Source of the DNA: an uncultured Christensenella sp. | GTDB lineage: Bacteria; Bacillota; Clostridia; Christensenellales; Pumilibacteraceae | NCBI GenBank assembly: GCA_910585055.1 | Contig: CAJUBY010000001.1 | Location: forward strand, 56,255 to 120,254 | Direction: 5' to 3' | Length of the DNA stretch: 64,000 bases | In this document: positions 1 to 64,000 of the stretch, piece after piece | Position numbering within the stretch: the first letter of the stretch is position 1 | Layout: the number at the start of each line of letters is the position of its first letter | Program-made: the position numbers and the translations under genes | The notes under the pieces: model-generated | Told to the model about the DNA's origin: nothing | What the model saw: only the letters and a program-made list of their open reading frames with translations | Database searches by the model: none

Positions 1-13
1 TATAAAATTACCG

Positions 14-517
14 TCAATATCCGTGAATTTCACGTTCCGCAGTTCTGTTTATATCTCTTTCTTTTATCACTTGTTTCTTTTCGTAATTCTTTTTTCCCTT
101 TGCAAGCGCTATTTCGAGTTTAACAAAACGCCCCTTTAAATACATTTTAACGGGAACGATCGTAAAACCTTTTTCCGCAGCTTTGTCCGCCAACCTTACT
201 ATCTGATTCTTATGCAGTAACAAACGCCGCGATCTTCTGGGATCGGGAGCAAACGCGCCGACTTTCGTATACGGCGTTATCTGACAATTTTTCAATTCCA
301 AATTACCTTTTTCTATATGACAGAAACTGTCGCGCAAAGAAACGTCGCCTTTTTTGACCGATTTTACTTCGGAACCCTCCAAAGCGATCCCTACTTCGAT
401 AGTTTCCTCGAAAAAGTAATCGAACACCGCTTTTTTATTAACGGCGACTACCTTATCGGTATGTTTTTTTTCTGTTTTTGCTCTGATCTTTCTTTCCGAT
501 TTACTTTTCATGATCAC
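14..517 (-). CDS. smpB: SsrA-binding protein SmpB
   Basis: 167-aa ORF. The core (AVNKKAVFDYFFEETIEVGIALEGSEVKSVK, RRLLLHKNQI, GFTIVPVKMYLKGRFVKLEIALAKGKK) is recognisably SmpB. The GTG at 517 overlaps the mnmE stop (GTGA); an alternative ATG lies at 511. Confidence 0.9.
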   Translation of the reverse strand: MIMKSKSERKIRAKTEKKHTDKVVAVNKKAVFDYFFEETIEVGIALEGSEVKSVKKGDVSLRDSFCHIEKGNLELKNCQITPYTKVGAFAPDPRRSRRLLLHKNQIVRLADKAAEKGFTIVPVKMYLKGRFVKLEIALAKGKKNYEKKQVIKERDINRTAEREIHGY

Positions 518-1860
518 TTACCCACGCAAAACCGTTCGAAAACAGCTGATATTATTTTTTCATCCGCTTTTTCACCGTGCAACTCCGCAATAGCGCCGTA
601 TGCTTCATACAACAGTGCTGCGACTATTTCCAGGCTTTCCGCATTTTCAAATTCTTTTTCCGCCGAATATAGGCTATCCAAACATTTTTTTACGCATTCA
701 TACTGCCTATGGTTACTTATGCTTCCAACTTCTTTCGGACAAATTTCATACAGTTTTTGCTTTAGTGCGGTAATATTAATTTTTTTCTCTGCGCTTATTT
801 CCAAAATATTGCCGTTTTCCGCTTTCTTATACTCTTTTCCTATATCCGTTTCGTCGTCGCACTTGTTTTTAACGGTTATGATTTTTATTTTGCTGTTTTC
901 CAAAGTTTTCGGAATTTTATGATTTTTTTCTTTTTCCGTCAAATATAATATCGCATCGGCGTCCGCCGCTGCTTTTAACGACCGTTCGATCCCTATTTTT
1001 TCCACAGGATCATCAGTTTTATCATTCAAGCCCGCCGTATCCGTTATCACGAATTTTTTTCCTTCATATACATATGTTCCGTCCACCGTGTCCCGTGTCG
1101 TTCCGGCTATAGAAGTTACTATTGCTCTTTCACTTTGAGTCAGCGCATTGAGCAGCGTGGATTTTCCCACATTCGGCGCTCCCAATAAAGCAACTTTAAA
1201 TCCTTCGTTAATTATTTTTCCGCCGTTATATCCGCTAATTTCCGATTCCAGTGATTTTATAACATTCTTAATATCGTTCTTTACTTCTTCTTCGAGCTTT
1301 CCGTCTCTTTCGTTTCCTTCCAATTCATCACCGTAATGAAGTAGCGCTTCGATAGCGCTCAACGCATTCGATAAAAAATATTCCGCTTCCGACAGCGACT
1401 TAAAACCGCCGTCGAACCTTTTGTTTCCGTAATTGAGCTGTTCGATCGTCTGCGCATCTATTATATCGGCAAGAGCTTCACACTGCATAAGATCTATTTT
1501 TCCGTTTAAAAACGCTCTTTTCGTAAACTCTCCTCTTTCAGCCAAACTCGCTCCGTTCGACAACAATGTTCTTATTATTCCGTCGCAGATCGTTGTATTA
1601 CCGTGCGGATACAATTCTACTGTATCCTCGCCGCTGTACGATTTCGGCGCTTTAAATGCCGCCGTCATCAAATTCTCTTTAAAATTATCTCCTAAAAACG
1701 TATTTACTTTTATTCTTCCTATTTCCAGCTTTCTTTCCGTCAACTTCTCCACAAGTTCTATACACCCTTTTCCGCTCACTCTTATAACGGCGACCGCAGA
1801 TCTTCCGTACGGCGTCGCCAATGCTGTTATTATTCTGTTTTCGTTGTTCATATTGTTCAT
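514..1860 (-). CDS. mnmE: tRNA modification GTPase MnmE (TrmE)
   Basis: 448-aa ORF with P-loop GAPNVGKSTLLNAL, DTAG and NKCD GTPase motifs, and the family-typical C-terminal C-x-G-K tail (FCVGK). Confidence 0.92.
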   Translation of the reverse strand: MNNMNNENRIITALATPYGRSAVAVIRVSGKGCIELVEKLTERKLEIGRIKVNTFLGDNFKENLMTAAFKAPKSYSGEDTVELYPHGNTTICDGIIRTLLSNGASLAERGEFTKRAFLNGKIDLMQCEALADIIDAQTIEQLNYGNKRFDGGFKSLSEAEYFLSNALSAIEALLHYGDELEGNERDGKLEEEVKNDIKNVIKSLESEISGYNGGKIINEGFKVALLGAPNVGKSTLLNALTQSERAIVTSIAGTTRDTVDGTYVYEGKKFVITDTAGLNDKTDDPVEKIGIERSLKAAADADAILYLTEKEKNHKIPKTLENSKIKIITVKNKCDDETDIGKEYKKAENGNILEISAEKKINITALKQKLYEICPKEVGSISNHRQYECVKKCLDSLYSAEKEFENAESLEIVAALLYEAYGAIAELHGEKADEKIISAVFERFCVGK

Positions 1861-2127
1861 AAGTTTTGCACTTTTTTAATAACTTTGTTTATAACAAACT
1901 TTATACTTTTTATTTTGATTGTTTTTATCTTCGTGTTTTTCCGTAATTCCTACTTATACACAAATATTAAACAACCGATTTACAAAGTTTTGCACTTTTT
2001 TTAAAAAATTTTTTCATTTATAGTGAGGTCGTTAGATATTATAAACACTATATATTGTATAATTTTCCTTTATAAACATTTATACAGTGCTTACTATATA
2101 TAACTACTGATAAAATATAATATATAT

Positions 2128-2784
2128 TCAACAACTGAGTTTGCCATAAATGTAAAGTCTCCGGTTTATATCTGTTCCTGGCAAAGTATAATCAAGCGCT
2201 TTTATCTGTTCTGTCTTGTATTTTTTTAACTGATCGGCATTGGGTGGGATCTCTGTTTCGGTCTTGTACAGAATTATCTTACCGTTCGGCTTTGTGAGCG
2301 GAACACAATACTCGAGAGTTTTCAATATTCCGGAAACCGCTCTGGCGCAAACCGTGTCGTATCTTTTGCCGAGCTTTACCGCTTCTTCTGCGCGAGCATG
2401 AATACACGATAAATTACTGACACCAAGCTCTGAAACACATCTTTTTATAAGAGCAAGCTTTTTACCGATGCTTTCTATACCGGTAAAATCAAGACCGGTT
2501 ACGATAGATAACGGAATGCACGGAAAACCTCCGCCGCATCCGACGTCGCAACAATCGCCTTGGAAATATTTATAAGGAAAAATACTGTCCAGATAGTGCT
2601 TGATATAGATTTCGTCCGGATCTTTGAGTGAAGAAATATTGATTATCGAATTTACTTCGTAGTACAGTAAAGTAAGCGAATCGAATTTTTCCGGTAAGGA
2701 AATGTCGTCGAAATTATCTTTTAAAAACTCGGAAAAAATTTTTCTTCCGGCAGATGTATTAAGCTGTTGTGTATTTATTGTCAT
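2128..2784 (-). CDS. rsmG: 16S rRNA (guanine527-N7)-methyltransferase RsmG (GidB)
   Basis: 218-aa ORF with the SAM-binding motif DVGCGGGFPCIPL. It neighbours mnmE, but no mnmG lies between them. Confidence 0.85.
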   Translation of the reverse strand: MTINTQQLNTSAGRKIFSEFLKDNFDDISLPEKFDSLTLLYYEVNSIINISSLKDPDEIYIKHYLDSIFPYKYFQGDCCDVGCGGGFPCIPLSIVTGLDFTGIESIGKKLALIKRCVSELGVSNLSCIHARAEEAVKLGKRYDTVCARAVSGILKTLEYCVPLTKPNGKIILYKTETEIPPNADQLKKYKTEQIKALDYTLPGTDINRRLYIYGKLSC

Positions 2785-2794
2785 AGATTGATCA

Positions 2795-3436
2795 TTACAG
2801 TATCGATAATACTTTGGAAGTTATCATTTCGGTGTTTCTTGTTCCGTAATAACGCGAATCACGGGACGAATTTCTGTTATCGCCGAGAAAATAAATGTGA
2901 TCGTCGGGAATGAAAATAATATATTTTTCTATTTCCGACATATCGGCTTGGTTGTCGGTCAAAAGATCGGTAAGTTCCGGTGTGTATGAAAGAATTGGAG
3001 TTCCCCAATAAACAGAAATACGGGTACGCATTTTTTCTTTTATATAAGTTTCGTTTAATAAATAAAATCGATTTTGACCTTTTTTGCAAATATAAATATC
3101 GATAAATTCGTATTTTTTGTCTGCCATGAAGATTAATTTATCGCCGCCGACAGCAATTATCCGTTTTATTACTATATGTTCTTTACCGTCGGAGGAAGTA
3201 TTCACAGTTACGATATCACCGCGGTCTACGTTAAAACATTTACGCTGAACGAAACAATAATGATGGTCGAAAATAGTGTTTTCCATGCTGTCGCCGTCTA
3301 CCGGGATAAAAGCGCAAAAATAAAAAAACACGATAAAGCCGACGAGAATAAACACTGTAAAATACATCGTAAAGCTTAAAGCGGTTTTTTTTTGTTCGTT
3401 TAACAGCAGATCGCCGGTATTTATTTCGTTTTGCAT
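2795..3436 (-). CDS. lepB: signal peptidase I (S26)
   Basis: 213-aa ORF with an N-terminal TM helix, the catalytic Ser box GDSMENT, and the GDNRNSSRDSRYYG box. Confidence 0.88.
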   Translation of the reverse strand: MQNEINTGDLLLNEQKKTALSFTMYFTVFILVGFIVFFYFCAFIPVDGDSMENTIFDHHYCFVQRKCFNVDRGDIVTVNTSSDGKEHIVIKRIIAVGGDKLIFMADKKYEFIDIYICKKGQNRFYLLNETYIKEKMRTRISVYWGTPILSYTPELTDLLTDNQADMSEIEKYIIFIPDDHIYFLGDNRNSSRDSRYYGTRNTEMITSKVLSIL

Positions 3437-3437
3437 T

Positions 3438-5015
3438 TTAAACCCACAACACGGAACCGACGGTAAAATCGTAGTCCGAAGAAAATTCCAGCATAAGTAT
3501 CTGCGACCAATCGGGCAATGTTCCGGAAGTACCTTTGAAGTTCATGTGTGACAGTGAAAACTTATGCCAATCGTCGGAATTTTTTATTTCGACCGTGCAA
3601 TTATAAAAATTATCCCTGTCTCGAACAGTTACGGATAAATTTTGCGGTTTACCGCACACCATAATTTGAAGCAAAGTGTCGGCGGAAACTTTAAACAGCG
3701 GATCGCCCGGTTTGAACGTTATAAGTGAATTGTCGTTACTTGTAACGCCTTCTATCTCGTAAGGACCGTTGACAAGCATTATTTTACCGCCAAATCGGGA
3801 TGTCCAGCCGTCCGTTCCCATGCTGCCGTCGTAAATTTTACGGTGGTTTACGCCCTGTTTGGATTGAATTCCCATCGATTTGGGAATAACGCTCAATAAC
3901 GTAGAAGACTGTTTTACACCGCCGGGATAAGAAAGAGTAGCAAACGCATTTATAGGTTTGTTTGCCTGACAGACGTTTATATGCGCCATATATTTGTCTT
4001 TTCCGAGGCTTATGGTTTGAATATTCATCCAATTTCTGAACGGAGCTTCTTCTATGCAAAAAGATACGTAAAGATTCAATTGCGGAAGCATTTCGTCCGA
4101 AACATTGATTATATCGGGAATATCGATATTAAAATATAAATTTCCTTCCGAATTTGACGCCGAAATGTGAGGGCGCGGAAGATCTTGCGAATTACAGCGA
4201 GAAGAAAAAAATTTATCCAGATCGCCGTATACGGAAACTATACCGTCGGCAAACGACCGTTCAACGATCCTAAATGTCTTTAACGATTGGGTGTTTTCCG
4301 CCAATTCCGACATAGAGTCCAAAGACCCGTCCGTGTCGTTGGAAGATACCGCCATAAACAGATCGATTTTAGTTATAGGAGCATAAGCAATATTATCAAG
4401 CGACGCGTGATAGTTTATAAGTGTATTGCCGGAACCGTTTACTTTGGGCAATATATTCAATAATGTAGCACAGCCGCAAAGACCGTCATCGAAAGTGGCT
4501 AGTTTAAAGACCGTACTTCCTCCGAGCCCCACGCCTAAAGCGAAGAGTTTTTTGTCTGGGTAATATTCCGAAAGCAATTTTACGGATCGTCGTGCAATAC
4601 AAGTCCAAATATACCAGTGAGGTAACTGACCGTTTTCCGAAATTTCGAATTCGGATATTCCCCGTCTATTACATTCCGACAGTGAATTAGGGTACATTGT
4701 ATACCGAGTCAATTCATCGGATCTTCCCATATAATCCAGAATCGCAACGGTATAACCGAGATCGTAAAAGCTTTTTGCCAGAGATTCGTTGACGCCGATA
4801 TGATCGGATAAATAAAGAATAACGCCTTTTGATTCGTTGTTTACAAGTATTTTCAAAAATGTACGCGTTCTGCCGTCAACGGTAGTATAGCCGTCGAAAT
4901 ACAGTTCTTTGACGGTAATATCGTTTTCTGTTTTTGGGGAAAGCTCAGACACATTTAAAGGCAATGCCGATACGTCATAATCTTTCCATAAGTTTATCGG
5001 ACTTGTGATATCCAC
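3438..5015 (-). CDS. hypothetical protein, alpha/beta-hydrolase-like N-terminal half
   Basis: 525-aa ORF with a GTG start 6 nt after GGAG. The N-terminal ~270 aa resemble an esterase/dienelactone-hydrolase-type fold by eye. The expected nucleophile elbow reads G-V-G-L-G (no Ser/Cys). The C-terminal half is unassigned. Confidence 0.55.
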   Translation of the reverse strand: MDITSPINLWKDYDVSALPLNVSELSPKTENDITVKELYFDGYTTVDGRTRTFLKILVNNESKGVILYLSDHIGVNESLAKSFYDLGYTVAILDYMGRSDELTRYTMYPNSLSECNRRGISEFEISENGQLPHWYIWTCIARRSVKLLSEYYPDKKLFALGVGLGGSTVFKLATFDDGLCGCATLLNILPKVNGSGNTLINYHASLDNIAYAPITKIDLFMAVSSNDTDGSLDSMSELAENTQSLKTFRIVERSFADGIVSVYGDLDKFFSSRCNSQDLPRPHISASNSEGNLYFNIDIPDIINVSDEMLPQLNLYVSFCIEEAPFRNWMNIQTISLGKDKYMAHINVCQANKPINAFATLSYPGGVKQSSTLLSVIPKSMGIQSKQGVNHRKIYDGSMGTDGWTSRFGGKIMLVNGPYEIEGVTSNDNSLITFKPGDPLFKVSADTLLQIMVCGKPQNLSVTVRDRDNFYNCTVEIKNSDDWHKFSLSHMNFKGTSGTLPDWSQILMLEFSSDYDFTVGSVLWV

Positions 5016-5200
5016 ACGAAATCTCCGAGTAAAAATTCTTGAATATTATATATCAAATAATTTAATTTGTCAAGTGTTAGCGTGTTACAGTAAATACCAT
5101 AATAACGCTTATTGTATTATAAAAACTTAAAATAAGATATGTTTATTGTCCATTCGACGTTATTGTGTTTAATAGCTATCAAAAAGACAAATTTTTAAGT

Positions 5201-5239
5201 AGTAAATCGAATTTTACGATCATAAAAATTCGATTTACT
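5201..5239. promoter_or_regulatory. 15-bp perfect inverted repeat (AGTAAATCGAATTTT N9 AAAATTCGATTTACT) abutting the parB -35 box
   Basis: The arms at 5201-5215 and 5225-5239 are exact reverse complements. The right arm overlaps the first base of TTGACT. Confidence 0.6.
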
Positions 5240-5267
5240 TGACTTTTCCGTATCCGCAGTTTATAAT
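5239..5267 (+). promoter_or_regulatory. putative sigma-A promoter of parB
   Basis: TTGACT (5239-5244), 17-nt spacer, TATAAT (5262-5267), 25 nt upstream of the GGAGA RBS and the ATG at 5293. Confidence 0.55.
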
Positions 5268-5292
5268 AGAAAAAAACAAACGGAGAAACGGT

Positions 5293-6180
5293 ATGTCACC
5301 TATCAGAAAAGGCGGTTTGGGAAGAGGACTGGGCGCTCTACTAAGCGATATAGAAGAAGAATCGGTAATCGGAACGACAGAAACGTCGGAAATGTTACTA
5401 TCCGATATCGAACCTAATATTGATCAACCGCGTAAACAATTCGACGACGATGCGCTTGCGGCACTTGTGGAAAGCATAAAGACTCACGGCGTAATAACGC
5501 CTTTGATCGTTACGCCTAAAAAAGACGGTAAATATATGATAATTGCCGGCGAGCGTCGATACAGAGCGGCAACGGCAGCCGGGCTGGTTTCCGTTCCCGT
5601 ATGTGTACGCGAATGCACGCAGGTTCAGATAGATGAGTTGTCGCTTATAGAGAATATACAGCGCGAAGACCTAAATCCCATGGAAGTTGCTCGCGCGATA
5701 AAAAAACTTATGAACGATTATGGCTATACGCAGGAAGAGGCCGCAGAACGTATAGGTAAAGCCAGACCTACCGTCGCCAACCTGCTGAGGCTTATGGAAC
5801 TTGCGGAATCGGTACAGAGTATGGTAGAAAGCGGACATTTATCTGCAGGACACGCGCGCTGTCTCGTTGTAGTCCCCGATCCCAATTTGCAATGGGAGTT
5901 GGCTCAAAAAGCGCGCGACGATAAGATGAGCGTCCGCGATTTCGAAAAGCTTGTAAAAAACGCAATCAACCCCAAAAAGAAAACCGAACCGGTAAAGCAA
6001 AGCCTTGAGTTGCGCGATATGATAGTTCGAATGCAGCGTACATTCGGCACGAAAGTGTCTTTGTTGGGTAATGAAAAGAAAGGACGTATTTTTATAGACT
6101 ACTATACCCCCGACGATTTGGCACGACTGGAAAATATGTTGGCATATCTGGAAGAGCACTATACAATAACAGGTAAATAA
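5293..6180 (+). CDS. parB: chromosome partitioning protein ParB/Spo0J
   Basis: The N-terminus GGLGRGLGALL, the ParB box GERRYRAA and an HTH region are typical of ParB. The ATG at 5293 follows GGAGA. The track's TTG at 5239 is the promoter -35 box. Confidence 0.9.
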   Translation: MSPIRKGGLGRGLGALLSDIEEESVIGTTETSEMLLSDIEPNIDQPRKQFDDDALAALVESIKTHGVITPLIVTPKKDGKYMIIAGERRYRAATAAGLVSVPVCVRECTQVQIDELSLIENIQREDLNPMEVARAIKKLMNDYGYTQEEAAERIGKARPTVANLLRLMELAESVQSMVESGHLSAGHARCLVVVPDPNLQWELAQKARDDKMSVRDFEKLVKNAINPKKKTEPVKQSLELRDMIVRMQRTFGTKVSLLGNEKKGRIFIDYYTPDDLARLENMLAYLEEHYTITGK

Positions 6181-6196
6181 TGTTTCACGTGAAACA
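6181..6196. other. parS centromere-like site
   Basis: TGTTTCACGTGAAACA is a perfect 16-bp palindrome matching the Firmicute parS consensus TGTTNCACGTGAAACA. It starts immediately after the parB stop codon. Confidence 0.85.
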
Positions 6197-6217
6197 TTAC
6201 GAATACTAGCTTAAAAA

Positions 6218-6233
6218 TGTTTCACGTGAAACA
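6218..6233. other. parS centromere-like site (second copy)
   Basis: Identical TGTTTCACGTGAAACA, 21 nt after the first copy. Confidence 0.85.
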
Positions 6234-6266
6234 AAAGCCCTTACCGAATAGCGGTAGGGGCTTTTT
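6233..6266. terminator. bidirectional rho-independent terminator between parB and the convergent ferritin-like gene
   Basis: AAAAGCCCTTACCG-aatag-CGGTAGGGGCTTTTT forms a 10-bp stem with one G-U pair, flanked by an A-run and a T-run. Confidence 0.8.
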
Positions 6267-6299
6267 GATTGCTAGATAAAGCGTAGTTTAGTAAAATGA

Positions 6300-7559
6300 T
6301 CACTGCGGTTTTTTGCGTCCGACATCTATGTTGTCTTCTTTCCTGTTGCGCAGTGCCTTGACGGGGTGCTCGGCAACGGTAAAACGGTAATCTTCGCCGA
6401 ATTCGTTTATATAGCTGTCGATCACCTTATGACTGGCTACGGACGACGGAGATTTATTTACCACCGCATTATACTTAAAGTATTCGTAATCGTCCGGGAT
6501 ATTTACTATATCGGTGTATTCTTCGAGTACGGACGTATTATTGACGGTGTTTTTAAGAATGTTGCGGATATAATGCTTATTCTTTTCGCAGTTATCGTTA
6601 AATGTCAGTAGTGTAGGGAATTCGGCATTGGGTATAACTTGCGCCCATTCCTTGCCTTCGTACTTTTTAAGAAGTTCGGCAGCGTAATGCAAGTGCGCAA
6701 GTTCCTGTTCGAAATGCGAAGTCCAGATTTTTTTGGCAGCTTCGCTTGTTTCTTCGTTCATGGCCGAATAATAAAGATAGCATTCACAGTATTCATGCAT
6801 CAAAAGGCATTCCAGCCACGTAGTAGTGGGGTCCATCAAAGACTCGTATTGAGATACGTGCTGTTCTTCGACCATTCCGATTTCCAAAAACAGCTTTCTA
6901 CCCATGTCTGATGTGGGGTAGAACGTACCGAGATTCATATAGAAGTTCATTGTTTGTTGTTCGGCGGCTGTTATAATCATCGTATGGAGTTTTGTCGCTA
7001 CGGTCGCGTCCGGGGTTATGGGGCGGCGTATATCGTCGAACGGATGACGGTGTTCCGAGATCGTAGGTCTGCCGGGCATTATTTCCGTATAGCTGCCGAC
7101 AAGTTTTTCGCCTGTAATGCCCTGTTCCATTTCAAGTAGATCGCTGAAACGGTAAAGATGGTCGAAATCTTCCAGCAATGCAAAGTCGAGAGCAGCCTTT
7201 ACATATTTGTTTTTTTCGGTTTGAGCTAAAACCGCGGTCAAGTCGACTGCAAGCTGTTCGTACGAAATAGTTGTTTCCAGCATTGTTTCGTCTTTGGGTT
7301 TAAAATAGGAAATCCTTTTTTGTTGTTGCTGTTCCAGCTTACGCAAAAACGATACGTCACGTCGCAAATTATTGTCTGTTACATGACGTGACAGCTGATG
7401 CATAAACCAGGCTTCTTCGAATTCGGCGCCGTTAAGCAATATGGTGCGTACTTTCGTATAAGCGTCCGTTTCGTTTTTGTTGTAGGCAGTCGGATATAGC
7501 TTTTTCCAATCACCTACGCATTTTTCGATTTTACAAGATTTTTCGTTAAATGGATTCAT
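6300..7559 (-). CDS. ferritin-like (di-iron ExxH motif) domain protein
   Basis: The start ATG at 7559 lies 7 nt after GGAGG (the track ORF extends to 7589). Two E-x-x-H motifs (MVEEQHVSQYE, EQELAHLHY) sit in predicted helical context. Family not identified further. Confidence 0.5.
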   Translation of the reverse strand: MNPFNEKSCKIEKCVGDWKKLYPTAYNKNETDAYTKVRTILLNGAEFEEAWFMHQLSRHVTDNNLRRDVSFLRKLEQQQQKRISYFKPKDETMLETTISYEQLAVDLTAVLAQTEKNKYVKAALDFALLEDFDHLYRFSDLLEMEQGITGEKLVGSYTEIMPGRPTISEHRHPFDDIRRPITPDATVATKLHTMIITAAEQQTMNFYMNLGTFYPTSDMGRKLFLEIGMVEEQHVSQYESLMDPTTTWLECLLMHEYCECYLYYSAMNEETSEAAKKIWTSHFEQELAHLHYAAELLKKYEGKEWAQVIPNAEFPTLLTFNDNCEKNKHYIRNILKNTVNNTSVLEEYTDIVNIPDDYEYFKYNAVVNKSPSSVASHKVIDSYINEFGEDYRFTVAEHPVKALRNRKEDNIDVGRKKPQ

Positions 7560-7686
7560 TGTTGACCTCCGTGCCGAAATTATAGTCATCTTGATATTTT
7601 TTTAAACAAAACAGATCAAGTAAAGTAATTATAAAAACCTGTTAAAAACAGTGGAATTATTTTTTGAGTCGTGGTACAATTGAACC

Positions 7687-9135
7687 GTGAGAACTTTATA
7701 TAAGAAAAAAGCGATAAAATTATACGAAACTCGTTTGAGAACGGGTTATGTTGTTATGACCGTAATATTCTATATTTTAGCGGCAGCTATATGGTATTTA
7801 CTGGCGGTTATTTTGCCGTATACGGTCACGGTAAATGTCAGCGCGGCGGATAATGCAAAGATCACCCGTGAGGCTTTTTCCGCGACTGCGGATGTTATTT
7901 CCGCTCCGGACAGTCAAAAAGAACACGCACTTTTAATGCCGACAAGCGAAAGCTCGTTTTGCAGAAGGCTCAAACTTATCGAAGACGCGCAGTCTACCGT
8001 CGATCATATGGTGTTCGATACATACGAAGGAAAATTTTCGGAGTATTATTATACGGCGCTTATGCGTGCCGCAGACCGCGGCGTTAAAGTTCGGATAGTC
8101 TTGGACGGAAAAATGGGTAAACTGGGCGGATCGTTGAAAGAGATCGGCAGAATGTTACAAAACTATAACAATATACAATTATATTATTTTAACGAGTTAA
8201 ATATATTGGATCCGGGCGCGATAATGACATTGATGCATGATAAGCTGCTCATCGTCGACGGCGACAAAATGATAGTCGGCGGTGTTAACATGGGGACCGG
8301 CGCTTACATGGATAATTACGATATGGAAGTTATGGTAACAAACAGCGGCGAACACGGCAGTGTCGGTCAGGCATCGGATTATTACGGAAAAATGCTTAAA
8401 AGCGAGCTTACAAGGCGGATTATATCTAAGAAACGCGATCTTTCCGGTCGGAATAAATACGAAATGAATTACTTGTCCTATTATTACGAATGTGAATTTG
8501 CCAATACCGAGATCGATTACTCGAATTTGGGGATACCTGCTGATAAGATTACATTTGTTACCAATAAGATCAGCGGAAGAAAAAAGGCGCCGATAATTTT
8601 ACAGGCAGTGTTCAATTTAATGGAAAGTTCCAAAAGATCGATAGCCGTAACGCCGTACGCTTTGCTGCAGAATGATAAAAAACGGGAGATAAGGCGGCTT
8701 GCGGCAAAAAACGACGAGTTTTTGCTCATAACCAATTCTCTGTATAATACGCGGAACGTTGGATATGCGGATTACTATTATACGCGCAAAGATTATATCG
8801 ATGAAAATATAAAATTGCTCGAATTTCAGGAAAAAAATCAACTCCATGCAAAAATATTCTCTTTTGACGGCAGATACAGCATTATCGGCTCGTTTAACAT
8901 GGATGAGCGCAGCGCGCATATAGATACCGAAAGTGTCGTTATAATCGATTCTGTGCGGTTTAACGCTGTTCTTAACGAATATATAAACGAAGTATTTACG
9001 GAAAAAAGCTTGCAGGTCGGAAAAAATAACGAATATATACCCGGTGGAACCGTTTCGTCGCACAGCGTTCCGACGAAAAAACGTCTGATTTACGGGCTGT
9101 ACCGTATGCTCGGCGTTGTACGCTGCCTATTGTGA
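7687..9135 (+). CDS. phospholipase D / cardiolipin-synthase family protein (two HKD motifs)
   Basis: HDKLLIVDGDKMIVGGVN and HAKIFSFDGRYSIIGSFNMDERS are two HxK(x)4D motifs. There is an N-terminal TM helix. The start codon is uncertain (GTG 7687 or ATG 7756). Confidence 0.75.
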   Translation: MRTLYKKKAIKLYETRLRTGYVVMTVIFYILAAAIWYLLAVILPYTVTVNVSAADNAKITREAFSATADVISAPDSQKEHALLMPTSESSFCRRLKLIEDAQSTVDHMVFDTYEGKFSEYYYTALMRAADRGVKVRIVLDGKMGKLGGSLKEIGRMLQNYNNIQLYYFNELNILDPGAIMTLMHDKLLIVDGDKMIVGGVNMGTGAYMDNYDMEVMVTNSGEHGSVGQASDYYGKMLKSELTRRIISKKRDLSGRNKYEMNYLSYYYECEFANTEIDYSNLGIPADKITFVTNKISGRKKAPIILQAVFNLMESSKRSIAVTPYALLQNDKKREIRRLAAKNDEFLLITNSLYNTRNVGYADYYYTRKDYIDENIKLLEFQEKNQLHAKIFSFDGRYSIIGSFNMDERSAHIDTESVVIIDSVRFNAVLNEYINEVFTEKSLQVGKNNEYIPGGTVSSHSVPTKKRLIYGLYRMLGVVRCLL

Positions 9136-9449
9136 TCATAGTTGTAAATAAATATTTTATATTTGCTTGTGCGAAGTCAGTCATAATATCTGAAAACTAT
9201 TAATCAACGATCGATTAATAATATTTATCGAACCCGACAATCTTGCCGGATATGTTTATTACTTATAATAAAATAATAAACATACGATATTTTCGAATAA
9301 GCAAACAAAATATATGAAAGTTATATGCGCGGCGGTACCGACGGCTGACGGTATTCGGTAAAGCGACAGCCGTCGAAGTACTCGACAGCCGTTCGTCGAT
9401 TTGCGGTATACATTTTGAGTTTAAGCCGACAAAATCGATCGTAAAACGG

Positions 9450-9530
9450 CGGTTTTATTCGGAATTTAACACGAAAAAGAAAAATTCTCCTATACCCTTA
9501 CGTTAAGCTAAACCGACGGTTTAGTAAATC
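9450..9530 (+). repeat. 81-nt intergenic repeat, copy 1, with palindromic core CTAAACCGACGGTTTAG
   Basis: 66 of 81 positions are identical to 9736-9816 in ungapped alignment. The last 31 nt, including the 8+1+8 palindrome (9508-9524), are identical. Confidence 0.7.
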
Positions 9531-9735
9531 GTGATTTTATAAAAAATTTGTAACCGGATAAAATTTTTTTGCGGAATATTTTCTGCGATAATATCGGAAA
9601 AATCAAGTTTATTGAGGATGGGGCGGAGCGACTGCCAAATCGACTGAAATATCCGATAAGCATTGCAACCCAAAATATATGTATATTTTAATGACCGTAA
9701 ATGTTGCCGATCGATACGTCAGACCGAAGCGAGCG

Positions 9736-9816
9736 CGGTTTTATACGGAATTTGACACGAAAGAAAAGTTTTTTCGTATGCCTTACCGTACAGCTAAACC
9801 GACGGTTTAGTAAATC
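9736..9816 (+). repeat. 81-nt intergenic repeat, copy 2
   Basis: See copy 1. The palindrome lies at 9794-9810, and TTGACA lies at 9752-9757 inside the element. Confidence 0.7.
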
Positions 9817-10019
9817 AAGAATTTTAAGGTTTGAAATCGCGGCATATTTTTGCAGAAATACGGATAGATAGGAGGATTTTATAGATTACAATACAGTATA
9901 TGTATAGTACGGCGAATAAATTTGTAAAGTACGGTACAAACTAAACTTGCATAGACAAAGTTTCCGTTTATAAATAAAATTCGGATTTGTTGTCTAAATC
10001 ATAAAGGGGGAAAGTGGAA

Positions 10020-10184
10020 ATGGCTAACACCAAAAAGACTGCTACGAGCAAAAACAATTCGACGCGTTGCTGCAGCTCTAAAAAGACTGAAAACAACGTA
10101 CGCAATTGCGGTTCGACGACTAAGAACAGCAAGTCGACTACTCGTACGCAAAGCAAAAAGTCCGAAACCGTAAAAGCGAAATAA
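10020..10184 (+). CDS. small basic Lys/Thr/Ser/Asn-rich protein (54 aa, 3 Cys)
   Basis: The ATG lies 8 nt after AAAGGGGGAAAG. Translation: MANTKKTATSKNNSTRCCSSKKTENNVRNCGSTTKNSKSTTRTQSKKSETVKAK. It is not in the ORF track (<60 aa). It is the only well-signalled ORF in the 2.5-kb gene-poor region. Confidence 0.4.
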   Translation: MANTKKTATSKNNSTRCCSSKKTENNVRNCGSTTKNSKSTTRTQSKKSETVKAK

Positions 10185-11564
10185 GGACAGGCAAATAATT
10201 ACATCACTTACCTAAGCGAAAAATCGAGCCCGAATATGAGCCCGATTTTTTCGTGTCGCATTTAATAAGTAATGTTAATAATGATAGTTCAAACCGTGAT
10301 TATCCGTTAGTTCGGGAAACAGCATAAACAGCGTTTATAATATACGTATGGGGGTAATATGATAAAATGCCGTATAAGCTTACAGGATAATAAAAACATA
10401 AGTTTTTTTAACTATTTCTATCGGATCATTAGACGGATGTTAAATAAAAAGACCATTTTTGCCGCCATATTTGGGGCATTACAGACTTACGGATATTTTA
10501 CCGGCTTGTCGTGAAATATCTTCAAAACGGTTGTGTCGATCGCGCAGGTTTTTATAAGTTAAATTGCGGTAATGTACATATTAAACCGCTTCAACTGCGG
10601 TACGGCAATCGACATCTCGCACGTAAAACGGCTGTATCGACGAAAACAATTTATTGCCGGATGTACCTAACAAACCGAAAAAGACTATAGTTATTTTATA
10701 AAATTCATTATGATCGATACCGATTATTGTACGTTTTTATTTCTCATATTTTCGGTTATTCGTAAAACCAATAGAGGTTGAGTTAATGTCTCTTGGGCGG
10801 TACCGATTCAGTTCAATTTGACTGCCAACACCTTTTTCATGTCTTATATACGGAAGTTTTTGCCGGATACATCGACTGCACATAAAGGGTTTTAGGCTGT
10901 CGCCCAGAAACAGCTTTTGAGCGGTCGAAATATCGATATATTTTGTTAATTTGTCTGTCCGTATCAAATTTAAGTATGCTTAATGAAATTGCTTGTATAC
11001 CGAAAAATATTATTTACATTAAATATAACAGCTTTATAAAATCAAATAAAATATGAAATTAAATTTCATAAAATTACGGTAAAATATTATTGATTTAAAT
11101 ATGAAAATTATAATTAATTTAATACTCGTTATTTACCCCCGGTTCGTCAATATATTAAAAACATTAAAAAATTACAAATATTTCTGCCGTTATGACATAA
11201 AAAAGCAGTTTTTAGCAGTTTTTACATGATTTTGCGCTATAATAATATGATAAATATTTACTGACTAAAATAATTTTTTATTTACAAAAAATATATAAAA
11301 TTTAAATTATTAAAATTTTATGCTCATACGGTATTTAGGTTTAATATTTATTTCGGTCGTTTAAGTGAATGACGGTTTTTTCGGTGCGGTTGGTCGGTAA
11401 AAAGTCGGAGACTAATTACGGTATAAACGCCGTTATTTTACAAGCATATCATCCGACTATTGTAATAACTCCGAGAATAAAGTCGTGCGGCGGAAAAAAT
11501 TTTAAAAGGTTATTCGGATAAACGTAAAACGACATGCTGTCGACAAAAAAATCGACTAAAACGC

Positions 11565-11594
11565 TTGACAAGAGGTGTTGTATTGTATTATAAT
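11565..11594 (+). promoter_or_regulatory. putative str-operon promoter
   Basis: TTGACA (11565-11570), 18-nt spacer, TATAAT (11589-11594), ~110 nt upstream of rpsL. Confidence 0.6.
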
Positions 11595-11703
11595 CAAAGT
11601 TACGCGTGGAATTGCGCGTACGGTAAGTCAATTACCAAATGCTCTTTATTCGGGTCTTACTCGAAGCGGGAGCGGCAATACTACTAAAAGGAGGTAGAGT
11701 AAT

Positions 11704-12075
11704 ATGCCTACGATCAACCAGCTTGTTAGGAAGGGTCGTCAAAAGGTCGAGTATAAGTCCATGAGTCCTATTCTCGATAACAATCCGCAAAAGCGCGGTG
11801 TGTGTCTTTCGGTAACGACGACAACGCCTAAAAAGCCTAACTCCGCTTTGCGCAAGATCGCACGTGTGCGTCTTGTAAATAAGATGGAAGGTACGGTCTA
11901 CATTCCCGGCATCGGTCACAACCTGCAAGAACACTCGGTTGTGCTTGTTCGGGGTGGGCGTGTGAAGGATTTGCCCGGTGTGCGGTATCACATCATCCGC
12001 GGTGCATTAGACACCGCAGGTGTGGCCAAACGCAAGCAAGCCCGCTCAAAGTACGGCGCAAAGAAAGCGAAGTAA
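11704..12075 (+). CDS. rpsL: 30S ribosomal protein S12
   Basis: [13 protein letters not shown]... is universally conserved S12 sequence. RBS AAAGGAGG. Confidence 0.98.
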
Positions 12076-12387
12076 TTTAGGACCGTCTTATATCGCACTC
12101 GCGCGACGTGTTGCTATCGGTTTTTTGAGGTAACTGAGTTGCGGCTGCTCGGTGTAGCGTTGCTACGGCTTTGCGGTCGTGCGTTGTCTCGGAGTTAAAC
12201 GTATACGGAACGTTTGCGCAGTGTTTTCGGACAGTCCGTACGCAATTATGTCTTTGATTTTAATAAGGCATATAATGCGGATACTTTGCGATTCGGCGTT
12301 TAATCGCTTTTCATTAATATATTATATATATCGAAAGGCGCTACGGGGCGGACATGCCCCATAATAAAATCGAATAAGGAGATAATC

Positions 12388-12858
12388 ATGCCGAGAAGAA
12401 GCGGCGTCCCCAAAAGGGATGTTTTACCCGACCCTATTTATAACAGCAAGGTCGTTACAAAGCTTGTAAATCAGATCATGCAGGACGGCAAAAAGGGTAC
12501 GGCGCAAGCAATAGTATACGACGCGTTTTCTATAATAAAAGAAAAAACGTCGCTCGAACCGGTAGACGTTTTCGGTCAGGCAATGGCCAACGTCAAACCG
12601 CAGTTGGAAGTTAAAGCACGCAGAGTGGGCGGCTCGACTTATCAGGTCCCGCTCGAGATCCGTGCGGACCGTCAGCAGACGCTCGCTATACGTTGGATCG
12701 TTATGTTCGCACGTAAGCGCGGCGAAAAGACGATGGACGAGCGGCTTGCCGGCGAATTGATAGACGCGTACAACAATACCGGCGCGGCTGTCAAGCGCAA
12801 AGAAGAAATGCACAGAGTGGCGGAAGCGAACAAAGCGTTTGCCCACTTCAGATGGTAG
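12388..12858 (+). CDS. rpsG: 30S ribosomal protein S7
   Basis: [28 protein letters not shown]... is S7. RBS AAGGAG. Confidence 0.98.
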
Positions 12859-13134
12859 AGCGGCAGCGTAACGCAAACGCGTAATTGTCGAATCCGTACA
12901 GTAGGCGACAGTCTGTATATATTGCGGCGACGATCGCTTAAGATCTGATTCGGAACGGCGCAGCCTGTTCTGTCAATAATAAGGTCGGTATCCGACCGTA
13001 ACGGTTTGCCTATAGGCAAACGCGAAAATTCGCAATATTATATATCCGATGCCGAGTGCACTGCGCTTACGGCGGCAAGCGATGTATCGGAGCGAATAAT
13101 TCTATCGTCGAAAGGCGAAAAATAGAGGATAATT

Positions 13135-15234
13135 ATGGCAAGACAATTTGCATTGGAAAACACGCGCAACATCGGTATCATGGCGCATATCGACGCAGGT
13201 AAAACTACGACTTCCGAGCGTATTTTGTTCTATACCGGAAAGGTACACAAGATAGGCGAAGTCCACGACGGCGGTGCGACGATGGATTGGATGGTACAGG
13301 AGCAGGAACGCGGTATAACCATAACTTCCGCTGCGACCACCACGCAGTGGCGTACGTCGCCAAACGCGCCGATGACGCGCATAAACCTTATAGATACCCC
13401 GGGACACGTCGATTTTACAGTCGAAGTGGAACGTTCGCTTAAAGTTCTCGACGGCGCGGTCGCGGTGTTTTGCGCAAAGGGCGGTGTCGAACCGCAGTCC
13501 GAAACCGTTTGGAGGCAGGCGGACAAGTACGGTGTTCCGCGTATGGCGTACGTCAATAAGATGGACATTAACGGCGCTAATTTCTTTAATGTGCTCAAAA
13601 TGATGAAAGAACGTTTGGGCGCACACCCCGTCGCATTGCAGATCCCTATCGGCAATGAAGATACTTTTAAGGGCATGATCGACCTTGTCACCATGAAAGC
13701 GGAGATCTACGAGGACGATCTCGGAAACGTCATAAACGAGACCGAGATCCCCGCGGAGCTTAAAGCACAGGCGGACGAGTACCGCGGCTATCTGCTGGAG
13801 GCTGTTGCCGAAACCGACGACGCGCTTATGGAAAAATACTTCGCGGGCGAAGAACTGTCCGTCGAAGAGATACGTGCAGCCGTTCGCAAAGCGACTATAA
13901 ACATGACGATGAACCCCGTTTTCTGCGGATCGTCGTATAAAAACAAGGGCGTACAGAAACTGCTCGATGCGGTAGTTTATTATCTGCCCAGCCCTATCGA
14001 TATCGCAAACATAAAAGGTACCGATAAGGACGGGAACGAAGTCGAACGCAAAACAGACGATAACGAAGCTTTTTCGGGACTTGCGTTTAAGATCGCGGCG
14101 GATCCGTTTGTCGGAAAACTCGCGTTTTTCCGTTGCTACAGCGGCGTTTGTCCTGCCGGTTCGTATGTTTTAAACTCGACCAAGGGCAAAAAAGAACGTA
14201 TCGGCAGATTGCTTTTGATGCATGCCAATTCGCGTACCGATATAGAAGAAGTACGAGCCGGCGATATTTGCGCAATCGTAGGACTTAAAGATACGACCAC
14301 CGGCGATACGCTGTGCGACGCGTCGCACCCGATAATACTCGAGAGCATGGAATTCCCCGAACCGGTCATCCGCGTAGCTATCGAGCCCAAAACTAAAGCC
14401 GGTCAGGAAAAAATGACGATGGCGCTTATAAAACTCGCGGAAGAAGACCCGACGTTTAAGACCTATACCGATCAGGAAACGGGTCAGACGATAATCGCCG
14501 GTATGGGCGAGCTGCACCTCGATATAATAGTCGACCGTTTGCTCCGCGAATTTAAAGTGGAAGCCAATGTCGGTAAACCGCAAGTCGCGTACCGCGAGAC
14601 CATCCGCAAGAAAGTCGAAGCGGAAGGCAAGTATATACGTCAGAGCGGCGGTAAAGGTCAGTACGGTCACTGTAAAGTCGTTATGGAGCCGCTCGAACAG
14701 GGTCAGGGCTACGTTTTCGAAGACAAGACCGTCGGCGGATCGGTCCCGAAAGAATATATCCCGGCAGTCGACAACGGTATACAGGAAGCGCGTATGAGCG
14801 GTATCCTTGCCGGTTACGAATGTGTGGACTTTAAAGTTACGTTGTACGACGGAAGCTACCACGAAGTCGACTCGTCCGAAATGGCGTTTAAGATCGCCGG
14901 TTCCATGGCGTTTAAGGACGGCATGAAAAAGGGCGATGCGTACCTGCTCGAACCTATCATGAAGGTAGACATAACGCTGCCAGACGAATATCTCGGCGAC
15001 GTTATGGGCAACGTTAGTTCGCGCCGCGGCACGATCTTCGGCACCGACCTTGTAAACGGCAGTCAGATAATCCATGCGGAGATCCCTCTGTCCGAAATGT
15101 TCGGGTATGCGACCGACCTTCGTTCGCGCACGCAGGGTCGCGGCAACTACACCATGCAGTTCGACCATTACGCCGAAGTTCCCCGCAATATAGCGGAGAA
15201 GGTAATAGGCGAGCGCAGCAAAGCCCAATCCTGA
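13135..15234 (+). CDS. fusA: elongation factor G
   Basis: 699 aa with [28 protein letters not shown] and NKMD motifs. Confidence 0.98.
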
Positions 15235-15606
15235 TTTTTTGCACATACATCGCCGGATACGGCGTCAGCGGTCGCACGGCGCTCGGTCATGCAGGTAGGT
15301 CTGCATCCCCGTCGCTCCGTACTCGGACTTCCTTGTCTGCGGTGCGTCTGTGCAAAAAAGCTTGATCGTACGGAATTGGCAAACAGACTGTGGGCGTACG
15401 GAACGCGATCTTGTCGCGTCACACATTGCTCTACCGTCGGTATATATGTTGCCGATACGATTCCGAATAAGGCATTGTTCGATGCGAAACTTATGTTTGT
15501 AAGAAACGTCGGTTAAAATCGTTTCGGATGAATAAAACACTTTTTAAAGCTGCGCCGCGCCTCGGCGCCGCACCGCAAAATCTTTTTAAAATCAACGTTA
15601 AAACGG

Positions 15607-15635
15607 TTGAGATTTTGAGAAAGTCGTGGTATAAT
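15607..15635 (+). promoter_or_regulatory. putative internal promoter for tuf
   Basis: TTGAGA, 17-nt spacer, TGgTATAAT (extended -10) at 15627-15635. Confidence 0.5.
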
Positions 15636-15679
15636 AAGGCAAATAAATAAAAAAAGATTCTCTCGGAGGATATTAAAAA

Positions 15680-16882
15680 ATGGCAAAGGCAAAATTTGAC
15701 AGAAGCAAACCGCACGTCAATATCGGTACCATCGGTCACGTCGACCACGGCAAAACCACTTTGACCGCGGCGATCACCATGGTTCTTGCGGCTAAAGGTC
15801 TGGCGGAGCAAATGCGCTACGACCAAATAGATAAAGCGCCGGAAGAGAAGGCGCGCGGAATCACCATCAACACTTCGCACGTCGAGTATCAGACGGAAAA
15901 CCGTCACTATGCACACGTCGACTGCCCGGGGCACGCGGACTATGTTAAAAACATGATCACCGGTGCTGCTCAGATGGACGGAGCTATCCTTGTCGTTGCG
16001 GCAACCGACGGTGTTATGCCTCAGACTCGCGAGCATATCGTTCTTGCGCGTCAGGTCGGCGTTCCTCGTATCGCCGTGTTCATGAACAAGACCGATCAAG
16101 TCGACGACGAAGAAATGCTCGATCTCGTCGATATGGAAGTGCGCGAACTGCTTTCCAAGTACGGTTTCGACGGCGACGGCGCGCCCGTTATCCGCGGTTC
16201 CGCGCTCAAAGCGCTCGAAGCTGCACAGTCCGGCAAAGCGGACGATCCTGCCTGCAACTGCATCATGGAACTTATGGCTGCAGTAGACAGCTATATTCCC
16301 ACTCCCGAACGCGACGTGGATAAGCCCTTCCTTATGCCTGTCGAAGATATCTTTACTATCACGGGTCGCGGTACCGTTGCGACCGGCCGTGTCGAACGCG
16401 GTGCTATAAAAGTCGGCGATCCCGTAGAAATTGTCGGTATCAGAGCTACAAAGAGTTCGGTCGTTACCGGTATAGAAATGTTCCGTAAAACGCTCGATTC
16501 CGCTCAGTCCGGCGACAACGCAGGTATCTTGCTCCGCGGCGTCGACCGTAAAGACATCGAGCGCGGACAGGTCATTGCGAAACCCGGTTCGATCACACCG
16601 CACACCGAGTTCAAAGCAGAGGTGTACGTTTTGAAGAAAGAAGAAGGCGGCCGTCACACTCCGTTCTTTAACGGCTACCGTCCGCAGTTCTATTTCCGTA
16701 CGACAGACGTTACCGGTTTGGTAGAGCTGCCGAAGGGAATCGAAATGGTCACGCCCGGCGATAACGTAACAATGACCGTTACGCTTATCCACCCGATCGC
16801 GGCCGAAAAAGGTCTGCGCTTCGCTATCCGTGAAGGCGGCAGAACGGTCGGTTCCGGTGTTGTCACCGAGATCATTAAATAA
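15680..16882 (+). CDS. tuf: elongation factor Tu
   Basis: 400 aa with [18 protein letters not shown] and NKTD motifs. Confidence 0.98.
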
Positions 16883-16906
16883 TATAGCTTGATTAAAAAC
16901 AAAGAG

Positions 16907-16937
16907 AACGATCTTTCGATGAAAGGTCGTTTTTTTG
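16907..16937 (+). terminator. rho-independent terminator after tuf
   Basis: AACGATCTTTC-gat-GAAAGGTCGTT followed by T7. Confidence 0.8.
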
Positions 16938-17274
16938 TGTAAAAATTTTTGGGGCTGTATAAGTGTTTGATCGAGATCTTATTTCGGCGGATCGATATTT
17001 CGGCTAATGATCGAATAAATGAAATGTTAAAAAATAAATTTCATTAATAGTTTTAGTCTGTTATATATGTTCGTAACGCGTATTCCGTAAATACGGGCGG
17101 TCCTACGGTAAGCAATGTAATAACCATACAAATATACGATGTCGGAACGACGGCGGAAATATTATTGCCGAACGTAGACGCCCAATAAATAAACGAAAAA
17201 GACAGTTACGGAAACAACTTCCTATAGTGAATTAAAAAAACGAATTTATATTTGTCGCACTTTCGGGCGAGGAT

Positions 17275-17309
17275 AAAAGCTCTCGAACAATTTGTTCGAG
17301 AGCTTTTTT
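17275..17309. terminator. bidirectional hairpin terminator
   Basis: AAAAGCTCTCGAACA-atttg-TTCGAGAGCTTTTTT. It lies downstream of the GNAT pseudogene on the minus strand. Confidence 0.7.
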
Positions 17310-17342
17310 ACACATAAAGACGTTATTAAGATATATTGAATT

Positions 17343-18171
17343 TTACTTAACAAAAGTAAACACTTCCGAAGACTTTTTCATGCCGATATTATAATAAAAA
17401 GCTTATTCCGAAATTACGATCTTTTGGCACCTTGCTTTCTCGCACGGTTCAATGCTTCGTAAACAACGGATGCTCCAAGCCCTTTTTTGCGATGTTCGGG
17501 AACGATTGCAACGGGTTTGATATACGCAGTTTCACCGCCGCGATTCCACGCTCCGCAATGAGCAACGTAATCTCCGTCTTTAATTACGAACGTTTTAATA
17601 TATTCTTTAATTTGCAGTTGTTTTTCAACTTCGGCAATTACCTCGTTATGCGTTTGCGGCATAACGTCGTTATAAAAGCCGCGGTGTATCACTAACCGCC
17701 GTTGCCGGTCGTCGATTTGTGCATTCGGTTTATTGACAGAAAATCCCGTGGGAAGCCGATAGGAAAGATCTTGAGTAAATCAATAGCCAAAACACTTTCC
17801 GAATCTTGTTTTTTGTAACCCAAGTCATCGAGCAATTTACAAAGCGCAATATCATTTAGGTTTACTTTATTTGTCGGTGTGTCGTCGACGTAGATCATAT
17901 GGCCTATCATATGCAGCAAAAGTTTTTCGTCGGAAAAAGAATGCAGAGTATACCAACGGTTTTGATAACAGGTATCGAATAGTGCGGTGCCGACGATCGT
18001 ATTGCCGTTAACCCTGAAAAGAACGATTTTAGACAACATTTCAACATCAAGGCATGGGTGCCATCATCCGGTCATAGCACCCTCAATGAAAATGCTCGTT
18101 AAAGCCGCATTCGGCGTTATACGAAGCAATTTGCGGATTTCCTTATACCGATCATTAAAGAGTTCGTGTGT
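17343..18171 (-). pseudogene. decayed GNAT-family N-acetyltransferase
   Basis: The acetyl-CoA motif VAIVPEHRKKGLGASVVYEALNRARKQGAK is present, but the reading frame is broken several times. There is an in-frame TGA at 18064-18066 and a frame change at ~17692 (the two track ORFs meet there). A further frame change lies near 17420 (..GAKRS* versus ..KIVISE), followed by an in-frame TAA before AFYYNIGMKKSSEVFTFVK*. Confidence 0.6.
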
Positions 18172-18511
18172 TTAATGACTTTCGATTGAATACATCGGTA
18201 CACTTTTTATTAAATTAGTATTTATCTCGGATGATTAAATCATGAAGATAAAAGAATTTCAACCATCGAATTTGGTAAGAAATTTTAAGCATATCACTAT
18301 CTTACCGAGCTATCGGCGGCATAGTTCGTCCGCGAAAAAAAGACAATATAAAAGGCGTGGCGTGAAGTCTCGCCTGATTCTCTTTCTTCTGCGGATCACC
18401 TGAAAGTTTCTACGAGAACTAAAACCGAACGGTATTTTTTTGTACGGTTGTTATACACATTATTCGAATTGTATAAATAAACCCGAATAAAACAGTTGAA
18501 AATTGCAGCAT

Positions 18512-18538
18512 AAAAAAGACCGCTTTGTTGACGGTCTT
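18512..18538 (-). terminator. rho-independent terminator of the MATE gene
   Basis: Minus strand reads AAGACCG-tcaacaaag-CGGTCTT followed by T6, 25 nt after the stop. Confidence 0.75.
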
Positions 18539-18562
18539 GCGGATTTTATGCAGATCTTTGTA

Positions 18563-19999
18563 TCATCTGTTTGTAAACGGTACTTGAGACGGGTTGGGAA
18601 GTTGTATGGTCTTGATATCTTTTCCGAAGAACGGTATGTATTTTTTTATGACCGTAAGAAATGCGGGGATCAGTACGAAATTGGCGCCTACCCAGGCTAT
18701 GCCGTTACACAGGCATATTACCGTAAAACTTGCGAAATGCATTGCGAGCAACGATATAAAGACGCGCATCATAACTTCCGCCGCGCCGGACACCAACGCG
18801 ATAGCGCCGCGTCCCATGCCCTGCAGAGCGCTACGCGAAATACAGAGCGTGCCGAGAAATATATAAAGACCCGAATTGAAAGCCAGGTATTTGAATGCGT
18901 AGTTGAACAGCGCTTCCGATCTGTCGGCTTCCGAGATAAAGAGCATTACGAGCGGACGGTGCATCCCCAACGCAACTGCGCAAAGCGCCAACGATATACA
19001 GATACAAAACACCGTAAATTGCCTGATTCCCGTACGGATCCGATCGTAACGTTTCGCACCGAAGTTCTGTCCGACAAATACGGCTATAGCCGCGCCGGAA
19101 TTGTTGAGTATGCTGGTCGCTAGCCCGTCGATCTTGGTAGCCGCGACGTATGCGGTTACGGCGAGCGGTTCCATAGTGTTGAGCGCGGTCTGACCGAATA
19201 TAAGACCTATGGAAATTACGGATGACTGAAGACCCATCGGCAAGCCGAGTTTTAAGTGCGTGCCGTAGTTTTTTATTTCCGGTTTAAAGTGTTTGGGATT
19301 AAGTCTCAGCTCGGGATAGCGCTTCCAAAGATAAATAAAAGTGAGGACCGCGGATATACCGTTTACCATTACGGTTGCGATAGCCGCGCCGCGCACGCCC
19401 ATGCCCAGGGCTATAACGAACAGACTGTCCAGTCCTGCGTTGAGAACGCACGACATCATAAGAAAGTACAGCGGCACACGCGAATCGCCTATGGCACGGA
19501 GCGTTGCGCCGAAAAGATTGGAAAACGCCGATAACAGCATACCGGCAAATATAACGGTTATGTATTCGAGTGCGTACGGCAAAAATTCCGGCTTGGTATT
19601 CATAGCTACCAGCATAGGTTTTGCTACCGAAAGCGCCACGACAGTCATGACTATAACGATTCCGAAAGTCAGTATAATCCCGGTAGCGAAAGAACGCCGC
19701 ATGCCTTCCGCATCGTGAGCGCCGCGTTTTTGACTGACTATAACTGAAAATCCCGACGCAAGACCGCTGACAAACCCCAGTATCATGTACGACACCGATC
19801 CGGTAGACCCGACACCCGTAAGCGCATCGGCGCCGAGAGCTTGACCTACGATCACCGTATCTACCAAGGAGTATAGCTGCTGTACGAAAATACCGATCAC
19901 CATGGGCAACATAAAAACGAGTATGCATTTAAGCGGTTTGCCCGAAGTAAGATCCATTGCTGTATTGTGAGGTTTAGCCGTTGAGTTTGGGGGTTTCAT
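18563..19999 (-). CDS. MATE family efflux transporter
   Basis: 478 aa, polytopic. The N-terminal region DLTSGKPLKCILVFMLPMVIGIFVQQLYSLVDTVIVGQALGADALTGVG is typical of MATE proteins. An alternative ATG at 19957 would give the usual N-terminus. Confidence 0.85.
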   Translation of the reverse strand: MKPPNSTAKPHNTAMDLTSGKPLKCILVFMLPMVIGIFVQQLYSLVDTVIVGQALGADALTGVGSTGSVSYMILGFVSGLASGFSVIVSQKRGAHDAEGMRRSFATGIILTFGIVIVMTVVALSVAKPMLVAMNTKPEFLPYALEYITVIFAGMLLSAFSNLFGATLRAIGDSRVPLYFLMMSCVLNAGLDSLFVIALGMGVRGAAIATVMVNGISAVLTFIYLWKRYPELRLNPKHFKPEIKNYGTHLKLGLPMGLQSSVISIGLIFGQTALNTMEPLAVTAYVAATKIDGLATSILNNSGAAIAVFVGQNFGAKRYDRIRTGIRQFTVFCICISLALCAVALGMHRPLVMLFISEADRSEALFNYAFKYLAFNSGLYIFLGTLCISRSALQGMGRGAIALVSGAAEVMMRVFISLLAMHFASFTVICLCNGIAWVGANFVLIPAFLTVIKKYIPFFGKDIKTIQLPNPSQVPFTNR

Positions 20000-20106
20000 A
20001 GTTTAAATGTTATAGCACCTTTATAATTCAAAGTCAACGAATTTAACGAAGTAAAATCGACAATTTTCAAATATTTTTTTCGAAAGATCCGTCACCGATC
20101 GCCACG

Positions 20107-20139
20107 TAAAACCGCTCGGATATCAACATATTCGAGCGG
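20107..20139 (-). terminator. possible terminator downstream of ribU
   Basis: Minus strand reads CCGCTCG-13 nt-CGAGCGG followed by TTTT, ~140 nt after the stop. Confidence 0.4.
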
Positions 20140-20280
20140 CGGAAAAAATGTGATTTATATTGCAATAAATACCGTCAGACAGTACGGATAAGATCCGGAT
20201 CCGATCAATTTCGGTCATTTATCACGACTATTTAAGTGTAACGGATCTCGGGTTCGGTAGTTTCGTTTGATATGAGTATA

Positions 20281-21051
20281 TCAGTCGAAAACGAAAAATC
20301 TCAACAGCGCAAAAACGGTCAACAGAACGAGGACCGTTGCGGCGGTAATTATAAATGCGGTGTTGATCCTCTTTTCGGTTTTTACGTTTCTGTCCGGCTT
20401 TCCGTAAATTTTACGGTTTACCGAATTGATAAGACGGGATATCCGTTTGTACACCAACAGCGTAACGATGACTGCGACAGTACAGCGGAGAAGATTAAAA
20501 GGCAATACCGACACCCACAGATAAAACGTGTAAAAAGTTTCCCGTGTGCAGGAAGGGAACAGCGGCTTCATCATCTGAATGAGCGGAGTCCAATTGCCGC
20601 CGAAAAAAACGCGGACATAGAACGGGACGAGAACTACCCTATTGAATACGAGTGCAACGCATATTAATGAGGCTGAGCCTATCGCCATTGCTGCAAGAGC
20701 GCCCTTAAATGTTCGGTGTTTTTTGTAGATGATCCCTGCGGTCACGGCGAACGCACACGAAGTGACAAGATCGGAAAGTTCTCCGACGAACATGGTGGAC
20801 GTGCCTTTTATAACCAATTTTATAAGGATCTCCACGACGGTGATCGCCGCACCCGATAACGGTCCGAGCGTAAAAGACCCGATCAATATCGGTATATCCG
20901 AAAGCTTGAATTCCAAAAACCCGGGGAACGCAAACGGTATGGAAAAATTCAGTATGTATAAAATTCCGGCGAGCGTCGAAAACATTGCGATAAACGCAAT
21001 ATGTGCGGAACTTATCCCTTTATGTTCCTTTTGTACCGATACGTTGTCCAT
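20281..21051 (-). CDS. ribU: ECF-transporter substrate-specific (S) component, probable riboflavin transporter RibU
   Basis: 256 aa and multi-TM. The S-component-like sequence (FPGFLEFKLSDIPILIGSFTLGPLSGA) directly follows an FMN riboswitch. Confidence 0.7.
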   Translation of the reverse strand: MDNVSVQKEHKGISSAHIAFIAMFSTLAGILYILNFSIPFAFPGFLEFKLSDIPILIGSFTLGPLSGAAITVVEILIKLVIKGTSTMFVGELSDLVTSCAFAVTAGIIYKKHRTFKGALAAMAIGSASLICVALVFNRVVLVPFYVRVFFGGNWTPLIQMMKPLFPSCTRETFYTFYLWVSVLPFNLLRCTVAVIVTLLVYKRISRLINSVNRKIYGKPDRNVKTEKRINTAFIITAATVLVLLTVFALLRFFVFD

Positions 21052-21093
21052 ATTAAAGACCGTCCTTAAAATATTTTAAAGTCGTTCTTCGTA

Positions 21094-21288
21094 TAAAAAC
21101 GCCCCGAAAACTCGGGGCGAAAACAGCGACACAACTCGCGTCCATTCTTTTAACATCCGGACTGTGACCGTCGGTACGGGAATTTCACCCGATCGGGACC
21201 GTTTTCAACGCATACTCGATCTTGCGTTTACGGTCTTAGTAGACTATGACTACCGGTGGGGATTTTCGCCCCGCCCCAAAGAATGACT
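21094..21288 (-). promoter_or_regulatory. FMN riboswitch (RFN element) with terminator expression platform
   Basis: The minus strand reads CAUUCUUUGGGGCGGGGCGAAAAUCCCCACCGGUAGU...GGGUGAAAUUCCCGUACCGACGGUCACAGUCCGGAUGUUAAAAGAAUG. This matches the conserved RFN core and the P1 closure. It is followed by CGCCCCGAGUUUUCGGGGCGUUUUU (21094-21120). Confidence 0.85.
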
Positions 21289-21368
21289 TTAATTTCGGTA
21301 TTATTATAAGACCGTTTAACGGCGCTGTCAAGTATTTTTTTGCGGTAAAACAAAACAAACGGTGAATT

Positions 21369-22400
21369 TTGCGGCGTGTGCGACGGCATACTATATATAT
21401 CATGTTATATATCGACAGACACGGAGATGCGGCGGAAGCGCTGTTGGGCGCGCTGTCCGGCGCCGATTATGTCGCGCGGCTTGAGCGCGGACTTTCCGAT
21501 TCGCTCGGAAAAAATGTCGCTGTGTTGAATTCATGCGACGCGGCACTACATACTGCGTTATATCTCTGCGGCGTAAACGACGGGGATTATGTGCTTACTC
21601 CGACGTTCACGTTTTATTCTTACGTTGCGACGGTCGCGCATATGGGCGCGATACCCGTGTTTTTGGACTGCGATCCCAATACGCGCTGCGTATCCGCCGC
21701 CGCATTGGAAACGGCTTTGCTCTGGGCGGATCTTCAGTCCAAACCCCCGAAAGCCGTTATAGCGGACAACGCATTCGGAAGTATAGCGGACTTCGACGTA
21801 CTGTCGCCGCTGTGCAAGGCGTGGAACGTTCCGGTGATCGAACTGTGCTGCGATGCGCTATGCGGAGAGTATAAGGGCAGGCCTTGCGGCGCGAGCGGCG
21901 ATTACGGCGTGATCGGATTCGATAAGCGGTTGTTCGGCGGCGGCGCGGCGCTTGTCTGCGGAGACGATGCCGACGAAGCGAAAAAGTTTGCAAGGTTCGA
22001 ATATTCGGACGGCGAAAATCACGATTACAGAATGAACAATTTTGTAGCAGCGCTTGACTGGGCGCAGTTAGGCACGGTTAAAAAAATAGCCGAACGTGCG
22101 CGCGCCAATCTCGCCGCGTTATCGTCGGCGTCGGATAGAGTGGTGCTGCCCGTAAACGGCGATGCCGCGGCATACGCTTTGGTAAAGGCGGCGGATATGA
22201 TCCCCGAACTGCAGTCGGCGGGATTCGATGTAAAAAAACCGCCGCCCGTCCATACATTGCCGCAATACGCCGACAGTATGTTTTTCGAACACGAACAGGG
22301 CTATCCCGTATGCATGTCCTTTTCCGATTGCTGTTTGATCGGCATGGATATGTCTGCGCTGCAACGGCGGCGGCTTATCCGAATGCTTAAATCGCGGTGA
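21369..22400 (+). CDS. DegT/DnrJ/EryC1/StrS-like PLP-dependent aminotransferase
   Basis: NSCDAALHTALYLCGVNDGDYVLTPTFTFYSYVATVAHMGAIPVFLDCD and GDYGVIGFDKRLFGGGAALVCGD resemble the family, including the putative PLP Lys. The start is uncertain (TTG 21369 or ATG 21402). Confidence 0.6.
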   Translation: MRRVRRHTIYIMLYIDRHGDAAEALLGALSGADYVARLERGLSDSLGKNVAVLNSCDAALHTALYLCGVNDGDYVLTPTFTFYSYVATVAHMGAIPVFLDCDPNTRCVSAAALETALLWADLQSKPPKAVIADNAFGSIADFDVLSPLCKAWNVPVIELCCDALCGEYKGRPCGASGDYGVIGFDKRLFGGGAALVCGDDADEAKKFARFEYSDGENHDYRMNNFVAALDWAQLGTVKKIAERARANLAALSSASDRVVLPVNGDAAAYALVKAADMIPELQSAGFDVKKPPPVHTLPQYADSMFFEHEQGYPVCMSFSDCCLIGMDMSALQRRRLIRMLKSR

Positions 22401-22519
22401 CGGTCGCGCAGATAAACGCTTGCTAAAAGATAAGTGTTGTGATACAATGTAACAGCAATCGTTACGCGGTGCGCCCGTCGGGCGCCGTGCGTAAATTCGG
22501 GATTGTATTACGGCATAAA

Positions 22520-22789
22520 ATGAAAGCAGTAGTATCGGTCATAGGCAGAGACAGAACGGGCATAATCGCCGCTGTCTCGGGTGCGCTCGCGGAGCGCGGA
22601 ATAAATATCGAAGATATTTCGCAGACCGTCATGCAAAATAATTTTGTCATGATAATGCTTGTCGACACGTCGGGTTCGACGGTCCCGTTCGACAAGATAG
22701 GAGAGCAGCTTCAAAAAGCGGCAGACGGATTGGGCGTGACGGTACACGTTCAGCACGAAGACCTTTTTAACGCTACTCAACGCGTGTAA
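22520..22789 (+). CDS. ACT-domain protein (UPF0237 family)
   Basis: MKAVVSVIGRDRTGIIAAVSGALAERGINIEDISQT... gives a ~89-aa ACT protein, always paired with UPF0210. The upstream part of the track ORF (from 22439) is probably not translated. Confidence 0.8.
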   Translation: MKAVVSVIGRDRTGIIAAVSGALAERGINIEDISQTVMQNNFVMIMLVDTSGSTVPFDKIGEQLQKAADGLGVTVHVQHEDLFNATQRV

Positions 22790-22810
22790 CGCACGGCGCA
22801 GGTATTATCG

Positions 22811-24163
22811 ATGTTTACCGAAAACGAAATTCTCGAAACCATAGATATGCTCGATAACCGGCATTTGGACGTGCGCACGGTTACAGCATCGCTGTCGCTG
22901 TTGGATTGTATAGATCCGTCTGCGAAAAAATGCGCGGAAAAGGTATACGATAAGATAGTTCGCGTTTGCGCGCGGCTTGTCCCTGTCTGCGAAAGTCTGT
23001 CGGCGCGGTACGGAGTGAAGATAGTAAATAAACGGATAGCGGTAACGCCCGTATCGGTGATAGGTGCGGCGAGCGGCGGATTTACGGAACTTGCGCATGC
23101 GCTCGACCGCGCAGGCAAGGCATTGGGCGTAGATTTTGTCGGCGGTTATTCCGCGCTCGTTCAAAAAGGCGCGACCGATGCGGAAAATGCGTTTTTGGAC
23201 ACTATACCGCAGGCGCTTACCGAAACAGATATAGTATGTTCCTCTGTGAACGTCGCGTCCAGTAAGTGCGGTATTAATCTCGACGCGGTGGGCAAGCTCG
23301 GGAAACTGATAAAAGAGCTTGCGTACAATACTCGCAACAATAATTCTTTCGGGTGCGGTAAGCTTGTCGTGTTTTGCAACGCGGTGGACGACAATCCGTT
23401 TATGGCAGGCGCTTTTGCAGGATTATCGGAAGGCGAATGTGCTATAAACGTGGGTGTGTCCGGTCCGGGCGTCGTCGAATACGAGATAAACAAACATCCC
23501 GACTACGATATAACGCAGATATGCGAACTTATAAAACGTACGGCGTTCAAGATAACGCGGCTTGGCGCGCTTATCGGCGGCGAAGCGGCTAAAGAACTGG
23601 GACTTGCGCCCGGCATAATCGACTTGTCGCTGGCGCCAACGCCGGCGGTGGGCGATTCGGTGGCGCGTATTCTCGAAAGCGTAGGGCTTTCTTCCGTCGG
23701 CGCGTGCGGTACTACCGCGTGCTTGGCGCTGCTCAACGACGCGGTTAAAAAGGGCGGCGTTATGGCGGCGAACAGGGTAGGTGGACTTTCGGGCGCGTTC
23801 ATCCCCGTGTCGGAAGACGCCGGAATGATAGAAGCCGCGCGCAGCGGAAAATTGAGCATAGAAAAACTGGAAGCGATGACCGCGGTTTGCTCGGTAGGTC
23901 TGGATATGATAGCGGTGCCCGGCGATACCTCGGCGTCGGTCATTTCCGGTATGATCGCCGACGAGTGCGCAATAGGTATGATAAACAATAAAACTACGGC
24001 GGTAAGGGTCATTCCGGTATACGGAAAGACGGTAGGCGAAGAAGTCGATTTCGGCGGACTTTTCGGCACCGCGCCGATCATGCGCGTAAATCCCGGTTCG
24101 CCCGACAAATTTATCGGCCGCGGCGGCATAATTCCGCCGCCGGTGCATTCATACAAAAACTGA
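22811..24163 (+). CDS. UPF0210 (DUF711/PFL-like) family protein
   Basis: 450 aa. The N-terminus [27 protein letters not shown] is typical, and it is paired with the ACT protein. Confidence 0.8.
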
Positions 24164-24191
24164 AATAAAAATAATAAGGAGATAATATATA

Positions 24192-25964
24192 ATGAAAAGA
24201 AGCGAGATCGAAAATAAATACAAGTGGCATTTGAACGATATGGTCGACGGCGACCAAACGTTCGAAAAGCTTTTTGCCGAAGTCGACGGCGCATTGCCCG
24301 AGCTTGAAAGCTATAAGGGTAAACTGTGCAACCGCGCCGATGCGTTGGCGTGTTTAAAGCTCGATGCGGAAGTTTCCGCAAAATTCGAACTGATCTATAT
24401 TTATTCGCACATGCTTCGCGATCAGGATTCCACCGACGGCAACGCGGTAGGGCTGGCAAGCAGGACGGAAGGGCTTGCCGGAAAGTACGGGGCGGCGGTC
24501 TCGTTTATGAGCAGCGAACTGGGCGCGCTGGATTCGTCAGTGCTGAACGCATATATAGCGGATCCCGAATTTACCGATTTCGATTTTATGCTGAAAGAGA
24601 TAGACAGGCAAAAGGCGCATATACTCTCCGACAGGGAGGAGCGTCTGCTCGCGCTCGGCGCGGAGGCGTTTAAAACGACGTACAATGTGGCACATATGCT
24701 GTTCGACGCCGATCTTAAGTTCAAACCGGTCGAAAAGGACGGTAAAACCGTAGAACTGAATAACGGTAATTACGGAGAACTGTTGGCCGACGGCGACCGT
24801 TCGGTGCGTAAGTCCGCGTTCGATAATCTTTACGACGGATATATCGCGCATATCAATACGCTTGCCGCCAACTATGCCGGCAATGTAAAGGCGGACAATT
24901 TTTACGCCAAAGCGCGCGGATATAAAGACTGTTTGGAAAAATCGCTGTTCGGCGACGGAGTCCCGACGTCGGTCTATACGAACTTGATCGATGCCGTAAA
25001 CAAAAATTTCGCGTCGCTGCACAGATATATAGCGCTGCGTAAAAAAATGCTGGGACTCAAAGAACAGCATATGTACGATCTTTACGTGCCTATTGTCGAA
25101 AACGCGGAAATGAAACTTCCGTACGAACAGTCTTGCGAGATCGTAAAGTCCGCTTTGAAACCTATGGGCAAGGATTATGCCGAACTTTTAAATAGAGCGA
25201 TGACCGAAGGCTGGATAGACGTAATGCCCAACGACGGCAAGCGCGGCGGCGCGTACAGCTGGTCGGCGTACTCCGCACATCCGTACGTACTGCTCAACTA
25301 TACGCCGACGACCGAAGATATTTTTACGCTTGCGCATGAACTGGGGCATTGTATGCATTCGTACTATTCGCAAAACGGTCAGCCGTATTCGAAGTGGGAT
25401 TACCAGATATTCGTCGCCGAAGTCGCATCGATATGCAACGAAACTTTGCTGGACGACTATCTTATGAAGAACGTCAAAGACGACAACGTCAAGAAATATC
25501 TGTTGAGTTTAAGGCTCAACCGTTTCCGCACCACGCTTTTCCGTCAGACCATGTTTGCCGAGTTCGAATACAACGCGCACAAAATGGATCTCGAAGGCAA
25601 GCCGCTCACGGTCGACGGTCTTTGTTCGATGTATCTCGACCTGAATAAAAAATATTACGGCGACGCAGTCGTTTCGGACGACCGTATAGCGTACGAATGG
25701 GCGCGCATACCGCATTTCTATACGGCGTTCTACGTTTATAAATATTCCACCGGCATGACGGCGGCTACAAGTATCGCGCGCAATATCCTTATCCGTCCCG
25801 GTTACGTCGATATCTATAAGGATAAGTTTCTTAAAGCCGGCGGACATAAATCCCCGTACGATATACTTTGCGACACGGAGATCGATCTTGCGTCGACCGG
25901 ACCTTATGACGATGCGTTTGCGTTTTTCAATGCCGCGCTCGACGAGCTGGAAAAACTTTGTTAA
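24192..25964 (+). CDS. pepF: oligoendopeptidase F (M3B)
   Basis: 590 aa with the zinc motif HELGHCMH. Length and architecture fit PepF. Confidence 0.88.
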   Translation: MKRSEIENKYKWHLNDMVDGDQTFEKLFAEVDGALPELESYKGKLCNRADALACLKLDAEVSAKFELIYIYSHMLRDQDSTDGNAVGLASRTEGLAGKYGAAVSFMSSELGALDSSVLNAYIADPEFTDFDFMLKEIDRQKAHILSDREERLLALGAEAFKTTYNVAHMLFDADLKFKPVEKDGKTVELNNGNYGELLADGDRSVRKSAFDNLYDGYIAHINTLAANYAGNVKADNFYAKARGYKDCLEKSLFGDGVPTSVYTNLIDAVNKNFASLHRYIALRKKMLGLKEQHMYDLYVPIVENAEMKLPYEQSCEIVKSALKPMGKDYAELLNRAMTEGWIDVMPNDGKRGGAYSWSAYSAHPYVLLNYTPTTEDIFTLAHELGHCMHSYYSQNGQPYSKWDYQIFVAEVASICNETLLDDYLMKNVKDDNVKKYLLSLRLNRFRTTLFRQTMFAEFEYNAHKMDLEGKPLTVDGLCSMYLDLNKKYYGDAVVSDDRIAYEWARIPHFYTAFYVYKYSTGMTAATSIARNILIRPGYVDIYKDKFLKAGGHKSPYDILCDTEIDLASTGPYDDAFAFFNAALDELEKLC

Positions 25965-25969
25965 GTTTG

Positions 25970-26869
25970 ATGCTATCCGAAAAGCGGCGCATTCTTGCGG
26001 TCTTTGCCGTGTGTTGCGCCGCGTTTATACTTACAGGCTGCGGCGCGAGCGTCACCGTATACGATTATACATCGGACGGCGTGCGGTACAACATGTACGA
26101 GCTGGAATTCGACAAGTCGATTATAAACGGAATGGAGCAGTCTGCCGTAAATGATGCCGACGGCAATAAGTACACGGTAGCCGGGTATTTATATACTCTG
26201 TTCTGCGACTTCGGTTACGAACTTACGGATGCCGAGGACACCGGCGAAAAGTATACCGTGAGATACAGAAAGGCAGTGGGCGGCAGATCCGAACTTTTCG
26301 AAGCGGGAACGCCCGTCGCGTTTAAGACCGACAGTACCGAAAACCCGTTTATAAGAACGTACACTTCGATCTCGCCCAATCCGTTTAACGGTGTGCGGCA
26401 AAAATACGACGCCGTTGCGCCCGGTCAGTCGCTTACCGTTTTGGACAGGTTAAAAAACGGTTCCGTTGCGCGCGACGAGTTCGGGGAACTTGTGGTCGCA
26501 TACCCGTCGCTTGCCGACGCGTTCCCGTATATAAAGAGATTCGATCCCGACGGGCTGTTGCTCAAATATGTAAGATACGGGTCGCCGAGGACGCTTTCGT
26601 CGGGCGCGTCGTCGGGCGGAAAGACGGCGGCGTTTGTATATTCCAGGTATTTCGACGATACTTACACTAATATAGAACTGTCGTATAAACGGGCTGTGCC
26701 GTACGGATGGTATTTGACGGCGCTTGCCGCAGGAGCGGTCACGCTTGCGATATTCGCGGCGGCGACACGGACGAAAAAAGATAAAAAGAAACCTACGCTG
26801 CTGGACAGATTCCCGTACGATCCCGAAGAGTACAGGGATTACGAAAACAGGTTCCCGGCAAACAGATAG
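25970..26869 (+). CDS. hypothetical lipoprotein with C-terminal TM helix
   Basis: Signal peptide with lipobox (AAFILTGC), a C-terminal TM helix (WYLTALAAGAVTLAIFAAA) and a basic tail. The ATG at 25970 is preferred over the TTG at 25958. Confidence 0.6.
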   Translation: MLSEKRRILAVFAVCCAAFILTGCGASVTVYDYTSDGVRYNMYELEFDKSIINGMEQSAVNDADGNKYTVAGYLYTLFCDFGYELTDAEDTGEKYTVRYRKAVGGRSELFEAGTPVAFKTDSTENPFIRTYTSISPNPFNGVRQKYDAVAPGQSLTVLDRLKNGSVARDEFGELVVAYPSLADAFPYIKRFDPDGLLLKYVRYGSPRTLSSGASSGGKTAAFVYSRYFDDTYTNIELSYKRAVPYGWYLTALAAGAVTLAIFAAATRTKKDKKKPTLLDRFPYDPEEYRDYENRFPANR

Positions 26870-26895
26870 AACGGGTATCATAGGAGAAGACGACT

Positions 26896-28494
26896 ATGCC
26901 GAAAAAGGACGCCAAAGAAGAGGCGGTAAAAAATCATCCGCATGTCATTGCGCGCCAAACTCCCAATAATTACGAAGCGGAAACGGCGCTGATAGGCGGA
27001 ATGCTTATCGACGGGCAGACGGCGGCAAAGTTTATGCCGCAGCTTACCGCCGACGATTTTTATACCCCCGGGCATAAATACGTAATAGATGCCATCGCTT
27101 CGCTTTTTAATGCGGCGAAGCCCGTAGATTTCGTAACGGTAGTCGGCGAGCTTGAAAACAGCGGCAAGCTGGAGCTTTCCGGCGGAGCGGAATATATTTC
27201 GAAAATGATAGCGGCGGTGCCGTCTGTGGCAAACGCTCAATATTATTTCGATATAGTCAAAAAGAATACGAAGTTGCGCGCGATCATCGATATAGCGCGG
27301 AAAATGGCGGACGAAGCATATGCGCTCGATCCGGACGATACGGCGCTGTCCAAGGCGGAAGCCGCGCTGTACGGGCTTTCGGAGTCGACGCGGCGAGGCA
27401 AGCCCGAACGGTTGGAGGGATATGTAAAGATCGTGCTCGAAGATCTTAAACAGCGCGCGACCGAAACAAATGTATTCCGCGGCGTGCCCACCGGCTTTTC
27501 CAAAGTGGACAGCATTTTGGGCGGCGGTTTTCAAAAAAGCGATCTTATAATCCTTGCCGCGCGTCCCGGTCAGGGAAAAACCAGTTTTGCGATGAACTGT
27601 GCAGTCAACGCGGCGCGCAGGAAACGTCCGGATAACGGACAATACTACTCCGTTGCCGTGTTCTCTTTGGAAATGAGCGCGACCCAGCTCGCAAAGCGCA
27701 TACTTTGTTCGGTTGGGCGATACGACATGTCGCGCGCCAACCGTGCAGTCGTAGACGAAGACGATTGGGACAGGCTTTATTCCGCACGCGACGAGCTTTC
27801 GCATACCAATCTGTATATAGACGAATCGGGCGATATAACGCCTGCCGAAGTTCTGTCGAAATGCCGTGCGCTCAAGCATTCGAAAGGTCTCGATTTTGTG
27901 ATGATCGATTATCTGCAGCTTATGCAGAGCGGTAAACATCTGGATAATTTCGTACGCGAGATCGCGGAGATAACGCGCGCGCTCAAGCTGGCGGCAAAGG
28001 AATTGGACGTGCCTATACTTTTGCTGTCGCAGATGTCGCGTAGTATAGAACAGAGAAAGGGCGCCGACAAGGAATCCAAACTGTCCGACCTACGTGATTC
28101 GGGCGCGATCGAGCAGGACGCGGATATAGTTCTTTTTATCGACCGAAAAGAAATGCCCGGCGGCGGAGACGGCAAGCCTGCCGCTTCCGAAGTCTATCTT
28201 AATATCGCCAAACACAGAAACGGCGAAACGGGCAACGTCAAGCTTATATGGCATCCTGCGACTACAACGTTCCGCTCGGCAGACGACAGGGGACAGCCGG
28301 ACGAACCGCCCAAATTTTACAGCGGCAGAGACAGCGGTTTCGAAGAATCGGCGCCGCCTCCGCCCGAGCCGGACGGTTTCGGTTACGAGTTCGACGCCGT
28401 CGACCGTGAGGACGGTGCGCCGCATAAAAAGCCGGAAAACGGCGGAAAATCGGCAGTGGCATCGGCTATCGACGCCGGGCTTTTGGATGATTGA
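26896..28494 (+). CDS. dnaB: replicative DNA helicase DnaB with ~71-aa acidic/Pro-rich C-terminal extension
   Basis: N-terminal PNNYEAETALIGGMLIDGQ, Walker A AARPGQGKTSFAMN and Walker B-like FVMIDYLQLM. The tail ADDRGQPDEPP...AIDAGLLDD lies beyond the usual end. Confidence 0.9.
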   Translation: MPKKDAKEEAVKNHPHVIARQTPNNYEAETALIGGMLIDGQTAAKFMPQLTADDFYTPGHKYVIDAIASLFNAAKPVDFVTVVGELENSGKLELSGGAEYISKMIAAVPSVANAQYYFDIVKKNTKLRAIIDIARKMADEAYALDPDDTALSKAEAALYGLSESTRRGKPERLEGYVKIVLEDLKQRATETNVFRGVPTGFSKVDSILGGGFQKSDLIILAARPGQGKTSFAMNCAVNAARRKRPDNGQYYSVAVFSLEMSATQLAKRILCSVGRYDMSRANRAVVDEDDWDRLYSARDELSHTNLYIDESGDITPAEVLSKCRALKHSKGLDFVMIDYLQLMQSGKHLDNFVREIAEITRALKLAAKELDVPILLLSQMSRSIEQRKGADKESKLSDLRDSGAIEQDADIVLFIDRKEMPGGGDGKPAASEVYLNIAKHRNGETGNVKLIWHPATTTFRSADDRGQPDEPPKFYSGRDSGFEESAPPPPEPDGFGYEFDAVDREDGAPHKKPENGGKSAVASAIDAGLLDD

Positions 28495-28607
28495 TACGTA
28501 ATAACGTTTACGGTCGATCCGACCGAGGTTAACGGTTTACGGTAAAGACATCTGTTTGTAAAGCACAAACAGGTAAAAAATTATACACTTTTTTATCATA
28601 AAAATAC

Positions 28608-28636
28608 TTGACACAGTGTATAAATGGTGATATACT
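28608..28636 (+). promoter_or_regulatory. near-consensus sigma-A promoter of giant LRR gene 1
   Basis: TTGACA (28608-28613), 17-nt spacer, TGaTATACT (-10 at 28631-28636). Confidence 0.65.
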
Positions 28637-28656
28637 TTTTCAAATATATAAAAATC

Positions 28657-28700
28657 GTAACAGACAACGGCGTCGGAAGAGAATATCTCCGCGCCGTTTT
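28657..28700 (+). promoter_or_regulatory. conserved leader hairpin plus U-tract (copy 1 of 3)
   Basis: GTAACAGACAACGGCGTCGGAAGAGAATATCTCCGCGCCGTTTT. Outer stem AACGGCG/CGCCGTT, inner stem GGA(A)GA/TCTCC, then U4. It starts 20 nt after the -10. Confidence 0.65.
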
Positions 28701-28764
28701 ATGTTACAAAATTATTTTATCCGGCGGAAGCCGTTAATGTTCAATCCAAAAAAAGGAGCAAAGG

Positions 28765-30897
28765 TAAGGCGATGGGGATCAAGAAAGAAACGAAGAAGCG
28801 GATATGCGCGGTGGCGGCGCTGGTAGGAAGCGTAAGCGCGGGCGGCGCGCTGGTAGCGTGCGGAAGCGAAGAAAAGCCTGTAGAGAAAGCTGGAGCGGAA
28901 GCGGGAGTGTATTACTTTGACGCGGGCGGAGAAGAGTATACGATGGCGTTGGGGGACGGAAAGCATGTAACGCTGATGATGGGCGCAGAGAAAAAAGAAG
29001 GGACGTACGGGATCAAAGACGGAGAGATCGAGATCAAGTTCGGAAAGGACGACGTAGCGAGAGGCGCGGTAAAGGAAACGGAGATCGCGCTGAAGTACGG
29101 CGGCCTGGATATGCGGTTTTACAAGAAAGTGTACTACGAAGTGAGGTACGACAGCGTAGACGGGAGCGAGATCGGGAGCGTAAGAGTGCTTAACGGGAAG
29201 CACGCGGAAAAGCCGGCGGATCCTGTAAAAGAGAACAGCATGTTTCTGGGGTGGTACGTAGACGAAGAGTATACGATGCCGTATATATTCAGTGCGGAAG
29301 GAGTAAGCGGAGACATAACGCTGTACGCGCAGTGGGCGGAGCTGGTGCCCGGAGCACAGGAGTACGTCGTAAGATTCGACTTAAACTACGAAACAGACGA
29401 GAAGATAGGGAACAAACAAACGATCGGAGGGAAACTGTACGATCTGCCGAAACCCGGAGGAAGAGAAGGGTACGAGTTTAAAGGGTGGTGGATAAGCGCG
29501 TACGAGGACGGGGAGAGACTGACGTCGGAAGTAACGAAAGAGAGCAGGATCGAAGAGAACAGAACGCTGTACGCGGTATGGGAAGAGAAAGGGAACGGGA
29601 ACAGACTTAAGACGCCGCTGGTGAGCACGGAAGGGAAGACGGTACAGTGGAACAGAGTGGAAGGCGCAAGCTCGTATACGGTGGAAGTAGAGAACACCGC
29701 AGGCGAGAAAAGGGTGTACCAAGGACTGACGGCGACGCGGCAGGAATTGGAGCTGACGGAAGCGGGAGACTATAAGATAACGGTAACGGCGGTAAAGAGC
29801 GGAAACAGCGGAGAGAACTCGAGAGGAGGGGAAAGCTGGTACAGATACAAGGCGTTGGCGCGAGTGTCGATGTTCAGCGTGTCGGAAACGAGTTCGCTGG
29901 TATACAACGGGGTAGAGAACGCGGAAAGATATTACATAAAAGTGGAGTGCGGAAACGCGAGTCATAAACACGATAGATACGACAACGGAACGTCTACGTA
30001 TTATAACTTTGCGAACTGCACGATGCAGGAAGGCGGAATCAAGTTCACGGTAACGGCGGAAGCGGAAGGCTGGGCAAGCTCGACGTCGGTAACGTACGTG
30101 TACAACAGGATACTGGACGGAGTAAAAGAAGTAGCGTACGAGAAAGAAACGCAGAGCATAAGATGGGCGAGCGTAAAGAACGCGACGGGATATATCGTGG
30201 AAGTGAACGGAGAAAGAGAAGAGATAACGGGGACGGTATACAGTGTAAAGGGATACGACCCGGGAGAACTGAAGATAAAAGTAACGCCGAAGACGAAGGG
30301 ATATAACAGTCCGAAAGGGACGGAGATAACGGTACGGAAGGAAGAGTTGGCGGCGCCGAAAGGACTGGAACTGACTGGGACGGAATTGAGCTGGGACGCG
30401 GTAAAAGGCGCGGAAGGATATACGGTAAAGATCGGAGAGAAGACGTATGAAACGGATCGGAACGTATACGATATAACGGAAGCGATAGCGGAAGAGCCGA
30501 GTGCAAGCGGCGAATACCGAATAAGCGTAAAGGCGAACGGAGAGAAAGGATCGGAGTACAGCGACGAGATAAGGGTAAGAGCGCAGACGTTGCGCGGAAC
30601 GCTGAAGTACGGCGACGGGAAAGTGCGCTGGGGGAGCGTGATCGGAGCAACGGAGTACCGTGTACGAGTGAACGGCGGAGCGGAGAAGACAATAACCGGC
30701 GGAACGGAGAGCGAAGTAACGCTTACACGACGCGGCATAAACGAGATAGAAGTGATGTACGCGGCGGGAGAGACGGAGAGCGCGTGGGAGAAGCTGGAAG
30801 TGACGGGCTATGCCGTGGAGTTCGACAGCCGCGGCGGCACGGCTGTAGACACCGTTTACCTCGCTACCGGCGACAGACTTGTCTTGCCCTCCGCACC
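28765..30897 (+). repeat. 2,133-bp direct repeat, copy A (RBS-proximal bases plus codons 1-709 of giant gene 1)
   Basis: Identical to 39091-41223 (offset 10,326). The forward translation and all reverse-frame ORFs in the track are identical between copies. Confidence 0.85.
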
Positions 30898-33800
30898 CGA
30901 GCAGATAGGCAGAGTGTTCGACGGTTGGTACGATTCCGTGGGCGGCGCGAGCGGTAACGGATATAAGATCGAAAACGGCGAGCGGTTCGACACAGCCGGA
31001 GATAAAAAACTGTATGCAAGCTGGGATTACATGGAGTACGAGCTTGTTTATGATTACGGTTCCGGCGGACAGGGCGCGGCAGGCAGCAGCGGCAAAGGTA
31101 CCGTTAAGATAGAACATAATTATACGCTGGAGGTCCCGTCGAATTCGGACGGCCGCAAGCTGTTTTTGGGATGGTACAGCACTGCGAGCGGCGCCGGGCT
31201 GCGTTATACCGATCACAACGGCAGAAGCTATTCGCCGTGGGCTTATCCCATGGGCGGTACGGTGTATGCGCGCTGGGCGAACGGATTTGCATTTACGTAT
31301 CTGGAAAACAGCGATTCGTATTCGGTGGTCAGAGGTGACAACCTTATATCATCGGGTTTGAGCGAGATAACCGTTCCGACTTACTACGACGACGGTGTAC
31401 ACGGCAGAAAGAAAGTTACCGTCATAGACGGCTATGCTTTTGATAAATGCAGCAATCTGGTCACGGTAAACATACCCGATTCGATAAAGATAATTGCCGT
31501 TGACAGCTCGGCGTTCGGATCTTGTACCAAACTGCAGAACATAAATATATACAAAACGGAAGGAACTGTAGGCGCGGTCTACAGCTCGTATCGCGGCGCG
31601 CTTATCGAAAACAATGAGCGTACGGGTGCGCGCGAGCTTAAATTCGTACCTATGGGCAAGACGGGAACGTTTACCGTGCCCGGTACCGTGGATACCGTAG
31701 CCGCAGGCGCGTTCTCTAAATCGGCATTGACGGAAGTAATAGTTCCGACCGGAGTGCGTAACGTCCACGCAAGAGCTTTTGCCGATTGCGAAGCGCTCGA
31801 AAAGGTGACGTTTACGCCCGTGCTTGAGGGTGAGATCTCGATAGAAGAGCTTGTGATAAATGCCGAAGCATTTTACAGATGTACGAACCTGACCGAAGTG
31901 GTTTTCCCTGCGAGAATGAAGTCGTTCGATTCCAAAATGTTCTGCTATTGCGACGCTATGCTTAAGGTGGGAATGGAAGAGGGCGCCGCAGCCCAATACA
32001 TGATCGTAAACGATATGTTGGTAACAAAGGATCGTAAGTTGGTATATTTCCCGTCGGCAAAACCCGACTGTATTATAACGGCGGATATAACCGAGATAGG
32101 AGCGTACGCATTTTATAAAGCAAACAAGATAAAGACCGTATCCATTCCTTCGCATGTAACGGCGATTTGGGAAGGAGCGTTTAAGAGTTGTAAAACCCTT
32201 ACTAAAGTAACGTTTAACGGTGGATACGGCGCAAGATCCGTTACGGTCGGTGTTTCCGCATTTACGGAATGTACGGCGCTGTCTGCCGTCGAATATAAAA
32301 ACTCGCCGAAAATAACGGATATAGGCGAAAATGCGTTTTATAAATGTACGGCGCTTACCGGCTTTACGATACCCGATACCGTTATTTCGGTAGGCGATAA
32401 CGCTTTTGCGGATTGTTCCAACTTAAAAGCGATATCGATAGGAGCGGCTGTCGAAACGTTGGGGAACTATGCCTTCAAGAACTGTAAAGGACTGACATCC
32501 GTTACTTTGCCGGCTTCGCTCACTTCGTTGGGAGAATATGCGTTCGGCGGTTGCATCGGATTGAGATCGGTCGCATACCGATCGGAAAACGGCTCGCCGC
32601 TTTCGATAGGCGTTATGGCGTTTTCTTCTTGCTCGGCGCTTACCGAGTTTTACGTTCCGAAGTTTGTTACGGAGCTGGGCGACGGCGTGTTTACGGACAG
32701 CGTCAATCTCGCAAAAGTAACCGTTGCGGACGAAAACAAAAATTATACCGAGTACGACGACATCGTATATAAGCTTGACGATAAAGGCAATTACATAGGT
32801 ATAGTTTATTATCCTTATACCAAGTCGGGCGCGGTGGTCTTGCCCGAATCTATGACGTCGATAGGCGGCGGCGTGTTCGGTGGCAACAAAAACATAACGT
32901 CTGTCAGTATAGGTAAAAACGTGACGTTTGTCGGTGCGGACGCTTTTAAAAACTGCACCAATCTCAGGACGGTCACGTTTGACGAGACGGGGACCGAGCC
33001 GCTGACTGTGGGCAGCGGAATGTTCTGGGGTTGCTCCAAGCTTCATACCGTAAACCTTCCCTCGCGCATGACGGCTGTTCCGGACAGATTTTTGCAGGGA
33101 ACGGCGGTCACGTCGGTCGTGATACCCGATAAAGCTGTGTCGATAGGACAGTATGCTTTTTCGACTTGTACCGGGCTTGTGTCGGTCACTTTCGGCACGC
33201 GCGAGAGCGACGGCGAACGGATCTGCGATCTGACGACGATAAAAGCCAACGCGTTTTATAACTGTAAAAACATTTCCGAGATCTCCATACCTTATTCCGT
33301 AGTCGATATAGGAAACTCGGTTTTCTACGGATGTGCGGCGTTAAAAAAAGTGAGATTCGAAAACGACCCCGTGCCGAGCGACGAACTGCCGCTTACGATG
33401 GGCACGAGTATTTTTTACGGTTGCAGCGAATTGAGCGACATAGTTCTGCCCGAAAGACTAACCGCGATTCCCAATAACGCTTTTACGAGCTGTGTAAATC
33501 TTTCGTCTATAAATTTGCCGGGCAATTTAAAAAACAGGTCCGCCACCGTACTGGCCGTAGGTACAAGCGCGTTTTCGGGCTGCACATCTTTGCAAAACGT
33601 CACATGCACTAAAAACAGCGACTGCGAAAGTCCGTTTTCTATAGGTAAAGGGGCTTTTTCGGGCTGTACGGCGCTTGTCGGCATAGAGCTGCCCAAGCGT
33701 TCCGAACCTGCGGACGCAAGCAAACCTTACTCCGTATTCAATGAGTTGGGCGTAAACTACATAATGCCCAAATTCGATAATTTTGTGCGGTTTGTCGTGG

Positions 33801-36800
33801 AAGACGGCGGAATTTACTCGTCCGACGAGCAGGGAATATTATATTACAACTCGGTCGTAAACGGCGAGATCGTTAAAGATCACGGAACGTTGATCGCCTG
33901 TCCGTACGGAATAAGCGGTACTGTCACCGTACCGGCGACTACTCATACTGTTTATGACTATTCGTTCTCGTATTCCAACATCCGAGAACTAACATTCCAA
34001 GAAGCAAACGGACAGCTTACCGAAGATGAGTTTGCCGCTCTGCCCGATCTTGTCATATCCGAAAACGCATTTTATTACAGTAAACTCGAGAGCGTAAAAT
34101 TCCCGTCACGGCTCAAGTCGTTGGGGAAAAATTCGTTTAGTAACAGTTCGGCGCTTGTCGACATTACGTTCGAAAGCGAAAGCCGTTTGACGGAAATAAA
34201 AGACTCGGCTTTCTATGCTACCGCGATCACCCTGCTACGCATTCCCGAAACAGTTAAGACCGTCGGATCGAGCATAGTCGGCAGAACGCCGATAACCGAG
34301 CTGTGGATACCGAGCGCAGTTGCCGGCAATATGTATACGAGTTTTCTTAATGCCGCGTCGTCGCTTACGTCAATTAATATTTACGGGCACAGCCCCGAAG
34401 AGAACGAGCCGAACGTATTGTTCGGTGATGACGGAAAAACTCTTTTATGGTACGATCCGGGCAATACCCAAACAGAGTATGTGATCCCCGAAGGCGTGGA
34501 GAGTATCGCGACCCGAGCGTTCTACGGTCAGAATCATCTGAAAACCGTGAAGTTTGCGGACAGCTCTTTAAAAACGATAGGCGCTTATGCTTTTTCGGGG
34601 TCGTCCGTAACAACGGTGGATCTACCCGAAGACTGTCAGATGACCGCCGTAGGATCGAGCGCGTTCAACGAATCCAATATCACGTCGATAACTATACCCA
34701 ACAAAGTGACGTCGATTGGCGGCAGCGCCTTTAAAGCGTGTAAAGAATTGACATCGATCGCGTTTACGCCGCAAACGGTAACATCATCGGACGGACAGAT
34801 ATCTTCGAAGTACGTTATCACATCGATAGGTGCAAGCGCTTTCGAGAACTGCGTACAGCTAAACAACGTGGTTTTGCCTGACAGTGTCACGTCTTTGGAA
34901 AATATAGTTTTCGGCGGTTGTTCCGCATTGACCGATATTACGTTCGGAAAAGGTTTAAAAAAGATAGGGAACAAAGTATTCGGTTCTTGCGAATCACTTG
35001 TTTCGATTACGTTGCCCGACAGTGTAACATCGCTCGGAATAAATGTATTCACCGGATGTATAAATCTGGTAAACGTCAAATTACCGAGCAATATCTCTTC
35101 GATAGGCAACACGATGTTCAACGGATGCGTAAAGCTTACCGATGTTACGTTCGGCGACAAGATCACGTCGATGGGCACAAACGTATTCCAAAACTGTACT
35201 TCGCTCCGATCGGTCACGCTGCCCGATAAAATAACCAAGTTGGATAATAGCGTGTTTTCCGGCTGTACGGCTTTGGAAGAAATAACCGTTCCGGACAGCG
35301 TAACGGCGATAGGCGATACGGCGTTTTTAAACTGCACATCGCTTACAGCGGTCACATTCGGCGCGGGAAGCAAATTGGCTACGATCGGGAAAGAGGCTTT
35401 TGCCGGCTGTTCGGTTTTAAGATCGATCGAGATACCCGGGAGTGTGATCCAGATCGGGAAAACGTCATGCAATGTGTTTAAAGATTGCGTCGCTCTGGAA
35501 TCCGTCACTTTCAGACAAGGAACGGTTCCGCTTAAATTCGTCGGAACTACTCCGTTCTCCGGATGTACAAAACTCAAGACCGTTGATCTGGGCGGAAGAT
35601 CGACCGCGTTGCCCGGATCGTGTTTCAAAGACTTGCCCGAACTGACGGATGTGCGCGGACTTGACAACGTTACCGAAATAGGGACTTACGCTTTTCAGAA
35701 CTGTACGGGACTGAGTGCGTTTACCGTACCGTCTTCGGTGACGAAAATAGGCTTGTATGCATTTAATAATTGCAGCGGACTTTTGAGCTTGACGTTTGAA
35801 AATTCGGATACGGCGCTTACCGTTCCGGACGGTACCGCGGTCTCTGGCGTCTTTGTAGGCTGTACGTCGCTGGTATCCGTAAACTTCGGCGGACGCGAGA
35901 TATCCGTAGGAAAATATGCGTTTTATAACTGTGCGGCGCTTGCCGAAATTTTGGATACGGACGGCATTACAAAGCTTGGCGATTATTCCATGAGCGGTTG
36001 CGGTTTTGTATCGGTAAAAGTTCCCGGATCGCTGTCCGTACTGGGCATAAACGTATTCGAAAACTGCAGATCGCTGATTTCGGTCGAGATACCCACAGAC
36101 GCGTTCGACACATTGAGCGCCTGTACGTTTAAAGGCTGCGATCTTCTTGCGGAAGTGAATTTTACGGGCGGCAATACGATGCTTGCGGCGATAGGCGCGT
36201 CGGCTTTCGAAAACTGCATGTCGCTTGCGGCAGTCGATATCCCACAATGCGTAAGCATGCTCGAAGACCGTGCGTTCTATAACTGCGGATTTACCGAGCT
36301 TAAGGTGCCGGTAACGGTTTCCGATTTCGGGAAAGAGGTGTACGGCGGCAACGCGGCGCTCGTCAAGGTCATTGTTTCGACGGACGATCTGGTAACGCTC
36401 GGCGTCGATATGTTTGTTTCGAGTTCGGTGAGGTCGGTCGAGTTTACCGGTTCCGGCGTTATGCTAAAGGGATTATCCGACGGACTGTTCAAGGATTGCG
36501 CAAATCTATCGGATATTGTCATCCCGTCGTGTGTAAATACGATTGGCGCGTATGCGCTGAAAGGAACGGCAATAGAACGGCTTGTGCTGTCGGAGGGATT
36601 GGTTTCGATAGAAAACGGCGCGTTCGAAAACTGTGTTTCGCTTAAGTCCGTGAATATCCCTGCTACGGTGTCGAATATCGGCGACAATCCTTTTAAAGGC
36701 TGTACCGATCTTGCGGAAATATCCGTGGCGCAGGACAATCAACTTTATGTTACCGACGGAAGCGTACTGTACGACGGAACGAGCACAAAACTTATCGGGG

Positions 36801-38629
36801 TTCTGTCGTCCGCTTCGGGCGAGATCGTATTGCCGGAAACAGTCACGACCGTGGCTGCGGAAGCTTTTGCCAGATCGTCCGTTACAAAAGTAATAATGCC
36901 GAGCGGTGTGGTTTCCGTGCTTGCCGGAACTTTCGAAGGCTGCGAAAACCTTACGGAAGTCGTCTTGCCGGAAGGTATCGTAAGTATAGAAGCGCGCGCG
37001 TTTGCCGGCTGTGTCAATTTAAATAACGTTTCTATCCCGTCCACAGTCAAGTATATCGGCGAAAATGCATTCGACGGCTGTACGGCGTTGTCCGATATGC
37101 GATTTGCGACAAGGGTGTCCGACGGGAATGCGGTCAACGATCTGACCGATATACGGGACAGCGCGTTTGCCGGCTGTGCTTCGCTTACTGCGGTGTCTGT
37201 GCCCGACGGAGTCACGGATATCGGGGAGTATGCTTTTAGCGGCTGCGCGGCGCTTGCGACGGTCGGTATTCCGGAAAGCGTGCTTTCGCTCGGAACGGGC
37301 GTGTTTGAAAACTGCGGCGTTTTGACGGCTCTTAATTTTGCGGAAAACAGTAAACTCGACACTTTGGGCGACTTCCCGTTCAGAAACAGCGGACTTACCG
37401 AGATAGTTTTGCCGGCAGGTATATCGACAGTCAACGAAAACATGTTTGCGGGCGCTACGGCAATCAAAAAAGTGACTTTTGCGCCGGGCACCGCGATAAT
37501 CCAAATAAACAATAGCACGAGCAAGACTTCGGCGTTCGGCGACACTGCTTTGGAATCGGTGGATTTTTCGGGACGTTCCGCTAATTTGAGCTATTATGCT
37601 TTCGACGGTTGCGTAAAACTTAAGTCGGTCACGTGGAACAGCGTAAAAACCGTAGAAAAGAATGCGTTTTCGGGCTGTACGGCGCTTACCGATATAAGTT
37701 TGCCTGCATCAGTCAAAACAATTGGCGCTTATGCGTTTGCCGAAACGGGATTGACTTCGCTTACTGTTCCGAATAATGTAAGTCAAATTTCGGAATATGC
37801 GTTTTACAAAACTCCCATATCGGGCAAATTGGTGATACCCGGAAATGTCAAGACAGTACAGCAGCACGCTTTCGACGGCTGTACGAACCTTACGGGCGTC
37901 GAAGTGCAGAGGGGAGTTCAATATTTGTACGGCCCTGCGGAAGCATCCAAGGCAGGATGGGTCTTTGCCGGATGTACTTCCCTCCGCGAGGTGTCGCTGC
38001 CCGACAGTCTTATAAACGGTATACCCGTAGGAACTTTCGAGGGCTGTACGTCATTGGTGTCTGTGGAGATCCCTGCGGTGCCGAGTATTTACGGTCAGGC
38101 ATTCAAAGGCTGTACGAATCTTACCGATGTTACATTCCGCGGTACCGCGACTTTGCTGTATATATACGAAGAATGCTTTATGGACTGCACGTCGCTTTCG
38201 AATATAAACCTGCCCGAAAGATCTTATGTATCGCTGTACGCACGCACGTTTAAAAACTGCACGTCGCTAACCGAGATAGCGCTGCCGTCGGCGGTCGGGT
38301 ATATTTACGCAGGACTGTTCGAGGGCTGTACGTCGCTGGAAAATGTAACGGTAAAAGGACAGATCACGAAAATTTCCGAAAATGCTTTTAAAGACTGTAC
38401 GAAGATCTCGAGTATAGTCATAAAAGGGAAAAAGCTCAACACAGTCGAAACCGATGCGTTTGCAGGCTGGACGTCCGCACAGACGATATACATAACAGAT
38501 AGCGATGGGGCTGTTTCCGCAGATTGGGCGGAAGGCTGGCACGGAAACGCGGCGGTGGTATGGAACGCCGGTCCGGATACGCCGACACCGCCCGAGCAGA
38601 TCGGAAAGGCTGCGTACGAAAATATGTAA
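28772..38629 (+). CDS. giant surface lipoprotein (3,285 aa): lipobox, Listeria-Bacteroides (Flg_new) repeats, FN3-like modules, and on the order of 100 BspA-type (LRR_5) leucine-rich repeats
   Basis: The signal MGIKKETKKRICAVAALVGSVSAGGALVAC carries a lipobox at Cys30. Flg_new-like units read ..FLGWYVDEEY..ITLYAQW. FN3-like units read ..VQWNRVEGASSYTVEV... A long array of ~23-25-aa units follows, such as IPDSVTSIGDNAFADCSNLKAISIG. No LPXTG, SLH or C-terminal TM was seen. Confidence 0.9.
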   Translation: MGIKKETKKRICAVAALVGSVSAGGALVACGSEEKPVEKAGAEAGVYYFDAGGEEYTMALGDGKHVTLMMGAEKKEGTYGIKDGEIEIKFGKDDVARGAVKETEIALKYGGLDMRFYKKVYYEVRYDSVDGSEIGSVRVLNGKHAEKPADPVKENSMFLGWYVDEEYTMPYIFSAEGVSGDITLYAQWAELVPGAQEYVVRFDLNYETDEKIGNKQTIGGKLYDLPKPGGREGYEFKGWWISAYEDGERLTSEVTKESRIEENRTLYAVWEEKGNGNRLKTPLVSTEGKTVQWNRVEGASSYTVEVENTAGEKRVYQGLTATRQELELTEAGDYKITVTAVKSGNSGENSRGGESWYRYKALARVSMFSVSETSSLVYNGVENAERYYIKVECGNASHKHDRYDNGTSTYYNFANCTMQEGGIKFTVTAEAEGWASSTSVTYVYNRILDGVKEVAYEKETQSIRWASVKNATGYIVEVNGEREEITGTVYSVKGYDPGELKIKVTPKTKGYNSPKGTEITVRKEELAAPKGLELTGTELSWDAVKGAEGYTVKIGEKTYETDRNVYDITEAIAEEPSASGEYRISVKANGEKGSEYSDEIRVRAQTLRGTLKYGDGKVRWGSVIGATEYRVRVNGGAEKTITGGTESEVTLTRRGINEIEVMYAAGETESAWEKLEVTGYAVEFDSRGGTAVDTVYLATGDRLVLPSAPEQIGRVFDGWYDSVGGASGNGYKIENGERFDTAGDKKLYASWDYMEYELVYDYGSGGQGAAGSSGKGTVKIEHNYTLEVPSNSDGRKLFLGWYSTASGAGLRYTDHNGRSYSPWAYPMGGTVYARWANGFAFTYLENSDSYSVVRGDNLISSGLSEITVPTYYDDGVHGRKKVTVIDGYAFDKCSNLVTVNIPDSIKIIAVDSSAFGSCTKLQNINIYKTEGTVGAVYSSYRGALIENNERTGARELKFVPMGKTGTFTVPGTVDTVAAGAFSKSALTEVIVPTGVRNVHARAFADCEALEKVTFTPVLEGEISIEELVINAEAFYRCTNLTEVVFPARMKSFDSKMFCYCDAMLKVGMEEGAAAQYMIVNDMLVTKDRKLVYFPSAKPDCIITADITEIGAYAFYKANKIKTVSIPSHVTAIWEGAFKSCKTLTKVTFNGGYGARSVTVGVSAFTECTALSAVEYKNSPKITDIGENAFYKCTALTGFTIPDTVISVGDNAFADCSNLKAISIGAAVETLGNYAFKNCKGLTSVTLPASLTSLGEYAFGGCIGLRSVAYRSENGSPLSIGVMAFSSCSALTEFYVPKFVTELGDGVFTDSVNLAKVTVADENKNYTEYDDIVYKLDDKGNYIGIVYYPYTKSGAVVLPESMTSIGGGVFGGNKNITSVSIGKNVTFVGADAFKNCTNLRTVTFDETGTEPLTVGSGMFWGCSKLHTVNLPSRMTAVPDRFLQGTAVTSVVIPDKAVSIGQYAFSTCTGLVSVTFGTRESDGERICDLTTIKANAFYNCKNISEISIPYSVVDIGNSVFYGCAALKKVRFENDPVPSDELPLTMGTSIFYGCSELSDIVLPERLTAIPNNAFTSCVNLSSINLPGNLKNRSATVLAVGTSAFSGCTSLQNVTCTKNSDCESPFSIGKGAFSGCTALVGIELPKRSEPADASKPYSVFNELGVNYIMPKFDNFVRFVVEDGGIYSSDEQGILYYNSVVNGEIVKDHGTLIACPYGISGTVTVPATTHTVYDYSFSYSNIRELTFQEANGQLTEDEFAALPDLVISENAFYYSKLESVKFPSRLKSLGKNSFSNSSALVDITFESESRLTEIKDSAFYATAITLLRIPETVKTVGSSIVGRTPITELWIPSAVAGNMYTSFLNAASSLTSINIYGHSPEENEPNVLFGDDGKTLLWYDPGNTQTEYVIPEGVESIATRAFYGQNHLKTVKFADSSLKTIGAYAFSGSSVTTVDLPEDCQMTAVGSSAFNESNITSITIPNKVTSIGGSAFKACKELTSIAFTPQTVTSSDGQISSKYVITSIGASAFENCVQLNNVVLPDSVTSLENIVFGGCSALTDITFGKGLKKIGNKVFGSCESLVSITLPDSVTSLGINVFTGCINLVNVKLPSNISSIGNTMFNGCVKLTDVTFGDKITSMGTNVFQNCTSLRSVTLPDKITKLDNSVFSGCTALEEITVPDSVTAIGDTAFLNCTSLTAVTFGAGSKLATIGKEAFAGCSVLRSIEIPGSVIQIGKTSCNVFKDCVALESVTFRQGTVPLKFVGTTPFSGCTKLKTVDLGGRSTALPGSCFKDLPELTDVRGLDNVTEIGTYAFQNCTGLSAFTVPSSVTKIGLYAFNNCSGLLSLTFENSDTALTVPDGTAVSGVFVGCTSLVSVNFGGREISVGKYAFYNCAALAEILDTDGITKLGDYSMSGCGFVSVKVPGSLSVLGINVFENCRSLISVEIPTDAFDTLSACTFKGCDLLAEVNFTGGNTMLAAIGASAFENCMSLAAVDIPQCVSMLEDRAFYNCGFTELKVPVTVSDFGKEVYGGNAALVKVIVSTDDLVTLGVDMFVSSSVRSVEFTGSGVMLKGLSDGLFKDCANLSDIVIPSCVNTIGAYALKGTAIERLVLSEGLVSIENGAFENCVSLKSVNIPATVSNIGDNPFKGCTDLAEISVAQDNQLYVTDGSVLYDGTSTKLIGVLSSASGEIVLPETVTTVAAEAFARSSVTKVIMPSGVVSVLAGTFEGCENLTEVVLPEGIVSIEARAFAGCVNLNNVSIPSTVKYIGENAFDGCTALSDMRFATRVSDGNAVNDLTDIRDSAFAGCASLTAVSVPDGVTDIGEYAFSGCAALATVGIPESVLSLGTGVFENCGVLTALNFAENSKLDTLGDFPFRNSGLTEIVLPAGISTVNENMFAGATAIKKVTFAPGTAIIQINNSTSKTSAFGDTALESVDFSGRSANLSYYAFDGCVKLKSVTWNSVKTVEKNAFSGCTALTDISLPASVKTIGAYAFAETGLTSLTVPNNVSQISEYAFYKTPISGKLVIPGNVKTVQQHAFDGCTNLTGVEVQRGVQYLYGPAEASKAGWVFAGCTSLREVSLPDSLINGIPVGTFEGCTSLVSVEIPAVPSIYGQAFKGCTNLTDVTFRGTATLLYIYEECFMDCTSLSNINLPERSYVSLYARTFKNCTSLTEIALPSAVGYIYAGLFEGCTSLENVTVKGQITKISENAFKDCTKISSIVIKGKKLNTVETDAFAGWTSAQTIYITDSDGAVSADWAEGWHGNAAVVWNAGPDTPTPPEQIGKAAYENM
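31415..38500 (+). repeat. BspA-type LRR array of giant gene 1 (approximate bounds)
   Basis: Periodic xxAFxxCxxLxxVxIPxSVxxIG units run throughout. Confidence 0.7.
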
Positions 38630-38650
38630 GATATTAATTTTACGGGTTTA

Positions 38651-38742
38651 AAAAGACCGCGCGTTTGAAATGCACCGCAAAAGTCAGACAAAACTTTTGG
38701 AGGTGCATTTCAATTAGGGTTAAGATCGGCGCGGTCTTTTTT
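38651..38742 (+). terminator. nested-hairpin terminator after giant gene 1
   Basis: Outer stem AAAAGACCGCGC (38651-38662) pairs with GCGCGGTCTTTT (38729-38740). Inner stem TTGAAATGCACC pairs with GGTGCATTTCAA. A T6 run follows. Confidence 0.6.
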
Positions 38743-38872
38743 ATGTTCGACTCAAACCGATCGGGAGTTATACGGTGTTGTTTTTTTGTCGCGGAACCGT
38801 TCTCGTAAATCATTTATAAAGGCAAACGAGATTTTTTACGAAAGTTTTTATTAACGTATTTCATGAATTCGG

Positions 38873-38901
38873 TTGACAAACATCGCGCGGAATGTTATAA
38901 T
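38873..38901 (+). promoter_or_regulatory. consensus sigma-A promoter of giant LRR gene 2
   Basis: TTGACA (38873-38878), 17-nt spacer, TGtTATAAT (-10 at 38896-38901). Confidence 0.7.
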
Positions 38902-38922
38902 CCTGTTTAATATTGTGAGTTT

Positions 38923-38963
38923 GTCAAGACAACGGCGTCGGGAGTGTTTTCCTACGCCGTTTT
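38923..38963 (+). promoter_or_regulatory. conserved leader hairpin plus U-tract (copy 2 of 3)
   Basis: GTCAAGACAACGGCGTCGGGAGTGTTTTCCTACGCCGTTTT. Outer stem AACGGCGT/ACGCCGTT, inner stem GGGA/TTCC, then U4. Confidence 0.65.
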
Positions 38964-39090
38964 ATAATAGACAAGATCAACGGCAAGAAAAACTGTATCG
39001 AGCCGGTATCCGTACCCGAAATGCACAAAAAGCGTAACGGGCACATGTAAAAAACAATAAAATATACAACGACCTCAAAAGGAGCAAAGA

Positions 39091-41223
39091 TAAGGCGATG
39101 GGGATCAAGAAAGAAACGAAGAAGCGGATATGCGCGGTGGCGGCGCTGGTAGGAAGCGTAAGCGCGGGCGGCGCGCTGGTAGCGTGCGGAAGCGAAGAAA
39201 AGCCTGTAGAGAAAGCTGGAGCGGAAGCGGGAGTGTATTACTTTGACGCGGGCGGAGAAGAGTATACGATGGCGTTGGGGGACGGAAAGCATGTAACGCT
39301 GATGATGGGCGCAGAGAAAAAAGAAGGGACGTACGGGATCAAAGACGGAGAGATCGAGATCAAGTTCGGAAAGGACGACGTAGCGAGAGGCGCGGTAAAG
39401 GAAACGGAGATCGCGCTGAAGTACGGCGGCCTGGATATGCGGTTTTACAAGAAAGTGTACTACGAAGTGAGGTACGACAGCGTAGACGGGAGCGAGATCG
39501 GGAGCGTAAGAGTGCTTAACGGGAAGCACGCGGAAAAGCCGGCGGATCCTGTAAAAGAGAACAGCATGTTTCTGGGGTGGTACGTAGACGAAGAGTATAC
39601 GATGCCGTATATATTCAGTGCGGAAGGAGTAAGCGGAGACATAACGCTGTACGCGCAGTGGGCGGAGCTGGTGCCCGGAGCACAGGAGTACGTCGTAAGA
39701 TTCGACTTAAACTACGAAACAGACGAGAAGATAGGGAACAAACAAACGATCGGAGGGAAACTGTACGATCTGCCGAAACCCGGAGGAAGAGAAGGGTACG
39801 AGTTTAAAGGGTGGTGGATAAGCGCGTACGAGGACGGGGAGAGACTGACGTCGGAAGTAACGAAAGAGAGCAGGATCGAAGAGAACAGAACGCTGTACGC
39901 GGTATGGGAAGAGAAAGGGAACGGGAACAGACTTAAGACGCCGCTGGTGAGCACGGAAGGGAAGACGGTACAGTGGAACAGAGTGGAAGGCGCAAGCTCG
40001 TATACGGTGGAAGTAGAGAACACCGCAGGCGAGAAAAGGGTGTACCAAGGACTGACGGCGACGCGGCAGGAATTGGAGCTGACGGAAGCGGGAGACTATA
40101 AGATAACGGTAACGGCGGTAAAGAGCGGAAACAGCGGAGAGAACTCGAGAGGAGGGGAAAGCTGGTACAGATACAAGGCGTTGGCGCGAGTGTCGATGTT
40201 CAGCGTGTCGGAAACGAGTTCGCTGGTATACAACGGGGTAGAGAACGCGGAAAGATATTACATAAAAGTGGAGTGCGGAAACGCGAGTCATAAACACGAT
40301 AGATACGACAACGGAACGTCTACGTATTATAACTTTGCGAACTGCACGATGCAGGAAGGCGGAATCAAGTTCACGGTAACGGCGGAAGCGGAAGGCTGGG
40401 CAAGCTCGACGTCGGTAACGTACGTGTACAACAGGATACTGGACGGAGTAAAAGAAGTAGCGTACGAGAAAGAAACGCAGAGCATAAGATGGGCGAGCGT
40501 AAAGAACGCGACGGGATATATCGTGGAAGTGAACGGAGAAAGAGAAGAGATAACGGGGACGGTATACAGTGTAAAGGGATACGACCCGGGAGAACTGAAG
40601 ATAAAAGTAACGCCGAAGACGAAGGGATATAACAGTCCGAAAGGGACGGAGATAACGGTACGGAAGGAAGAGTTGGCGGCGCCGAAAGGACTGGAACTGA
40701 CTGGGACGGAATTGAGCTGGGACGCGGTAAAAGGCGCGGAAGGATATACGGTAAAGATCGGAGAGAAGACGTATGAAACGGATCGGAACGTATACGATAT
40801 AACGGAAGCGATAGCGGAAGAGCCGAGTGCAAGCGGCGAATACCGAATAAGCGTAAAGGCGAACGGAGAGAAAGGATCGGAGTACAGCGACGAGATAAGG
40901 GTAAGAGCGCAGACGTTGCGCGGAACGCTGAAGTACGGCGACGGGAAAGTGCGCTGGGGGAGCGTGATCGGAGCAACGGAGTACCGTGTACGAGTGAACG
41001 GCGGAGCGGAGAAGACAATAACCGGCGGAACGGAGAGCGAAGTAACGCTTACACGACGCGGCATAAACGAGATAGAAGTGATGTACGCGGCGGGAGAGAC
41101 GGAGAGCGCGTGGGAGAAGCTGGAAGTGACGGGCTATGCCGTGGAGTTCGACAGCCGCGGCGGCACGGCTGTAGACACCGTTTACCTCGCTACCGGCGAC
41201 AGACTTGTCTTGCCCTCCGCACC
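39091..41223 (+). repeat. 2,133-bp direct repeat, copy B
   Basis: See copy A. Confidence 0.85.
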
Positions 41224-44200
41224 GGTATACGTCGGGTATATATTTAACGGTTGGTATAACTCGATAGGCGGTTCCGACGGTAACGGAATGGAAATAACCG
41301 ACGGTGAACTGTTCGATATTGCAAGCGACACGGTTCTTTTTGCCGATTGGAAGAACGGTACGTACGACATAACGCTCGATTACGGCAGCGGTCACGCGTC
41401 ATCTACCGGCAACGGAAAGGGTACCGTACAATATCTCAACGACTATACGCTGGAAGTGCCCGTCCATGACGACGGCAGAATGGTTTTTGTCGGATGGTAC
41501 AGTAACCGTAACGGCTCGGGCGAAAGGTATACCGATCAGGACGGAAAAAGCACCGATAAATGGAAAAACCGTTTCGGTGTCACTATGTATGCGCACTATA
41601 TAGAAGCGTTTAAATTCGTATATCTTCCTAACAGCGATTCGTATTCGGTCGTAAAATCGGATAAGCTTTCCTCGTCGGCTTTGACGCACGTTAAAATACC
41701 GGCGTATTACGACGATGGCGAGCACGGCAGTAAAAAAGTAACGATTGTGGACGGATATGCCTTTAGCGGATGCAGCAAACTGACGGAGATATCCATACCG
41801 GACACCGTAACTACGATAGCAGTAATGTCGTCCGCTTTCAAAGACTGTTCGAAACTCGAAAAAGTAAATGTTTATCACGTTGACGGCGTTATAGAGCCGC
41901 TGTACAGCACGTCCGATTCCGGGTTGCTGATGTATAAGAACGGAACGAGTAATGTCAACGAGTTGGTGTACGTCCCTGCCGCAAAGACGGGAATATTGAC
42001 CATCCCCGATACCGTAAACGCGATATTGGTCGATGTTTTTGCCGGCACGAAACTCGAAACGATCATAATACCGTCGAGTGTGATGCGTATCGACAAAGGC
42101 GCATTCAAATCGTCGACCGAACTTAACGAAATCAGGTTTTTGCCGAAGCTTCCCGGCGACGGAAAATTATCGGAGCTGTCCATAGCCGACGGAGCGTTCG
42201 ATCTGTGTTCCGGTTTGCAAAAAATCACTTTTCCCGCCCGAATGAAGACCTTTAACGCGGCGATTTTCGATTACTGCAAGGCTCTTACAGAGATCGACAT
42301 GGAAATAAGCGACGAAGCGGTATATAAAGCAGTTGACGGTATGCTTGTCAAAGACCGTACTCTGGTATTTTTCCCGACGGGAAAGAAAACGTGCAGGATA
42401 ACTACGGATATAACGGAAATAGGCGAAAGAGCATTTTACGATGCGGACGGACTGACATCCGTCGATATACCCAACTGGATAACTACAATACACAGCAGCG
42501 CTTTTGCGGAATGTTCCGCGCTTATGAGCGTAACGTTCAACGGCGGCGTCGGAGCGAGGAATCTTATAATAGGCGAAAGTGCGTTCGAACACTGCTCGTC
42601 GCTTTCGAGCATAGTGTACAACAACGCGCCGCAGATAACCGGCATGGGTGTAAGAGCTTTTGCAAAATGTACCGGTCTTCGAAGTTTTACCGTGCTTGAT
42701 ACTGTGTCGGAACTGTCGGAAAGCGTTTTTGCCGGATGCTCCAACCTTGCCGAAATAAATCTCGGCAATTCGCTCAAGACCATAGGCAAACAGGCGTTTT
42801 CGGGCTGTAAGGCTTTGACCGAAATTTCTTTCCCGTCGTCGCTGACAGGCGTAAGCGAAAAAGCGTTCGAAGCGTGTTCGGCATTAAAGACCGTTCGGTT
42901 TGCCGACGTATGCGAAAGCCTTACGCTCGGCTCCAATACGTTTGCCGACTGTACGTCTATCAAAACTATATCGTTGCCCGACTATGTTACATCGCTTGGA
43001 AGCGGCGCGTTTTCGGGTTGCTACAATCTTACGATAATAGATATAGACGAAAACAACAAATCTTTCGCGTCGTACGAAAACGTTATATATTCGCTTGACG
43101 CCGACGGCACATATACCGGCATAGTTTTTTATCCGTATACCAAAACGGGCGAAGTCGTATTGCCCGAAAAGATGACCGTTATCGGCGGTGTTTTTAAGAA
43201 TAATACAAGCATAACTAAGGTCACTATTCGCAGTACGGTGACGCAGATAGACGATACAGCGTTTTACGGATGTTCTAATTTGCGCTCGGTTGAGTTTTTA
43301 CCGCCGGAGACCGCAAAGGAAAGAACCGTAGCGGAAGAGCTTACGATAGGCGTCGGAGCTTTTAATAAATGTACGTCGCTCGTCTCGGTGATATTGCCGG
43401 AACGCCTTACGGAAGTGTCGGAGTATATGTTTCAAGGATGCACGTCGCTCGTCAGCGTGTCTATTCCGTCGACCGTTACCAAGATCGGCAGAGACGCGTT
43501 TAACGGCTGTAAGATGTTGACAACGGTAACTTTCGAAAAACGTACGGAAACGGTTGCCGCGGACACCGAACATGGGCGGTCGGAAGTGTCGACTAAACAG
43601 GTATGCGATATCGATTCCATAGGCTATAGGGCGTTTTATAATTGCTCGGCGTTGGCTTCTGTCACAATCCCGTACAGCGTAAGCACGGTATTTGCCGATG
43701 CGTTTTATAATTGTACGGCGTTATCCGAGCTTGTATTCGAAGACGGAGATACTCCGTTGGAAGTATATAACGACACCTCGTTAGATAGCTTTGGTTACAC
43801 TTCCGGTGTGTTTTTCGGTTGTACGGCGCTTACGGAAGTGACTTTGCCGGAAAGATTAAACCGTATTGCCAATAACATGTTTTACGAATGCACGTCGCTT
43901 GTAGGCGTAAATCTGCCCGGCAATATAAAAAATTCAACGTTTACTCAGCGCGCCGAAAAAACCGCGACTATAGATAATAAAGGAGTGGTCACGGACGCGT
44001 CGTCACAGACCAGGAATAATCTGAATCAAAGTTACGGCGGTATGGCGATAGGGCACGGGGCATTCGGCGCATGTTCGGCGCTTAGAACGGTAACCTGCAC
44101 GAAAAACAGTAAAAGCGAAGGCACGGTATCGTTCGGCGACAGACCGTTTAACTCATGTACGTCGCTCGACAGCGTAGAACTTCCGTCGCGGTTCGGTAAA

Positions 44201-47200
44201 AAAAGCGATACGGCTGATGACGAAGTTTGGTACAGCGCTCACGGAGGCAACAGTGATACAAGTTATCCCTTTGCGAATTGTAACAATTTGCAAAACGTTT
44301 ATATTGAAAGGGGAGGGGAATTTGCGTACGATATAGACGGCGTCGTGTATTCGGCAAGCGGTAAAACGCTGTTCTATTGTCCTCTCGGAAGGACTTCGAT
44401 AACTATACCGGACACCGTGGAAACGATCGGTGCCAATGCGTTCAGGAACGGCATTATTTCTGAAGTAAAATTCCAAGAAGAGCAGGACGGATATACCGGC
44501 GATAAAACGACGCTGCCCGATCTGACTGTAGGCGCTTCTGCATTCTATTTCTGTAAGTCGCTGCAATCGATAAAACTTCCTTCTCGGTTAAAAACATTGT
44601 CGGAAAGCGCATTCGGCAGCTGTTCCAACTTGTCGAGCGTTACGTTTGCCGACGATTGCGGTCTTACGGATATAGGAGCTTCGGTTTTCTCGTCTACGGG
44701 AATAACCGCAATCGTTCTGCCTAAAACCGTAACGACGCTGGGCGCTACCGTATTCAGCGGCGTTAAGCTTGCGGAAATAACGTTGCCGGACGGAATTATG
44801 AACAAGTTGATAACGCTCGGTTGCGCTGTCCCCGAAACTATAAAAACGTATTCCGCCGCCGGCGATATAATACTGCTTCCCGGCGAAGAGATAATAGAAG
44901 GGACTAAACTCGTCAAATTCTCGGGCGTGCCCGTAACGGAAGACGGAACTTACACCGTTGCCGCAAATATAACCGAAATATGCGATAACGCGTTCTTTAA
45001 CAATCAAAACGTAAAACACATTCGCTTCGCACAAGGCAGCCAAATAGCGAGCATAGGACAGTACGCATTTGCCAATTGCAAAAATCTTTTGGATATAGAA
45101 TTCCCCGATGATTGCGCTATAACCGATATTTCCGATTATGCGTTCCAAAACTGCACTTCGATTAACGGAATAACGGTGCCCGGTCGCGTAACGAGAGTGG
45201 GCAAGTTTGCTTTCGACGGATGTTCGGATCTCGCTGTGCTCGAGTTCGATCAATATACGCAGACATCGGACGGCGGCGAAACGTCGTCTGTATACAGTAT
45301 CGAACATCTCGACGAAGGCGCGTTCCGCAGTACGGGTCTGAATACGGTAACTTTGCCCGGATCGGTGACCAAACTCGGGCGTATAACAAACGGAGCGACT
45401 ACGACAGTGAACAACGTATTTGCAAATTGCGCGTCGCTTTCGACCGTTACTTTTGCCGCAGGTTCGGAAAAGCTGCTTATTTCCACAAGCACGAGCAGTA
45501 GCGGACACATGTTCGATAAGTGTGCGTCGCTTACGACAATTAACTTTAATAGCAGATTGGATTATCTGCCGCAGGGTATTTTTTATAATTATACGGCGTT
45601 GACTACCGTCACCGGAATTAATAATATAACATCTATAGGTAATTATGCGTTCAGCGGCTGTGTAGCTTTGTCTGAATTCGAAATACCGGTGGGCGTCATT
45701 GCCGTGGGACAGAAGGCATTCTTTAATTGTGCGGGATTAACGAAACTTTCGTTCGCCGAAGGCTCGGACAATACGGTAAAGAGCGCAAATATAACTTATT
45801 CAAACGGCGCGATATCGAAAACCGCGAATATCACTTCTACGAGTAACGCTCCTTTTAACGGTTGCTCAAAACTCGGCGCGATCGATTGCGGCAATAGAAA
45901 GTTCGATTTGAGTACAAGTATAATGTTCGCCAACAGCGGCGTGACCGAGCTGAAAAATATACAATTCGAAAAAACGGTATTGGTAAAAAGCGCGTTCGAA
46001 GGCGCAGCGCTCACGAACGTCGATTTTCTTGACGGTATTACAAAAATCGGTCAAACTGCGTTTAAAAACTGCAAATCGTTGACGGCGGTAACGATACCGG
46101 CTTCGGTAACAACTGTTGATAAAGGAAATACATTTGACGGTTGTTCGGAACTTACGGATGTAACGCTCAATAATGCGGCATATAGCGACAGTATGTTTGC
46201 CAACTGCACAAAGCTTCAAACGGTTAATTTCGCCGCGTGTGCGACGGCTATCCCCAACAGAATGTTCTATAATTGCTCGGAGCTTACCGCCGTTACTTTT
46301 GCAGCTAATGCCGATGCTTCTGCGTCGCTTACCATAACGAACGCGTCGAGCACAACATACAGCCCTTTTTATGAATGCACGTCGCTTGTTTCCGTAAACT
46401 TTAACGGACGCAAAGTAAGCATTGGAAATAACGCGTTTAACGGCTGTACTTCGCTTGCCAACGTAAACGGCATGGAAAACGCGACTAACATCGGGAACAG
46501 TGCGTTTAGCGGCTGTGCGCTTACTTCGGTGACTATCGGTGATTCTGTAACGACGCTCGGGACCGGGGCATTCCAAAACAACACAAAACTTTTATCGGTA
46601 AGCATAACGACCGATAAGTTTACGACGCTCGGTTCGTCGACATTCTACGGCTGTACGAATCTCGCTACCGTAACGTTTACCGGCGACGGAAGCGCGCTCA
46701 CCACTATAGGCGCATGGGCGTTCGGTAAATGTTCGTCGCTCGAAAGTATACGGCTTCCCGACGGCATAACCACTATTTACAACGGTGCGTTTGAAAACTG
46801 CACTTCGCTCACACAGGTCAATTTCCCGAGCAGTCTTGTTACAATAAGCGAAAACGCATTCTACAAATGTGCTATGACAAGCGTGGATTTACCGGCGTCG
46901 GTAAGCGAGATAGGCGACAGCGCGTTCGCGTACAATTCGGCGCTTTTGAGTGTGTCGGTATCGACAGACAGTTTCCCGAGGTTGGGAGCGTATATGTTCT
47001 CCAATTGCGTAAATCTCGCAACTGTGGAATTTAAAGGCGAAGGCATAGTGCTCGAAGAGTTCGGCGAAGGCGCGTTTTATAAGTGCGGAGCGCTTAGATC
47101 GATAACGTTGCCGAAAAACATCAAGTTCATAGGCAGCAACGCATTTGCTAATACGGGCTTGAGCGAGATATCATTGCACGAAGGCGTATTGAGCGTAGGC

Positions 47201-48940
47201 GACAGCGCTTTCGGCAACTGTATGTCTCTTACGACGGCAAATATCCCTGCAAGCGTTACCGAACTTTCTGGCAATCCGTTTGCCGGAAGCGTTAATCTCA
47301 CGGATCTTACGGTCAGCGAGGACAACGAGATCTATTCCGTAGTCGACGCGGTCATTTACTCGGGCGGCGGCAATACCATAGTCGGCTGTCTCGCTACCAA
47401 GACGGGCGAGTTCAGTATGGATAACGCCGTGACCGTTATCGAGTCGGGTGCGTTTATGAATTCCAAAGTGGAAAAAGTGGTCATAGCGGAAGGCGTTACG
47501 CAGATCGACAGCTATACATTCTACGGCTGTACCGAGCTTACAAGCGTGACTATTCCGTCGAGCGTAGTCAGCATCGGCGATTACGCGTTTCGCGGCTGCA
47601 GTTCGCTCGCCGACATAGCTATCCCGAACGGCGTAGTCAGCATAGGCAATTACGCGTTTTCCGGGTGTATCGGTCTTAACACAGTATCTCTGCCTGAAAC
47701 TCTCGTCAATCTCGGCACCAATATTTTCGAAGGCTGCGAGCGGCTCAACAACTTGGTCGTGCCGGCAAGCGTCGAAAAGCTTACCGATTGCATGTTCAAG
47801 GATTGTACGGCACTCACGACGCTTACATTTGCACCGAACAGCAAGCTTGCGAAGTTCGGCATGAACGTGTTCGAAAACAGCGGTCTTACCGAAATAACAG
47901 TTCCCGTCGGAGTTTTGTATCTTAATAAAAGCGAATTTTACAGGGCCGGAAACCTTACTAAGGTCACCTTCGAAAGCGGTAATATGCCGTTGCAGATAAA
48001 CGGTAATTCAAACACAAATAAACCGTTCGAAGGTTGCGATAACTTAGCCGAAATCGATTTTAACGGTCGAGTAACTTACTTGCAATCTTATGCGTTCAGC
48101 GATTGTGCCGGTTTGAGTGTTGTCAGCTGGGACGATATAGTCGAAATAGGAGGAAACGTATTTAGGAATTGTGTAAGTCTGTCGAACGTATCGCTGCCGT
48201 CCAAACTAAAAACAGTTACAGGATACGCGTTTTACGGCGCCGATGTAAAAACTTTGCATATATCCGCCGGTGTTAAATCGATAGAAGCCTATGCGTTCAT
48301 GGGGACGAATATTGTAGAACTCGAGATTCCCAAAACATTGGAGCGGTTCGGCACGGGGGCTTTTGCCGACTGTACAGAGCTTACGACCGTAAGATTCGAA
48401 GACGGATTTGTAAATAAAGGCTTCAATATAGAAAATTATGTTTTAAGTAATATATTCAAAGGCTGTATTAAACTAAATCGAGTTTCATTGTCCAATACCA
48501 TGACGGAGATCGTGCAAGGTATGTTCGAGGGCTGTTCGATGCTTGAAGATATAGATATTCCGGCGAGTGTCACCGCAGTGAAAGCCAACGCATTCAAAGA
48601 TTGTTCCAAATTAAAGAGCGTGAAGTTTAACGGTAATTTGTTGACGCTCTTGAGCGAGCAAGCTTTCGCAAATTGTACTTCGCTTACATCGGTGTCCTTG
48701 CCGCAGTCGCTTACTTATATCGGCGCCAACGTGTTCTCGGGGTGCGCCGGCTTAACTTCTATCGTTATCCCCGTAAAAGTATCTAATATGAACTTAAACG
48801 CTTTTGCCGATTGGGACGGCACAAAAACGATATATGTTCCGGGCTATGCCGATGCGGAAGCCGCAGGCTGGACGGAAGGCTGGAACGGCAGCGCCAACGT
48901 TATTTGGGGCAGAGGTCCCGATATTTCTGCAGCCGAGTGA
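39098..48940 (+). CDS. giant surface lipoprotein paralog (3,280 aa), same architecture as 28772-38629
   Basis: Residues 1-709 are identical to gene 1. The remainder is collinear but strongly diverged (LRR_5-type repeats throughout). Confidence 0.9.
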   Translation: MGIKKETKKRICAVAALVGSVSAGGALVACGSEEKPVEKAGAEAGVYYFDAGGEEYTMALGDGKHVTLMMGAEKKEGTYGIKDGEIEIKFGKDDVARGAVKETEIALKYGGLDMRFYKKVYYEVRYDSVDGSEIGSVRVLNGKHAEKPADPVKENSMFLGWYVDEEYTMPYIFSAEGVSGDITLYAQWAELVPGAQEYVVRFDLNYETDEKIGNKQTIGGKLYDLPKPGGREGYEFKGWWISAYEDGERLTSEVTKESRIEENRTLYAVWEEKGNGNRLKTPLVSTEGKTVQWNRVEGASSYTVEVENTAGEKRVYQGLTATRQELELTEAGDYKITVTAVKSGNSGENSRGGESWYRYKALARVSMFSVSETSSLVYNGVENAERYYIKVECGNASHKHDRYDNGTSTYYNFANCTMQEGGIKFTVTAEAEGWASSTSVTYVYNRILDGVKEVAYEKETQSIRWASVKNATGYIVEVNGEREEITGTVYSVKGYDPGELKIKVTPKTKGYNSPKGTEITVRKEELAAPKGLELTGTELSWDAVKGAEGYTVKIGEKTYETDRNVYDITEAIAEEPSASGEYRISVKANGEKGSEYSDEIRVRAQTLRGTLKYGDGKVRWGSVIGATEYRVRVNGGAEKTITGGTESEVTLTRRGINEIEVMYAAGETESAWEKLEVTGYAVEFDSRGGTAVDTVYLATGDRLVLPSAPVYVGYIFNGWYNSIGGSDGNGMEITDGELFDIASDTVLFADWKNGTYDITLDYGSGHASSTGNGKGTVQYLNDYTLEVPVHDDGRMVFVGWYSNRNGSGERYTDQDGKSTDKWKNRFGVTMYAHYIEAFKFVYLPNSDSYSVVKSDKLSSSALTHVKIPAYYDDGEHGSKKVTIVDGYAFSGCSKLTEISIPDTVTTIAVMSSAFKDCSKLEKVNVYHVDGVIEPLYSTSDSGLLMYKNGTSNVNELVYVPAAKTGILTIPDTVNAILVDVFAGTKLETIIIPSSVMRIDKGAFKSSTELNEIRFLPKLPGDGKLSELSIADGAFDLCSGLQKITFPARMKTFNAAIFDYCKALTEIDMEISDEAVYKAVDGMLVKDRTLVFFPTGKKTCRITTDITEIGERAFYDADGLTSVDIPNWITTIHSSAFAECSALMSVTFNGGVGARNLIIGESAFEHCSSLSSIVYNNAPQITGMGVRAFAKCTGLRSFTVLDTVSELSESVFAGCSNLAEINLGNSLKTIGKQAFSGCKALTEISFPSSLTGVSEKAFEACSALKTVRFADVCESLTLGSNTFADCTSIKTISLPDYVTSLGSGAFSGCYNLTIIDIDENNKSFASYENVIYSLDADGTYTGIVFYPYTKTGEVVLPEKMTVIGGVFKNNTSITKVTIRSTVTQIDDTAFYGCSNLRSVEFLPPETAKERTVAEELTIGVGAFNKCTSLVSVILPERLTEVSEYMFQGCTSLVSVSIPSTVTKIGRDAFNGCKMLTTVTFEKRTETVAADTEHGRSEVSTKQVCDIDSIGYRAFYNCSALASVTIPYSVSTVFADAFYNCTALSELVFEDGDTPLEVYNDTSLDSFGYTSGVFFGCTALTEVTLPERLNRIANNMFYECTSLVGVNLPGNIKNSTFTQRAEKTATIDNKGVVTDASSQTRNNLNQSYGGMAIGHGAFGACSALRTVTCTKNSKSEGTVSFGDRPFNSCTSLDSVELPSRFGKKSDTADDEVWYSAHGGNSDTSYPFANCNNLQNVYIERGGEFAYDIDGVVYSASGKTLFYCPLGRTSITIPDTVETIGANAFRNGIISEVKFQEEQDGYTGDKTTLPDLTVGASAFYFCKSLQSIKLPSRLKTLSESAFGSCSNLSSVTFADDCGLTDIGASVFSSTGITAIVLPKTVTTLGATVFSGVKLAEITLPDGIMNKLITLGCAVPETIKTYSAAGDIILLPGEEIIEGTKLVKFSGVPVTEDGTYTVAANITEICDNAFFNNQNVKHIRFAQGSQIASIGQYAFANCKNLLDIEFPDDCAITDISDYAFQNCTSINGITVPGRVTRVGKFAFDGCSDLAVLEFDQYTQTSDGGETSSVYSIEHLDEGAFRSTGLNTVTLPGSVTKLGRITNGATTTVNNVFANCASLSTVTFAAGSEKLLISTSTSSSGHMFDKCASLTTINFNSRLDYLPQGIFYNYTALTTVTGINNITSIGNYAFSGCVALSEFEIPVGVIAVGQKAFFNCAGLTKLSFAEGSDNTVKSANITYSNGAISKTANITSTSNAPFNGCSKLGAIDCGNRKFDLSTSIMFANSGVTELKNIQFEKTVLVKSAFEGAALTNVDFLDGITKIGQTAFKNCKSLTAVTIPASVTTVDKGNTFDGCSELTDVTLNNAAYSDSMFANCTKLQTVNFAACATAIPNRMFYNCSELTAVTFAANADASASLTITNASSTTYSPFYECTSLVSVNFNGRKVSIGNNAFNGCTSLANVNGMENATNIGNSAFSGCALTSVTIGDSVTTLGTGAFQNNTKLLSVSITTDKFTTLGSSTFYGCTNLATVTFTGDGSALTTIGAWAFGKCSSLESIRLPDGITTIYNGAFENCTSLTQVNFPSSLVTISENAFYKCAMTSVDLPASVSEIGDSAFAYNSALLSVSVSTDSFPRLGAYMFSNCVNLATVEFKGEGIVLEEFGEGAFYKCGALRSITLPKNIKFIGSNAFANTGLSEISLHEGVLSVGDSAFGNCMSLTTANIPASVTELSGNPFAGSVNLTDLTVSEDNEIYSVVDAVIYSGGGNTIVGCLATKTGEFSMDNAVTVIESGAFMNSKVEKVVIAEGVTQIDSYTFYGCTELTSVTIPSSVVSIGDYAFRGCSSLADIAIPNGVVSIGNYAFSGCIGLNTVSLPETLVNLGTNIFEGCERLNNLVVPASVEKLTDCMFKDCTALTTLTFAPNSKLAKFGMNVFENSGLTEITVPVGVLYLNKSEFYRAGNLTKVTFESGNMPLQINGNSNTNKPFEGCDNLAEIDFNGRVTYLQSYAFSDCAGLSVVSWDDIVEIGGNVFRNCVSLSNVSLPSKLKTVTGYAFYGADVKTLHISAGVKSIEAYAFMGTNIVELEIPKTLERFGTGAFADCTELTTVRFEDGFVNKGFNIENYVLSNIFKGCIKLNRVSLSNTMTEIVQGMFEGCSMLEDIDIPASVTAVKANAFKDCSKLKSVKFNGNLLTLLSEQAFANCTSLTSVSLPQSLTYIGANVFSGCAGLTSIVIPVKVSNMNLNAFADWDGTKTIYVPGYADAEAAGWTEGWNGSANVIWGRGPDISAAE
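41738..48840 (+). repeat. BspA-type LRR array of giant gene 2 (approximate bounds)
   Basis: Periodic LRR_5-like units. Confidence 0.7.
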
Positions 48941-48996
48941 CCGTATGACATGACGCCGTGATACTCGGAAATGCCACGAAAGTGTAAAGATCGAAG

Positions 48997-49034
48997 AACA
49001 CCGCCCGACAAAACATGTCGGGCGGTGTTTTTTT
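48997..49034 (+). terminator. rho-independent terminator after giant gene 2
   Basis: AACACCGCCCGACA-aaac-ATGTCGGGCGGTGTT followed by T7. Confidence 0.85.
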
Positions 49035-49058
49035 AATCCAAAGCGTTCCTTTTTTTGC

Positions 49059-49088
49059 TTGACAATGCATATAATATAGTGGTATAAT
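49059..49088 (+). promoter_or_regulatory. consensus sigma-A promoter of the MoxR/VWA/LRR operon
   Basis: TTGACA (49059-49064), 18-nt spacer, TGgTATAAT (-10 at 49083-49088). Confidence 0.65.
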
Positions 49089-49106
49089 AACACAACGTAT
49101 ATTTCC

Positions 49107-49153
49107 GTAACAGACAACGGCGTCGGGAATCTTTTTCCCTTGCGCCGTTTTTT
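49107..49153 (+). promoter_or_regulatory. conserved leader hairpin plus U-tract (copy 3 of 3)
   Basis: GTAACAGACAACGGCGTCGGGAATCTTTTTCCCTTGCGCCGTTTTTT. Outer stem AACGGCG/CGCCGTT, inner stem GGGAA/TTCCC, then U6. The first 21 nt are identical to copy 1. Confidence 0.65.
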
Positions 49154-49272
49154 ATTCGGAACGGTCGGTCGGCAATATCAAAGCGGTAACGGGTCGGTCG
49201 GTCGCATAAGGTACGCACATAGCGTTTATATGCGGAACTGTGCAGCCTCGGGTTTACCGCAAAGGAGCGATC

Positions 49273-50283
49273 ATGGGACAGACATTCGAAAAGTATAAAA
49301 AACGGCTTATTCTCGAAGGCGTGATAAAATCATTGTTTTCGGGTCTTATCGTCGGATGCGGCGTAAACTTTACCGTAGCGTTCGTAACGTGGTTTACTGC
49401 GTTCGAAGGACTGTGGCTTGCGATAGGGCTGGGTATAGCCGCGCTGGCAGTATCGGCTCCGCTGTTTTATATTTTTAAGTTTAAGCCGACGTCCGAGGCT
49501 ATAGCGCGCAGGATCGACAGACTCGGACTGGACGAGCGTATCGTCACCATGAGAGAGCTGGAAAACGATACTTCGTACATCGCCATGCGTCAGCGCGAAG
49601 ACGCAATGCGGCATCTTGAAACCGTAAACGCAAAAAATATAAAGTTTAAATTTTCCGCGTTTTTGATAGCGCTTGTTATAGTCTGTCCCGTAGCGGCTGC
49701 CGGCATGACGACGGTTTCCGCGCTTTCGGACAGCGGTATAATTCCCGGTCCGATCGATCCGGGCGACGGCGACGAGAAGATAACGTATTACGAAGTGGAA
49801 TATACGGTAGACAACGACGATGCCGGCGAGATAATAGGCGCCGATCCCATACAGGTAGTCGCGGAAGGCGAAACCACGGAATGGGTAACGGCGGTCGCTG
49901 CCGAAGGCTGGCAGTTCGACGGCTGGGACGACGGTTATAAAGAGGCGACGCGCTGCGACATGGATATCACCGATAACATGGTGTTTACCGCGATGTTTAC
50001 GGAAGTCGAAGAGGGCGACGGCGACGAGGGCGAACCGGGCGATCAGCCCGACGATCAACCTGCCGATCCGAGCAACGGCGACAATAACGGCGATAACAAT
50101 AATTCCGGCACCCCGGGAGTGCCGCCCGATTTCGGATCGAGCAACATTATAGACGGCGACACGTACTATAAACTCGTATACGAAGAGTATTATCAAAAGG
50201 CTATGCAGTATCTTGCGGAAAATGAGGATATTCCCGATCATCTTCGCAAGATGATAGAATCGTACTTTAATATTTTGCTGTGA
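49273..50283 (+). CDS. membrane protein (3 predicted TM) with Flg_new-like ectodomain and acidic D/E/G/N/P linker
   Basis: The ATG at 49273 follows AAAGGAG. TM helices lie near residues ~15-75 and ~130-150. The ectodomain YYEVEYTVDNDDAGEIIG...EGWQFDGWDDGY...MVFTAMF resembles the Listeria-Bacteroides repeat. Confidence 0.6.
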   Translation: MGQTFEKYKKRLILEGVIKSLFSGLIVGCGVNFTVAFVTWFTAFEGLWLAIGLGIAALAVSAPLFYIFKFKPTSEAIARRIDRLGLDERIVTMRELENDTSYIAMRQREDAMRHLETVNAKNIKFKFSAFLIALVIVCPVAAAGMTTVSALSDSGIIPGPIDPGDGDEKITYYEVEYTVDNDDAGEIIGADPIQVVAEGETTEWVTAVAAEGWQFDGWDDGYKEATRCDMDITDNMVFTAMFTEVEEGDGDEGEPGDQPDDQPADPSNGDNNGDNNNSGTPGVPPDFGSSNIIDGDTYYKLVYEEYYQKAMQYLAENEDIPDHLRKMIESYFNILL

Positions 50284-50342
50284 TCTGCGGCAAATTTATA
50301 TAAGAAAAACAAATAATCAAACCGTATCGAGAGAGGTCAAAT

Positions 50343-51488
50343 ATGGTAACGGAAAAAGACATCACCAAATTCAGCGAGCAGTGCAAACAGATTTTTGCGC
50401 AGGTCGAGCGTGACGTAATAGGGCAAAAAGACATCGTGGAAGGCACCGTCATAGCCATGATCGCCGGCGGCAACGTATTGCTCGAGGGCGTTCCGGGCGT
50501 TGGCAAGACTCGTCTCGTTCGGTCGCTCGGTCGCGTTTTCAATCTGCCGTTTTCGCGTATCCAGTTTACGCCCGATCTTATGCCGGCGGACGTGACAGGT
50601 ACGAATATAATAGTCAAGGACGAAAGCGGCAATTCGTCGTTCCGTTTTCAGCCCGGACCTATATTCAGCAACATAATTCTTGCGGACGAGATAAACCGAG
50701 CGACGCCCAAAACGCAGAGCGCGCTGCTCGAAGCCATGCAGGAACATACAGTTACGGTAATGGGCGTGTCGCGTACTCTCAACGAGCCGTTTTTCGTTCT
50801 TGCGACGCAGAACCCTATAGAACAGGACGGTACGTATCCTCTGCCGGAAGCGCAGATGGACCGTTTTATGTTTAAGCTCATAGTCAAAAACCCGAGTTTG
50901 GACGAGCTTATGGACATAGTCAATATGACGCAAAAGACCATGGCGGAAGTTGCGGACTCGGCGTGCAGCGGAAACGAGCTGCTTGCAATGCGCGCCACGG
51001 CAAACCAGATCCCCGTTGCGCAGGATGTAATGCGATATGCCATGACATTGTGTTCGGCGACTCATCCCGACAGCGAGTGCGCGTCGGAAGCCGCCAAAAA
51101 ATACGTTAGGTTGGGTGCAAGTCCCCGTGCAGGTCAGGCGCTTATTTCGGCGGCAAAAGTAAAAGCGCTGTTAAAGGGACGTTTCAACGTGGCGTACAGC
51201 GACGTCAACGAGCTTGCGTATCCCGTTCTGCGTCACCGCATGAAGATGAATTTCGAAGCGATAGCCGGAAGAGTTTCCGCCGACGAAGTCATTCGTATGA
51301 TACTGGACGAGCTTGCCAAAAAGTATAAGATAGGATCTGCAAACGAACAGCCCGAAACGCCTGTTTCCGCGCAACAGACCGGCAACGACGATGCCGCGCA
51401 GCAGACTTCCGAACAGTCGGACAGCGCGGAACAGCCGGCAAACGAAGAAAAAGGCGAAAAGAAGAAACGGAGATTCGCTAAAAAATAA
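50343..51488 (+). CDS. MoxR-family AAA+ ATPase with ~50-aa low-complexity Lys-rich tail
   Basis: Walker A LLEGVPGVGKT and Walker B with the sensor region ILADEINRATPKTQSALLEAMQE. RBS GAGAGG. Confidence 0.9.
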   Translation: MVTEKDITKFSEQCKQIFAQVERDVIGQKDIVEGTVIAMIAGGNVLLEGVPGVGKTRLVRSLGRVFNLPFSRIQFTPDLMPADVTGTNIIVKDESGNSSFRFQPGPIFSNIILADEINRATPKTQSALLEAMQEHTVTVMGVSRTLNEPFFVLATQNPIEQDGTYPLPEAQMDRFMFKLIVKNPSLDELMDIVNMTQKTMAEVADSACSGNELLAMRATANQIPVAQDVMRYAMTLCSATHPDSECASEAAKKYVRLGASPRAGQALISAAKVKALLKGRFNVAYSDVNELAYPVLRHRMKMNFEAIAGRVSADEVIRMILDELAKKYKIGSANEQPETPVSAQQTGNDDAAQQTSEQSDSAEQPANEEKGEKKKRRFAKK

Positions 51489-52387
51489 TGAAGGTCTCTT
51501 ACTTAAACGATGACTTTTTCAGTCGGTTGGAGACTTTGGCGTTAAATCTGCGTACCGATCTGTCCGGATTTTTCGGAGGCAAACACCTTGTCCGTACATA
51601 CGGTCAAACGGTGGAGTTTGCCGATTATCGGGAATACCAGTTGGGCGACGACATTCGGCGTATCGATTGGAATTTGTACAGCAGGTTTGAAAAGTTTTTC
51701 ATAAAGCTGTTTACCGACGAAAGACAAATGCATGTCCGGATTTTTTTGGACTGCTCGGCTTCCATGGGAAAAGCCGATCCGCAAAAGGCTGCGTACGCCG
51801 TAAGTGCGGCGGCGGCTTTGGGGTTTTTGGCTGTCCATAATACCGATAAACTGTCTTTCAAACTGATCAAGGGCAATACTGCCGAAGATCCGTTCGGTAC
51901 TATAGTGGGGAAAACATCGTTTTTCCGTGCGATAGGCGAGCTCGAAAACGTGCAGTTCGCCGGCGAATCGGATTTGGCGTCCGCCGTGACCGGGTGTGCG
52001 GATACCGGCGGCAACGACGGTTTGACCGTTATAATTTCCGACTTTTTTACGGAAAGCGAATGGAAAAAAGCGGTCGATTACCTTACTTATAAAAAGCGAC
52101 AGGTGCTTTTGTTGCAGGTAATGACACCCGACGAAGTCGAACCTATGTATTACGGCAGAGTCAATCTTATAGATTCGGAATCGGCGGATCTTGCCGATCC
52201 CAAAAATATGAAAATGCGGATAACACGCGCCATGCAGATGGCGTACCGCGAAGCGTTGGACGACATGATCGGCGAACTGCGCACTTACTGTACTTCGCGT
52301 GGCGCCGAGTTTATTTCGGTACAGACCGACAAACCCATCGAAAAAATGTTGTTCGGCGAGTTATTGAAAGTAGGTATGATCTCATGA
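51488..52387 (+). CDS. DUF58 domain protein (VWA-like, MoxR partner)
   Basis: FADYREYQLGDDIRRIDWNLYSR... and a MIDAS-like LDCSASM. There is a 1-nt overlap with the moxR stop (TAATG). Confidence 0.85.
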   Translation: MKVSYLNDDFFSRLETLALNLRTDLSGFFGGKHLVRTYGQTVEFADYREYQLGDDIRRIDWNLYSRFEKFFIKLFTDERQMHVRIFLDCSASMGKADPQKAAYAVSAAAALGFLAVHNTDKLSFKLIKGNTAEDPFGTIVGKTSFFRAIGELENVQFAGESDLASAVTGCADTGGNDGLTVIISDFFTESEWKKAVDYLTYKKRQVLLLQVMTPDEVEPMYYGRVNLIDSESADLADPKNMKMRITRAMQMAYREALDDMIGELRTYCTSRGAEFISVQTDKPIEKMLFGELLKVGMIS

Positions 52388-54294
52388 GTTTGCTAACGCC
52401 CCTGGGACTTTTGGCGCTTATCGGGATATTTGTCCTTATTCTGATATACCTGCTGAAGCCCAATTATCAACAAAAGGTGGTTTCCAGTACGTTCGTATGG
52501 AAGTTGAGCCTTAAGTACAAAAAGAAGCGGTTGCCGATCAGCAGATTCCGCAATATACTGTTGCTCATTTGCCAGCTGCTCGTGATCGCGGCGTGCGCGC
52601 TGTTACTTACGCAACCGTTCATCCCTTCGGAATCCAACGAACATAAGATCGAAAAAATAATAATTCTCGATGCGTCGGCGAGCATGCTTGCCGAATCGGG
52701 CAATGCGACGCGCTTCGAGCGCGCTGTGGCGGAAGCGACGGAATTGTCGGAAGAGGTGCTATCTAGCGCCGACGGCATTATCACCGTCATTCTTGCCGGC
52801 GAAACGCCGGCATACGTTCTGGAACGGGTAGGGTCGACTGCGGCTGCCGACGTCGAGACCGCGCTCGGCGCGTTGATCGAGTACGGCGAGTCGGCTTGCA
52901 CATACGGTACCGTCGACATGGACGGCGCGGTGGATCTTGCCGGCAACGTGCTGGTGCAGAATCCCGACGCGGAGATCATCCTGTATACGGACACGGAATA
53001 TATCGACAAGGCGGGAATAACGGTCAAAAAGATGACCGATGCCGCGGACTGGAATGCGGCGGTGCTCGGTTGTTCCGCGGAAGTGATAGACAGAAACTTT
53101 TATACATTCAAGATAAATGTTGCGAGTTACGGCAGAGATACAGAGCTCAAGGTAGTGTGCGAGATATCGGGGGTGAACGCCGAAGAACGTACGGTAAGCC
53201 TGGAGCAAAACGTGTACTGCAACAACGACGAAACCGTCACCGTTATATTCGATGAGTTTAACAGCGATATAGCCGTGTATTCTTACGATACCGTGCATGT
53301 GTATTTCGATAACGTTATAGATTCGTTCGAGTACGACGACGAATTCTGGCTGTACGGCGGAAAAAAGGAAAAGCTGCGTATACAGTACGCCAGCTCGGGC
53401 ATAAATCCGTTTTTCGGCGCGGCGTTTATGGCTTTACGCGAAAATCTGCGTCCTACGTGGGATATCGAAATAAAGGAAGTCACCAACGGCAAGCCCGAAA
53501 CTTCCGGGTTCGACTTTTATATGTTCGAATACGACGCCATTCCGTCGACGATGCCCACCGACGGCGTTGTCATGTTTTCGTCTCCGCAAAAAGCATTGCC
53601 GACAGCATCGGGTATAGTGCTGAAAAACATAGTGCCCGTAAAGAATGCCGTAATCGACCGCGGCAATCCGCATCCGTTTACCGAATATCTGCCGCTCGAC
53701 AATCTGGGCGTAAACAGATATCAGAGCATTACGGTCGCCGACGGATTCGAAGAATTGCTTTATCTCGAGGGCAATCCGGTATTTTTGGTCAAAAACGAGG
53801 AAGCCGTTAAGATAATAGCGATGTTGTTCGGCGTGGATATGTCGTGGACGGCGGTATTTGTCGATTTCCCGATGCTTATGGGAAATATATTCGAATATCT
53901 GTTCCCGGCGACTACCGATAAATATGTCTACGACATCGGAGAATCGGTGTTGCTCAAAGCGCGCGGTAGCAGTATGACGGTAAGTTCCGATACTCTAAAC
54001 GAAGTTTATACGGAGCATATGCAATCGATAAAACCGACGGCGCCCGGGTCGTACAATGTACGTCAGCCGATCATGGGCAACGATGCCGCCAACGTAAAGG
54101 TAATGACTTCGAACTTCTTTGTAAAAGTGCCGGCGTCGGAGAGTAACATCCGCGCCGTAGAGGAAGGGCTTAAACGTCTCGACAGAAAGACCAAGTCCAA
54201 ACCGGCCGATATAGATATAGTGTTATATTTCGCAATAGCGCTCGTCACGCTGTTGTTTGCGGAACGCCTGCTGCAATCCAGAGATCAATTTTAA
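52384..54294 (+). CDS. BatA-type N-terminal double-TM domain plus VWA domain membrane protein
   Basis: The N-terminus MSLLTPLGLLALIGIFVLILIYLLKP...FVWKL resembles the aerotolerance BatA N-terminal domain. MIDAS IILDASASM and a C-terminal TM are present. ATGA overlap with the DUF58 gene. Confidence 0.75.
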   Translation: MSLLTPLGLLALIGIFVLILIYLLKPNYQQKVVSSTFVWKLSLKYKKKRLPISRFRNILLLICQLLVIAACALLLTQPFIPSESNEHKIEKIIILDASASMLAESGNATRFERAVAEATELSEEVLSSADGIITVILAGETPAYVLERVGSTAAADVETALGALIEYGESACTYGTVDMDGAVDLAGNVLVQNPDAEIILYTDTEYIDKAGITVKKMTDAADWNAAVLGCSAEVIDRNFYTFKINVASYGRDTELKVVCEISGVNAEERTVSLEQNVYCNNDETVTVIFDEFNSDIAVYSYDTVHVYFDNVIDSFEYDDEFWLYGGKKEKLRIQYASSGINPFFGAAFMALRENLRPTWDIEIKEVTNGKPETSGFDFYMFEYDAIPSTMPTDGVVMFSSPQKALPTASGIVLKNIVPVKNAVIDRGNPHPFTEYLPLDNLGVNRYQSITVADGFEELLYLEGNPVFLVKNEEAVKIIAMLFGVDMSWTAVFVDFPMLMGNIFEYLFPATTDKYVYDIGESVLLKARGSSMTVSSDTLNEVYTEHMQSIKPTAPGSYNVRQPIMGNDAANVKVMTSNFFVKVPASESNIRAVEEGLKRLDRKTKSKPADIDIVLYFAIALVTLLFAERLLQSRDQF

Positions 54295-54309
54295 AGGAGG
54301 ACGGTAGCA

Positions 54310-57096
54310 ATGACGAACTTTTCGATAGATTTTACCAATCCTTGGCTGCTGTTCCTTCTTATACCGGCAGTGTTCATCGTGCTGTTCCCGTATTTCCGTA
54401 TGGCAAAACGGTATAGACGCACGCGCAACCGTATAGTGTCCATGGTACTGTGCATCACGGTAATGGTACTGGGTATCTCCGTACTTTCGGGGCTTCATTT
54501 CGATTACGATGTCGTAAACAACAACAACGAAGTGATATTGCTAATCGATGCGTCTTACAGCGGCGGCAATGTCGAAAACGAAAAGGAAGATTTTGTTCAG
54601 GGCGTCATAAACAGCAGTTCCGAAAACTTTAAAGTGGGCATTGTGACGTTCGGTTACGATACCGTTTATGCCGTACCGATAACAGCGGAAACGGACGGGA
54701 TATACAGGAAATATCTCGCCGCGCCGCGTCCGGACGACAGCGCATCCGATATATCCGGCGCTCTCGAGTATACGCGTACGCTTTTCAAAAATCCGGAGAC
54801 CGCAAAGATAGTGCTAATAAGCGACGGTCTGGAAACGGACGGAAGTGCGCTTTCGGTCATCCGTTCTATTGCCGCGGAAGGCATAAAAGTCGATACGGCT
54901 TGTTTCACGGCGGAACGTACGGAGTCGGAAGTTCAGTTGGTGGATATAACGTTGCCCAAAACCAATATCGCAGTGGGCGATAAGTTCAATGTATCGCTTA
55001 TGGTACTTAGTTCGTATCAGGGCAAAGCGACTTTTACCATGTACGATACCGTGTTCGACGACGAAATGAACGAAAGCACGCAGGTCGTTGCCGGCGTTTC
55101 GGATTTCGATTTGAAAACGGGCGAGCAAACGGTTACCGTAGAGCATGAGTTTAACGAGCCGGGAATGCACAGGCTGCATTTTTCGGTCGAGTCGGCCGGC
55201 GATACGCTTATGCAGAATAACGGATATTATTCGTATATCGATCTGCAGGTTTACGATAAAGTGCTTATAATCGAGCGCACTGCGGGCGAGTCGCAAGCTT
55301 TCGGCGATATACTCGCGGAAAAATACGAAACGGTCGATACCGTGACGGTGACCGATGCCGAAAACATGCCGCAAACCGTCGATGCCGTTCGTGAATACGA
55401 CCAAGTCGTAATGTTCAATATTTCCAATCTGGATATGCCGCAGGGCTTCGAGGCGGTACTCAATTCCTATGTGTCGGACTTCGGCGGCGGCATGCTTACC
55501 GTAGGCGGAAACAAAGAAGAAAACGGTAAGGAAGTCGCAAACACTTATAACAGAGAAGCGATGCTTCAGTCCGAATATTATCAGGCAATGTTGCCCGTTC
55601 AAGCTGTCGATTATACGCCGCCGCTCGGCACGGTCGTTATTATCGACCGGTCCGGCAGTATGATGTCCAACGATGCCACCACCGGAAAAAGGCTGTTTGA
55701 TCTTGCTAAGGAAGGCGCCAAGTCCTGTCTGTATGCGATGACGGAACGCGACTGGTGCGGAATAATGACTTTGGAAACGGGTTACAGCGAAGAGCTTACC
55801 CTTACGCCCCTTACTTTGCAGCATAAAATAGTGGAAGCAATAGACGCCATAAGCGACGAAGGCGGCGGAACTGCGTTCGCTCCGGCTATAGCGCAGGCAG
55901 GCAGAGCTTTGCGTGCGCTTAAAGAAGTCGAGAAAAAACATATAATCCTTGTGACCGACGGCGAGCCGGGAGATTCTTTCGATACCTATAACGCGGCTAT
56001 CGCGGAAAACACTAAAAACAATATAACTTTTTCCATAGTCGTAGTAGGCAATACCAACAGAAAAGATTTGGAGATCGCAGCGGAAGAAACGGGTAAAGGT
56101 CATTTTTATAAAGTAACAAACGGCGAAGAGCTTACGCGTATCATGCGCGAAGACCTTACCGTTCCCGAGATAAAAGATCTTATTTTCGACGAAAACGGAT
56201 TTACGCCAAGGATAGGGACGCACACGTCGGTCGTCAACGGCGTGCTCGATCTTATTACCGGAGAAAACGCCGAAGAGATGCCCAAAATGTACGGATACTA
56301 CGGCACCAAGCTTAAAAGCGGCGAAAACATAAAAGTCGATACTCCGCTGATGGGTGAATTTGTACCGCTGTACGCGCAGTGGGCATACGGCAAAGGTAAT
56401 GTCGGAAGCTTTATGAGCGATCTCAACGGAAATTGGTCTAGAGACTTTTTGGCTAGCAATGTCGGGAAGGCGTTTATATACGGTATGGTAAATGCGCTGT
56501 TCCCGACGGAGGATATAAGATCGCGCGATCTCGACGCTTTACTCAAGGAAGATAACTATAGTACGCAAATGAGCGTATATACGGAACTCAAGGAAACAGA
56601 AACGCTGGAGATAACCGTAACGCCGCCGCAGACCGACGGGAGAGCGGAGTCGGATTCGACCGTTATCAAGTTTACGGCAAAGGACAATTACAGCAGGGTA
56701 ACATTTAAAAATACCCTACCGGGCATTCACCGTATAGTACTGCAAAAGAAAGACGCGCAGGGTAATGTTTTATCGGAATTCGTTACCTACCGTGCTTTCT
56801 CGTATTCCAAGGAGTACGATGTATTTGCCGATACCGAAGCAGGTACGGCGCTTATGACCGATCTTGCAAAGGGCGGCAACGGGAAGGTTCTGACCGATCC
56901 GTGGGAAGCGTACGACAATTCGGTGGAGAACTTCCACAGAACGTACGATCCGCGCGTGCCGTTTATAATAATCGCGCTGATACTGTTCCTGCTCGACATT
57001 GCCGTACGCAAGTTCAAGTTTAAATGGCTGCACGAGATAATCCGCGACCGTAAAAACAGAAAGAACAACGCAAACGGCGAAAGGAGTGCGTCATGA
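54310..57096 (+). CDS. 928-aa membrane protein with two VWA domains and a central GATase1-like segment
   Basis: BatA-like N-terminal TMs. VWA1 reads LLIDASYSGG. VWA2 reads VIIDRSGSMMS...GGGTAF...ILVTDGEPGD. A C-terminal TM is present, and the RBS is AAAGGAGG. The GATase1-like call is by eye only. Confidence 0.75.
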   Translation: MTNFSIDFTNPWLLFLLIPAVFIVLFPYFRMAKRYRRTRNRIVSMVLCITVMVLGISVLSGLHFDYDVVNNNNEVILLIDASYSGGNVENEKEDFVQGVINSSSENFKVGIVTFGYDTVYAVPITAETDGIYRKYLAAPRPDDSASDISGALEYTRTLFKNPETAKIVLISDGLETDGSALSVIRSIAAEGIKVDTACFTAERTESEVQLVDITLPKTNIAVGDKFNVSLMVLSSYQGKATFTMYDTVFDDEMNESTQVVAGVSDFDLKTGEQTVTVEHEFNEPGMHRLHFSVESAGDTLMQNNGYYSYIDLQVYDKVLIIERTAGESQAFGDILAEKYETVDTVTVTDAENMPQTVDAVREYDQVVMFNISNLDMPQGFEAVLNSYVSDFGGGMLTVGGNKEENGKEVANTYNREAMLQSEYYQAMLPVQAVDYTPPLGTVVIIDRSGSMMSNDATTGKRLFDLAKEGAKSCLYAMTERDWCGIMTLETGYSEELTLTPLTLQHKIVEAIDAISDEGGGTAFAPAIAQAGRALRALKEVEKKHIILVTDGEPGDSFDTYNAAIAENTKNNITFSIVVVGNTNRKDLEIAAEETGKGHFYKVTNGEELTRIMREDLTVPEIKDLIFDENGFTPRIGTHTSVVNGVLDLITGENAEEMPKMYGYYGTKLKSGENIKVDTPLMGEFVPLYAQWAYGKGNVGSFMSDLNGNWSRDFLASNVGKAFIYGMVNALFPTEDIRSRDLDALLKEDNYSTQMSVYTELKETETLEITVTPPQTDGRAESDSTVIKFTAKDNYSRVTFKNTLPGIHRIVLQKKDAQGNVLSEFVTYRAFSYSKEYDVFADTEAGTALMTDLAKGGNGKVLTDPWEAYDNSVENFHRTYDPRVPFIIIALILFLLDIAVRKFKFKWLHEIIRDRKNRKNNANGERSAS

Positions 57097-59870
57097 AAAA
57101 ACTCCGATTGTTGATAATTGCGTGTTTTATGATTTGTTTTGCCGCGCTGGCGCTTGCTTGCGGAGGTGACGAATTGCCTGCGCTTGAGAGGCCGCGCGGT
57201 TTAAAGATAGACGAAGCTACTCAGGTACTTACGTGGAACGAGGTAGATAACGCACGCGGTTATACGGTGTCGTTCGGCAGCGAGCAGCGCAGTACACGGT
57301 CCAACAGTTATGCTTTGGCAAATCTGGCGCCGGGCGAGTACAAAATACGCGTAAAAGCCAATGGCGACGACAGAAAGTATTCCGATTCTCCGTGGTCGGC
57401 ATCGAAACTTTTTACCAAAGACGTGGAATCGGGTTTGTCGTACAGGCTTATCAACAGCAAGACCGAATACGAAGTAGCCGGCGGCGGATCCGCGTCCGGT
57501 TCCGTGGTAATAGAAAACGTTTTCCGCGGTAAACCCGTAACAAGGATAGCCGATTCGGCGTTTTACAATAATTCCCGTATAACCGATATAGTAATAGGCA
57601 GTAACGTAAAAAGTATCGGTGTCCGAGCGTTTTATAACTGCACGGTCCTCAAAAGCGTCACGATCCCCGACAGCGTAACGAGTATAGGCGAGTATGCGTT
57701 TCAGAGTTGTCGCGCGCTGGAAAGTATTGATATACCCGACAGTGTAACGGAGATCAAAGACTATACTTTCTGTTACTGTATAGGGCTTACGGATATAGTG
57801 ATAGGCGGCGGCGTGTCGAAGATAGGCGCGTATGCATTCAACGGCTGCGTATCGCTGGAAAAGTTGGCAGTGCCCGACAGCGTAATATCGATCGGCGAAA
57901 ATGCTTTTACCGCATGTACCAAACTGGACGAAGCGGTAATCGGAACGGGCGTTGCGGAAATAGGCAAGTATGCTTTTTCGCAGTGCTCGGCGCTCCAAAC
58001 ACTGTTGCTCGGAGACGGACTTAAGAGTATAGGCGAAGGCGCGTTCAATAAATGTTCGGCGTTACAGCAGGTCAGTCTGCCCGACAGCGTCGAATCTTTG
58101 AGCGATTTTGTTTTTTACGACTGTACCGAACTTTACGACATAACTCTCGGTACGGGAATGCGCAGTATAGGTCAAAACGCGTTTGTTGCGACGCAGCTTT
58201 GGACGTCGTCGGGCGATATCGTGTATGCGGACGGGTGGCTTGTCGGGAGCAAGACAAAAGATCGAGCGGAGTTAACCATACCCGACGGAACGGTGGGTAT
58301 CGCGGCAAATGCGCTCAGCCAAACCAAAAGCCTTACGGCAGTAGCTTTCCCCGGCAGTGTCAAATATATAGGTAGCGGAGCGTTTGCCGGTTGTCCGTCG
58401 TTGATGACCGTTATATTGGGTGCGGGCGTAAAGACGGTGGGAGCCAATGCGTTTGCCGCTTGTCAGTATTTGGATAATGTAAAGTTTTCCGATGCGCTGA
58501 CCGAAATAGGCAATTACGCGTTTTACAACTGTCCGTATTTGGCAGCCGTAGAACTACCGGACAGTCTGCGTAGCATAGGTACGTATGCTTTTTACGGCAC
58601 AAAAATGTGGAAAGATTCCGCTACGGATGTGGTATATGCCGACGATTGGGCGGTGGGACTTAAAAACAATACCGCGCAGGTAGCGGAGATAAAAGAAGGT
58701 ACCGTCGGTATTTCCAACTATGCGTTTTATAACAGTCCGCGGTTGATGTCGGTAGTTATGCCGAAATCGCTTAAGTATTTGGGCCGCGCAGCGTTTTACG
58801 GTTGTCAAATGCTGTTCGTAGTGGACGGATTGCCGGATACTTCGGTGGAGACCGTATCAGACTATGCGTTTTACGGCTGTGTTTATTTGTTGTCGGTAGG
58901 TCTGCCGCAAAACGCGACGGCGATCGGTCGGTCGGCGTTTTACGGTTGCGGTACGCTCGGTAAGCTCACTTTTCCCGACAGTTTGAGATCGATAGGCGAT
59001 TATGCGTTTTTCGGCAGCGGAACGGAAGAGTTTGCCGCCGGGAACGGAGTGGAAACGATAGGCGATTATGCGTTTGCGAAATGCCCCAAGCTTGTTTCGG
59101 TCACGCTTACGGACAGCGTTACGGAGCTGGGCGCGCATGTTTTCGACGGAAGCGAGGCGCTTGAATCGGTATCGATCGGAGCAGGACTTACCGCGCTACC
59201 CGAATATGCGTTCCGCGGCTGTACGGCTCTTAAAAGAGTCGAACTGCCCGAAAACATAAAGTCGATAGGCAAGTATGCGTTCCGTAACTGTACGGCGCTC
59301 GAACGTTTGGGTCTGGGCGGAACGGAATATATAGGATCGTATGCTTTCGGCGGCTGCGACGCTTTAAAAGTCGTAGCTTTCCCCGACAGCGTTAAAAATA
59401 TCGATACTTATGCGTTTTATAAATGCGGTTCGCTTACGAGCGCTATAATGCGCGCAGGTATCGAGAGCGTGGGCAGACATGCATTTTACGGTTGTAAACA
59501 GCTTGTAGTATACTTCGAGCCGAACGATAAAACTATTACCGAAGGTTGGGACAGCCGTTGGAATTCGTCCTACCGTCCCATGTTTTACGGTTGTGTTATT
59601 TCCGACGACGTGTCCGATCCGTATATAAAGGCGTTTACCGTCAACAGTTCCGCAATTGTCGGAGTAGACGCTACGCGTATGCTCACACCGCCTTCGCGCT
59701 ACGGCTATACGTTTGTAGGTTGGTCGGAGACGGAAGGCAGCGACGTTGCCGGTTACGACGCCAGCGGATTGTTGAATGCGCCGGAAGGCAAAACGTTGTA
59801 TTCGGTTTGGACGGAATACATTCCCGAAGAGCCCGACGAAGAGCAAACGCCCGACGAACTCGCGGATTAG
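57093..59870 (+). CDS. BspA-type LRR surface lipoprotein (925 aa) with N-terminal FN3-like and C-terminal Flg_new-like modules
   Basis: Signal MKKLRLLIIACFMICFAALALAC. The FN3-like module reads LTWNEVDNARGYTVSFG. An LRR_5 array follows. The C-terminal module reads GYTFVGWSETEGSD...KTLYSVW. ATGA overlap with the preceding VWA gene. Confidence 0.88.
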   Translation: MKKLRLLIIACFMICFAALALACGGDELPALERPRGLKIDEATQVLTWNEVDNARGYTVSFGSEQRSTRSNSYALANLAPGEYKIRVKANGDDRKYSDSPWSASKLFTKDVESGLSYRLINSKTEYEVAGGGSASGSVVIENVFRGKPVTRIADSAFYNNSRITDIVIGSNVKSIGVRAFYNCTVLKSVTIPDSVTSIGEYAFQSCRALESIDIPDSVTEIKDYTFCYCIGLTDIVIGGGVSKIGAYAFNGCVSLEKLAVPDSVISIGENAFTACTKLDEAVIGTGVAEIGKYAFSQCSALQTLLLGDGLKSIGEGAFNKCSALQQVSLPDSVESLSDFVFYDCTELYDITLGTGMRSIGQNAFVATQLWTSSGDIVYADGWLVGSKTKDRAELTIPDGTVGIAANALSQTKSLTAVAFPGSVKYIGSGAFAGCPSLMTVILGAGVKTVGANAFAACQYLDNVKFSDALTEIGNYAFYNCPYLAAVELPDSLRSIGTYAFYGTKMWKDSATDVVYADDWAVGLKNNTAQVAEIKEGTVGISNYAFYNSPRLMSVVMPKSLKYLGRAAFYGCQMLFVVDGLPDTSVETVSDYAFYGCVYLLSVGLPQNATAIGRSAFYGCGTLGKLTFPDSLRSIGDYAFFGSGTEEFAAGNGVETIGDYAFAKCPKLVSVTLTDSVTELGAHVFDGSEALESVSIGAGLTALPEYAFRGCTALKRVELPENIKSIGKYAFRNCTALERLGLGGTEYIGSYAFGGCDALKVVAFPDSVKNIDTYAFYKCGSLTSAIMRAGIESVGRHAFYGCKQLVVYFEPNDKTITEGWDSRWNSSYRPMFYGCVISDDVSDPYIKAFTVNSSAIVGVDATRMLTPPSRYGYTFVGWSETEGSDVAGYDASGLLNAPEGKTLYSVWTEYIPEEPDEEQTPDELAD
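57537..59520 (+). repeat. BspA-type LRR array of the 925-aa protein (approximate bounds)
   Basis: Periodic LRR_5-like units. Confidence 0.65.
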
Positions 59871-59890
59871 ATTTTAAATAGCATTTGGTT

Positions 59891-59932
59891 AAACAGCCTG
59901 CGACGGGTTTAGCGTTGCAGGCTGTTTTTTTT
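59891..59932 (+). terminator. rho-independent terminator ending the MoxR/VWA/LRR operon
   Basis: AACAGCCTGC-15 nt-GCAGGCTGTT followed by T8. Confidence 0.85.
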
Positions 59933-60218
59933 GCGCCGTTGCGATCGTTTGATCGAATGTTTTCGCCGAACGCGACGGAATGGCACGCAACGCGTGCGGA
60001 AATACGGCGGACGGAGCGCGATAACGCCTGTCTATCGATAAATTTTTGTTTTTACCGTTTAAATTACTCAATTAACAAAAATTTCTATGGTTTTCAATAA
60101 AATTTTGTTGGTAATGAAAAAGTCGAAAGTGTATATTAAGTTCGAAGACATGTAAGCGCGCCGATCGATACCGATCGTGCGATGCGGACGTCCGATCTTA
60201 ATTTAACGGGAGAATGAT

Positions 60219-63035
60219 ATGGATCGAACAAAACGGAAAAACCGATTTGCGCCGTTGGTGTTATTATTGTGCGCGGCGGTTATTTTTACTTTGTTCGCCG
60301 TGGGGTGCGGCGACAAAAAAGGCGGTATCCAATCGCGCCCGAGCGTACTGTCCGTGCCGACGGTGACAGTCGACGGCGTGGGGCTTGCAAGTTGGGCGGC
60401 TGTACCGAACGCATCGGGGTACGCGTATATCGTCGACGGCGGAGAAACGACGGCTACGAACGATCGATCGGTCCTGTTGCATAACGGGCAAAGCATTCGC
60501 GTAAAAGCGGTCGGGGACGGCAAAAAATTTATAGACAGCGAGTATTGCGCATCGGTCTTATACACACTGCCGGAAGAAGAAACGACCGTGTTTTCGGGAA
60601 CGACCGAAGTCGGCGCGACGGTCACGCTGACTACCGACGCGCACGCGTATAACGTTACGGCGGATAACGGCGAATTTTCGATCGCGGTGCCCAAAACCGA
60701 AACGCCGTTGTCGATAGCATCGGAGAAATACGGATATTTTACATATCGAACGGAGATCGCGGTTTCGACGTCGTTCTATGAATTGCCGTTGGTCGGGAGC
60801 GTGACGTCGTCCGATCCCGATACCGAAATAACGGGCGACAGTTTTTCCGCATTGCGGTGTTCGTACTATAAGAGATCGGGCGGCAAGGTAAACATTCGGT
60901 TCACCGATCCTGCCAAAGACGGACAGGTGATAAAGTTAAAGTTGACTACGTTCGGCGGATATGACGGTAAATTAGCGCACGGTGCGGCGAGTAACGGTAC
61001 GCCGTTGAATTCGGGTACAAACGGACTGTCCGATATCGACGGGTATTTCTCGATAAAGATAGGCAGTTATTCGTGCCGTTTTATGTCCGACGGATCTACG
61101 ACCGGATTGGAAGCGGCGAGCGTATCCCCGTATTTATCCATGTTCACCGCGCTGGCACAAGAAACCGATTCCACAGATTTTGCGATTGCGTTTGACGGCG
61201 GTAAAACTCACTATTTCGCCAAACAGCCCACGGAAGAGAAATATATGCGTATCGGGCGTAATAATGCGACTCCCGATATAGTGGAGTTGAGCTTTGGCGG
61301 CTATGACGCGTTTGCGCTGAATTTGGAATTCGCCGATTTTGTTGTGGAAAACTCGGCAACGGCATTTATCGCCGATGCAATAACCGACGGAGGCTTTACC
61401 GCCGTCAACTCCGCGGTAAGGCGTAACGGGGACGGATCGGTATCCGCTGTTATAGGCGACGGTTCTTCGAGCGGATATTTGTGCGATCGATCTCGATCAT
61501 ACGATCTTACCGAAGGCACGCTTACGCTTAAAACAAAGGTGTATTCGTACGGCGGATCGTGGCAGTTTCACGGATTTTATATAGTCGATCGCGATACGGA
61601 TAAACATTATAATATAGGTATAACGCAGGGCAATAATATTTGGCTGTCCTGGTCGAACGAAGACAGAGACTTTAACGGATTTCCCGGTCGGGTGCCCGTT
61701 TCAGATACGTCCTGTCGCGGCACGTTCGGTTCTTACAACAACCACGGCGGCTGGCTCAACAGTAGTACCGCATATATCACGTCATTCGAATTGAAACTTG
61801 TGTTAAACGGCGAACTTGCCGATCTTTTCCTGGACGGTAAACGTATAGTCCGAGTCGACGTTCGCGAATTGTTCGACAAAAACACCACGTCGGACGGCAA
61901 ACACAGCGGTGCGGCATCGACGGTAAATTTGCCGTCGAATAACGTTTGCGTCGGCTTGTACGCGTTTAGCGATCCCGGTAGATACAGAACGCTGTTCGAC
62001 GGCTTTACGGCGGAATTTTCCGAAACGGCGGATATTGAACGCAAGACCGGCGATTCGGGTTGGAAAACGCAGATATACAACAAAGGCGTTCCGCTTTTTC
62101 GAAACTTTGTTTTGAATGGCAATATCGAAATTGCGTCCGCAGGAGAAAACGCACGCGCGATGTTCGGTTTCGGCGACGACGAATTCGGATTGTTTACGGA
62201 TACGAACGGAACGGTATCGGCGGCTTACGGTAAGGACGGCGATGTGACGGCGTCCGAAAACGAAAACGATAAATTCGATTCGGGATTCGGATTGACCGTC
62301 GGGTTCGAACTCGCGGTCACCGACAACGCGGCGGCGTTGTTTATAGACGGCGCTCTGCGGCTCGTTTACAACGGGATCGGCGAGCTTGATCCCGTCGAAT
62401 TTTATGCGCTCGGTTGTGATATGTCGTTGACGGACATGAACGTGTTGTTGCCGGGCGACGACGGTTATGATTCCATTGTCGATTTCGTATCCGAAACCGT
62501 TGCCCAGCATCCCGACGTCGGGTTCGCAAACATCGGATCTACGCGCCGAAGCAAACCGGTGATAGGAATTGCGAGCACCGGCACGGTAACGGTTACTCAA
62601 GCCGAAAACGCGGAACTTGTATATTCGATAGACGGCTGCGATTATAAACCGTATGCCGAAGGGATAGTCCTTAAAAAGGGACAGCGAATTACGGTCAAAG
62701 CGCTCGGCGACGGGAAAACTGTAAGCGCCGCGCAGGCTTCCGCCGTTTATTACGAGTTCGAAGCGGTCGAAAACGGCGGACGCGTTACCGCGACCCGGTA
62801 TAACGGAACGATCACCGTTACGACCTGTGCCGAAGCGCGCGAAGAAGTTTTTATTATAGCAGTCGCAGATAAAGCGGATATTTACTCTTGGCTCGACGGC
62901 GGCGCGCTTGCTGTCGTGCAGACGGCGGCGGACGGCAACGGCACGGTGACCGCAGAGCTTGAAACGGATGCGCAAAGCGTAGCGTGGGTATTCGTCATTA
63001 CCGAAGGCGCGGCGTATGCCGTGGAGGTGAAATAA
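60219..63035 (+). CDS. 938-aa surface lipoprotein with FN3-like modules at both ends
   Basis: Lipobox TLFAVGC. The N-terminal module reads LASWAAVPNASGYAYIVDG...IRVKAVGDGK. The C-terminal module reads LVYSIDGCDYKPY...ITVKALGDGK. A CarboxypepD_reg-like segment follows the first module. The central ~500 aa are unassigned. Confidence 0.7.
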   Translation: MDRTKRKNRFAPLVLLLCAAVIFTLFAVGCGDKKGGIQSRPSVLSVPTVTVDGVGLASWAAVPNASGYAYIVDGGETTATNDRSVLLHNGQSIRVKAVGDGKKFIDSEYCASVLYTLPEEETTVFSGTTEVGATVTLTTDAHAYNVTADNGEFSIAVPKTETPLSIASEKYGYFTYRTEIAVSTSFYELPLVGSVTSSDPDTEITGDSFSALRCSYYKRSGGKVNIRFTDPAKDGQVIKLKLTTFGGYDGKLAHGAASNGTPLNSGTNGLSDIDGYFSIKIGSYSCRFMSDGSTTGLEAASVSPYLSMFTALAQETDSTDFAIAFDGGKTHYFAKQPTEEKYMRIGRNNATPDIVELSFGGYDAFALNLEFADFVVENSATAFIADAITDGGFTAVNSAVRRNGDGSVSAVIGDGSSSGYLCDRSRSYDLTEGTLTLKTKVYSYGGSWQFHGFYIVDRDTDKHYNIGITQGNNIWLSWSNEDRDFNGFPGRVPVSDTSCRGTFGSYNNHGGWLNSSTAYITSFELKLVLNGELADLFLDGKRIVRVDVRELFDKNTTSDGKHSGAASTVNLPSNNVCVGLYAFSDPGRYRTLFDGFTAEFSETADIERKTGDSGWKTQIYNKGVPLFRNFVLNGNIEIASAGENARAMFGFGDDEFGLFTDTNGTVSAAYGKDGDVTASENENDKFDSGFGLTVGFELAVTDNAAALFIDGALRLVYNGIGELDPVEFYALGCDMSLTDMNVLLPGDDGYDSIVDFVSETVAQHPDVGFANIGSTRRSKPVIGIASTGTVTVTQAENAELVYSIDGCDYKPYAEGIVLKKGQRITVKALGDGKTVSAAQASAVYYEFEAVENGGRVTATRYNGTITVTTCAEAREEVFIIAVADKADIYSWLDGGALAVVQTAADGNGTVTAELETDAQSVAWVFVITEGAAYAVEVK

Positions 63036-64000
63036 TGAAAGCTGTAAAAATCGTCAAACAAAAAATAGTAATAATATTGACCGTGCTTGTTCTTGCCGGT
63101 GCGGCGATTACGGGGTTATCGTTTATGGATACGGATAATATCGGCATAGCGGAAGGAGAACGTGCGGCGGACGGCGGATCGCAAAAAACTCCGCTTATGG
63201 GTTGGGCGTCATGGAATGCTTACAGCAACGACATCAACGAAGAACGCATATATTCGCAGGCGCAACGGCTCGTCGATCTCGGACTTGCCGATCTCGGATA
63301 TATATATGTCAACGTGGACGACGGATGGCAGAAAGGGCGCAATACGGAGACCGGTTTGGTGAACGTACATCCGGATCGTTTCCCGTCGGGAATGAAGGAC
63401 CTTGCGGATAAGATCCACGAGCTCGGGCTCAAAGCCGGGATATACAGCGACGGCGGCGAATTTACATGCGCTTCAGGCGACGGCAAAGGCGATCCCGATA
63501 ACAGAAACGTAGGTCTTTACGGGCATGACGAAGAAGATCTAAACAGGTATTTCGTCGAATGGGGCTACGATTTTATAAAGGTCGATTGGTGCGGCGGCGC
63601 CGGTTTGGGACTCGACAGGCAAAAGCGTTACACCGAAATAAGCAAAGTAATAAAGCAAATAGAGCTTGCGACCGGCAAAGATAAGGTATTCAACGTCTGT
63701 TGCTGGGAATTCCCCGGCGAGTGGGTGACGGATATAGCCGATTCGTGGCGAACGGGCGCGGATATAACGAATACGTTTGAATCTGTGCTGTACGAGATAG
63801 ATCAAGTAAAAAATCTCGCCGAATATTGCGGTCCGGGGCACGTAAACGATCCCGATATGCTCGAAGTCGGCAACGGCATGAGCTATGATGAAGACAAATC
63901 GCATTTTACCATGTGGTGTATGCTGTCTGCGCCGCTCATGCTCGGCAACGACCTCAACAACATTTCCGACGACGCGCTTTCGGTCATATCCAACAAGGAG
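63035..64000 (+). CDS. GH27 alpha-galactosidase, 3'-truncated by the window edge
   Basis: This ORF is not in the track because it has no stop within the window. The ATG at 63035 overlaps the upstream stop (TAATG). A signal anchor is present. GH27 motifs: PLMGWASWNAY, YVNVDDGW, DFIKVDWCG, NDPDMLEVGNG. It stays open for all 322 codons to position 64000. Confidence 0.85.
   Translation, partial: MKAVKIVKQKIVIILTVLVLAGAAITGLSFMDTDNIGIAEGERAADGGSQKTPLMGWASWNAYSNDINEERIYSQAQRLVDLGLADLGYIYVNVDDGWQKGRNTETGLVNVHPDRFPSGMKDLADKIHELGLKAGIYSDGGEFTCASGDGKGDPDNRNVGLYGHDEEDLNRYFVEWGYDFIKVDWCGGAGLGLDRQKRYTEISKVIKQIELATGKDKVFNVCCWEFPGEWVTDIADSWRTGADITNTFESVLYEIDQVKNLAEYCGPGHVNDPDMLEVGNGMSYDEDKSHFTMWCMLSAPLMLGNDLNNISDDALSVISNKE

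Follow-up and report, generated by a model that had tools for sequence, protein, structure and literature searches.

What acts on the short sequence box that lies just downstream of three strong promoters in this DNA, each time as part of a terminator-like hairpin ahead of a gene? The whole stretch of DNA analysed (the window) is 64 kb long and is chromosomal; mnmE, gidB, parB, dnaB and the S12-S7-EF-G-EF-Tu genes are present in it. The initial annotation described three near-consensus extended -10 promoters followed by a shared box and hairpin, and proposed an attenuator that is read through with the help of a dedicated antiterminator. Our promoter scan returned these three promoters as the top-ranked promoter-like sites in the scanned regions, all of them with the TG of the extended -10, as follows:

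28608-28636, + strand: site 1 promoter, TTGACA-17-TGaTATACT, extended -10, scan score 11/12
38873-38901, + strand: site 2 promoter, TTGACA-17-TGtTATAAT, extended -10, scan score 12/12
49059-49088, + strand: site 3 promoter, TTGACA-18-TGgTATAAT, extended -10, scan score 12/12

The 64 kb contain exactly three copies of the 14-mer GACAACGGCGTCGG, at 28663, 38928 and 49113 and always on the + strand (the chance expectation for this exact 14-mer in the window is ~5e-4), and the box starts 24-26 nt past the -10 element at all three sites. A copy with one mismatch (GACAACGCCGTCGG) is present on the - strand at 53558-53571, within the BatA/VWA gene and 4.4 kb downstream of site 3; we judge it to be a chance occurrence in G+C-rich coding sequence. 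At each of the three sites the box runs into a predicted intrinsic terminator:

28666-28705, + strand: site 1 predicted terminator, AACGGCG-U-CGGA(A)GA, loop GAAUA, UCUCCG-CGCCGUU, then UUUUAUGUU; core fold -18.6 kcal/mol, z -7.6 with flanks
38931-38968, + strand: site 2 predicted terminator, AACGGCGU-C-GGGAG, loop UGUU, UUCCU-ACGCCGUU, then UUUUAUAAU; fold -17.9 kcal/mol
49116-49156, + strand: site 3 predicted terminator, AACGGCGU-C-GGGAA, loop UCUUU, UUCCC-UU-GCGCCGUU, then UUUUUUAUU; fold -19.6 kcal/mol

The three copies have a common fold in which AACGGCG(U) pairs with (R)CGCCGUU, an inner helix of variable sequence is paired in every copy, as had been noticed initially, and a U-tract follows. 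Their core folding energies are -18 to -20 kcal/mol, their z-scores against shuffles with the flanks included are -7.6, -3.2 and -3.3 (sites 1, 2 and 3, respectively), and each stable hairpin has a U4-U6 tract within the 9 nt after it, which is the arrangement of an intrinsic terminator. A simple terminator scanner flagged none of the three hairpins; it seeks a simple stem-loop-stem and these folds are interrupted by bulges. The distance from hairpin to ribosome binding site, which had been given as 70-135 nt, needs correction: from the end of the U-tract to the Shine-Dalgarno sequence it is 55, 118 and 112 nt at sites 1, 2 and 3. Additional pairings were considered and rejected. An outer helix can be drawn around each terminator (GUAACA/UGUUAC, UUGUC/GACAA and UUCCG/CGGAA), but for the window copies a shuffled 3' flank matches or exceeds its length in 56-86% of trials, and an alternative antiterminator hairpin, CCGU[AACAGACA]ACGG, can form only at sites 1 and 3, is not conserved and was dropped.

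The transcription units that begin at these promoters, each of which is separated from the preceding gene by its own terminator, are the following:

28772-38629, + strand: target gene 1, a 3285-aa BspA-type LRR / Listeria-Bacteroides-repeat surface protein (Pfam LRR_5, Flg_new)
39098-48940, + strand: target gene 2, a 3280-aa BspA-type LRR paralogue of gene 1 (Pfam)
49273-59870, + strand: target operon 3, encoding a 336-aa Flg_new_2 protein, a MoxR AAA_3 ATPase, a DUF58 protein, a BatA/VWA protein, a VWA protein and a 925-aa BspA LRR protein (Pfam; synteny kept in related metagenome-assembled genomes)

Is the resemblance among the three leaders simply a by-product of gene duplication? The hairpin segments are 74-85% identical between copies, whereas the sequence outside the box and hairpin is alignable at only about 40-65%, near the level of unrelated sequences, so the conservation is local and does not derive from duplication of the genes. 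Site 3 was identical in ten contigs from other samples, which are therefore uninformative on polymorphism within the species. The two BspA-type paralogues themselves are 100% identical over the first ~2.1 kb of their coding sequences (28772-30870 versus 39098-41200) and about 55% alignable thereafter, and their promoters and leaders differ. This pattern points to gene conversion in the 5' region or its recent partial duplication.

Where else does the box occur? The pattern used for the genome scan was loose, and its matches were first taken for noise from proteobacterial terminators, but the genes downstream of them showed otherwise. Among the matches listed, dozens of Beta- and Gammaproteobacteria and Nitrospira have the identical 12-mer GACAACGGCGUC, overlapped by a terminator, at 15-80 nt before nitrate-assimilation genes, with host groups that include Burkholderiales, Xanthomonadales, Hydrogenophilales and Nitrospira; by Pfam, the downstream genes are nirB, an MFS narK-like transporter, cobA and an NMT1_2 nrtA-like binding protein. 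An upstream ANNGNN hexaloop hairpin is present in 22 of 40 such leaders among the matches listed, and in about one third of the 40 the loop of the upstream hairpin is AA[C/U/G]GGC, for example GGCC[AACGGC]GGCC. One nitrate leader (L103) has on its own strand, about 1.2 kb upstream, an ANTAR-domain gene (PF03861). Nitrate assimilation is what the ANTAR antiterminators NasR and NasT classically control, and nitrate loci of this kind are listed as ANTAR substrates in Table S2 of Ramesh et al. The nitrate-assimilation leaders with the same box gave no Rfam match.

The box was also found in other Firmicutes. Homologues of the 336-aa protein have a best identity of 48%, and the order giant BspA-LRR, 330-390-aa Flg_new_2 protein, MoxR, DUF58, BatA, VWA and a ~900-aa unannotated protein is kept in at least nine lineages at 36-48% identity (L135-L147, L151 and L152), so that from sequence the BspA-type proteins and the Bat/MoxR system look like a functional module. 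In three of these relatives, with protein identities of 36-44%, the box and hairpin occupy one or the other of the syntenic positions, always directly after a TTGACA-17-TATAAT promoter:

L139, upstream of BspA: box GACAAAGGCGUC, hairpin AGACAAAGGCGUC...GAUGCCUUUUUU
L146, upstream of the MoxR operon: box GACAAGGGCGUC, hairpin UGACAAGGGCGUC...GGUGCCCUUUUU
L152, upstream of the MoxR operon: box GACAAAGGCGUC, hairpin CGACAAAGGCGUCG...GGUGCCUUUU

The box is absent at the syntenic positions in 6 of about 10 related lineages. Two of the lineages that lack the box have some other structure about 25 nt past the BspA promoter, namely a different terminator-like hairpin with a U-tract in L137 (~1730-1790) and an AU-rich stem-loop with no U-tract in L141 (~860-900), which suggests that leader hairpins are general to these BspA genes. 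Farther afield, a Selenomonadales genome and two metagenome contigs carry GACAACGGCGUCGG...CGCCGUUUU 8 nt past a -10 element and before a gene for a PPDK_N-domain protein, and the inner helices differ among these three. A scan of metagenomes with a strict pattern gave only the Selenomonadales variants and chance matches, and a scan of viral contigs gave two matches, both inside high-GC coding sequence and both rejected as chance. In a Lachnospiraceae locus (L104, 1664-1705, - strand) GACAACGGCGUC and a terminator, with no P1 hairpin (below), lie between glnN, which encodes a type III glutamine synthetase, and an amtB-PII fusion in a nitrogen cluster with the order gltB-gltD-glnN-amtB; from this placement, an element of the AANGGC type therefore also serves nitrogen loci of Firmicutes. 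The spacing from the -10 element to the box ranges from 8 to 29 nt, with 8-13 nt in L152 and Selenomonadales.

How does the box compare with the published definitions of an ANTAR target? The dual-hairpin ANTAR motif has hexaloops in which position 1 is A and position 4 is G, on stems of at least 3 bp, and its 13-nt EutV consensus, AGCAANGRRGCUY, overlaps the 5' part of terminators (PMC3369931); the Geobacter GnfR site, CAGGCAANGGCGCC, overlaps leader terminators as well (PMC2995071). An upstream hairpin, P1, and a constrained linker were found to be necessary for antitermination by EutV (PMC3369931, PMC8934654), and Walshe et al. redefined the minimal ANTAR target as a single hexaloop and anticipated single-hexaloop targets (PMC8934654). 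The initial annotation had not noticed that the box in the window can itself fold into a small hexaloop hairpin, in competition with the terminator. From its identity with the nitrate leaders and the published ANTAR form, the box therefore reads as a GAC[AANGGC]GUC hexaloop hairpin, which in the window has these positions:

28663-28674, + strand: site 1 putative ANTAR P2 mini-hairpin, GAC[AACGGC]GUC, 3-bp stem, hexaloop with A1/G4, the same as P2 of the nitrate-assimilation leaders
38928-38939, + strand: site 2 putative mini-hairpin, GAC[AACGGC]GUC (sequence and hexaloop-hairpin check)
49113-49124, + strand: site 3 putative mini-hairpin, GAC[AACGGC]GUC (sequence and hexaloop-hairpin check)

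The loop has A1 and G4 throughout, being AACGGC in the three window copies and Selenomonadales, AAAGGC in L139 and L152 and AAGGGC in L146; GAC/GUC supplies a stem of the required length (at least 3 bp) with a C-G closing pair; and in every MFE fold the loop (A4-C9) and the following stem segment (G10-C12) are paired with the 3' arm of the terminator, after which comes the U-tract. The P1 hairpin is missing: in none of the nine Firmicutes-type instances does the stretch from the -10 element to the box contain an ANNGNN hairpin with 3 bp or more. The lone P1-like match, at site 3, sits inside the -10 element, and the background rate of P1-like hairpins is 6% per 25 nt. In the L152 and Selenomonadales leaders there is no room for a P1, because the box starts 8-13 nt past the -10.

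A covariance model, as the initial annotation had advised, was built from nine instances and recovered 15 among the loci collected. The sole variable position of the box among the instances is N in GACAA-N-GGCGUC, and its partner in the terminator changes with it (C-G, A-U and G-C). Otherwise the sequence of the 5' arm never changes, whereas changes in the 3' arm pass through wobble pairs (G-C to G-U, U-A to U-G), as expected if the 5' arm is also read in a sequence-specific manner. In the 15-instance alignment the terminator is 90% paired, five pairs have double-sided changes and 0 of 500 shuffles reached the observed covariation score, figures that lean toward structure because the alignment was fitted to the model. 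The GAC/GUC stem of the mini-hairpin is invariant in all instances and its three pairs never vary, so covariation is silent, for or against, on this 3-bp hairpin. A fourth pair of the mini-hairpin is A-U, U-A or C-G in L139, L146 and L152 and is absent in the window copies.

From these comparisons we consider it probable that each of the three sites is an ANTAR-type transcription attenuator, and that the element belongs mechanistically within the known ANTAR class with a nitrogen-type AANGGC loop. Since the AANGGC loop is that of the NasT-type leaders and of the GnfR sites, the regulator would most likely be of the nitrogen-control specificity class. What differs from the classical motif is the absence of P1, the position of the box very near the transcription start, and the new targets, giant BspA LRR proteins and a MoxR/DUF58/BatA/VWA operon. 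The initial annotation did not recognise the element as a known riboswitch, T-box, RAT or PyrR site, and Rfam gave no match to it in the window at the gathering threshold and none overlapping the sites at E up to 10 over 28400-49400; the box nevertheless fits the published ANTAR motif (PMC3369931, PMC2995071, PMC8934654). The annotation's general idea of an attenuator with an antiterminator is backed by the anatomy and the comparative data, while the kind of antiterminator has a precedent in ANTAR proteins. There is also evidence against the ANTAR reading: no ANTAR-domain (PF03861) gene was found in the 64-kb window and 10 kb on each side of it (~84 kb examined), and none was found in the 8-21 kb loci of relatives; the box is missing from the majority of related lineages mentioned above; and we know of no link between the target genes and nitrogen metabolism or any ANTAR regulon.

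The mechanism we propose is as follows. The strong sigma-70 promoter would fire constitutively, and about 20 nt into the transcript the RNA would have two mutually exclusive folds available to it. By default AACGGCG(U) would pair with (R)CGCCGUU, the inner helix would stack on this pairing, and the U-tract would bring about termination at about +60. If an activated ANTAR protein were to capture the nascent GAC[AANGGC]GUC mini-hairpin through its A1/G4 hexaloop and C-G closing pair, the 5' arm of the terminator would be withheld and transcription could continue into the BspA-type genes of 10 kb each and the MoxR/DUF58/BatA/VWA operon. We infer accordingly that an ANTAR protein is present in the organism and binds these leaders, and that termination and read-through do take place at them.

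Among the known systems, the leaders controlled by NasT and NasR (P. putida NalA, K. oxytoca nasF) are regulated by ANTAR proteins and have the same 12-mer P2, GACAACGGCGUC; in them too the terminator's 5' arm consists of the P2 loop and 3' stem, in an identical register. Many of them have, upstream, a P1 whose loop is likewise AANGGC, and sigma-54 promoters occur in some, whereas the window sites have no P1, a sigma-70 extended -10 promoter, a Firmicute host and surface-protein targets. Five nirB leaders from Hydrogenophilales and Thiobacillus (L021, L034, L067, L085 and L123) have a sigma-54-like TGGCAC-N5-TTGCT promoter, then a first hairpin, AGGC[UUCCUC]GCCU, without A1/G4, and then a canonical GGAC[AACGGC]GUCC P2; as nitrate-assimilation leaders they are typical except for this non-canonical P1. 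The REC-ANTAR system GnfK/GnfR of Geobacter sulfurreducens, whose sites lie in the nifH, nifEN, glnK and amtB leaders, has the same AANGGC hexaloop, C-G closing pair and overlap with a promoter-proximal terminator (PMC2995071), but its stem is GGC/GCC (GAC/GUC in the window), its promoters are RpoN-dependent and its regulon is nitrogen fixation. EutV of Enterococcus faecalis (eut) shares the 3-bp stem, the AANG.. hexaloop, the C-G closing pair, the placement of P2 within the terminator stem and the exclusive folds (PMC3369931, PMC8934654); it differs in that its loop ends in RR (GC in the window), it requires P1 and a 5-12 nt linker, and its regulon is ethanolamine utilisation.

Could something other than an ANTAR protein read the box, or does anything read it at all? 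A non-ANTAR RNA-binding antiterminator or a small RNA might bind the single-stranded 5' arm, GACAANGGCGUC, and block the terminator, in keeping with an invariant 5' arm opposite a drifting 3' arm, with the absence of P1 and of any ANTAR gene nearby, and with targets outside the known ANTAR regulons. We think this rather unlikely, as the nitrate-assimilation leaders have the identical box as their P2 and one of them lies next to an ANTAR gene, the way the box varies is exactly that of the ANTAR consensus, with N free and the closing pair C-G, and a second family with equal specificity is less parsimonious. Also unlikely is an unregulated leader hairpin that requires no trans factor and might damp very strong promoters as a leaky terminator or stabilise the long mRNAs as a 5' stem-loop: such a hairpin would not keep 12 identical nt in its 5' arm across lineages of 36-48% identity, or across phyla, while every other stem position changes, even though the location near the 5' end, the near-consensus promoters and the different leader hairpins at the same place in L137 and L141 all agree with it. 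The sites might instead be independent sRNA genes, each with a promoter, a ~60-nt transcript and a terminator, for example decoys of a regulator, with read-through only incidental. The strong promoter and terminator would indeed yield a transcript of 55-65 nt, and ANTAR decoy RNAs have a precedent in EutX/Rli55 (PMC8934654), but the element is always oriented toward a close downstream gene with no second promoter evident, and it would be a poor decoy because its hexaloop is buried in the terminated fold; we regard this explanation as very unlikely.

The other candidates put forward in the initial annotation, a processive NusG/LoaP-like factor and a DNA operator or roadblock, fare worse. A NusG paralogue (LoaP, RfaH or UpxY-like) loaded at the box could carry polymerase past later terminators of the 10-kb genes, and the very long units with a conserved leader element and leader terminator recall the dfn and mln polyketide operons, in which likewise an intrinsic terminator in the leader precedes unusually long units and is overridden by a dedicated factor. 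LoaP, however, is a processive NusG paralogue that antagonises NusA and requires a separate UNCG-tetraloop hairpin, which it binds, upstream of the terminator (PMC12691694), and the window leaders have no such separate hairpin and no UNCG loop. The RfaH ops element GGCGGTAGNNTG has no match at up to one mismatch in the three leaders, neither a NusG/KOW protein nor the co-occurring NusG-paralogue gene that had been suggested was seen among the window ORFs scanned, and the same box stands before short genes such as amtB and cobA, all of which makes processive antitermination highly improbable. Recognition of GACAANGGCGTC, downstream of the transcription start, by a DNA-binding protein appears to us similarly improbable. 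The box does contain a partial palindrome, GAC-N6-GTC, and its position, +2 to +35, is one from which a repressor can work, yet an operator leaves the obligatory terminator hairpin, the compensation opposite N and the wobble drift of the 3' arm unexplained, and the distance from -10 to box varies between 8 and 29 nt.

If the ANTAR reading is right, do these leaders form a class of their own? We put forward, tentatively and as a possibility that may well fail, that uncultured gut Clostridia have a distinct class of P1-less, single-hexaloop ANTAR attenuators placed 2-25 nt from the transcription start, and that giant BspA-type LRR proteins and a MoxR/DUF58/BatA/VWA operon are in this way under a regulator of the "nitrogen-type" AANGGC specificity. 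The ANTAR regulons described so far concern amides, nitrate, ethanolamine, nitrogen fixation and mycobacterial lipid genes. A P1-less class, if real, would tie adhesion and the cell surface to the signal of an ANTAR protein, possibly nitrogen status, and would mean that ANTAR antitermination can work co-transcriptionally with no recruitment hairpin. Confirmation would bring into the ANTAR regulons, from uncultured gut Clostridia, surface proteins that are very large and adhesin-like as well as a Bat/MoxR-VWA system, would provide natural single-hexaloop ANTAR attenuators, which the structural work on EutV predicted but left undemonstrated, and would mean that such regulons can be mapped in metagenomes by searching for a short signature, C[AANGGC]G inside the 5' arm of a terminator.

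Other features of the window lie outside the three leaders. An AT-rich region of ~2.5 kb at 9136-11700, flanked by a PLD-domain gene and rpsL, contains no ORF above 76 aa and gave no Rfam match at the gathering threshold. Two copies of a 90-nt direct repeat (9449-9538 and 9735-9824), 80% identical to each other, lie in it, as does a small basic ORF at ~10021-10185, and the region may consist of small-RNA genes or decayed sequence. An FMN riboswitch (RF00050, 89 bits) is present at 21141-21287 on the - strand, upstream of a gene for an ECF-transporter S component (20281-21051, - strand) that is presumably a riboflavin transporter.

Follow-up and report, generated by a model that had tools for sequence, protein, structure and literature searches.

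A conserved leader ahead of giant LRR lipoprotein genes in an uncultured Christensenella sp. is a probable ANTAR-type transcription attenuator

Introduction

In an uncultured Christensenella sp., two giant LRR lipoprotein genes and a six-gene MoxR/VWA operon follow one another on the same strand, each headed by a copy of the same short leader. The question raised by this locus is what the leader does, which factor could read it, and whether the genes behind it form one regulon, as the original prediction proposed when it linked the leader to the coordinated expression of adhesin-like LRR proteins and an ATPase/VWA machinery. Here, we analyze the 64-kb window (the whole stretch of DNA containing the three units, 64,000 nucleotides), the genome it comes from (G000), and the genomes of related species, genera, and the family.

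Results

Three leader copies behind very strong promoters

The features of the window are listed below, with promoters scored as matches to TTGACA/TATAAT (maximum 12).

28608..28636, plus strand: promoter of copy 1, 11/12, TG before the -10 box
28663..28705, plus strand: leader copy 1, mini-hairpin at 28663-28674, terminator-like hairpin from 28666 to 28698, then UUUUAUGUU
28772..38629, plus strand: giant BspA-LRR / Flg_new lipoprotein 1, 3285 aa (Pfam, lipobox LVAC)
38873..38901, plus strand: promoter of copy 2, 12/12, TG before the -10 box
38928..38968, plus strand: leader copy 2, mini-hairpin at 38928-38939, terminator-like hairpin from 38931 to 38961, then UUUUAUAAU
39098..48940, plus strand: giant BspA-LRR / Flg_new lipoprotein 2, 3280 aa (Pfam, lipobox LVAC)
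49059..49088, plus strand: promoter of copy 3, TTGACA, 18 nt, TGgTATAAT, 12/12
49113..49124, plus strand: mini-hairpin (P2-like) of copy 3, GAC at 49113-49115, hexaloop AACGGC at 49116-49121, GUC at 49122-49124
49116..49156, plus strand: terminator-like hairpin of copy 3, 5′ arm 49116-49123, 3′ arm 49142-49149, upper stem GGGAA/UUCCC
49148-49153, plus strand: U-run of copy 3, then AUU
49163..49201, plus strand: two GGTCGGTCGG repeats in the 119-nt spacer, at 49163-49172 and 49192-49201
49261..49275, plus strand: Shine-Dalgarno AAAGGAG and ATG of the first operon gene, seen in the sequence, with the ATG at 49273
49273..59870, plus strand: six-gene unit encoding a membrane protein, MoxR AAA_3, DUF58, BatA+VWA, VWA, and a BspA-LRR lipoprotein (Pfam)

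The sequence AGACAACGGCGTCGG is common to the three leaders, starting at 28662, 38927 (copy 2), and 49112, and the predicted sharing of 21 nucleotides by copies 1 and 3 was found exactly, as the 21-mer CGTAACAGACAACGGCGTCGG at 28657-28677 and at 49107-49127 without any difference. Allowing up to 2 mismatches, the 15-mer occurs 4 times in the window, compared with 0.26 times expected by chance, and none of 100 shuffles gave as many as 4. Three of these matches are exact, and the fourth, with 2 mismatches, lies at 53558 on the minus strand inside coding sequence. The leader had also been proposed to occupy the same place behind equally strong promoters, and this agrees with promoter scores of 12/12, 12/12, and 11/12 and with a position 24-26 nt past the -10 box (24 nt from its end to GAC in copy 3 and 26 nt in copies 1 and 2). 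Besides these three, no promoter on the plus strand of 28500-64000 scores above 10/12.

The two giant lipoproteins are 47% identical, with residues 1-90 identical. Pfam matches across 49273-59870 confirmed that copy 3 precedes a six-gene MoxR/DUF58/BatA/VWA/LRR operon rather than a giant gene; the membrane protein encoded by its first gene has a sub-threshold match to Flg_new_2, and its last gene carries the lipobox LALAC. A BspA-type LRR lipoprotein is therefore encoded in all three units, as anticipated, each with LRR_5 and a lipobox. By the closest named relatives of its MoxR protein, the organism belongs to the uncultured Bacillota of the gut.

Directly after the copy 3 hairpin comes UUUUUUAUU, and the 119-nt spacer that follows contains the expected tandem repeat, with GGTCGGTCGG at 49163 and 49192. 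A third copy of GGTCGGTCGG in the window lies in coding sequence at 58926 (three copies were reached in 0 of 100 shuffles), and the whole genome has only 8. In their resemblance to AACGG[CG]UCGG, the repeats look like incomplete motif copies, and they are missing from the orthologous leaders.

Two mutually exclusive folds of the leader

Leader copies were gathered with two successive covariance models, R1 (built from three copies) and R2 (built from 29), giving 51 aligned leaders, found in the window's genome and in 36 genomes related to it. Comparison of the leaders with Rfam returned nothing at the gathering score and nothing credible at E ≤ 10.

The terminator-like hairpins of copies 1, 2, and 3 have energies of -26.3, -21.6, and -24.9 kcal/mol (z of -6.1, -3.5, and -5.0, respectively), and UUUU(A/U) directly follows each of them. 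Across the 51 leaders, 97.1% of the cells in the lower stem are paired; pair 21-56 of the terminator stem is AU in 20, CG in 15, and GC in 9 leaders, and pair 23-54 is GC in 43 and AU in 5. The U-run comprises 2-8 consecutive U, mostly 4-7, and is often broken further on. A paired lower stem with an adjoining U-run has the anatomy of an intrinsic terminator, here a G+C-rich hairpin with the U-run right behind it, and from its fold and context the leader hairpin is predicted to be an intrinsic-terminator-like attenuator.

The conserved 13-mer, GAC.AANGGC.GUC(G), can also adopt a second fold, GAC.AANGGC.GUC, in which a stem of 3-4 bp carries a hexaloop. The GAC/GUC stem with its 6-nt loop is present in 51/51 leaders, with the three inner pairs paired in 100%, 98%, and 100%, and a fourth, outer pair is present in 37/51. 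Pair 16-27 joins a base beyond the terminator stem (G of GAC) to a base that is usually bulged within this stem (C of GUC). This pair is G-C in 43 leaders, A-U in 8, and unpaired in none (25, 4, and 0 in the first 29 leaders), and since it was left out of the structures given to R1 and R2, the coupling was not imposed by the models. The eight A-U copies belong to 6 genomes and precede at least 5 unrelated downstream genes (N-terminal sequences, by inspection), and as cases among related copies, they may represent few events. Within the hexaloop, A1 is kept in 49 leaders (the other 2 have G), A2 in 50, G4 in all 51, and C6 in 49, while positions 3 and 5 are variable and each change there is matched in the 3′ arm of the terminator. 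A1 and G4, the two bases fixed in ANTAR targets, are thus the ones kept, and together with the compensated positions 3 and 5, they show selection on both folds.

The terminator takes its 5′ arm from the mini-hairpin, using the loop and 3′ stem of the latter, and the two folds are mutually exclusive. The terminator fold reaches -20 to -22 kcal/mol, compared with -7 to -10 kcal/mol when the mini-hairpin is forced (by itself, the mini-hairpin is worth about -2 kcal/mol). This cost of 10-14 kcal/mol suggests that the terminator is the default state. Covariation among the aligned leaders shows two alternative predicted folds. The variant L231/L266, which precedes an OppA-like lipoprotein gene, has its hexaloop hairpin on top of the terminator-like stem, and the two structures do not compete.

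RNA contigs across the copy 3 leader

Three contigs from RNA libraries cross the hairpin and U-run of copy 3 into the genes (X1, 49113-51500; X2, 49115-49553; X3, 49115-49946), and although assembled contigs cannot show levels, true ends, or short terminated RNA, their presence in two studies indicates that read-through RNA exists in the mouse gut. The preceding RNA contig ends at 48942, and 48943-49112 has no listed piece. In four RNA runs, no contig covered the copy 2 leader or 39182-40945, a gap that carries no information, as contigs break at repeats. The contig starts are sharp at GAC (49113-49115), in three runs from two studies.

Spread of the leader among relatives

The window's genome contains a fourth full copy of the leader, on contig C13, after TTGACA-17-TATTAT and before a gene for a 393-aa secreted protein. 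At E ≤ 0.01, R2 matched 45 of the 117 family genomes. Within the genus, 20 of the 30 other species have 1-9 copies each, and 10 of the 31 genomes have no match at this threshold; in four other genera, 8/9, 3/3, 5/17, and 5/15 genomes were matched. Among the 51 aligned copies, a promoter of at least 9/12 lies within 75 nt upstream in 50, and one of at least 10/12 in 47. GAC follows the -10 box at a distance of 6-39 nt, most often 9 nt, and the distance is 6-10 nt in 25/51, placing the element at or near the predicted transcription start in about half of the copies.

Every downstream gene of the genus with a callable start encodes an envelope protein (22/22 and 11/11 in two sets), and by inspection these genes fall into at least 10 unrelated families, made up of lipoproteins, proteins with a signal peptide, and the family of membrane proteins to which gene 49273 belongs. 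Of the 29 best loci orthologous to this gene, 3 have a clear leader match and 1 has a weak one, and the remaining loci have a strong promoter and another leader. The element has thus been gained and lost.

An unbiased 13-mer search of the genus gave 116 matches, compared with 24 for the reversed word. About 55 of them had been missed by R2, and we inspected 40 of these. Open frames of 150 codons or more contain 29, and the other 11 are intergenic-like: one is a standard leader, two are variants, one overlaps a promoter, four belong to a long palindrome unrelated to the leader, and three are unclear. Exact 14-mer matches in relatives were rejected as leaders, as they lie in coding sequence (D-N-G-V-G).

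Co-occurrence of the leader and an ANTAR protein

The window's genome encodes a single ANTAR protein (contig C67, 2636-3202, minus strand; 188 aa; 55 bits against PF03861), which consists of a pseudo-receiver and an ANTAR domain. The receiver is degenerate, without a Pfam receiver match, and the closest solved relatives of the protein are Rv1626, AmiR, and the response regulator 6wsh. A purF-like amidotransferase gene and then carA follow the ANTAR gene; on a longer contig in a related genome (G001), the genes run pgm, glnA, ANTAR, purF-like, carA. The place of the regulator next to glnA is a pointer to nitrogen status as the signal.

The ANTAR domain is encoded in 77 of the 117 family genomes and in 31/31 genomes of the genus. 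At E ≤ 1e-4, R2 matched 28 of the 77 ANTAR-encoding genomes and 0 of the 40 without the domain, a comparison in which kinship overstates the independence of the genomes; at E ≤ 0.01, the counts are 40/77 and 5/40. Inspection of the five matches without ANTAR left a true copy only in G101, a genome that is 92% complete, with one ambiguous case (G037) and three that lack the mini-hairpin fold. R2 matched nothing in g6 (5 genomes) or g10 (4 genomes), although both genera encode ANTAR. An ANTAR target is expected to share its genome with an ANTAR protein, and here the protein is encoded in the window's genome, and motif and protein co-occur.

The motif extends to nitrogen genes

The gdh leader of the window's genome carries AGC.AAGGAC.GCU, which overlaps a terminator and combines the stem of the eut word (see Discussion) with an AANGRC-type loop, and the glnN leader carries AGC.AAAGGC.GC(C). 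We take glnN to encode a type III-like glutamine synthetase, judging from its N-terminal sequence and its length of 695 aa. In other genera, the motif is also found before GOGAT-like and glutamate dehydrogenase genes. A strict script found P2 plus terminator before gdh in 5 of 20 ANTAR-encoding genomes (2 more were recognized by eye) and in 0 of 20 genomes without ANTAR, counts that are indicative only because the genomes are kin. A loose scan of the window's genome for an AANGNN hexaloop plus terminator was unspecific, with 13 matches compared with 0-13 for control loops.

The original prediction of a shared leader therefore holds in its core, as the leader is a real, selected cis-element supported by 51 copies and by covariation, and falls short in its detail and scope: the hairpin is not merely generic but terminator-like, with an ANTAR-type alternative fold, the element is not limited to three units, and, present as it is ahead of nitrogen-assimilation genes in sister genera, it has no specificity for LRR or adhesin genes. 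With one plausible common reader encoded in the genome, it is reasonable to regard the leader-bearing units as one regulon.

Discussion

We consider the leader a probable ANTAR-type attenuator that acts on transcription close to the promoter, for which both ANTAR-protein binding and termination are predicted. Transcription would begin at the very strong promoter, and by default, the nascent RNA would fold into the terminator hairpin with its U-run, with most polymerases halting after ~55 nt. Active ANTAR protein, encoded on contig C67, would bind and hold the mini-hairpin, withholding the 5′ arm and blocking the terminator, and the polymerase would then enter the giant LRR lipoprotein genes, the MoxR/VWA/LRR operon, and the contig C13 unit. 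These four units would be co-regulated, and gdh and glnN probably too. The three surface-protein units of the window would thus probably be switched on together, and perhaps nitrogen status is their switch; we infer termination itself, the ANTAR protein as reader, and the nitrogen signal from the folds, the co-distribution, and the gene neighborhood.

It is unlikely that the leader is a terminator-like 5′ hairpin without a specific reader, acting as a constitutive or NusA/NusG-dependent damper or as a stabilizer of the mRNA 5′ end. Such a hairpin would be at home at the 5′ end of the RNA, where the stem lies in the 25/51 copies with a -10 box 6-10 nt before GAC, and the RNA contigs (three runs, two studies) start at 49113-49115, the base of the hairpin. 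Genes for surface proteins, gdh, and glutamine synthetase (GS) are also typically highly expressed. The A-U stem ends and the short or interrupted U-runs are as in the NusG/NusA-dependent terminators of B. subtilis, which resemble our leaders in having terminal A-U pairs at the stem base, an A tract upstream, and U-runs that are interrupted distally (PMC8060035), but that class is defined by factor dependence and has no conserved hexaloop word. A hairpin without a reader has no need for the invariant A1, A2, G4, and C6 of the loop, nor for the G-C/A-U coupling of a base outside the terminator with a base that is usually bulged, and it leaves unexplained why strong matches are limited to ANTAR-encoding genomes. 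In the stabilizer version, moreover, the U-run would be superfluous.

We regard as very improbable the recruitment by the leader of a LoaP-like NusG paralogue for the processive antitermination of the 10-kb genes, although the likeness to the dfn and mln operons of Bacillus velezensis, where a leader with a hairpin and an intrinsic terminator stands ahead of very long operons, brings it to mind. The window's genome does encode such a paralogue (contig C31, 5420-5986; 119.7 bits against NCBIfam antiterm_LoaP, cut-off 125), as do 27/31 genomes of the genus, and LoaP works on leaders with an RNA hairpin and a terminator (PMC12691694). However, the LoaP hairpin has a UNCG tetraloop and a separate downstream terminator (PMC12691694), neither of which is found in the window leaders with their one hairpin each. 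LoaP-like genes (at least 107 bits) are missing from the leader-bearing genera g9, g8, g13, and g4 and present in the leader-less g6, and within G008 there is a leader and no paralogue. The neighbors of the paralogue in the window's genome are degV-, radC-, pth-, and mfd-like genes, and in G022, about 4.4 kb with other ORFs separate the paralogue from a leader downstream of it. Nor are the giant genes rich in terminators that would call for processive antitermination: 28500-48499 holds 15 terminator-like hairpins, compared with 25.6 in shuffles, and leader-bearing genes of relatives are often short. In 48500-64000, there are 34 terminator-like hairpins, compared with 21.5 in shuffles, nearly all of them weak 5-6 bp stems. 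The LoaP reading was set aside, as the distribution of the paralogue does not track the leader.

A leader without function, its similarity merely left over from the duplication of promoter-leader-gene modules, is just as improbable. The giant genes are indeed paralogues with their first 90 residues identical, and a GVYY...EY N-terminal domain is common, by inspection, to many leader-bearing lipoproteins of relatives. The copies nevertheless stand ahead of at least 10 unrelated gene families, including that of gene 49273, which is unrelated to the giants, and both the promoter spacers and the downstream spacers are dissimilar. Mere duplication is excluded by these unrelated downstream genes and flanks, and covariation backs two folds. 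Least likely of all is that the 13-mer is a DNA operator bound as a duplex by a transcription factor at or just downstream of the promoter, as the motif position at about +1 to +13 in many copies and two layouts without a hairpin could suggest (TTGACAACGGCGTCGG-N7-TATAAT on contig C11 of the window's genome, where the words form the -35 box and spacer, and TTGACAAAGGCGTCGG...TATCAT in G010, which overlaps the promoter in the same way), since the motif follows the -10 box at anything from 6 to 39 nt, compensatory changes preserve RNA pairing with a 3′ arm at variable distance, the U-run and strand orientation are constant, and the half-sites form no consistent palindrome.

The ANTAR-type attenuator that we favor has its closest parallel in the eut system of Enterococcus faecalis. 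There, the 13-nt word AGCAANGRRGCUY overlaps each terminator in its 5′ part and forms a hexaloop on a short stem, with A1 and G4 conserved and required (PMC3369931). In the EutV-RNA crystal structure, only one hexaloop is contacted and G4 is flipped out, the minimal motif is a single hexaloop, and P2 is embedded in the terminator stem (PMC8934654). Our leaders follow the same rule of a short stem with a hexaloop carrying A1 and G4 (PMC3369931, PMC8934654), and their word, GACAANGGCGUCG here and AGCAAGGACGCUG at gdh, likewise lies in the 5′ part of the terminator. As in eut, the mini-hairpin excludes the terminator, an ANTAR protein is encoded, and several units per genome carry the element. 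The differences are that loop position 6 is C here and R in the eut consensus, that the element here is often at or within a few nucleotides of the predicted transcription start, and that the targets go beyond nitrogen genes to giant LRR lipoproteins, further envelope proteins, and the MoxR/VWA operon. In addition, eut antitermination needs both hairpins at a fixed spacing (PMC8934654), whereas no P1 hairpin is conserved in our 51 copies: 9/51 have chance-like candidates, with short, mostly A/T stems that fall mostly in untranscribed promoter DNA, and half of the copies have no space for P1 because the gap between the -10 box and GAC is 6-10 nt. With its missing P1, its C6, the degenerate receiver, and the envelope targets, the element would work like an ANTAR switch and is not a canonical member of the dual-hexaloop class.

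Other known antiterminators help to place the leader. ANTAR targets such as those of AmiR (amiE) and NasR (nasF) are mostly nitrogen-management genes, including genes for glutamate and glutamine synthesis (PMC3369931). Our case is similar in the ANTAR gene that follows glnA in G001, in the loop found in the gdh, glnN, and GOGAT-like leaders, and in AmiR being among the closest solved relatives of the ANTAR protein, and it differs in the extension of the regulon of this genus to envelope proteins. The RAT elements of BglG and SacY are similar in that a protein stabilizes a single hairpin over the 5′ arm of a leader terminator (PMC3369931), but RAT measures 29-30 nt and has another sequence. A literature search for ANTAR regulation of surface proteins or lipoproteins returned no relevant paper, and neither "lipoprotein" nor "surface protein" occurs in a 2025 review (PMC12591593). 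Single-hairpin cases may already be among the predicted ANTAR target lists of PMC3369931.

More tentatively, with the odds somewhat against it, we propose that the leader is a P1-less, single-hexaloop ANTAR switch at the 5′ end of the transcript, and that a glnA-linked regulator has been co-opted throughout this genus of uncultured gut Bacillota to gate the surface repertoire along with nitrogen genes. If so, it would be a natural case of single-hexaloop antitermination, a possibility raised by the structural work on EutV and unused by eut. As R2, a covariance model of ~55 nt, already finds 1-9 copies per genome in 20/30 related species, the regulon can be mapped by computation and checked in mouse-gut metatranscriptomes.

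In conclusion, if this proposal is true, an uncultured gut lineage would have a concrete switch for its largest surface proteins that is tied to a nitrogen regulator, and nitrogen status would set the surface display of these bacteria, from the giant BspA-LRR lipoproteins to other lipoproteins and the MoxR/VWA machine.

Distribution of the leader and related sequences

The two giant LRR lipoprotein genes headed by leader copies 1 and 2 encode products whose first 90 residues are identical (window 28772-29041 and 39098-39367), whereas overall identity is only 47%, a pattern suggesting that the 5′ ends of these genes have recently undergone gene conversion. The next gene beyond the MoxR/VWA/LRR unit, which also encodes a lipoprotein, has a weak promoter-like site without a leader, and therefore the element is not on every lipoprotein gene here. 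Its product had no Pfam match:
60108-63035, lipoprotein gene, 938 aa, lipobox FAVGC

A variant leader was found ahead of an OppA-like lipoprotein gene in two related genomes (L231 in G001 and L266 in G020), where the hexaloop hairpin CGAC.AAUGGC.GUCG caps a longer terminator-like stem (CCUCUUUG/CAAGGGG, with a U-run behind it) and does not compete with that stem.

The window's own genome (G000) also holds a partial fifth occurrence of the leader word, CCGTAACGTTGACAACGGCGTCGG, on the minus strand of contig C11 at ~22420-22433 (L004:1500-1535), between an HMA-domain gene upstream and a membrane protein gene downstream. There the word supplies both the -35 box and the spacer of a promoter, TTGACA-17-TATAAT, that has no hairpin, and a similar promoter-overlapping word is present in G010 (L248). 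By chance, the conserved 13-mer also lies inside a long intergenic palindrome that recurs in several places, CGCCGAGCG GACAAAGGCG(T)CGCC ... GGCGATCGCCTTTGT..CGCTCGGCG, and that resembles REP or MITE repeats (L252, L253, L258 and L267, in genomes G014, G018 and G020).

RNA-library contigs at copy 3

Contigs from three RNA-library runs in two studies all start within window 49113-49115, on either the G or the C of GAC and 18-20 nt past the predicted transcription start. This position could reflect 5′-end processing, another transcription start downstream of TATATT (49098-49103), or a fall-off in coverage. Runs X3 and X5 each show one contig of high depth (190-298x) that joins across 208 bases within the MoxR gene, at 50593-50802, and probably derives from a conserved AAA_3 stretch of another organism.

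Other regulators and promoter-hairpin sites

Other regulatory elements were found in the window and elsewhere in G000:
21141-21287 of the window, minus strand, FMN riboswitch (RF00050; 89.2 bits, gathering score 66.2)
C31:5420-5986, plus strand, LoaP-like NusG paralogue (L227; 119.7 bits, below the cut-off of 125)

The LoaP-like paralogue, an unlikely candidate for reading the leader, has degV-, radC-, pth- and mfd-like genes as its neighbours in G000 and lies ~4.4 kb upstream of a leader in G022. Across the whole G000 genome, 17 of the 318 promoter-like sites are followed by a terminator-like hairpin. Near-consensus promoters with such a hairpin, in sequence unlike the leader, are located at:
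C21 ~2871, minus strand
C9 28050, plus strand
C2 19568 and 41459, minus strand
C11 36792, minus strand

One of these sites precedes a gene for phosphoglucomutase, the first gene of the pgm-glnA-ANTAR operon in G001, ANTAR being the candidate antiterminator proposed to read the leader.

Follow-up and report, generated by a model that had tools for sequence, protein, structure and literature searches.

The nearest described relatives of the operon reported here are the Bat (Bacteroides aerotolerance) loci, made up of moxR, DUF58, batA, batB, batC, batD and batE, together with their spirochaete homologues such as bb0170-bb0176 of Borrelia. In Mycobacterium tuberculosis the moxR1 operon adjoins ripA/ripB. 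According to one report, MoxR1 binds RipA, whose secretion depends on it (PMC4810496), and the authors of the work on the PFNA cluster of Bifidobacterium suggest that MoxR assists its surface protein (PMC8430577), both being precedents for a MoxR protein with an exported partner.

Here we describe an operon of six plus-strand open reading frames (ORFs) from the genome of an uncultured member of the gut Clostridia, located exactly as listed in Table 1 within a window of 64,000 nt (the whole stretch of DNA analysed). Judged by its recurrence in more than 80 species-level genomes, this six-gene arrangement lies far beyond chance, and its last gene encodes an LRR lipoprotein that we propose as the extracellular partner of a Bat-like, MoxR-powered complex.

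Architecture of the operon and its surroundings

A preliminary description of this DNA had given coordinates, junctions, motifs, a promoter and a terminator that were all borne out when the sequence was re-read, and its gene content for MoxR, DUF58, BatA, double VWA and LRR agrees with the Pfam matches. As read from the sequence, gene 1 is separated from the MoxR gene by 59 nt, the MoxR and DUF58 genes overlap by 1 nt (TAATG), and those for DUF58 and BatA by 4 nt (ATGA). A 15-nt gap containing AAAGGAGG lies between the BatA and double-VWA genes, and the latter overlaps the LRR gene by 4 nt (ATGA) with GAAAGGAG just before. The listed ORF of gene 1 begins at GTG 49240, and the ATG at 49273 fits the N-termini of orthologues. 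The motifs GVPGVGKT, ILADEINR, IDW, DCSAS, DASAS, DASYS and DRSGS were all found in the translations. The giant gene upstream has its terminator (~49001-49035) immediately ahead of the operon promoter, and the locus as a whole belongs to the core chromosome, beside fusA, tuf and dnaB.

Table 1. Positions in the window of the operon, its control elements and the neighbouring giant LRR genes
Feature	Coordinates	Strand	Evidence
Giant LRR_5/Flg_new lipoprotein 1, 3285 aa	28772..38629	+	Pfam; lipobox LVAC; leader motif at 28661
Giant LRR_5/Flg_new lipoprotein 2, 3280 aa	39098..48940	+	Pfam; leader motif; operon starts directly downstream
Operon promoter, sigma-70 type	49059..49088	+	TTGACA, 18 nt, TG-n-TATAAT; 12/12 consensus, extended -10
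Leader hairpin, then U-run	49111..49155	+	Promoter-proximal; same element ahead of both giant LRR genes (28661, 38926)
Gene 1, 336-aa membrane protein	49273..50283	+	ATG with AAAGGAG ribosome-binding site
MoxR-type AAA+ ATPase	50343..51488	+	AAA_3 1.3e-61, AAA_lid_2 1.3e-16 (Pfam)
DUF58 protein	51488..52387	+	PF01882 2.3e-34, 118.9 bits versus cut-off 23.4
BatA-type membrane protein	52384..54294	+	BatA 4.6e-8 (PF07584), VWA_2 (Pfam)
Double-VWA membrane protein, 928 aa	54310..57096	+	VWA/VWA_2 twice, 5e-24; weak GATase1_like (Pfam)
LRR_5 (BspA-type) lipoprotein, 925 aa	57093..59870	+	LRR_5 2.2e-158 (Pfam)
Operon intrinsic terminator	59891..59932	+	15-bp stem at 59891-59927, 8 G-C pairs, then T-run

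The operon had also been placed in a regulon and island with giant LRR genes, and within the window a promoter-leader element is common to the operon and both giants. A motif search of the window for CAGACAACGGCGTCGG returned three copies at no more than one mismatch, which adopt the same two-part hairpin fold with differing inner-stem sequences, at folding energies of -21 to -26 kcal/mol and z-scores of -4 to -6.8. The first giant is an associated neighbour, a transcription unit of its own that carries the common leader. Among related loci, an LRR_5 ORF stands just upstream of the operon in 53 of 55, mostly cut by the end of the locus.

Predicted properties of the six proteins

The ATPase is a MoxR-proper protein by its AAA_3 and AAA_lid_2 domains, its intact Walker A and B motifs (GVPGVGKT, ILADEINR) and its adjoining genes, namely the overlapping DUF58 gene followed by two VWA membrane genes. 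It has no TM segment, is predicted to be cytoplasmic and retains 73-89% identity across the clade, the majority identity of MoxR and DUF58 being ~78%. The DUF58 protein reads as a VWA-like adaptor of the cytoplasm that carries a MIDAS motif; residues D88, S90, S92 and D185 are unchanged in 76/76 orthologues, and its stop overlaps the BatA start at every one of 76 loci.

The BatA-type protein scores above the Pfam cut-offs for PF07584 (33.8 bits versus 25.9) and VWA_2 (31.7 versus 27) and just under that of TIGR02226. It possesses the BatA-type double-TM N-terminus followed by a VWA domain that is typical of Bat operons: an N-terminal double-TM hairpin, a predicted outward VWA domain (whose MIDAS motif is partly degenerate) with an ectodomain of ~350 aa, and a C-terminal TM helix. 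Its best-conserved parts are the TM helices and a basic loop at aa 25-56 (0.75-0.79). The double-VWA protein begins with a TM hairpin, VWA1, a beta-sandwich and an alpha/beta domain; VWA2, a GATase1-like alpha/beta domain and a second beta-sandwich follow, and after a last TM helix the chain closes with a basic helix in the cytoplasm. Foldseek matched its AF2 model (pLDDT 88.6) to BatB of B. thetaiotaomicron (3ibs), B. fragilis 4jdu, PTMP1 and integrin I domains, and both of its MIDAS motifs are unchanged in 83/83 sequences. In both BatA and the double-VWA protein, conservation is 0.75-0.81 for TM helices and loops on the cytoplasmic side, versus 0.45-0.61 for the ectodomains. Given the basic loops and tails, the TM hairpins and the lipoboxes, the VWA domains are predicted to lie on the outer side of the membrane together with the LRR protein, a topology based on the positive-inside rule and on one analogue, the BatA-type BB0173 of Borrelia, whose VWFA domain was placed in the periplasm by experiment (PMC5700661).

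Gene 1 had been described as a 3-TM protein with a Flg_new-like ectodomain, and we recovered both the TM helices and a Flg_new_2 match just under the Pfam cut-off (6.9e-5, 23.2 bits versus 23.6) that is a recorded match in orthologues. Two long TM helices are followed by a cytoplasmic three-helix insert (~aa 71-128), which is the most conserved part of the protein, then by a third TM helix, a predicted outward Flg_new_2 beta domain and a disordered, acidic linker; the chain ends in a helical hairpin that is likewise conserved. All operon variants keep the first 150 aa and the last ~100 aa, and the ectodomain between them varies, changing in step with the type of partner. No fold match to its AF2 model (pLDDT 84.8) was found in the PDB.

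The LRR lipoprotein comprises a lipobox, an FN3-like domain, an LRR_5 solenoid, a Flg_new-like domain and a variable tail, the fn3 and Flg_new matches both being sub-threshold. The solenoid totals 519 bits in six stretches over ~aa 150-800. A signal peptide with lipobox ALAC and Cys23 predicts export and surface anchoring, and a lipobox-type cysteine is predicted in 80/80 orthologues (75 by pattern, 5 by eye). The match to the NCBIfam model for the adhesin HupY/LrrG (203 bits) is far under its cut-off of 1250. A conserved acidic candidate for a MIDAS ligand was sought on the LRR protein among its orthologues and not found, an acidic tail being present in only 32/81.

Conservation of the LRR gene and breadth of partners

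The preliminary description had tied its LRR hypothesis to conservation of the gene in relatives, and in our neighbourhood survey a full-length LRR orthologue (33-50% identity) directly followed the double-VWA gene in all 83 related loci with sequence beyond that gene, and two deep LRR-type lineages (2/2) likewise keep it as the sixth gene at 31-32% identity. The hypothesis thus passed the refuting test set for it there. Where a single genome carries old paralogous cassettes, each retains its own LRR gene, and replacement of the operon LRR gene by another LRR gene was never seen, though flanking genes turn over. A satellite cassette, L083, lacks MoxR and DUF58 and still has gene 1, BatA, double-VWA and LRR, linking the LRR gene to the operon's membrane part. 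The translational coupling of the last two genes fared less well: the ATGA overlap is present in the window, but it occurs in only 15/80 loci, and in 20/80 the gap exceeds 60 nt.

All six genes of the operon are inherited together. The locus nearest by double-VWA also ranks in the top three for the LRR protein in 83% of loci (the same test against double-VWA gave 88% for BatA and 51% for MoxR), and pairwise-identity correlations among the four membrane/surface proteins are 0.80-0.88; such synteny and co-divergence are equally expected wherever a gene has a stable place in an operon. Taken across these genomes, the LRR lipoprotein does not look like a chance neighbour.

Five sister-branch contexts keep the core of gene 1, MoxR, DUF58, BatA and double-VWA, with CotH, Big_2 or DUF1542 lipoproteins in place of LRR or with no partner; a sister-branch cassette, L093, is also without MoxR/DUF58. 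Because three sister-branch operons have no downstream partner gene, the core is able to work without a cis-encoded lipoprotein. In the distant variants, every accessory protein whose domain could be recognised has a lipobox cysteine, the exception being one 300-aa DUF1542-like ORF, and the LRR protein downstream in L092 has a TM signal anchor rather than a lipobox. Since sister branches within the same double-VWA family pair the core with these other partners or with nothing, the module is not LRR-specific. The LRR link is confined to one subfamily, and the common denominator of the partners is surface lipoproteins, not LRR solenoids.

A docking model and its alternatives

We favour, at a probability of about 0.5, a Bat-like, MoxR-powered membrane-spanning complex whose extracellular partner in this subfamily would be the LRR lipoprotein. 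From the cytoplasm, a MoxR hexamer and the MIDAS-bearing DUF58 adaptor would engage the three membrane proteins through their TM helices and through their loops and tails inside the cell, all of them highly conserved. The outward domains of these proteins, among them the gene 1 Flg_new_2 domain and three VWA domains, of which two have intact MIDAS sites, would form a metal-ion-dependent docking platform at the outer face of the membrane. The platform may bind the LRR lipoprotein of the operon, and probably also the neighbouring giant LRR/Flg_new lipoproteins, and arrange them at the surface as an adhesion or recognition complex, with intracellular ATP hydrolysis serving to assemble, remodel or switch it; in sister lineages the same core would dock CotH, Big_2 and DUF1542 lipoproteins. 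In metazoan adhesion, a functional analogy only, extracellular VWA/MIDAS domains bind ligands, LRR solenoids included, and short conserved tails allow integrin ectodomains to be switched from within the cell. Counting against docking are the failure to find a conserved acidic MIDAS-ligand candidate on the LRR protein, the sister-branch operons without a downstream partner, and a bat deletion in Leptospira that had no phenotype (PMC3557215). The conserved pairing gives the long unexplained 'Bat-like' MoxR/VWA systems a concrete candidate partner, which can be tested in Anaerocaecibacter muris, a carrier that is in culture.

The preliminary description had instead proposed a dedicated chaperone or anchoring machine for folding, metal loading or surface display of LRR solenoids. 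On such a reading MoxR/VWA would fold, metal-load or export the LRR proteins of the operon and the giants; for example, MoxR/DUF58 could hold cytoplasmic precursors for Sec export and the VWA ectodomains receive them outside. The LRR linkage on which it rested is conserved, with LRR genes strictly kept on both sides of the core and a leader common to operon and giants; MoxR1 is a reported chaperone of its exported neighbour RipA (PMC4810496), and folding of the FN3 protein by MoxR has been proposed for PFNA (PMC8430577). We nevertheless consider this only partly supported and doubtful, since the same core accompanies CotH, Big_2 or DUF1542 lipoproteins or none. Anchoring is unnecessary because the LRR proteins have their own lipoboxes, and a folding or metal-loading role would be indirect because MoxR is cytoplasmic and these proteins fold in an extracellular compartment out of its reach. 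LRR_5 proteins are, moreover, abundant in many bacteria without a MoxR/VWA module.

It is unlikely that the LRR gene is a passenger, a co-transcribed and co-regulated adhesin gene at the 3' end of the operon with no physical or mechanistic link to MoxR/VWA. The region is a hot spot of surface-protein genes where other lipoprotein or adhesin genes vary downstream, and the wide intergenic gaps and partnerless sister branches fit such a reading. Against it, retention is 85/85 down to 31% identity, ancient paralogous cassettes and the MoxR-less L083 included, and the gene resists exchange despite neighbour turnover.

A classical Bat function in aerotolerance, oxidative stress or envelope homeostasis, with LRR replacing the TPR scaffolds BatC/BatE, we regard as quite improbable. 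The BatA N-terminal domain, the MoxR-DUF58 order typical of Bat loci, the structural similarity of the VWA domains to B. thetaiotaomicron BatB and B. fragilis 4jdu, and the vWF+TPR complexes proposed for Bat proteins (PMC3557215) speak for it, but the Leptospira deletion lacked an oxidative-stress phenotype in that same study. Nor were redox motifs or domains found in any of the six proteins; BatD and TPR proteins are absent, and the partners are adhesin-type surface proteins. That the locus is a MoxR-vWA conflict or anti-phage system with LRR proteins as sensors is extremely improbable: LRR domains do serve as sensors in other immune systems and MoxR has a secondary Pfam match to bpMoxR (PF20030, 2.3e-9), but PADLOC gave no substantive match, Pfam revealed no effector, beta-propeller or other sensor-effector domain, the site is core chromosome, and every non-ATPase part is a membrane or surface protein.

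Comparison with known systems

Metazoan adhesion offers VWA-LRR pairs such as the von Willebrand factor A1 domain with platelet GPIb-alpha, as well as integrin I domains. In fold, the VWA domains of our operon are similar to I domains and to the vWF A3 domain, a functional analogy that implies no homology of the complexes, the engine here being a cytoplasmic AAA+ ATPase. The MoxR-vWA-beta-propeller ternary conflict systems (PMC7159879) share MoxR with VWA partners and the weak bpMoxR match; in contrast, our locus has membrane and surface proteins, no beta-propeller or effector, and a place in the core genome.

The PFNA cluster (pkb2-fn3-aaa-atp-duf58-tgm) is alike in its fixed order of MoxR and DUF58 and in combining a large surface protein (FN3) with a polytopic membrane protein. 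However, that membrane protein is transglutaminase-like rather than BatA/VWA, the surface protein lies upstream of MoxR, and there is a Ser/Thr kinase and no LRR protein; Pfam detected neither Pkb2 kinase nor transglutaminase domains in our six proteins, leaving only the MoxR-DUF58 pair in common. The moxR1 (Rv1479)-DUF58-VWA operon of M. tuberculosis likewise sets a MoxR-proper operon next to a gene whose product is an exported envelope protein, but its partner is a Tat-exported NlpC/P60 peptidoglycan hydrolase, not an LRR lipoprotein, and its membrane components differ.

The Bat loci have the same gene order, MoxR before DUF58 and after these the membrane proteins, which combine the BatA double-TM N-terminus with MIDAS VWA domains. 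Also shared are a VWA fold matching 3ibs and 4jdu, VWA domains outside the cytoplasmic membrane (BB0173, PMC5700661; predicted here), and a solenoid repeat protein in the set, theirs TPR (in BatB/C/E) and ours LRR. Unlike them, our operon comes from a monoderm host of the Clostridia, no TPR or BatD match was found in its six proteins or the flanking ORFs, and gene 1 represents a family without Pfam or PDB match apart from its Flg_new_2 insert. The second VWA protein is here 928 aa long and has two VWA domains along with GATase1-like and beta-sandwich domains, and the solenoid slot is taken by a lipid-anchored LRR_5 lipoprotein.

Operon layout and neighbourhood

ORF calling in the window returned six tightly packed plus-strand genes at the coordinates given in the preliminary description; its junctions held on direct reading of the sequence, and all of its domain calls were confirmed by Pfam. 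The start of gene 1 is most likely the ATG at 49273, since AAAGGAG lies 8 nt 5' of it and the position agrees with the N-termini of orthologues. A weak hairpin at the end of this gene could reduce read-through into the genes 3' of it. Within the LRR lipoprotein (aa 208-274) NCBIfam reports a local match to Gli349, the gliding 'leg' protein of Mycoplasma mobile (97 bits against a cut-off of 1750), probably reflecting only common BspA-type repeats.

Features of the operon and its surroundings in the window, with variant cassettes in related loci
Feature	Position	Strand	Description
AT-rich stretch	9136-11700		~2.5 kb, 36-39% G+C versus ~50% elsewhere; no ORF >76 aa
ECF-transporter S component gene	20281-21051	-	presumably a riboflavin transporter
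FMN riboswitch	21141-21287	-	89 bits, above gathering score; upstream of the S component gene
Leader copies	28661-28705, 38926-38965, 49111-49155	+	motif CAGACAACGGCGTCGG, promoter-proximal
Near-identical stretches	28751-30897, 39077-41223		2147 bp, 99.95% identity
First giant gene	28772-38629	+	LRR_5/Flg_new, 3285 aa
Second giant gene	39098-48940	+	LRR_5/Flg_new, 3280 aa
Terminator of second giant gene	about 49001-49035		its own
Operon promoter	49059-49088	+	perfect, extended -10
Gene 1	49273-50283	+	Flg_new_2, borderline; 59-nt gap to moxR
Weak hairpin	50274-50294	+	9 pairs (3 G-C), T-rich tail; at gene 1 stop, in the 59-nt gap
moxR	50343-51488	+	AAA_3, AAA_lid_2; TAATG junction with DUF58 gene
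DUF58 gene	51488-52387	+	DUF58; ATGA junction with batA
batA	52384-54294	+	BatA, VWA_2; 15-nt spacer containing AAAGGAGG before double-VWA gene
Double-VWA gene	54310-57096	+	928 aa; two VWA, weak GATase1_like; ATGA junction with LRR gene, preceded by GAAAGGAG
LRR lipoprotein gene	57093-59870	+	925 aa; LRR_5, 519 bits
Operon terminator	59891-59927	+	strong
938-aa lipoprotein gene	60219-63035	+	lipobox AVGC
Satellite cassette	L083:2333-11061		second cassette of Subdoligranulum sp. CAG:314
Satellite cassette	L093:393-7272		gene 1, BatA, double-VWA
Tandem duplicate of gene 1	L054:3475-5984
Split LRR lipoprotein gene	L082:7264-10006		two ORFs; frameshift or assembly error
Additional VWA gene	L078:12769-14406		546 aa, between double-VWA and LRR genes

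The operon is flanked by the genes for two giant proteins (LRR_5 and Flg_new by Pfam), and lipoprotein signal peptides are present at the N-termini of both giants, of the 925-aa LRR protein and of the 938-aa protein encoded downstream. Housekeeping genes, fusA, tuf and dnaB among them, lie further upstream; the setting is core chromosome and not a mobile island. The near-identical stretch shared by the giant genes takes in the ribosome-binding site plus ~709 N-terminal codons, which encode the lipobox, three Flg_new domains and FN3-like domains. Outside it the proteins are only ~47% identical, which suggests either recent gene conversion or selection keeping the membrane-proximal module identical. 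The 938-aa lipoprotein has no Pfam domain above threshold and no BLASTP counterpart in the related loci; its first ~147 aa are similar to the start of the LRR lipoprotein, and a beta-domain motif of related appearance (ITVKALGDGK) turns up again close to its C-terminus. Its gene has a separate promoter region that does not carry the leader shared by the operon and the giant genes. The AT-rich stretch, which has neither tandem repeats nor an Rfam match above threshold, is followed closely by two short ORFs and then by fusA and tuf.

The promoter and leader region that they share amounts to ~100 nt. Each of the three copies of the leader motif forms part of a two-part hairpin with a U-run after it; the copies agree in their outer stems, and their inner stems differ in sequence with pairing kept. 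The element has the look of an attenuator or of a 5' stabiliser. Rfam gave no match for the operon leader. For this genome these features support the regulon named in the preliminary description, but an equivalent element was not reliably found in relatives: upstream of gene 1 in the related loci the motif is absent save for a few weak matches with 3 mismatches, and a scan for a hairpin plus U-run gave inconsistent results, with none in 28 of 57 loci. The evidence for co-regulation is therefore limited to this genome.

Linkage of the LRR gene in relatives

The double-VWA protein has more than 1000 database homologues, the best 120 of which are full-length at 46-57% identity. Loci were gathered from five genomic contexts, each reached through an individual double-VWA homologue, and from the best 80 of 306 relatives in GTDB genomes (one per species), and were annotated by ORF calling and BLASTP against the window proteins, giving 84 non-redundant loci. 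Every locus has the order gene 1, MoxR, DUF58, BatA, double-VWA, LRR lipoprotein. Directly 3' of the double-VWA gene a complete LRR orthologue (33-50% identity, at least 95% coverage) was found in 80 of the 84 loci; in two it is cut by the contig end, in one it is in two ORFs, and one has no DNA downstream of the double-VWA gene. The neighbourhood survey called for in the preliminary description thus places an LRR orthologue beside this operon type in all loci of related Clostridia with downstream DNA. The gap between the two genes has a median of 19 nt (overlapping in 15 loci, at most 20 nt in 41, and more than 60 nt in 20), and DUF58 and BatA genes overlap in 76 of 76 loci. Of the 55 loci with enough DNA, 53 show a further same-strand LRR-type ORF immediately upstream, mostly running off the end of the locus but with at least 500 aa visible; since never fewer than 96 nt (median 220 nt) separate it from gene 1, it is a separate transcription unit.

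The carriers are gut Clostridia of mouse, rabbit, chicken, ruminants and humans, among them Candidatus Scatosoma, Candidatus Gallimonas, 'Subdoligranulum sp. CAG:314' and Anaerocaecibacter muris, whose strain CLA-AA-M11 (Pumilibacteraceae) is cultured. In several genomes the cassette is present twice, as old paralogues that each carry an LRR gene of their own. Because star-like deep branching makes the adjusted Rand index of cluster-level tree congruence unstable at coarse cuts, co-divergence was judged by nearest-neighbour agreement: the locus nearest by double-VWA protein was among the three nearest by LRR protein in 83% of loci, by BatA in 88% and by MoxR in 51%. By this measure the LRR protein co-diverges with the double-VWA protein as closely as BatA does.

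Two satellite cassettes depart from the complete form. One (L083) is without MoxR and DUF58 and keeps gene 1, BatA, double-VWA and LRR genes, and the other (L093) has no MoxR/DUF58 between gene 1 and BatA. Since a complete cassette (L012) is present in the same CAG:314 genome as the first, the data suggest that the MoxR/DUF58 pair can act in trans.

Sister branches and a variable partner slot

An exhaustive HMMER search of 50%-identity representatives gave 1100 double-VWA family members at E <1e-30, and seven contexts were looked up in the distant part of the family, at 31-33% identity.

Gene contexts of seven distant double-VWA family representatives
Representative / locus	Context
P0260 / L088	LRR_5 lipoproteins flank the core on both sides; upstream LRR gene and a Big_2 lipoprotein gene overlap into the operon
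P0268 / L092	upstream LRR_5 lipoprotein; downstream LRR_5 protein TM-anchored
P0256 / L091	core, then CotH lipoprotein and DUF1542 proteins
P0243 / L095	upstream Big_2 protein and Flg_new-CotH lipoprotein
P0250 / L094	no surface-protein gene downstream
P0262 / L090	no surface-protein gene downstream
P0266 / L093	no surface-protein gene downstream; MoxR/DUF58 absent between gene 1 and BatA

In distance clustering all LRR-linked double-VWA proteins fell into one group of 141 sequences, and the five others all fell outside it. Profile searches placed gene 1 in the core of every variant, its N-terminal 150 aa and C-terminal ~100 aa being conserved across lineages and its middle ectodomain variable. 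Every accessory protein with a recognisable domain bears an N-terminal lipobox except one 300-aa DUF1542-like ORF; the downstream LRR protein of L092 has a signal anchor in its place. The ancestral unit is thus a five-gene core (gene 1, MoxR, DUF58, BatA and double-VWA) with a variable slot filled by surface lipoproteins, LRR_5 being the one to which a single large subfamily has settled. A survey of the non-LRR branch found no relatives in the viral collection.

Predicted topology and conservation

MoxR and DUF58 lack TM segments. In BatA and the double-VWA protein alike, a strongly basic loop joins the two helices of a TM hairpin at the N-terminus; a large middle region and a C-terminal TM helix come next, and in the double-VWA protein a basic tail comes after that helix. 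By the positive-inside rule their VWA domains are predicted to face outward, in agreement with the BatA-like BB0173 of Borrelia, whose VWFA domain was determined by experiment to be periplasmic (PMC5700661). An AF2 model of the double-VWA protein (pLDDT 88.6) runs in the order TM hairpin, VWA1, beta-sandwich, alpha/beta, VWA2, alpha/beta, beta-sandwich, TM helix and cytoplasmic helix. In Foldseek its VWA domains matched two Bacteroides structures, namely BatB of B. thetaiotaomicron (3ibs) and an aerotolerance-related protein of B. fragilis (4jdu), as well as integrin I domains and PTMP1, a mussel protein with two VWA domains; a PDB sequence search gave one weak VWA match only. In the model of gene 1 (pLDDT 84.8), for which the PDB gave no match, three TM helices are combined with a small helical insert on the cytoplasmic side, a beta domain, an acidic linker that is disordered (most acidic 40-aa window, median net charge about -13 across orthologues) and a C-terminal helical hairpin.

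Across ~80 orthologues majority identity is 78% for MoxR and DUF58 and about 50% for the proteins of the membrane and surface. In both BatA and the double-VWA protein, TM helices and cytoplasmic loops have conservation scores of 0.75-0.81, far above the 0.45-0.61 of the ectodomains, and the best-conserved segment of gene 1 is its cytoplasmic insert. The metal-site (MIDAS) residues are invariant in DUF58 and in both VWA domains of the double-VWA protein; the BatA motif is decaying. This pattern suggests that the cytoplasmic and intramembrane parts form a conserved engine and that the exposed domains evolve faster. One candidate for a conserved MIDAS ligand, the acidic tail at the C-terminus of the LRR lipoprotein, was rejected: it is clearly acidic in only 32 of 81 orthologues and is the least conserved segment.

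Possible modes of action

The data establish what the operon contains and that its genes are inherited together, and the VWA domains are predicted to lie on one side of the membrane with the LRR lipoprotein. MoxR and DUF58 would bind gene 1, BatA and the double-VWA protein at their conserved cytoplasmic faces, and the ectodomains of these three may form a metal-dependent platform for the cognate lipoprotein(s), assembled or switched by ATP turnover. A bolder and improbable reading, to which we give roughly one chance in eight, is a bacterial integrin-like 'inside-out' adhesion switch, with MoxR and DUF58 toggling VWA/MIDAS clamps on LRR lipoproteins. A cytoplasmic AAA+ engine (MoxR with DUF58 as MIDAS adaptor) would act on the invariant cytoplasmic loops and tails of the three membrane proteins, the extracellular MIDAS/VWA domains would clamp or release LRR lipoproteins, including adhesins of >3000 aa, and one core would serve several lipoprotein cargos that can replace each other (LRR, CotH, Big_2, DUF1542). 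If this is true, surface adhesion or ligand capture in gut Clostridia would be under ATP control.

The preliminary description proposed a MoxR/VWA chaperone or anchoring machine dedicated to the folding, metal loading or display of LRR solenoids. Such a chaperone is possible and has precedent in MoxR1-RipA of M. tuberculosis (PMC4810496) and in the proposal made for the Bifidobacterium PFNA cluster (PMC8430577), but the core is not LRR-specific, and MoxR and the folding LRR protein occupy separate compartments. A passenger role for the LRR gene is hard to square with its retention in 85 of 85 cases, even where lineages have diverged deeply and where cassettes were duplicated or lost the ATPase genes. 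The domain content lends no support to a redox or aerotolerance role, and in Leptospira such a role was not confirmed (PMC3557215). Defence is very unlikely given the core-chromosome setting near fusA, tuf and dnaB, and PADLOC returned nothing of substance.

Comparison with known MoxR-DUF58-VWA clusters

To our knowledge, few bacterial gene clusters without a known function are as widespread as the MoxR-DUF58-VWA ('Bat-like') operons, and the published mutants we know of have weak phenotypes or none. Full-text searches found no paper naming both BspA and MoxR, and a wider literature search covering MoxR, DUF58, von Willebrand and leucine-rich repeat proteins turned up no description of a bacterial MoxR/VWA operon tied to an LRR protein. 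Our analysis contributes a subfamily whose core is bound with near-perfect conservation to one extracellular protein, sister lineages that swap this protein for other lipoproteins, conservation which suggests that the ATPase acts on the membrane proteins at their cytoplasmic faces, and a cultured carrier in A. muris CLA-AA-M11. With these findings a vague association becomes open to defined experiments on ectodomain-lipoprotein pairing, the need for MIDAS metal and the effect of MoxR ATPase activity on binding, with a bearing on how abundant, uncultured gut Clostridia display giant LRR adhesins. Nothing is overturned; an old open question has become approachable by experiment. The core of the operon is of a well-known kind (MoxR-proper/Bat-like), and what is new is that an LRR_5 lipoprotein belongs to it as an obligate sixth member, that the core includes gene 1, which outside its Flg_new_2 insert matches nothing in Pfam or the PDB, and that the lipoprotein slot is interchangeable.
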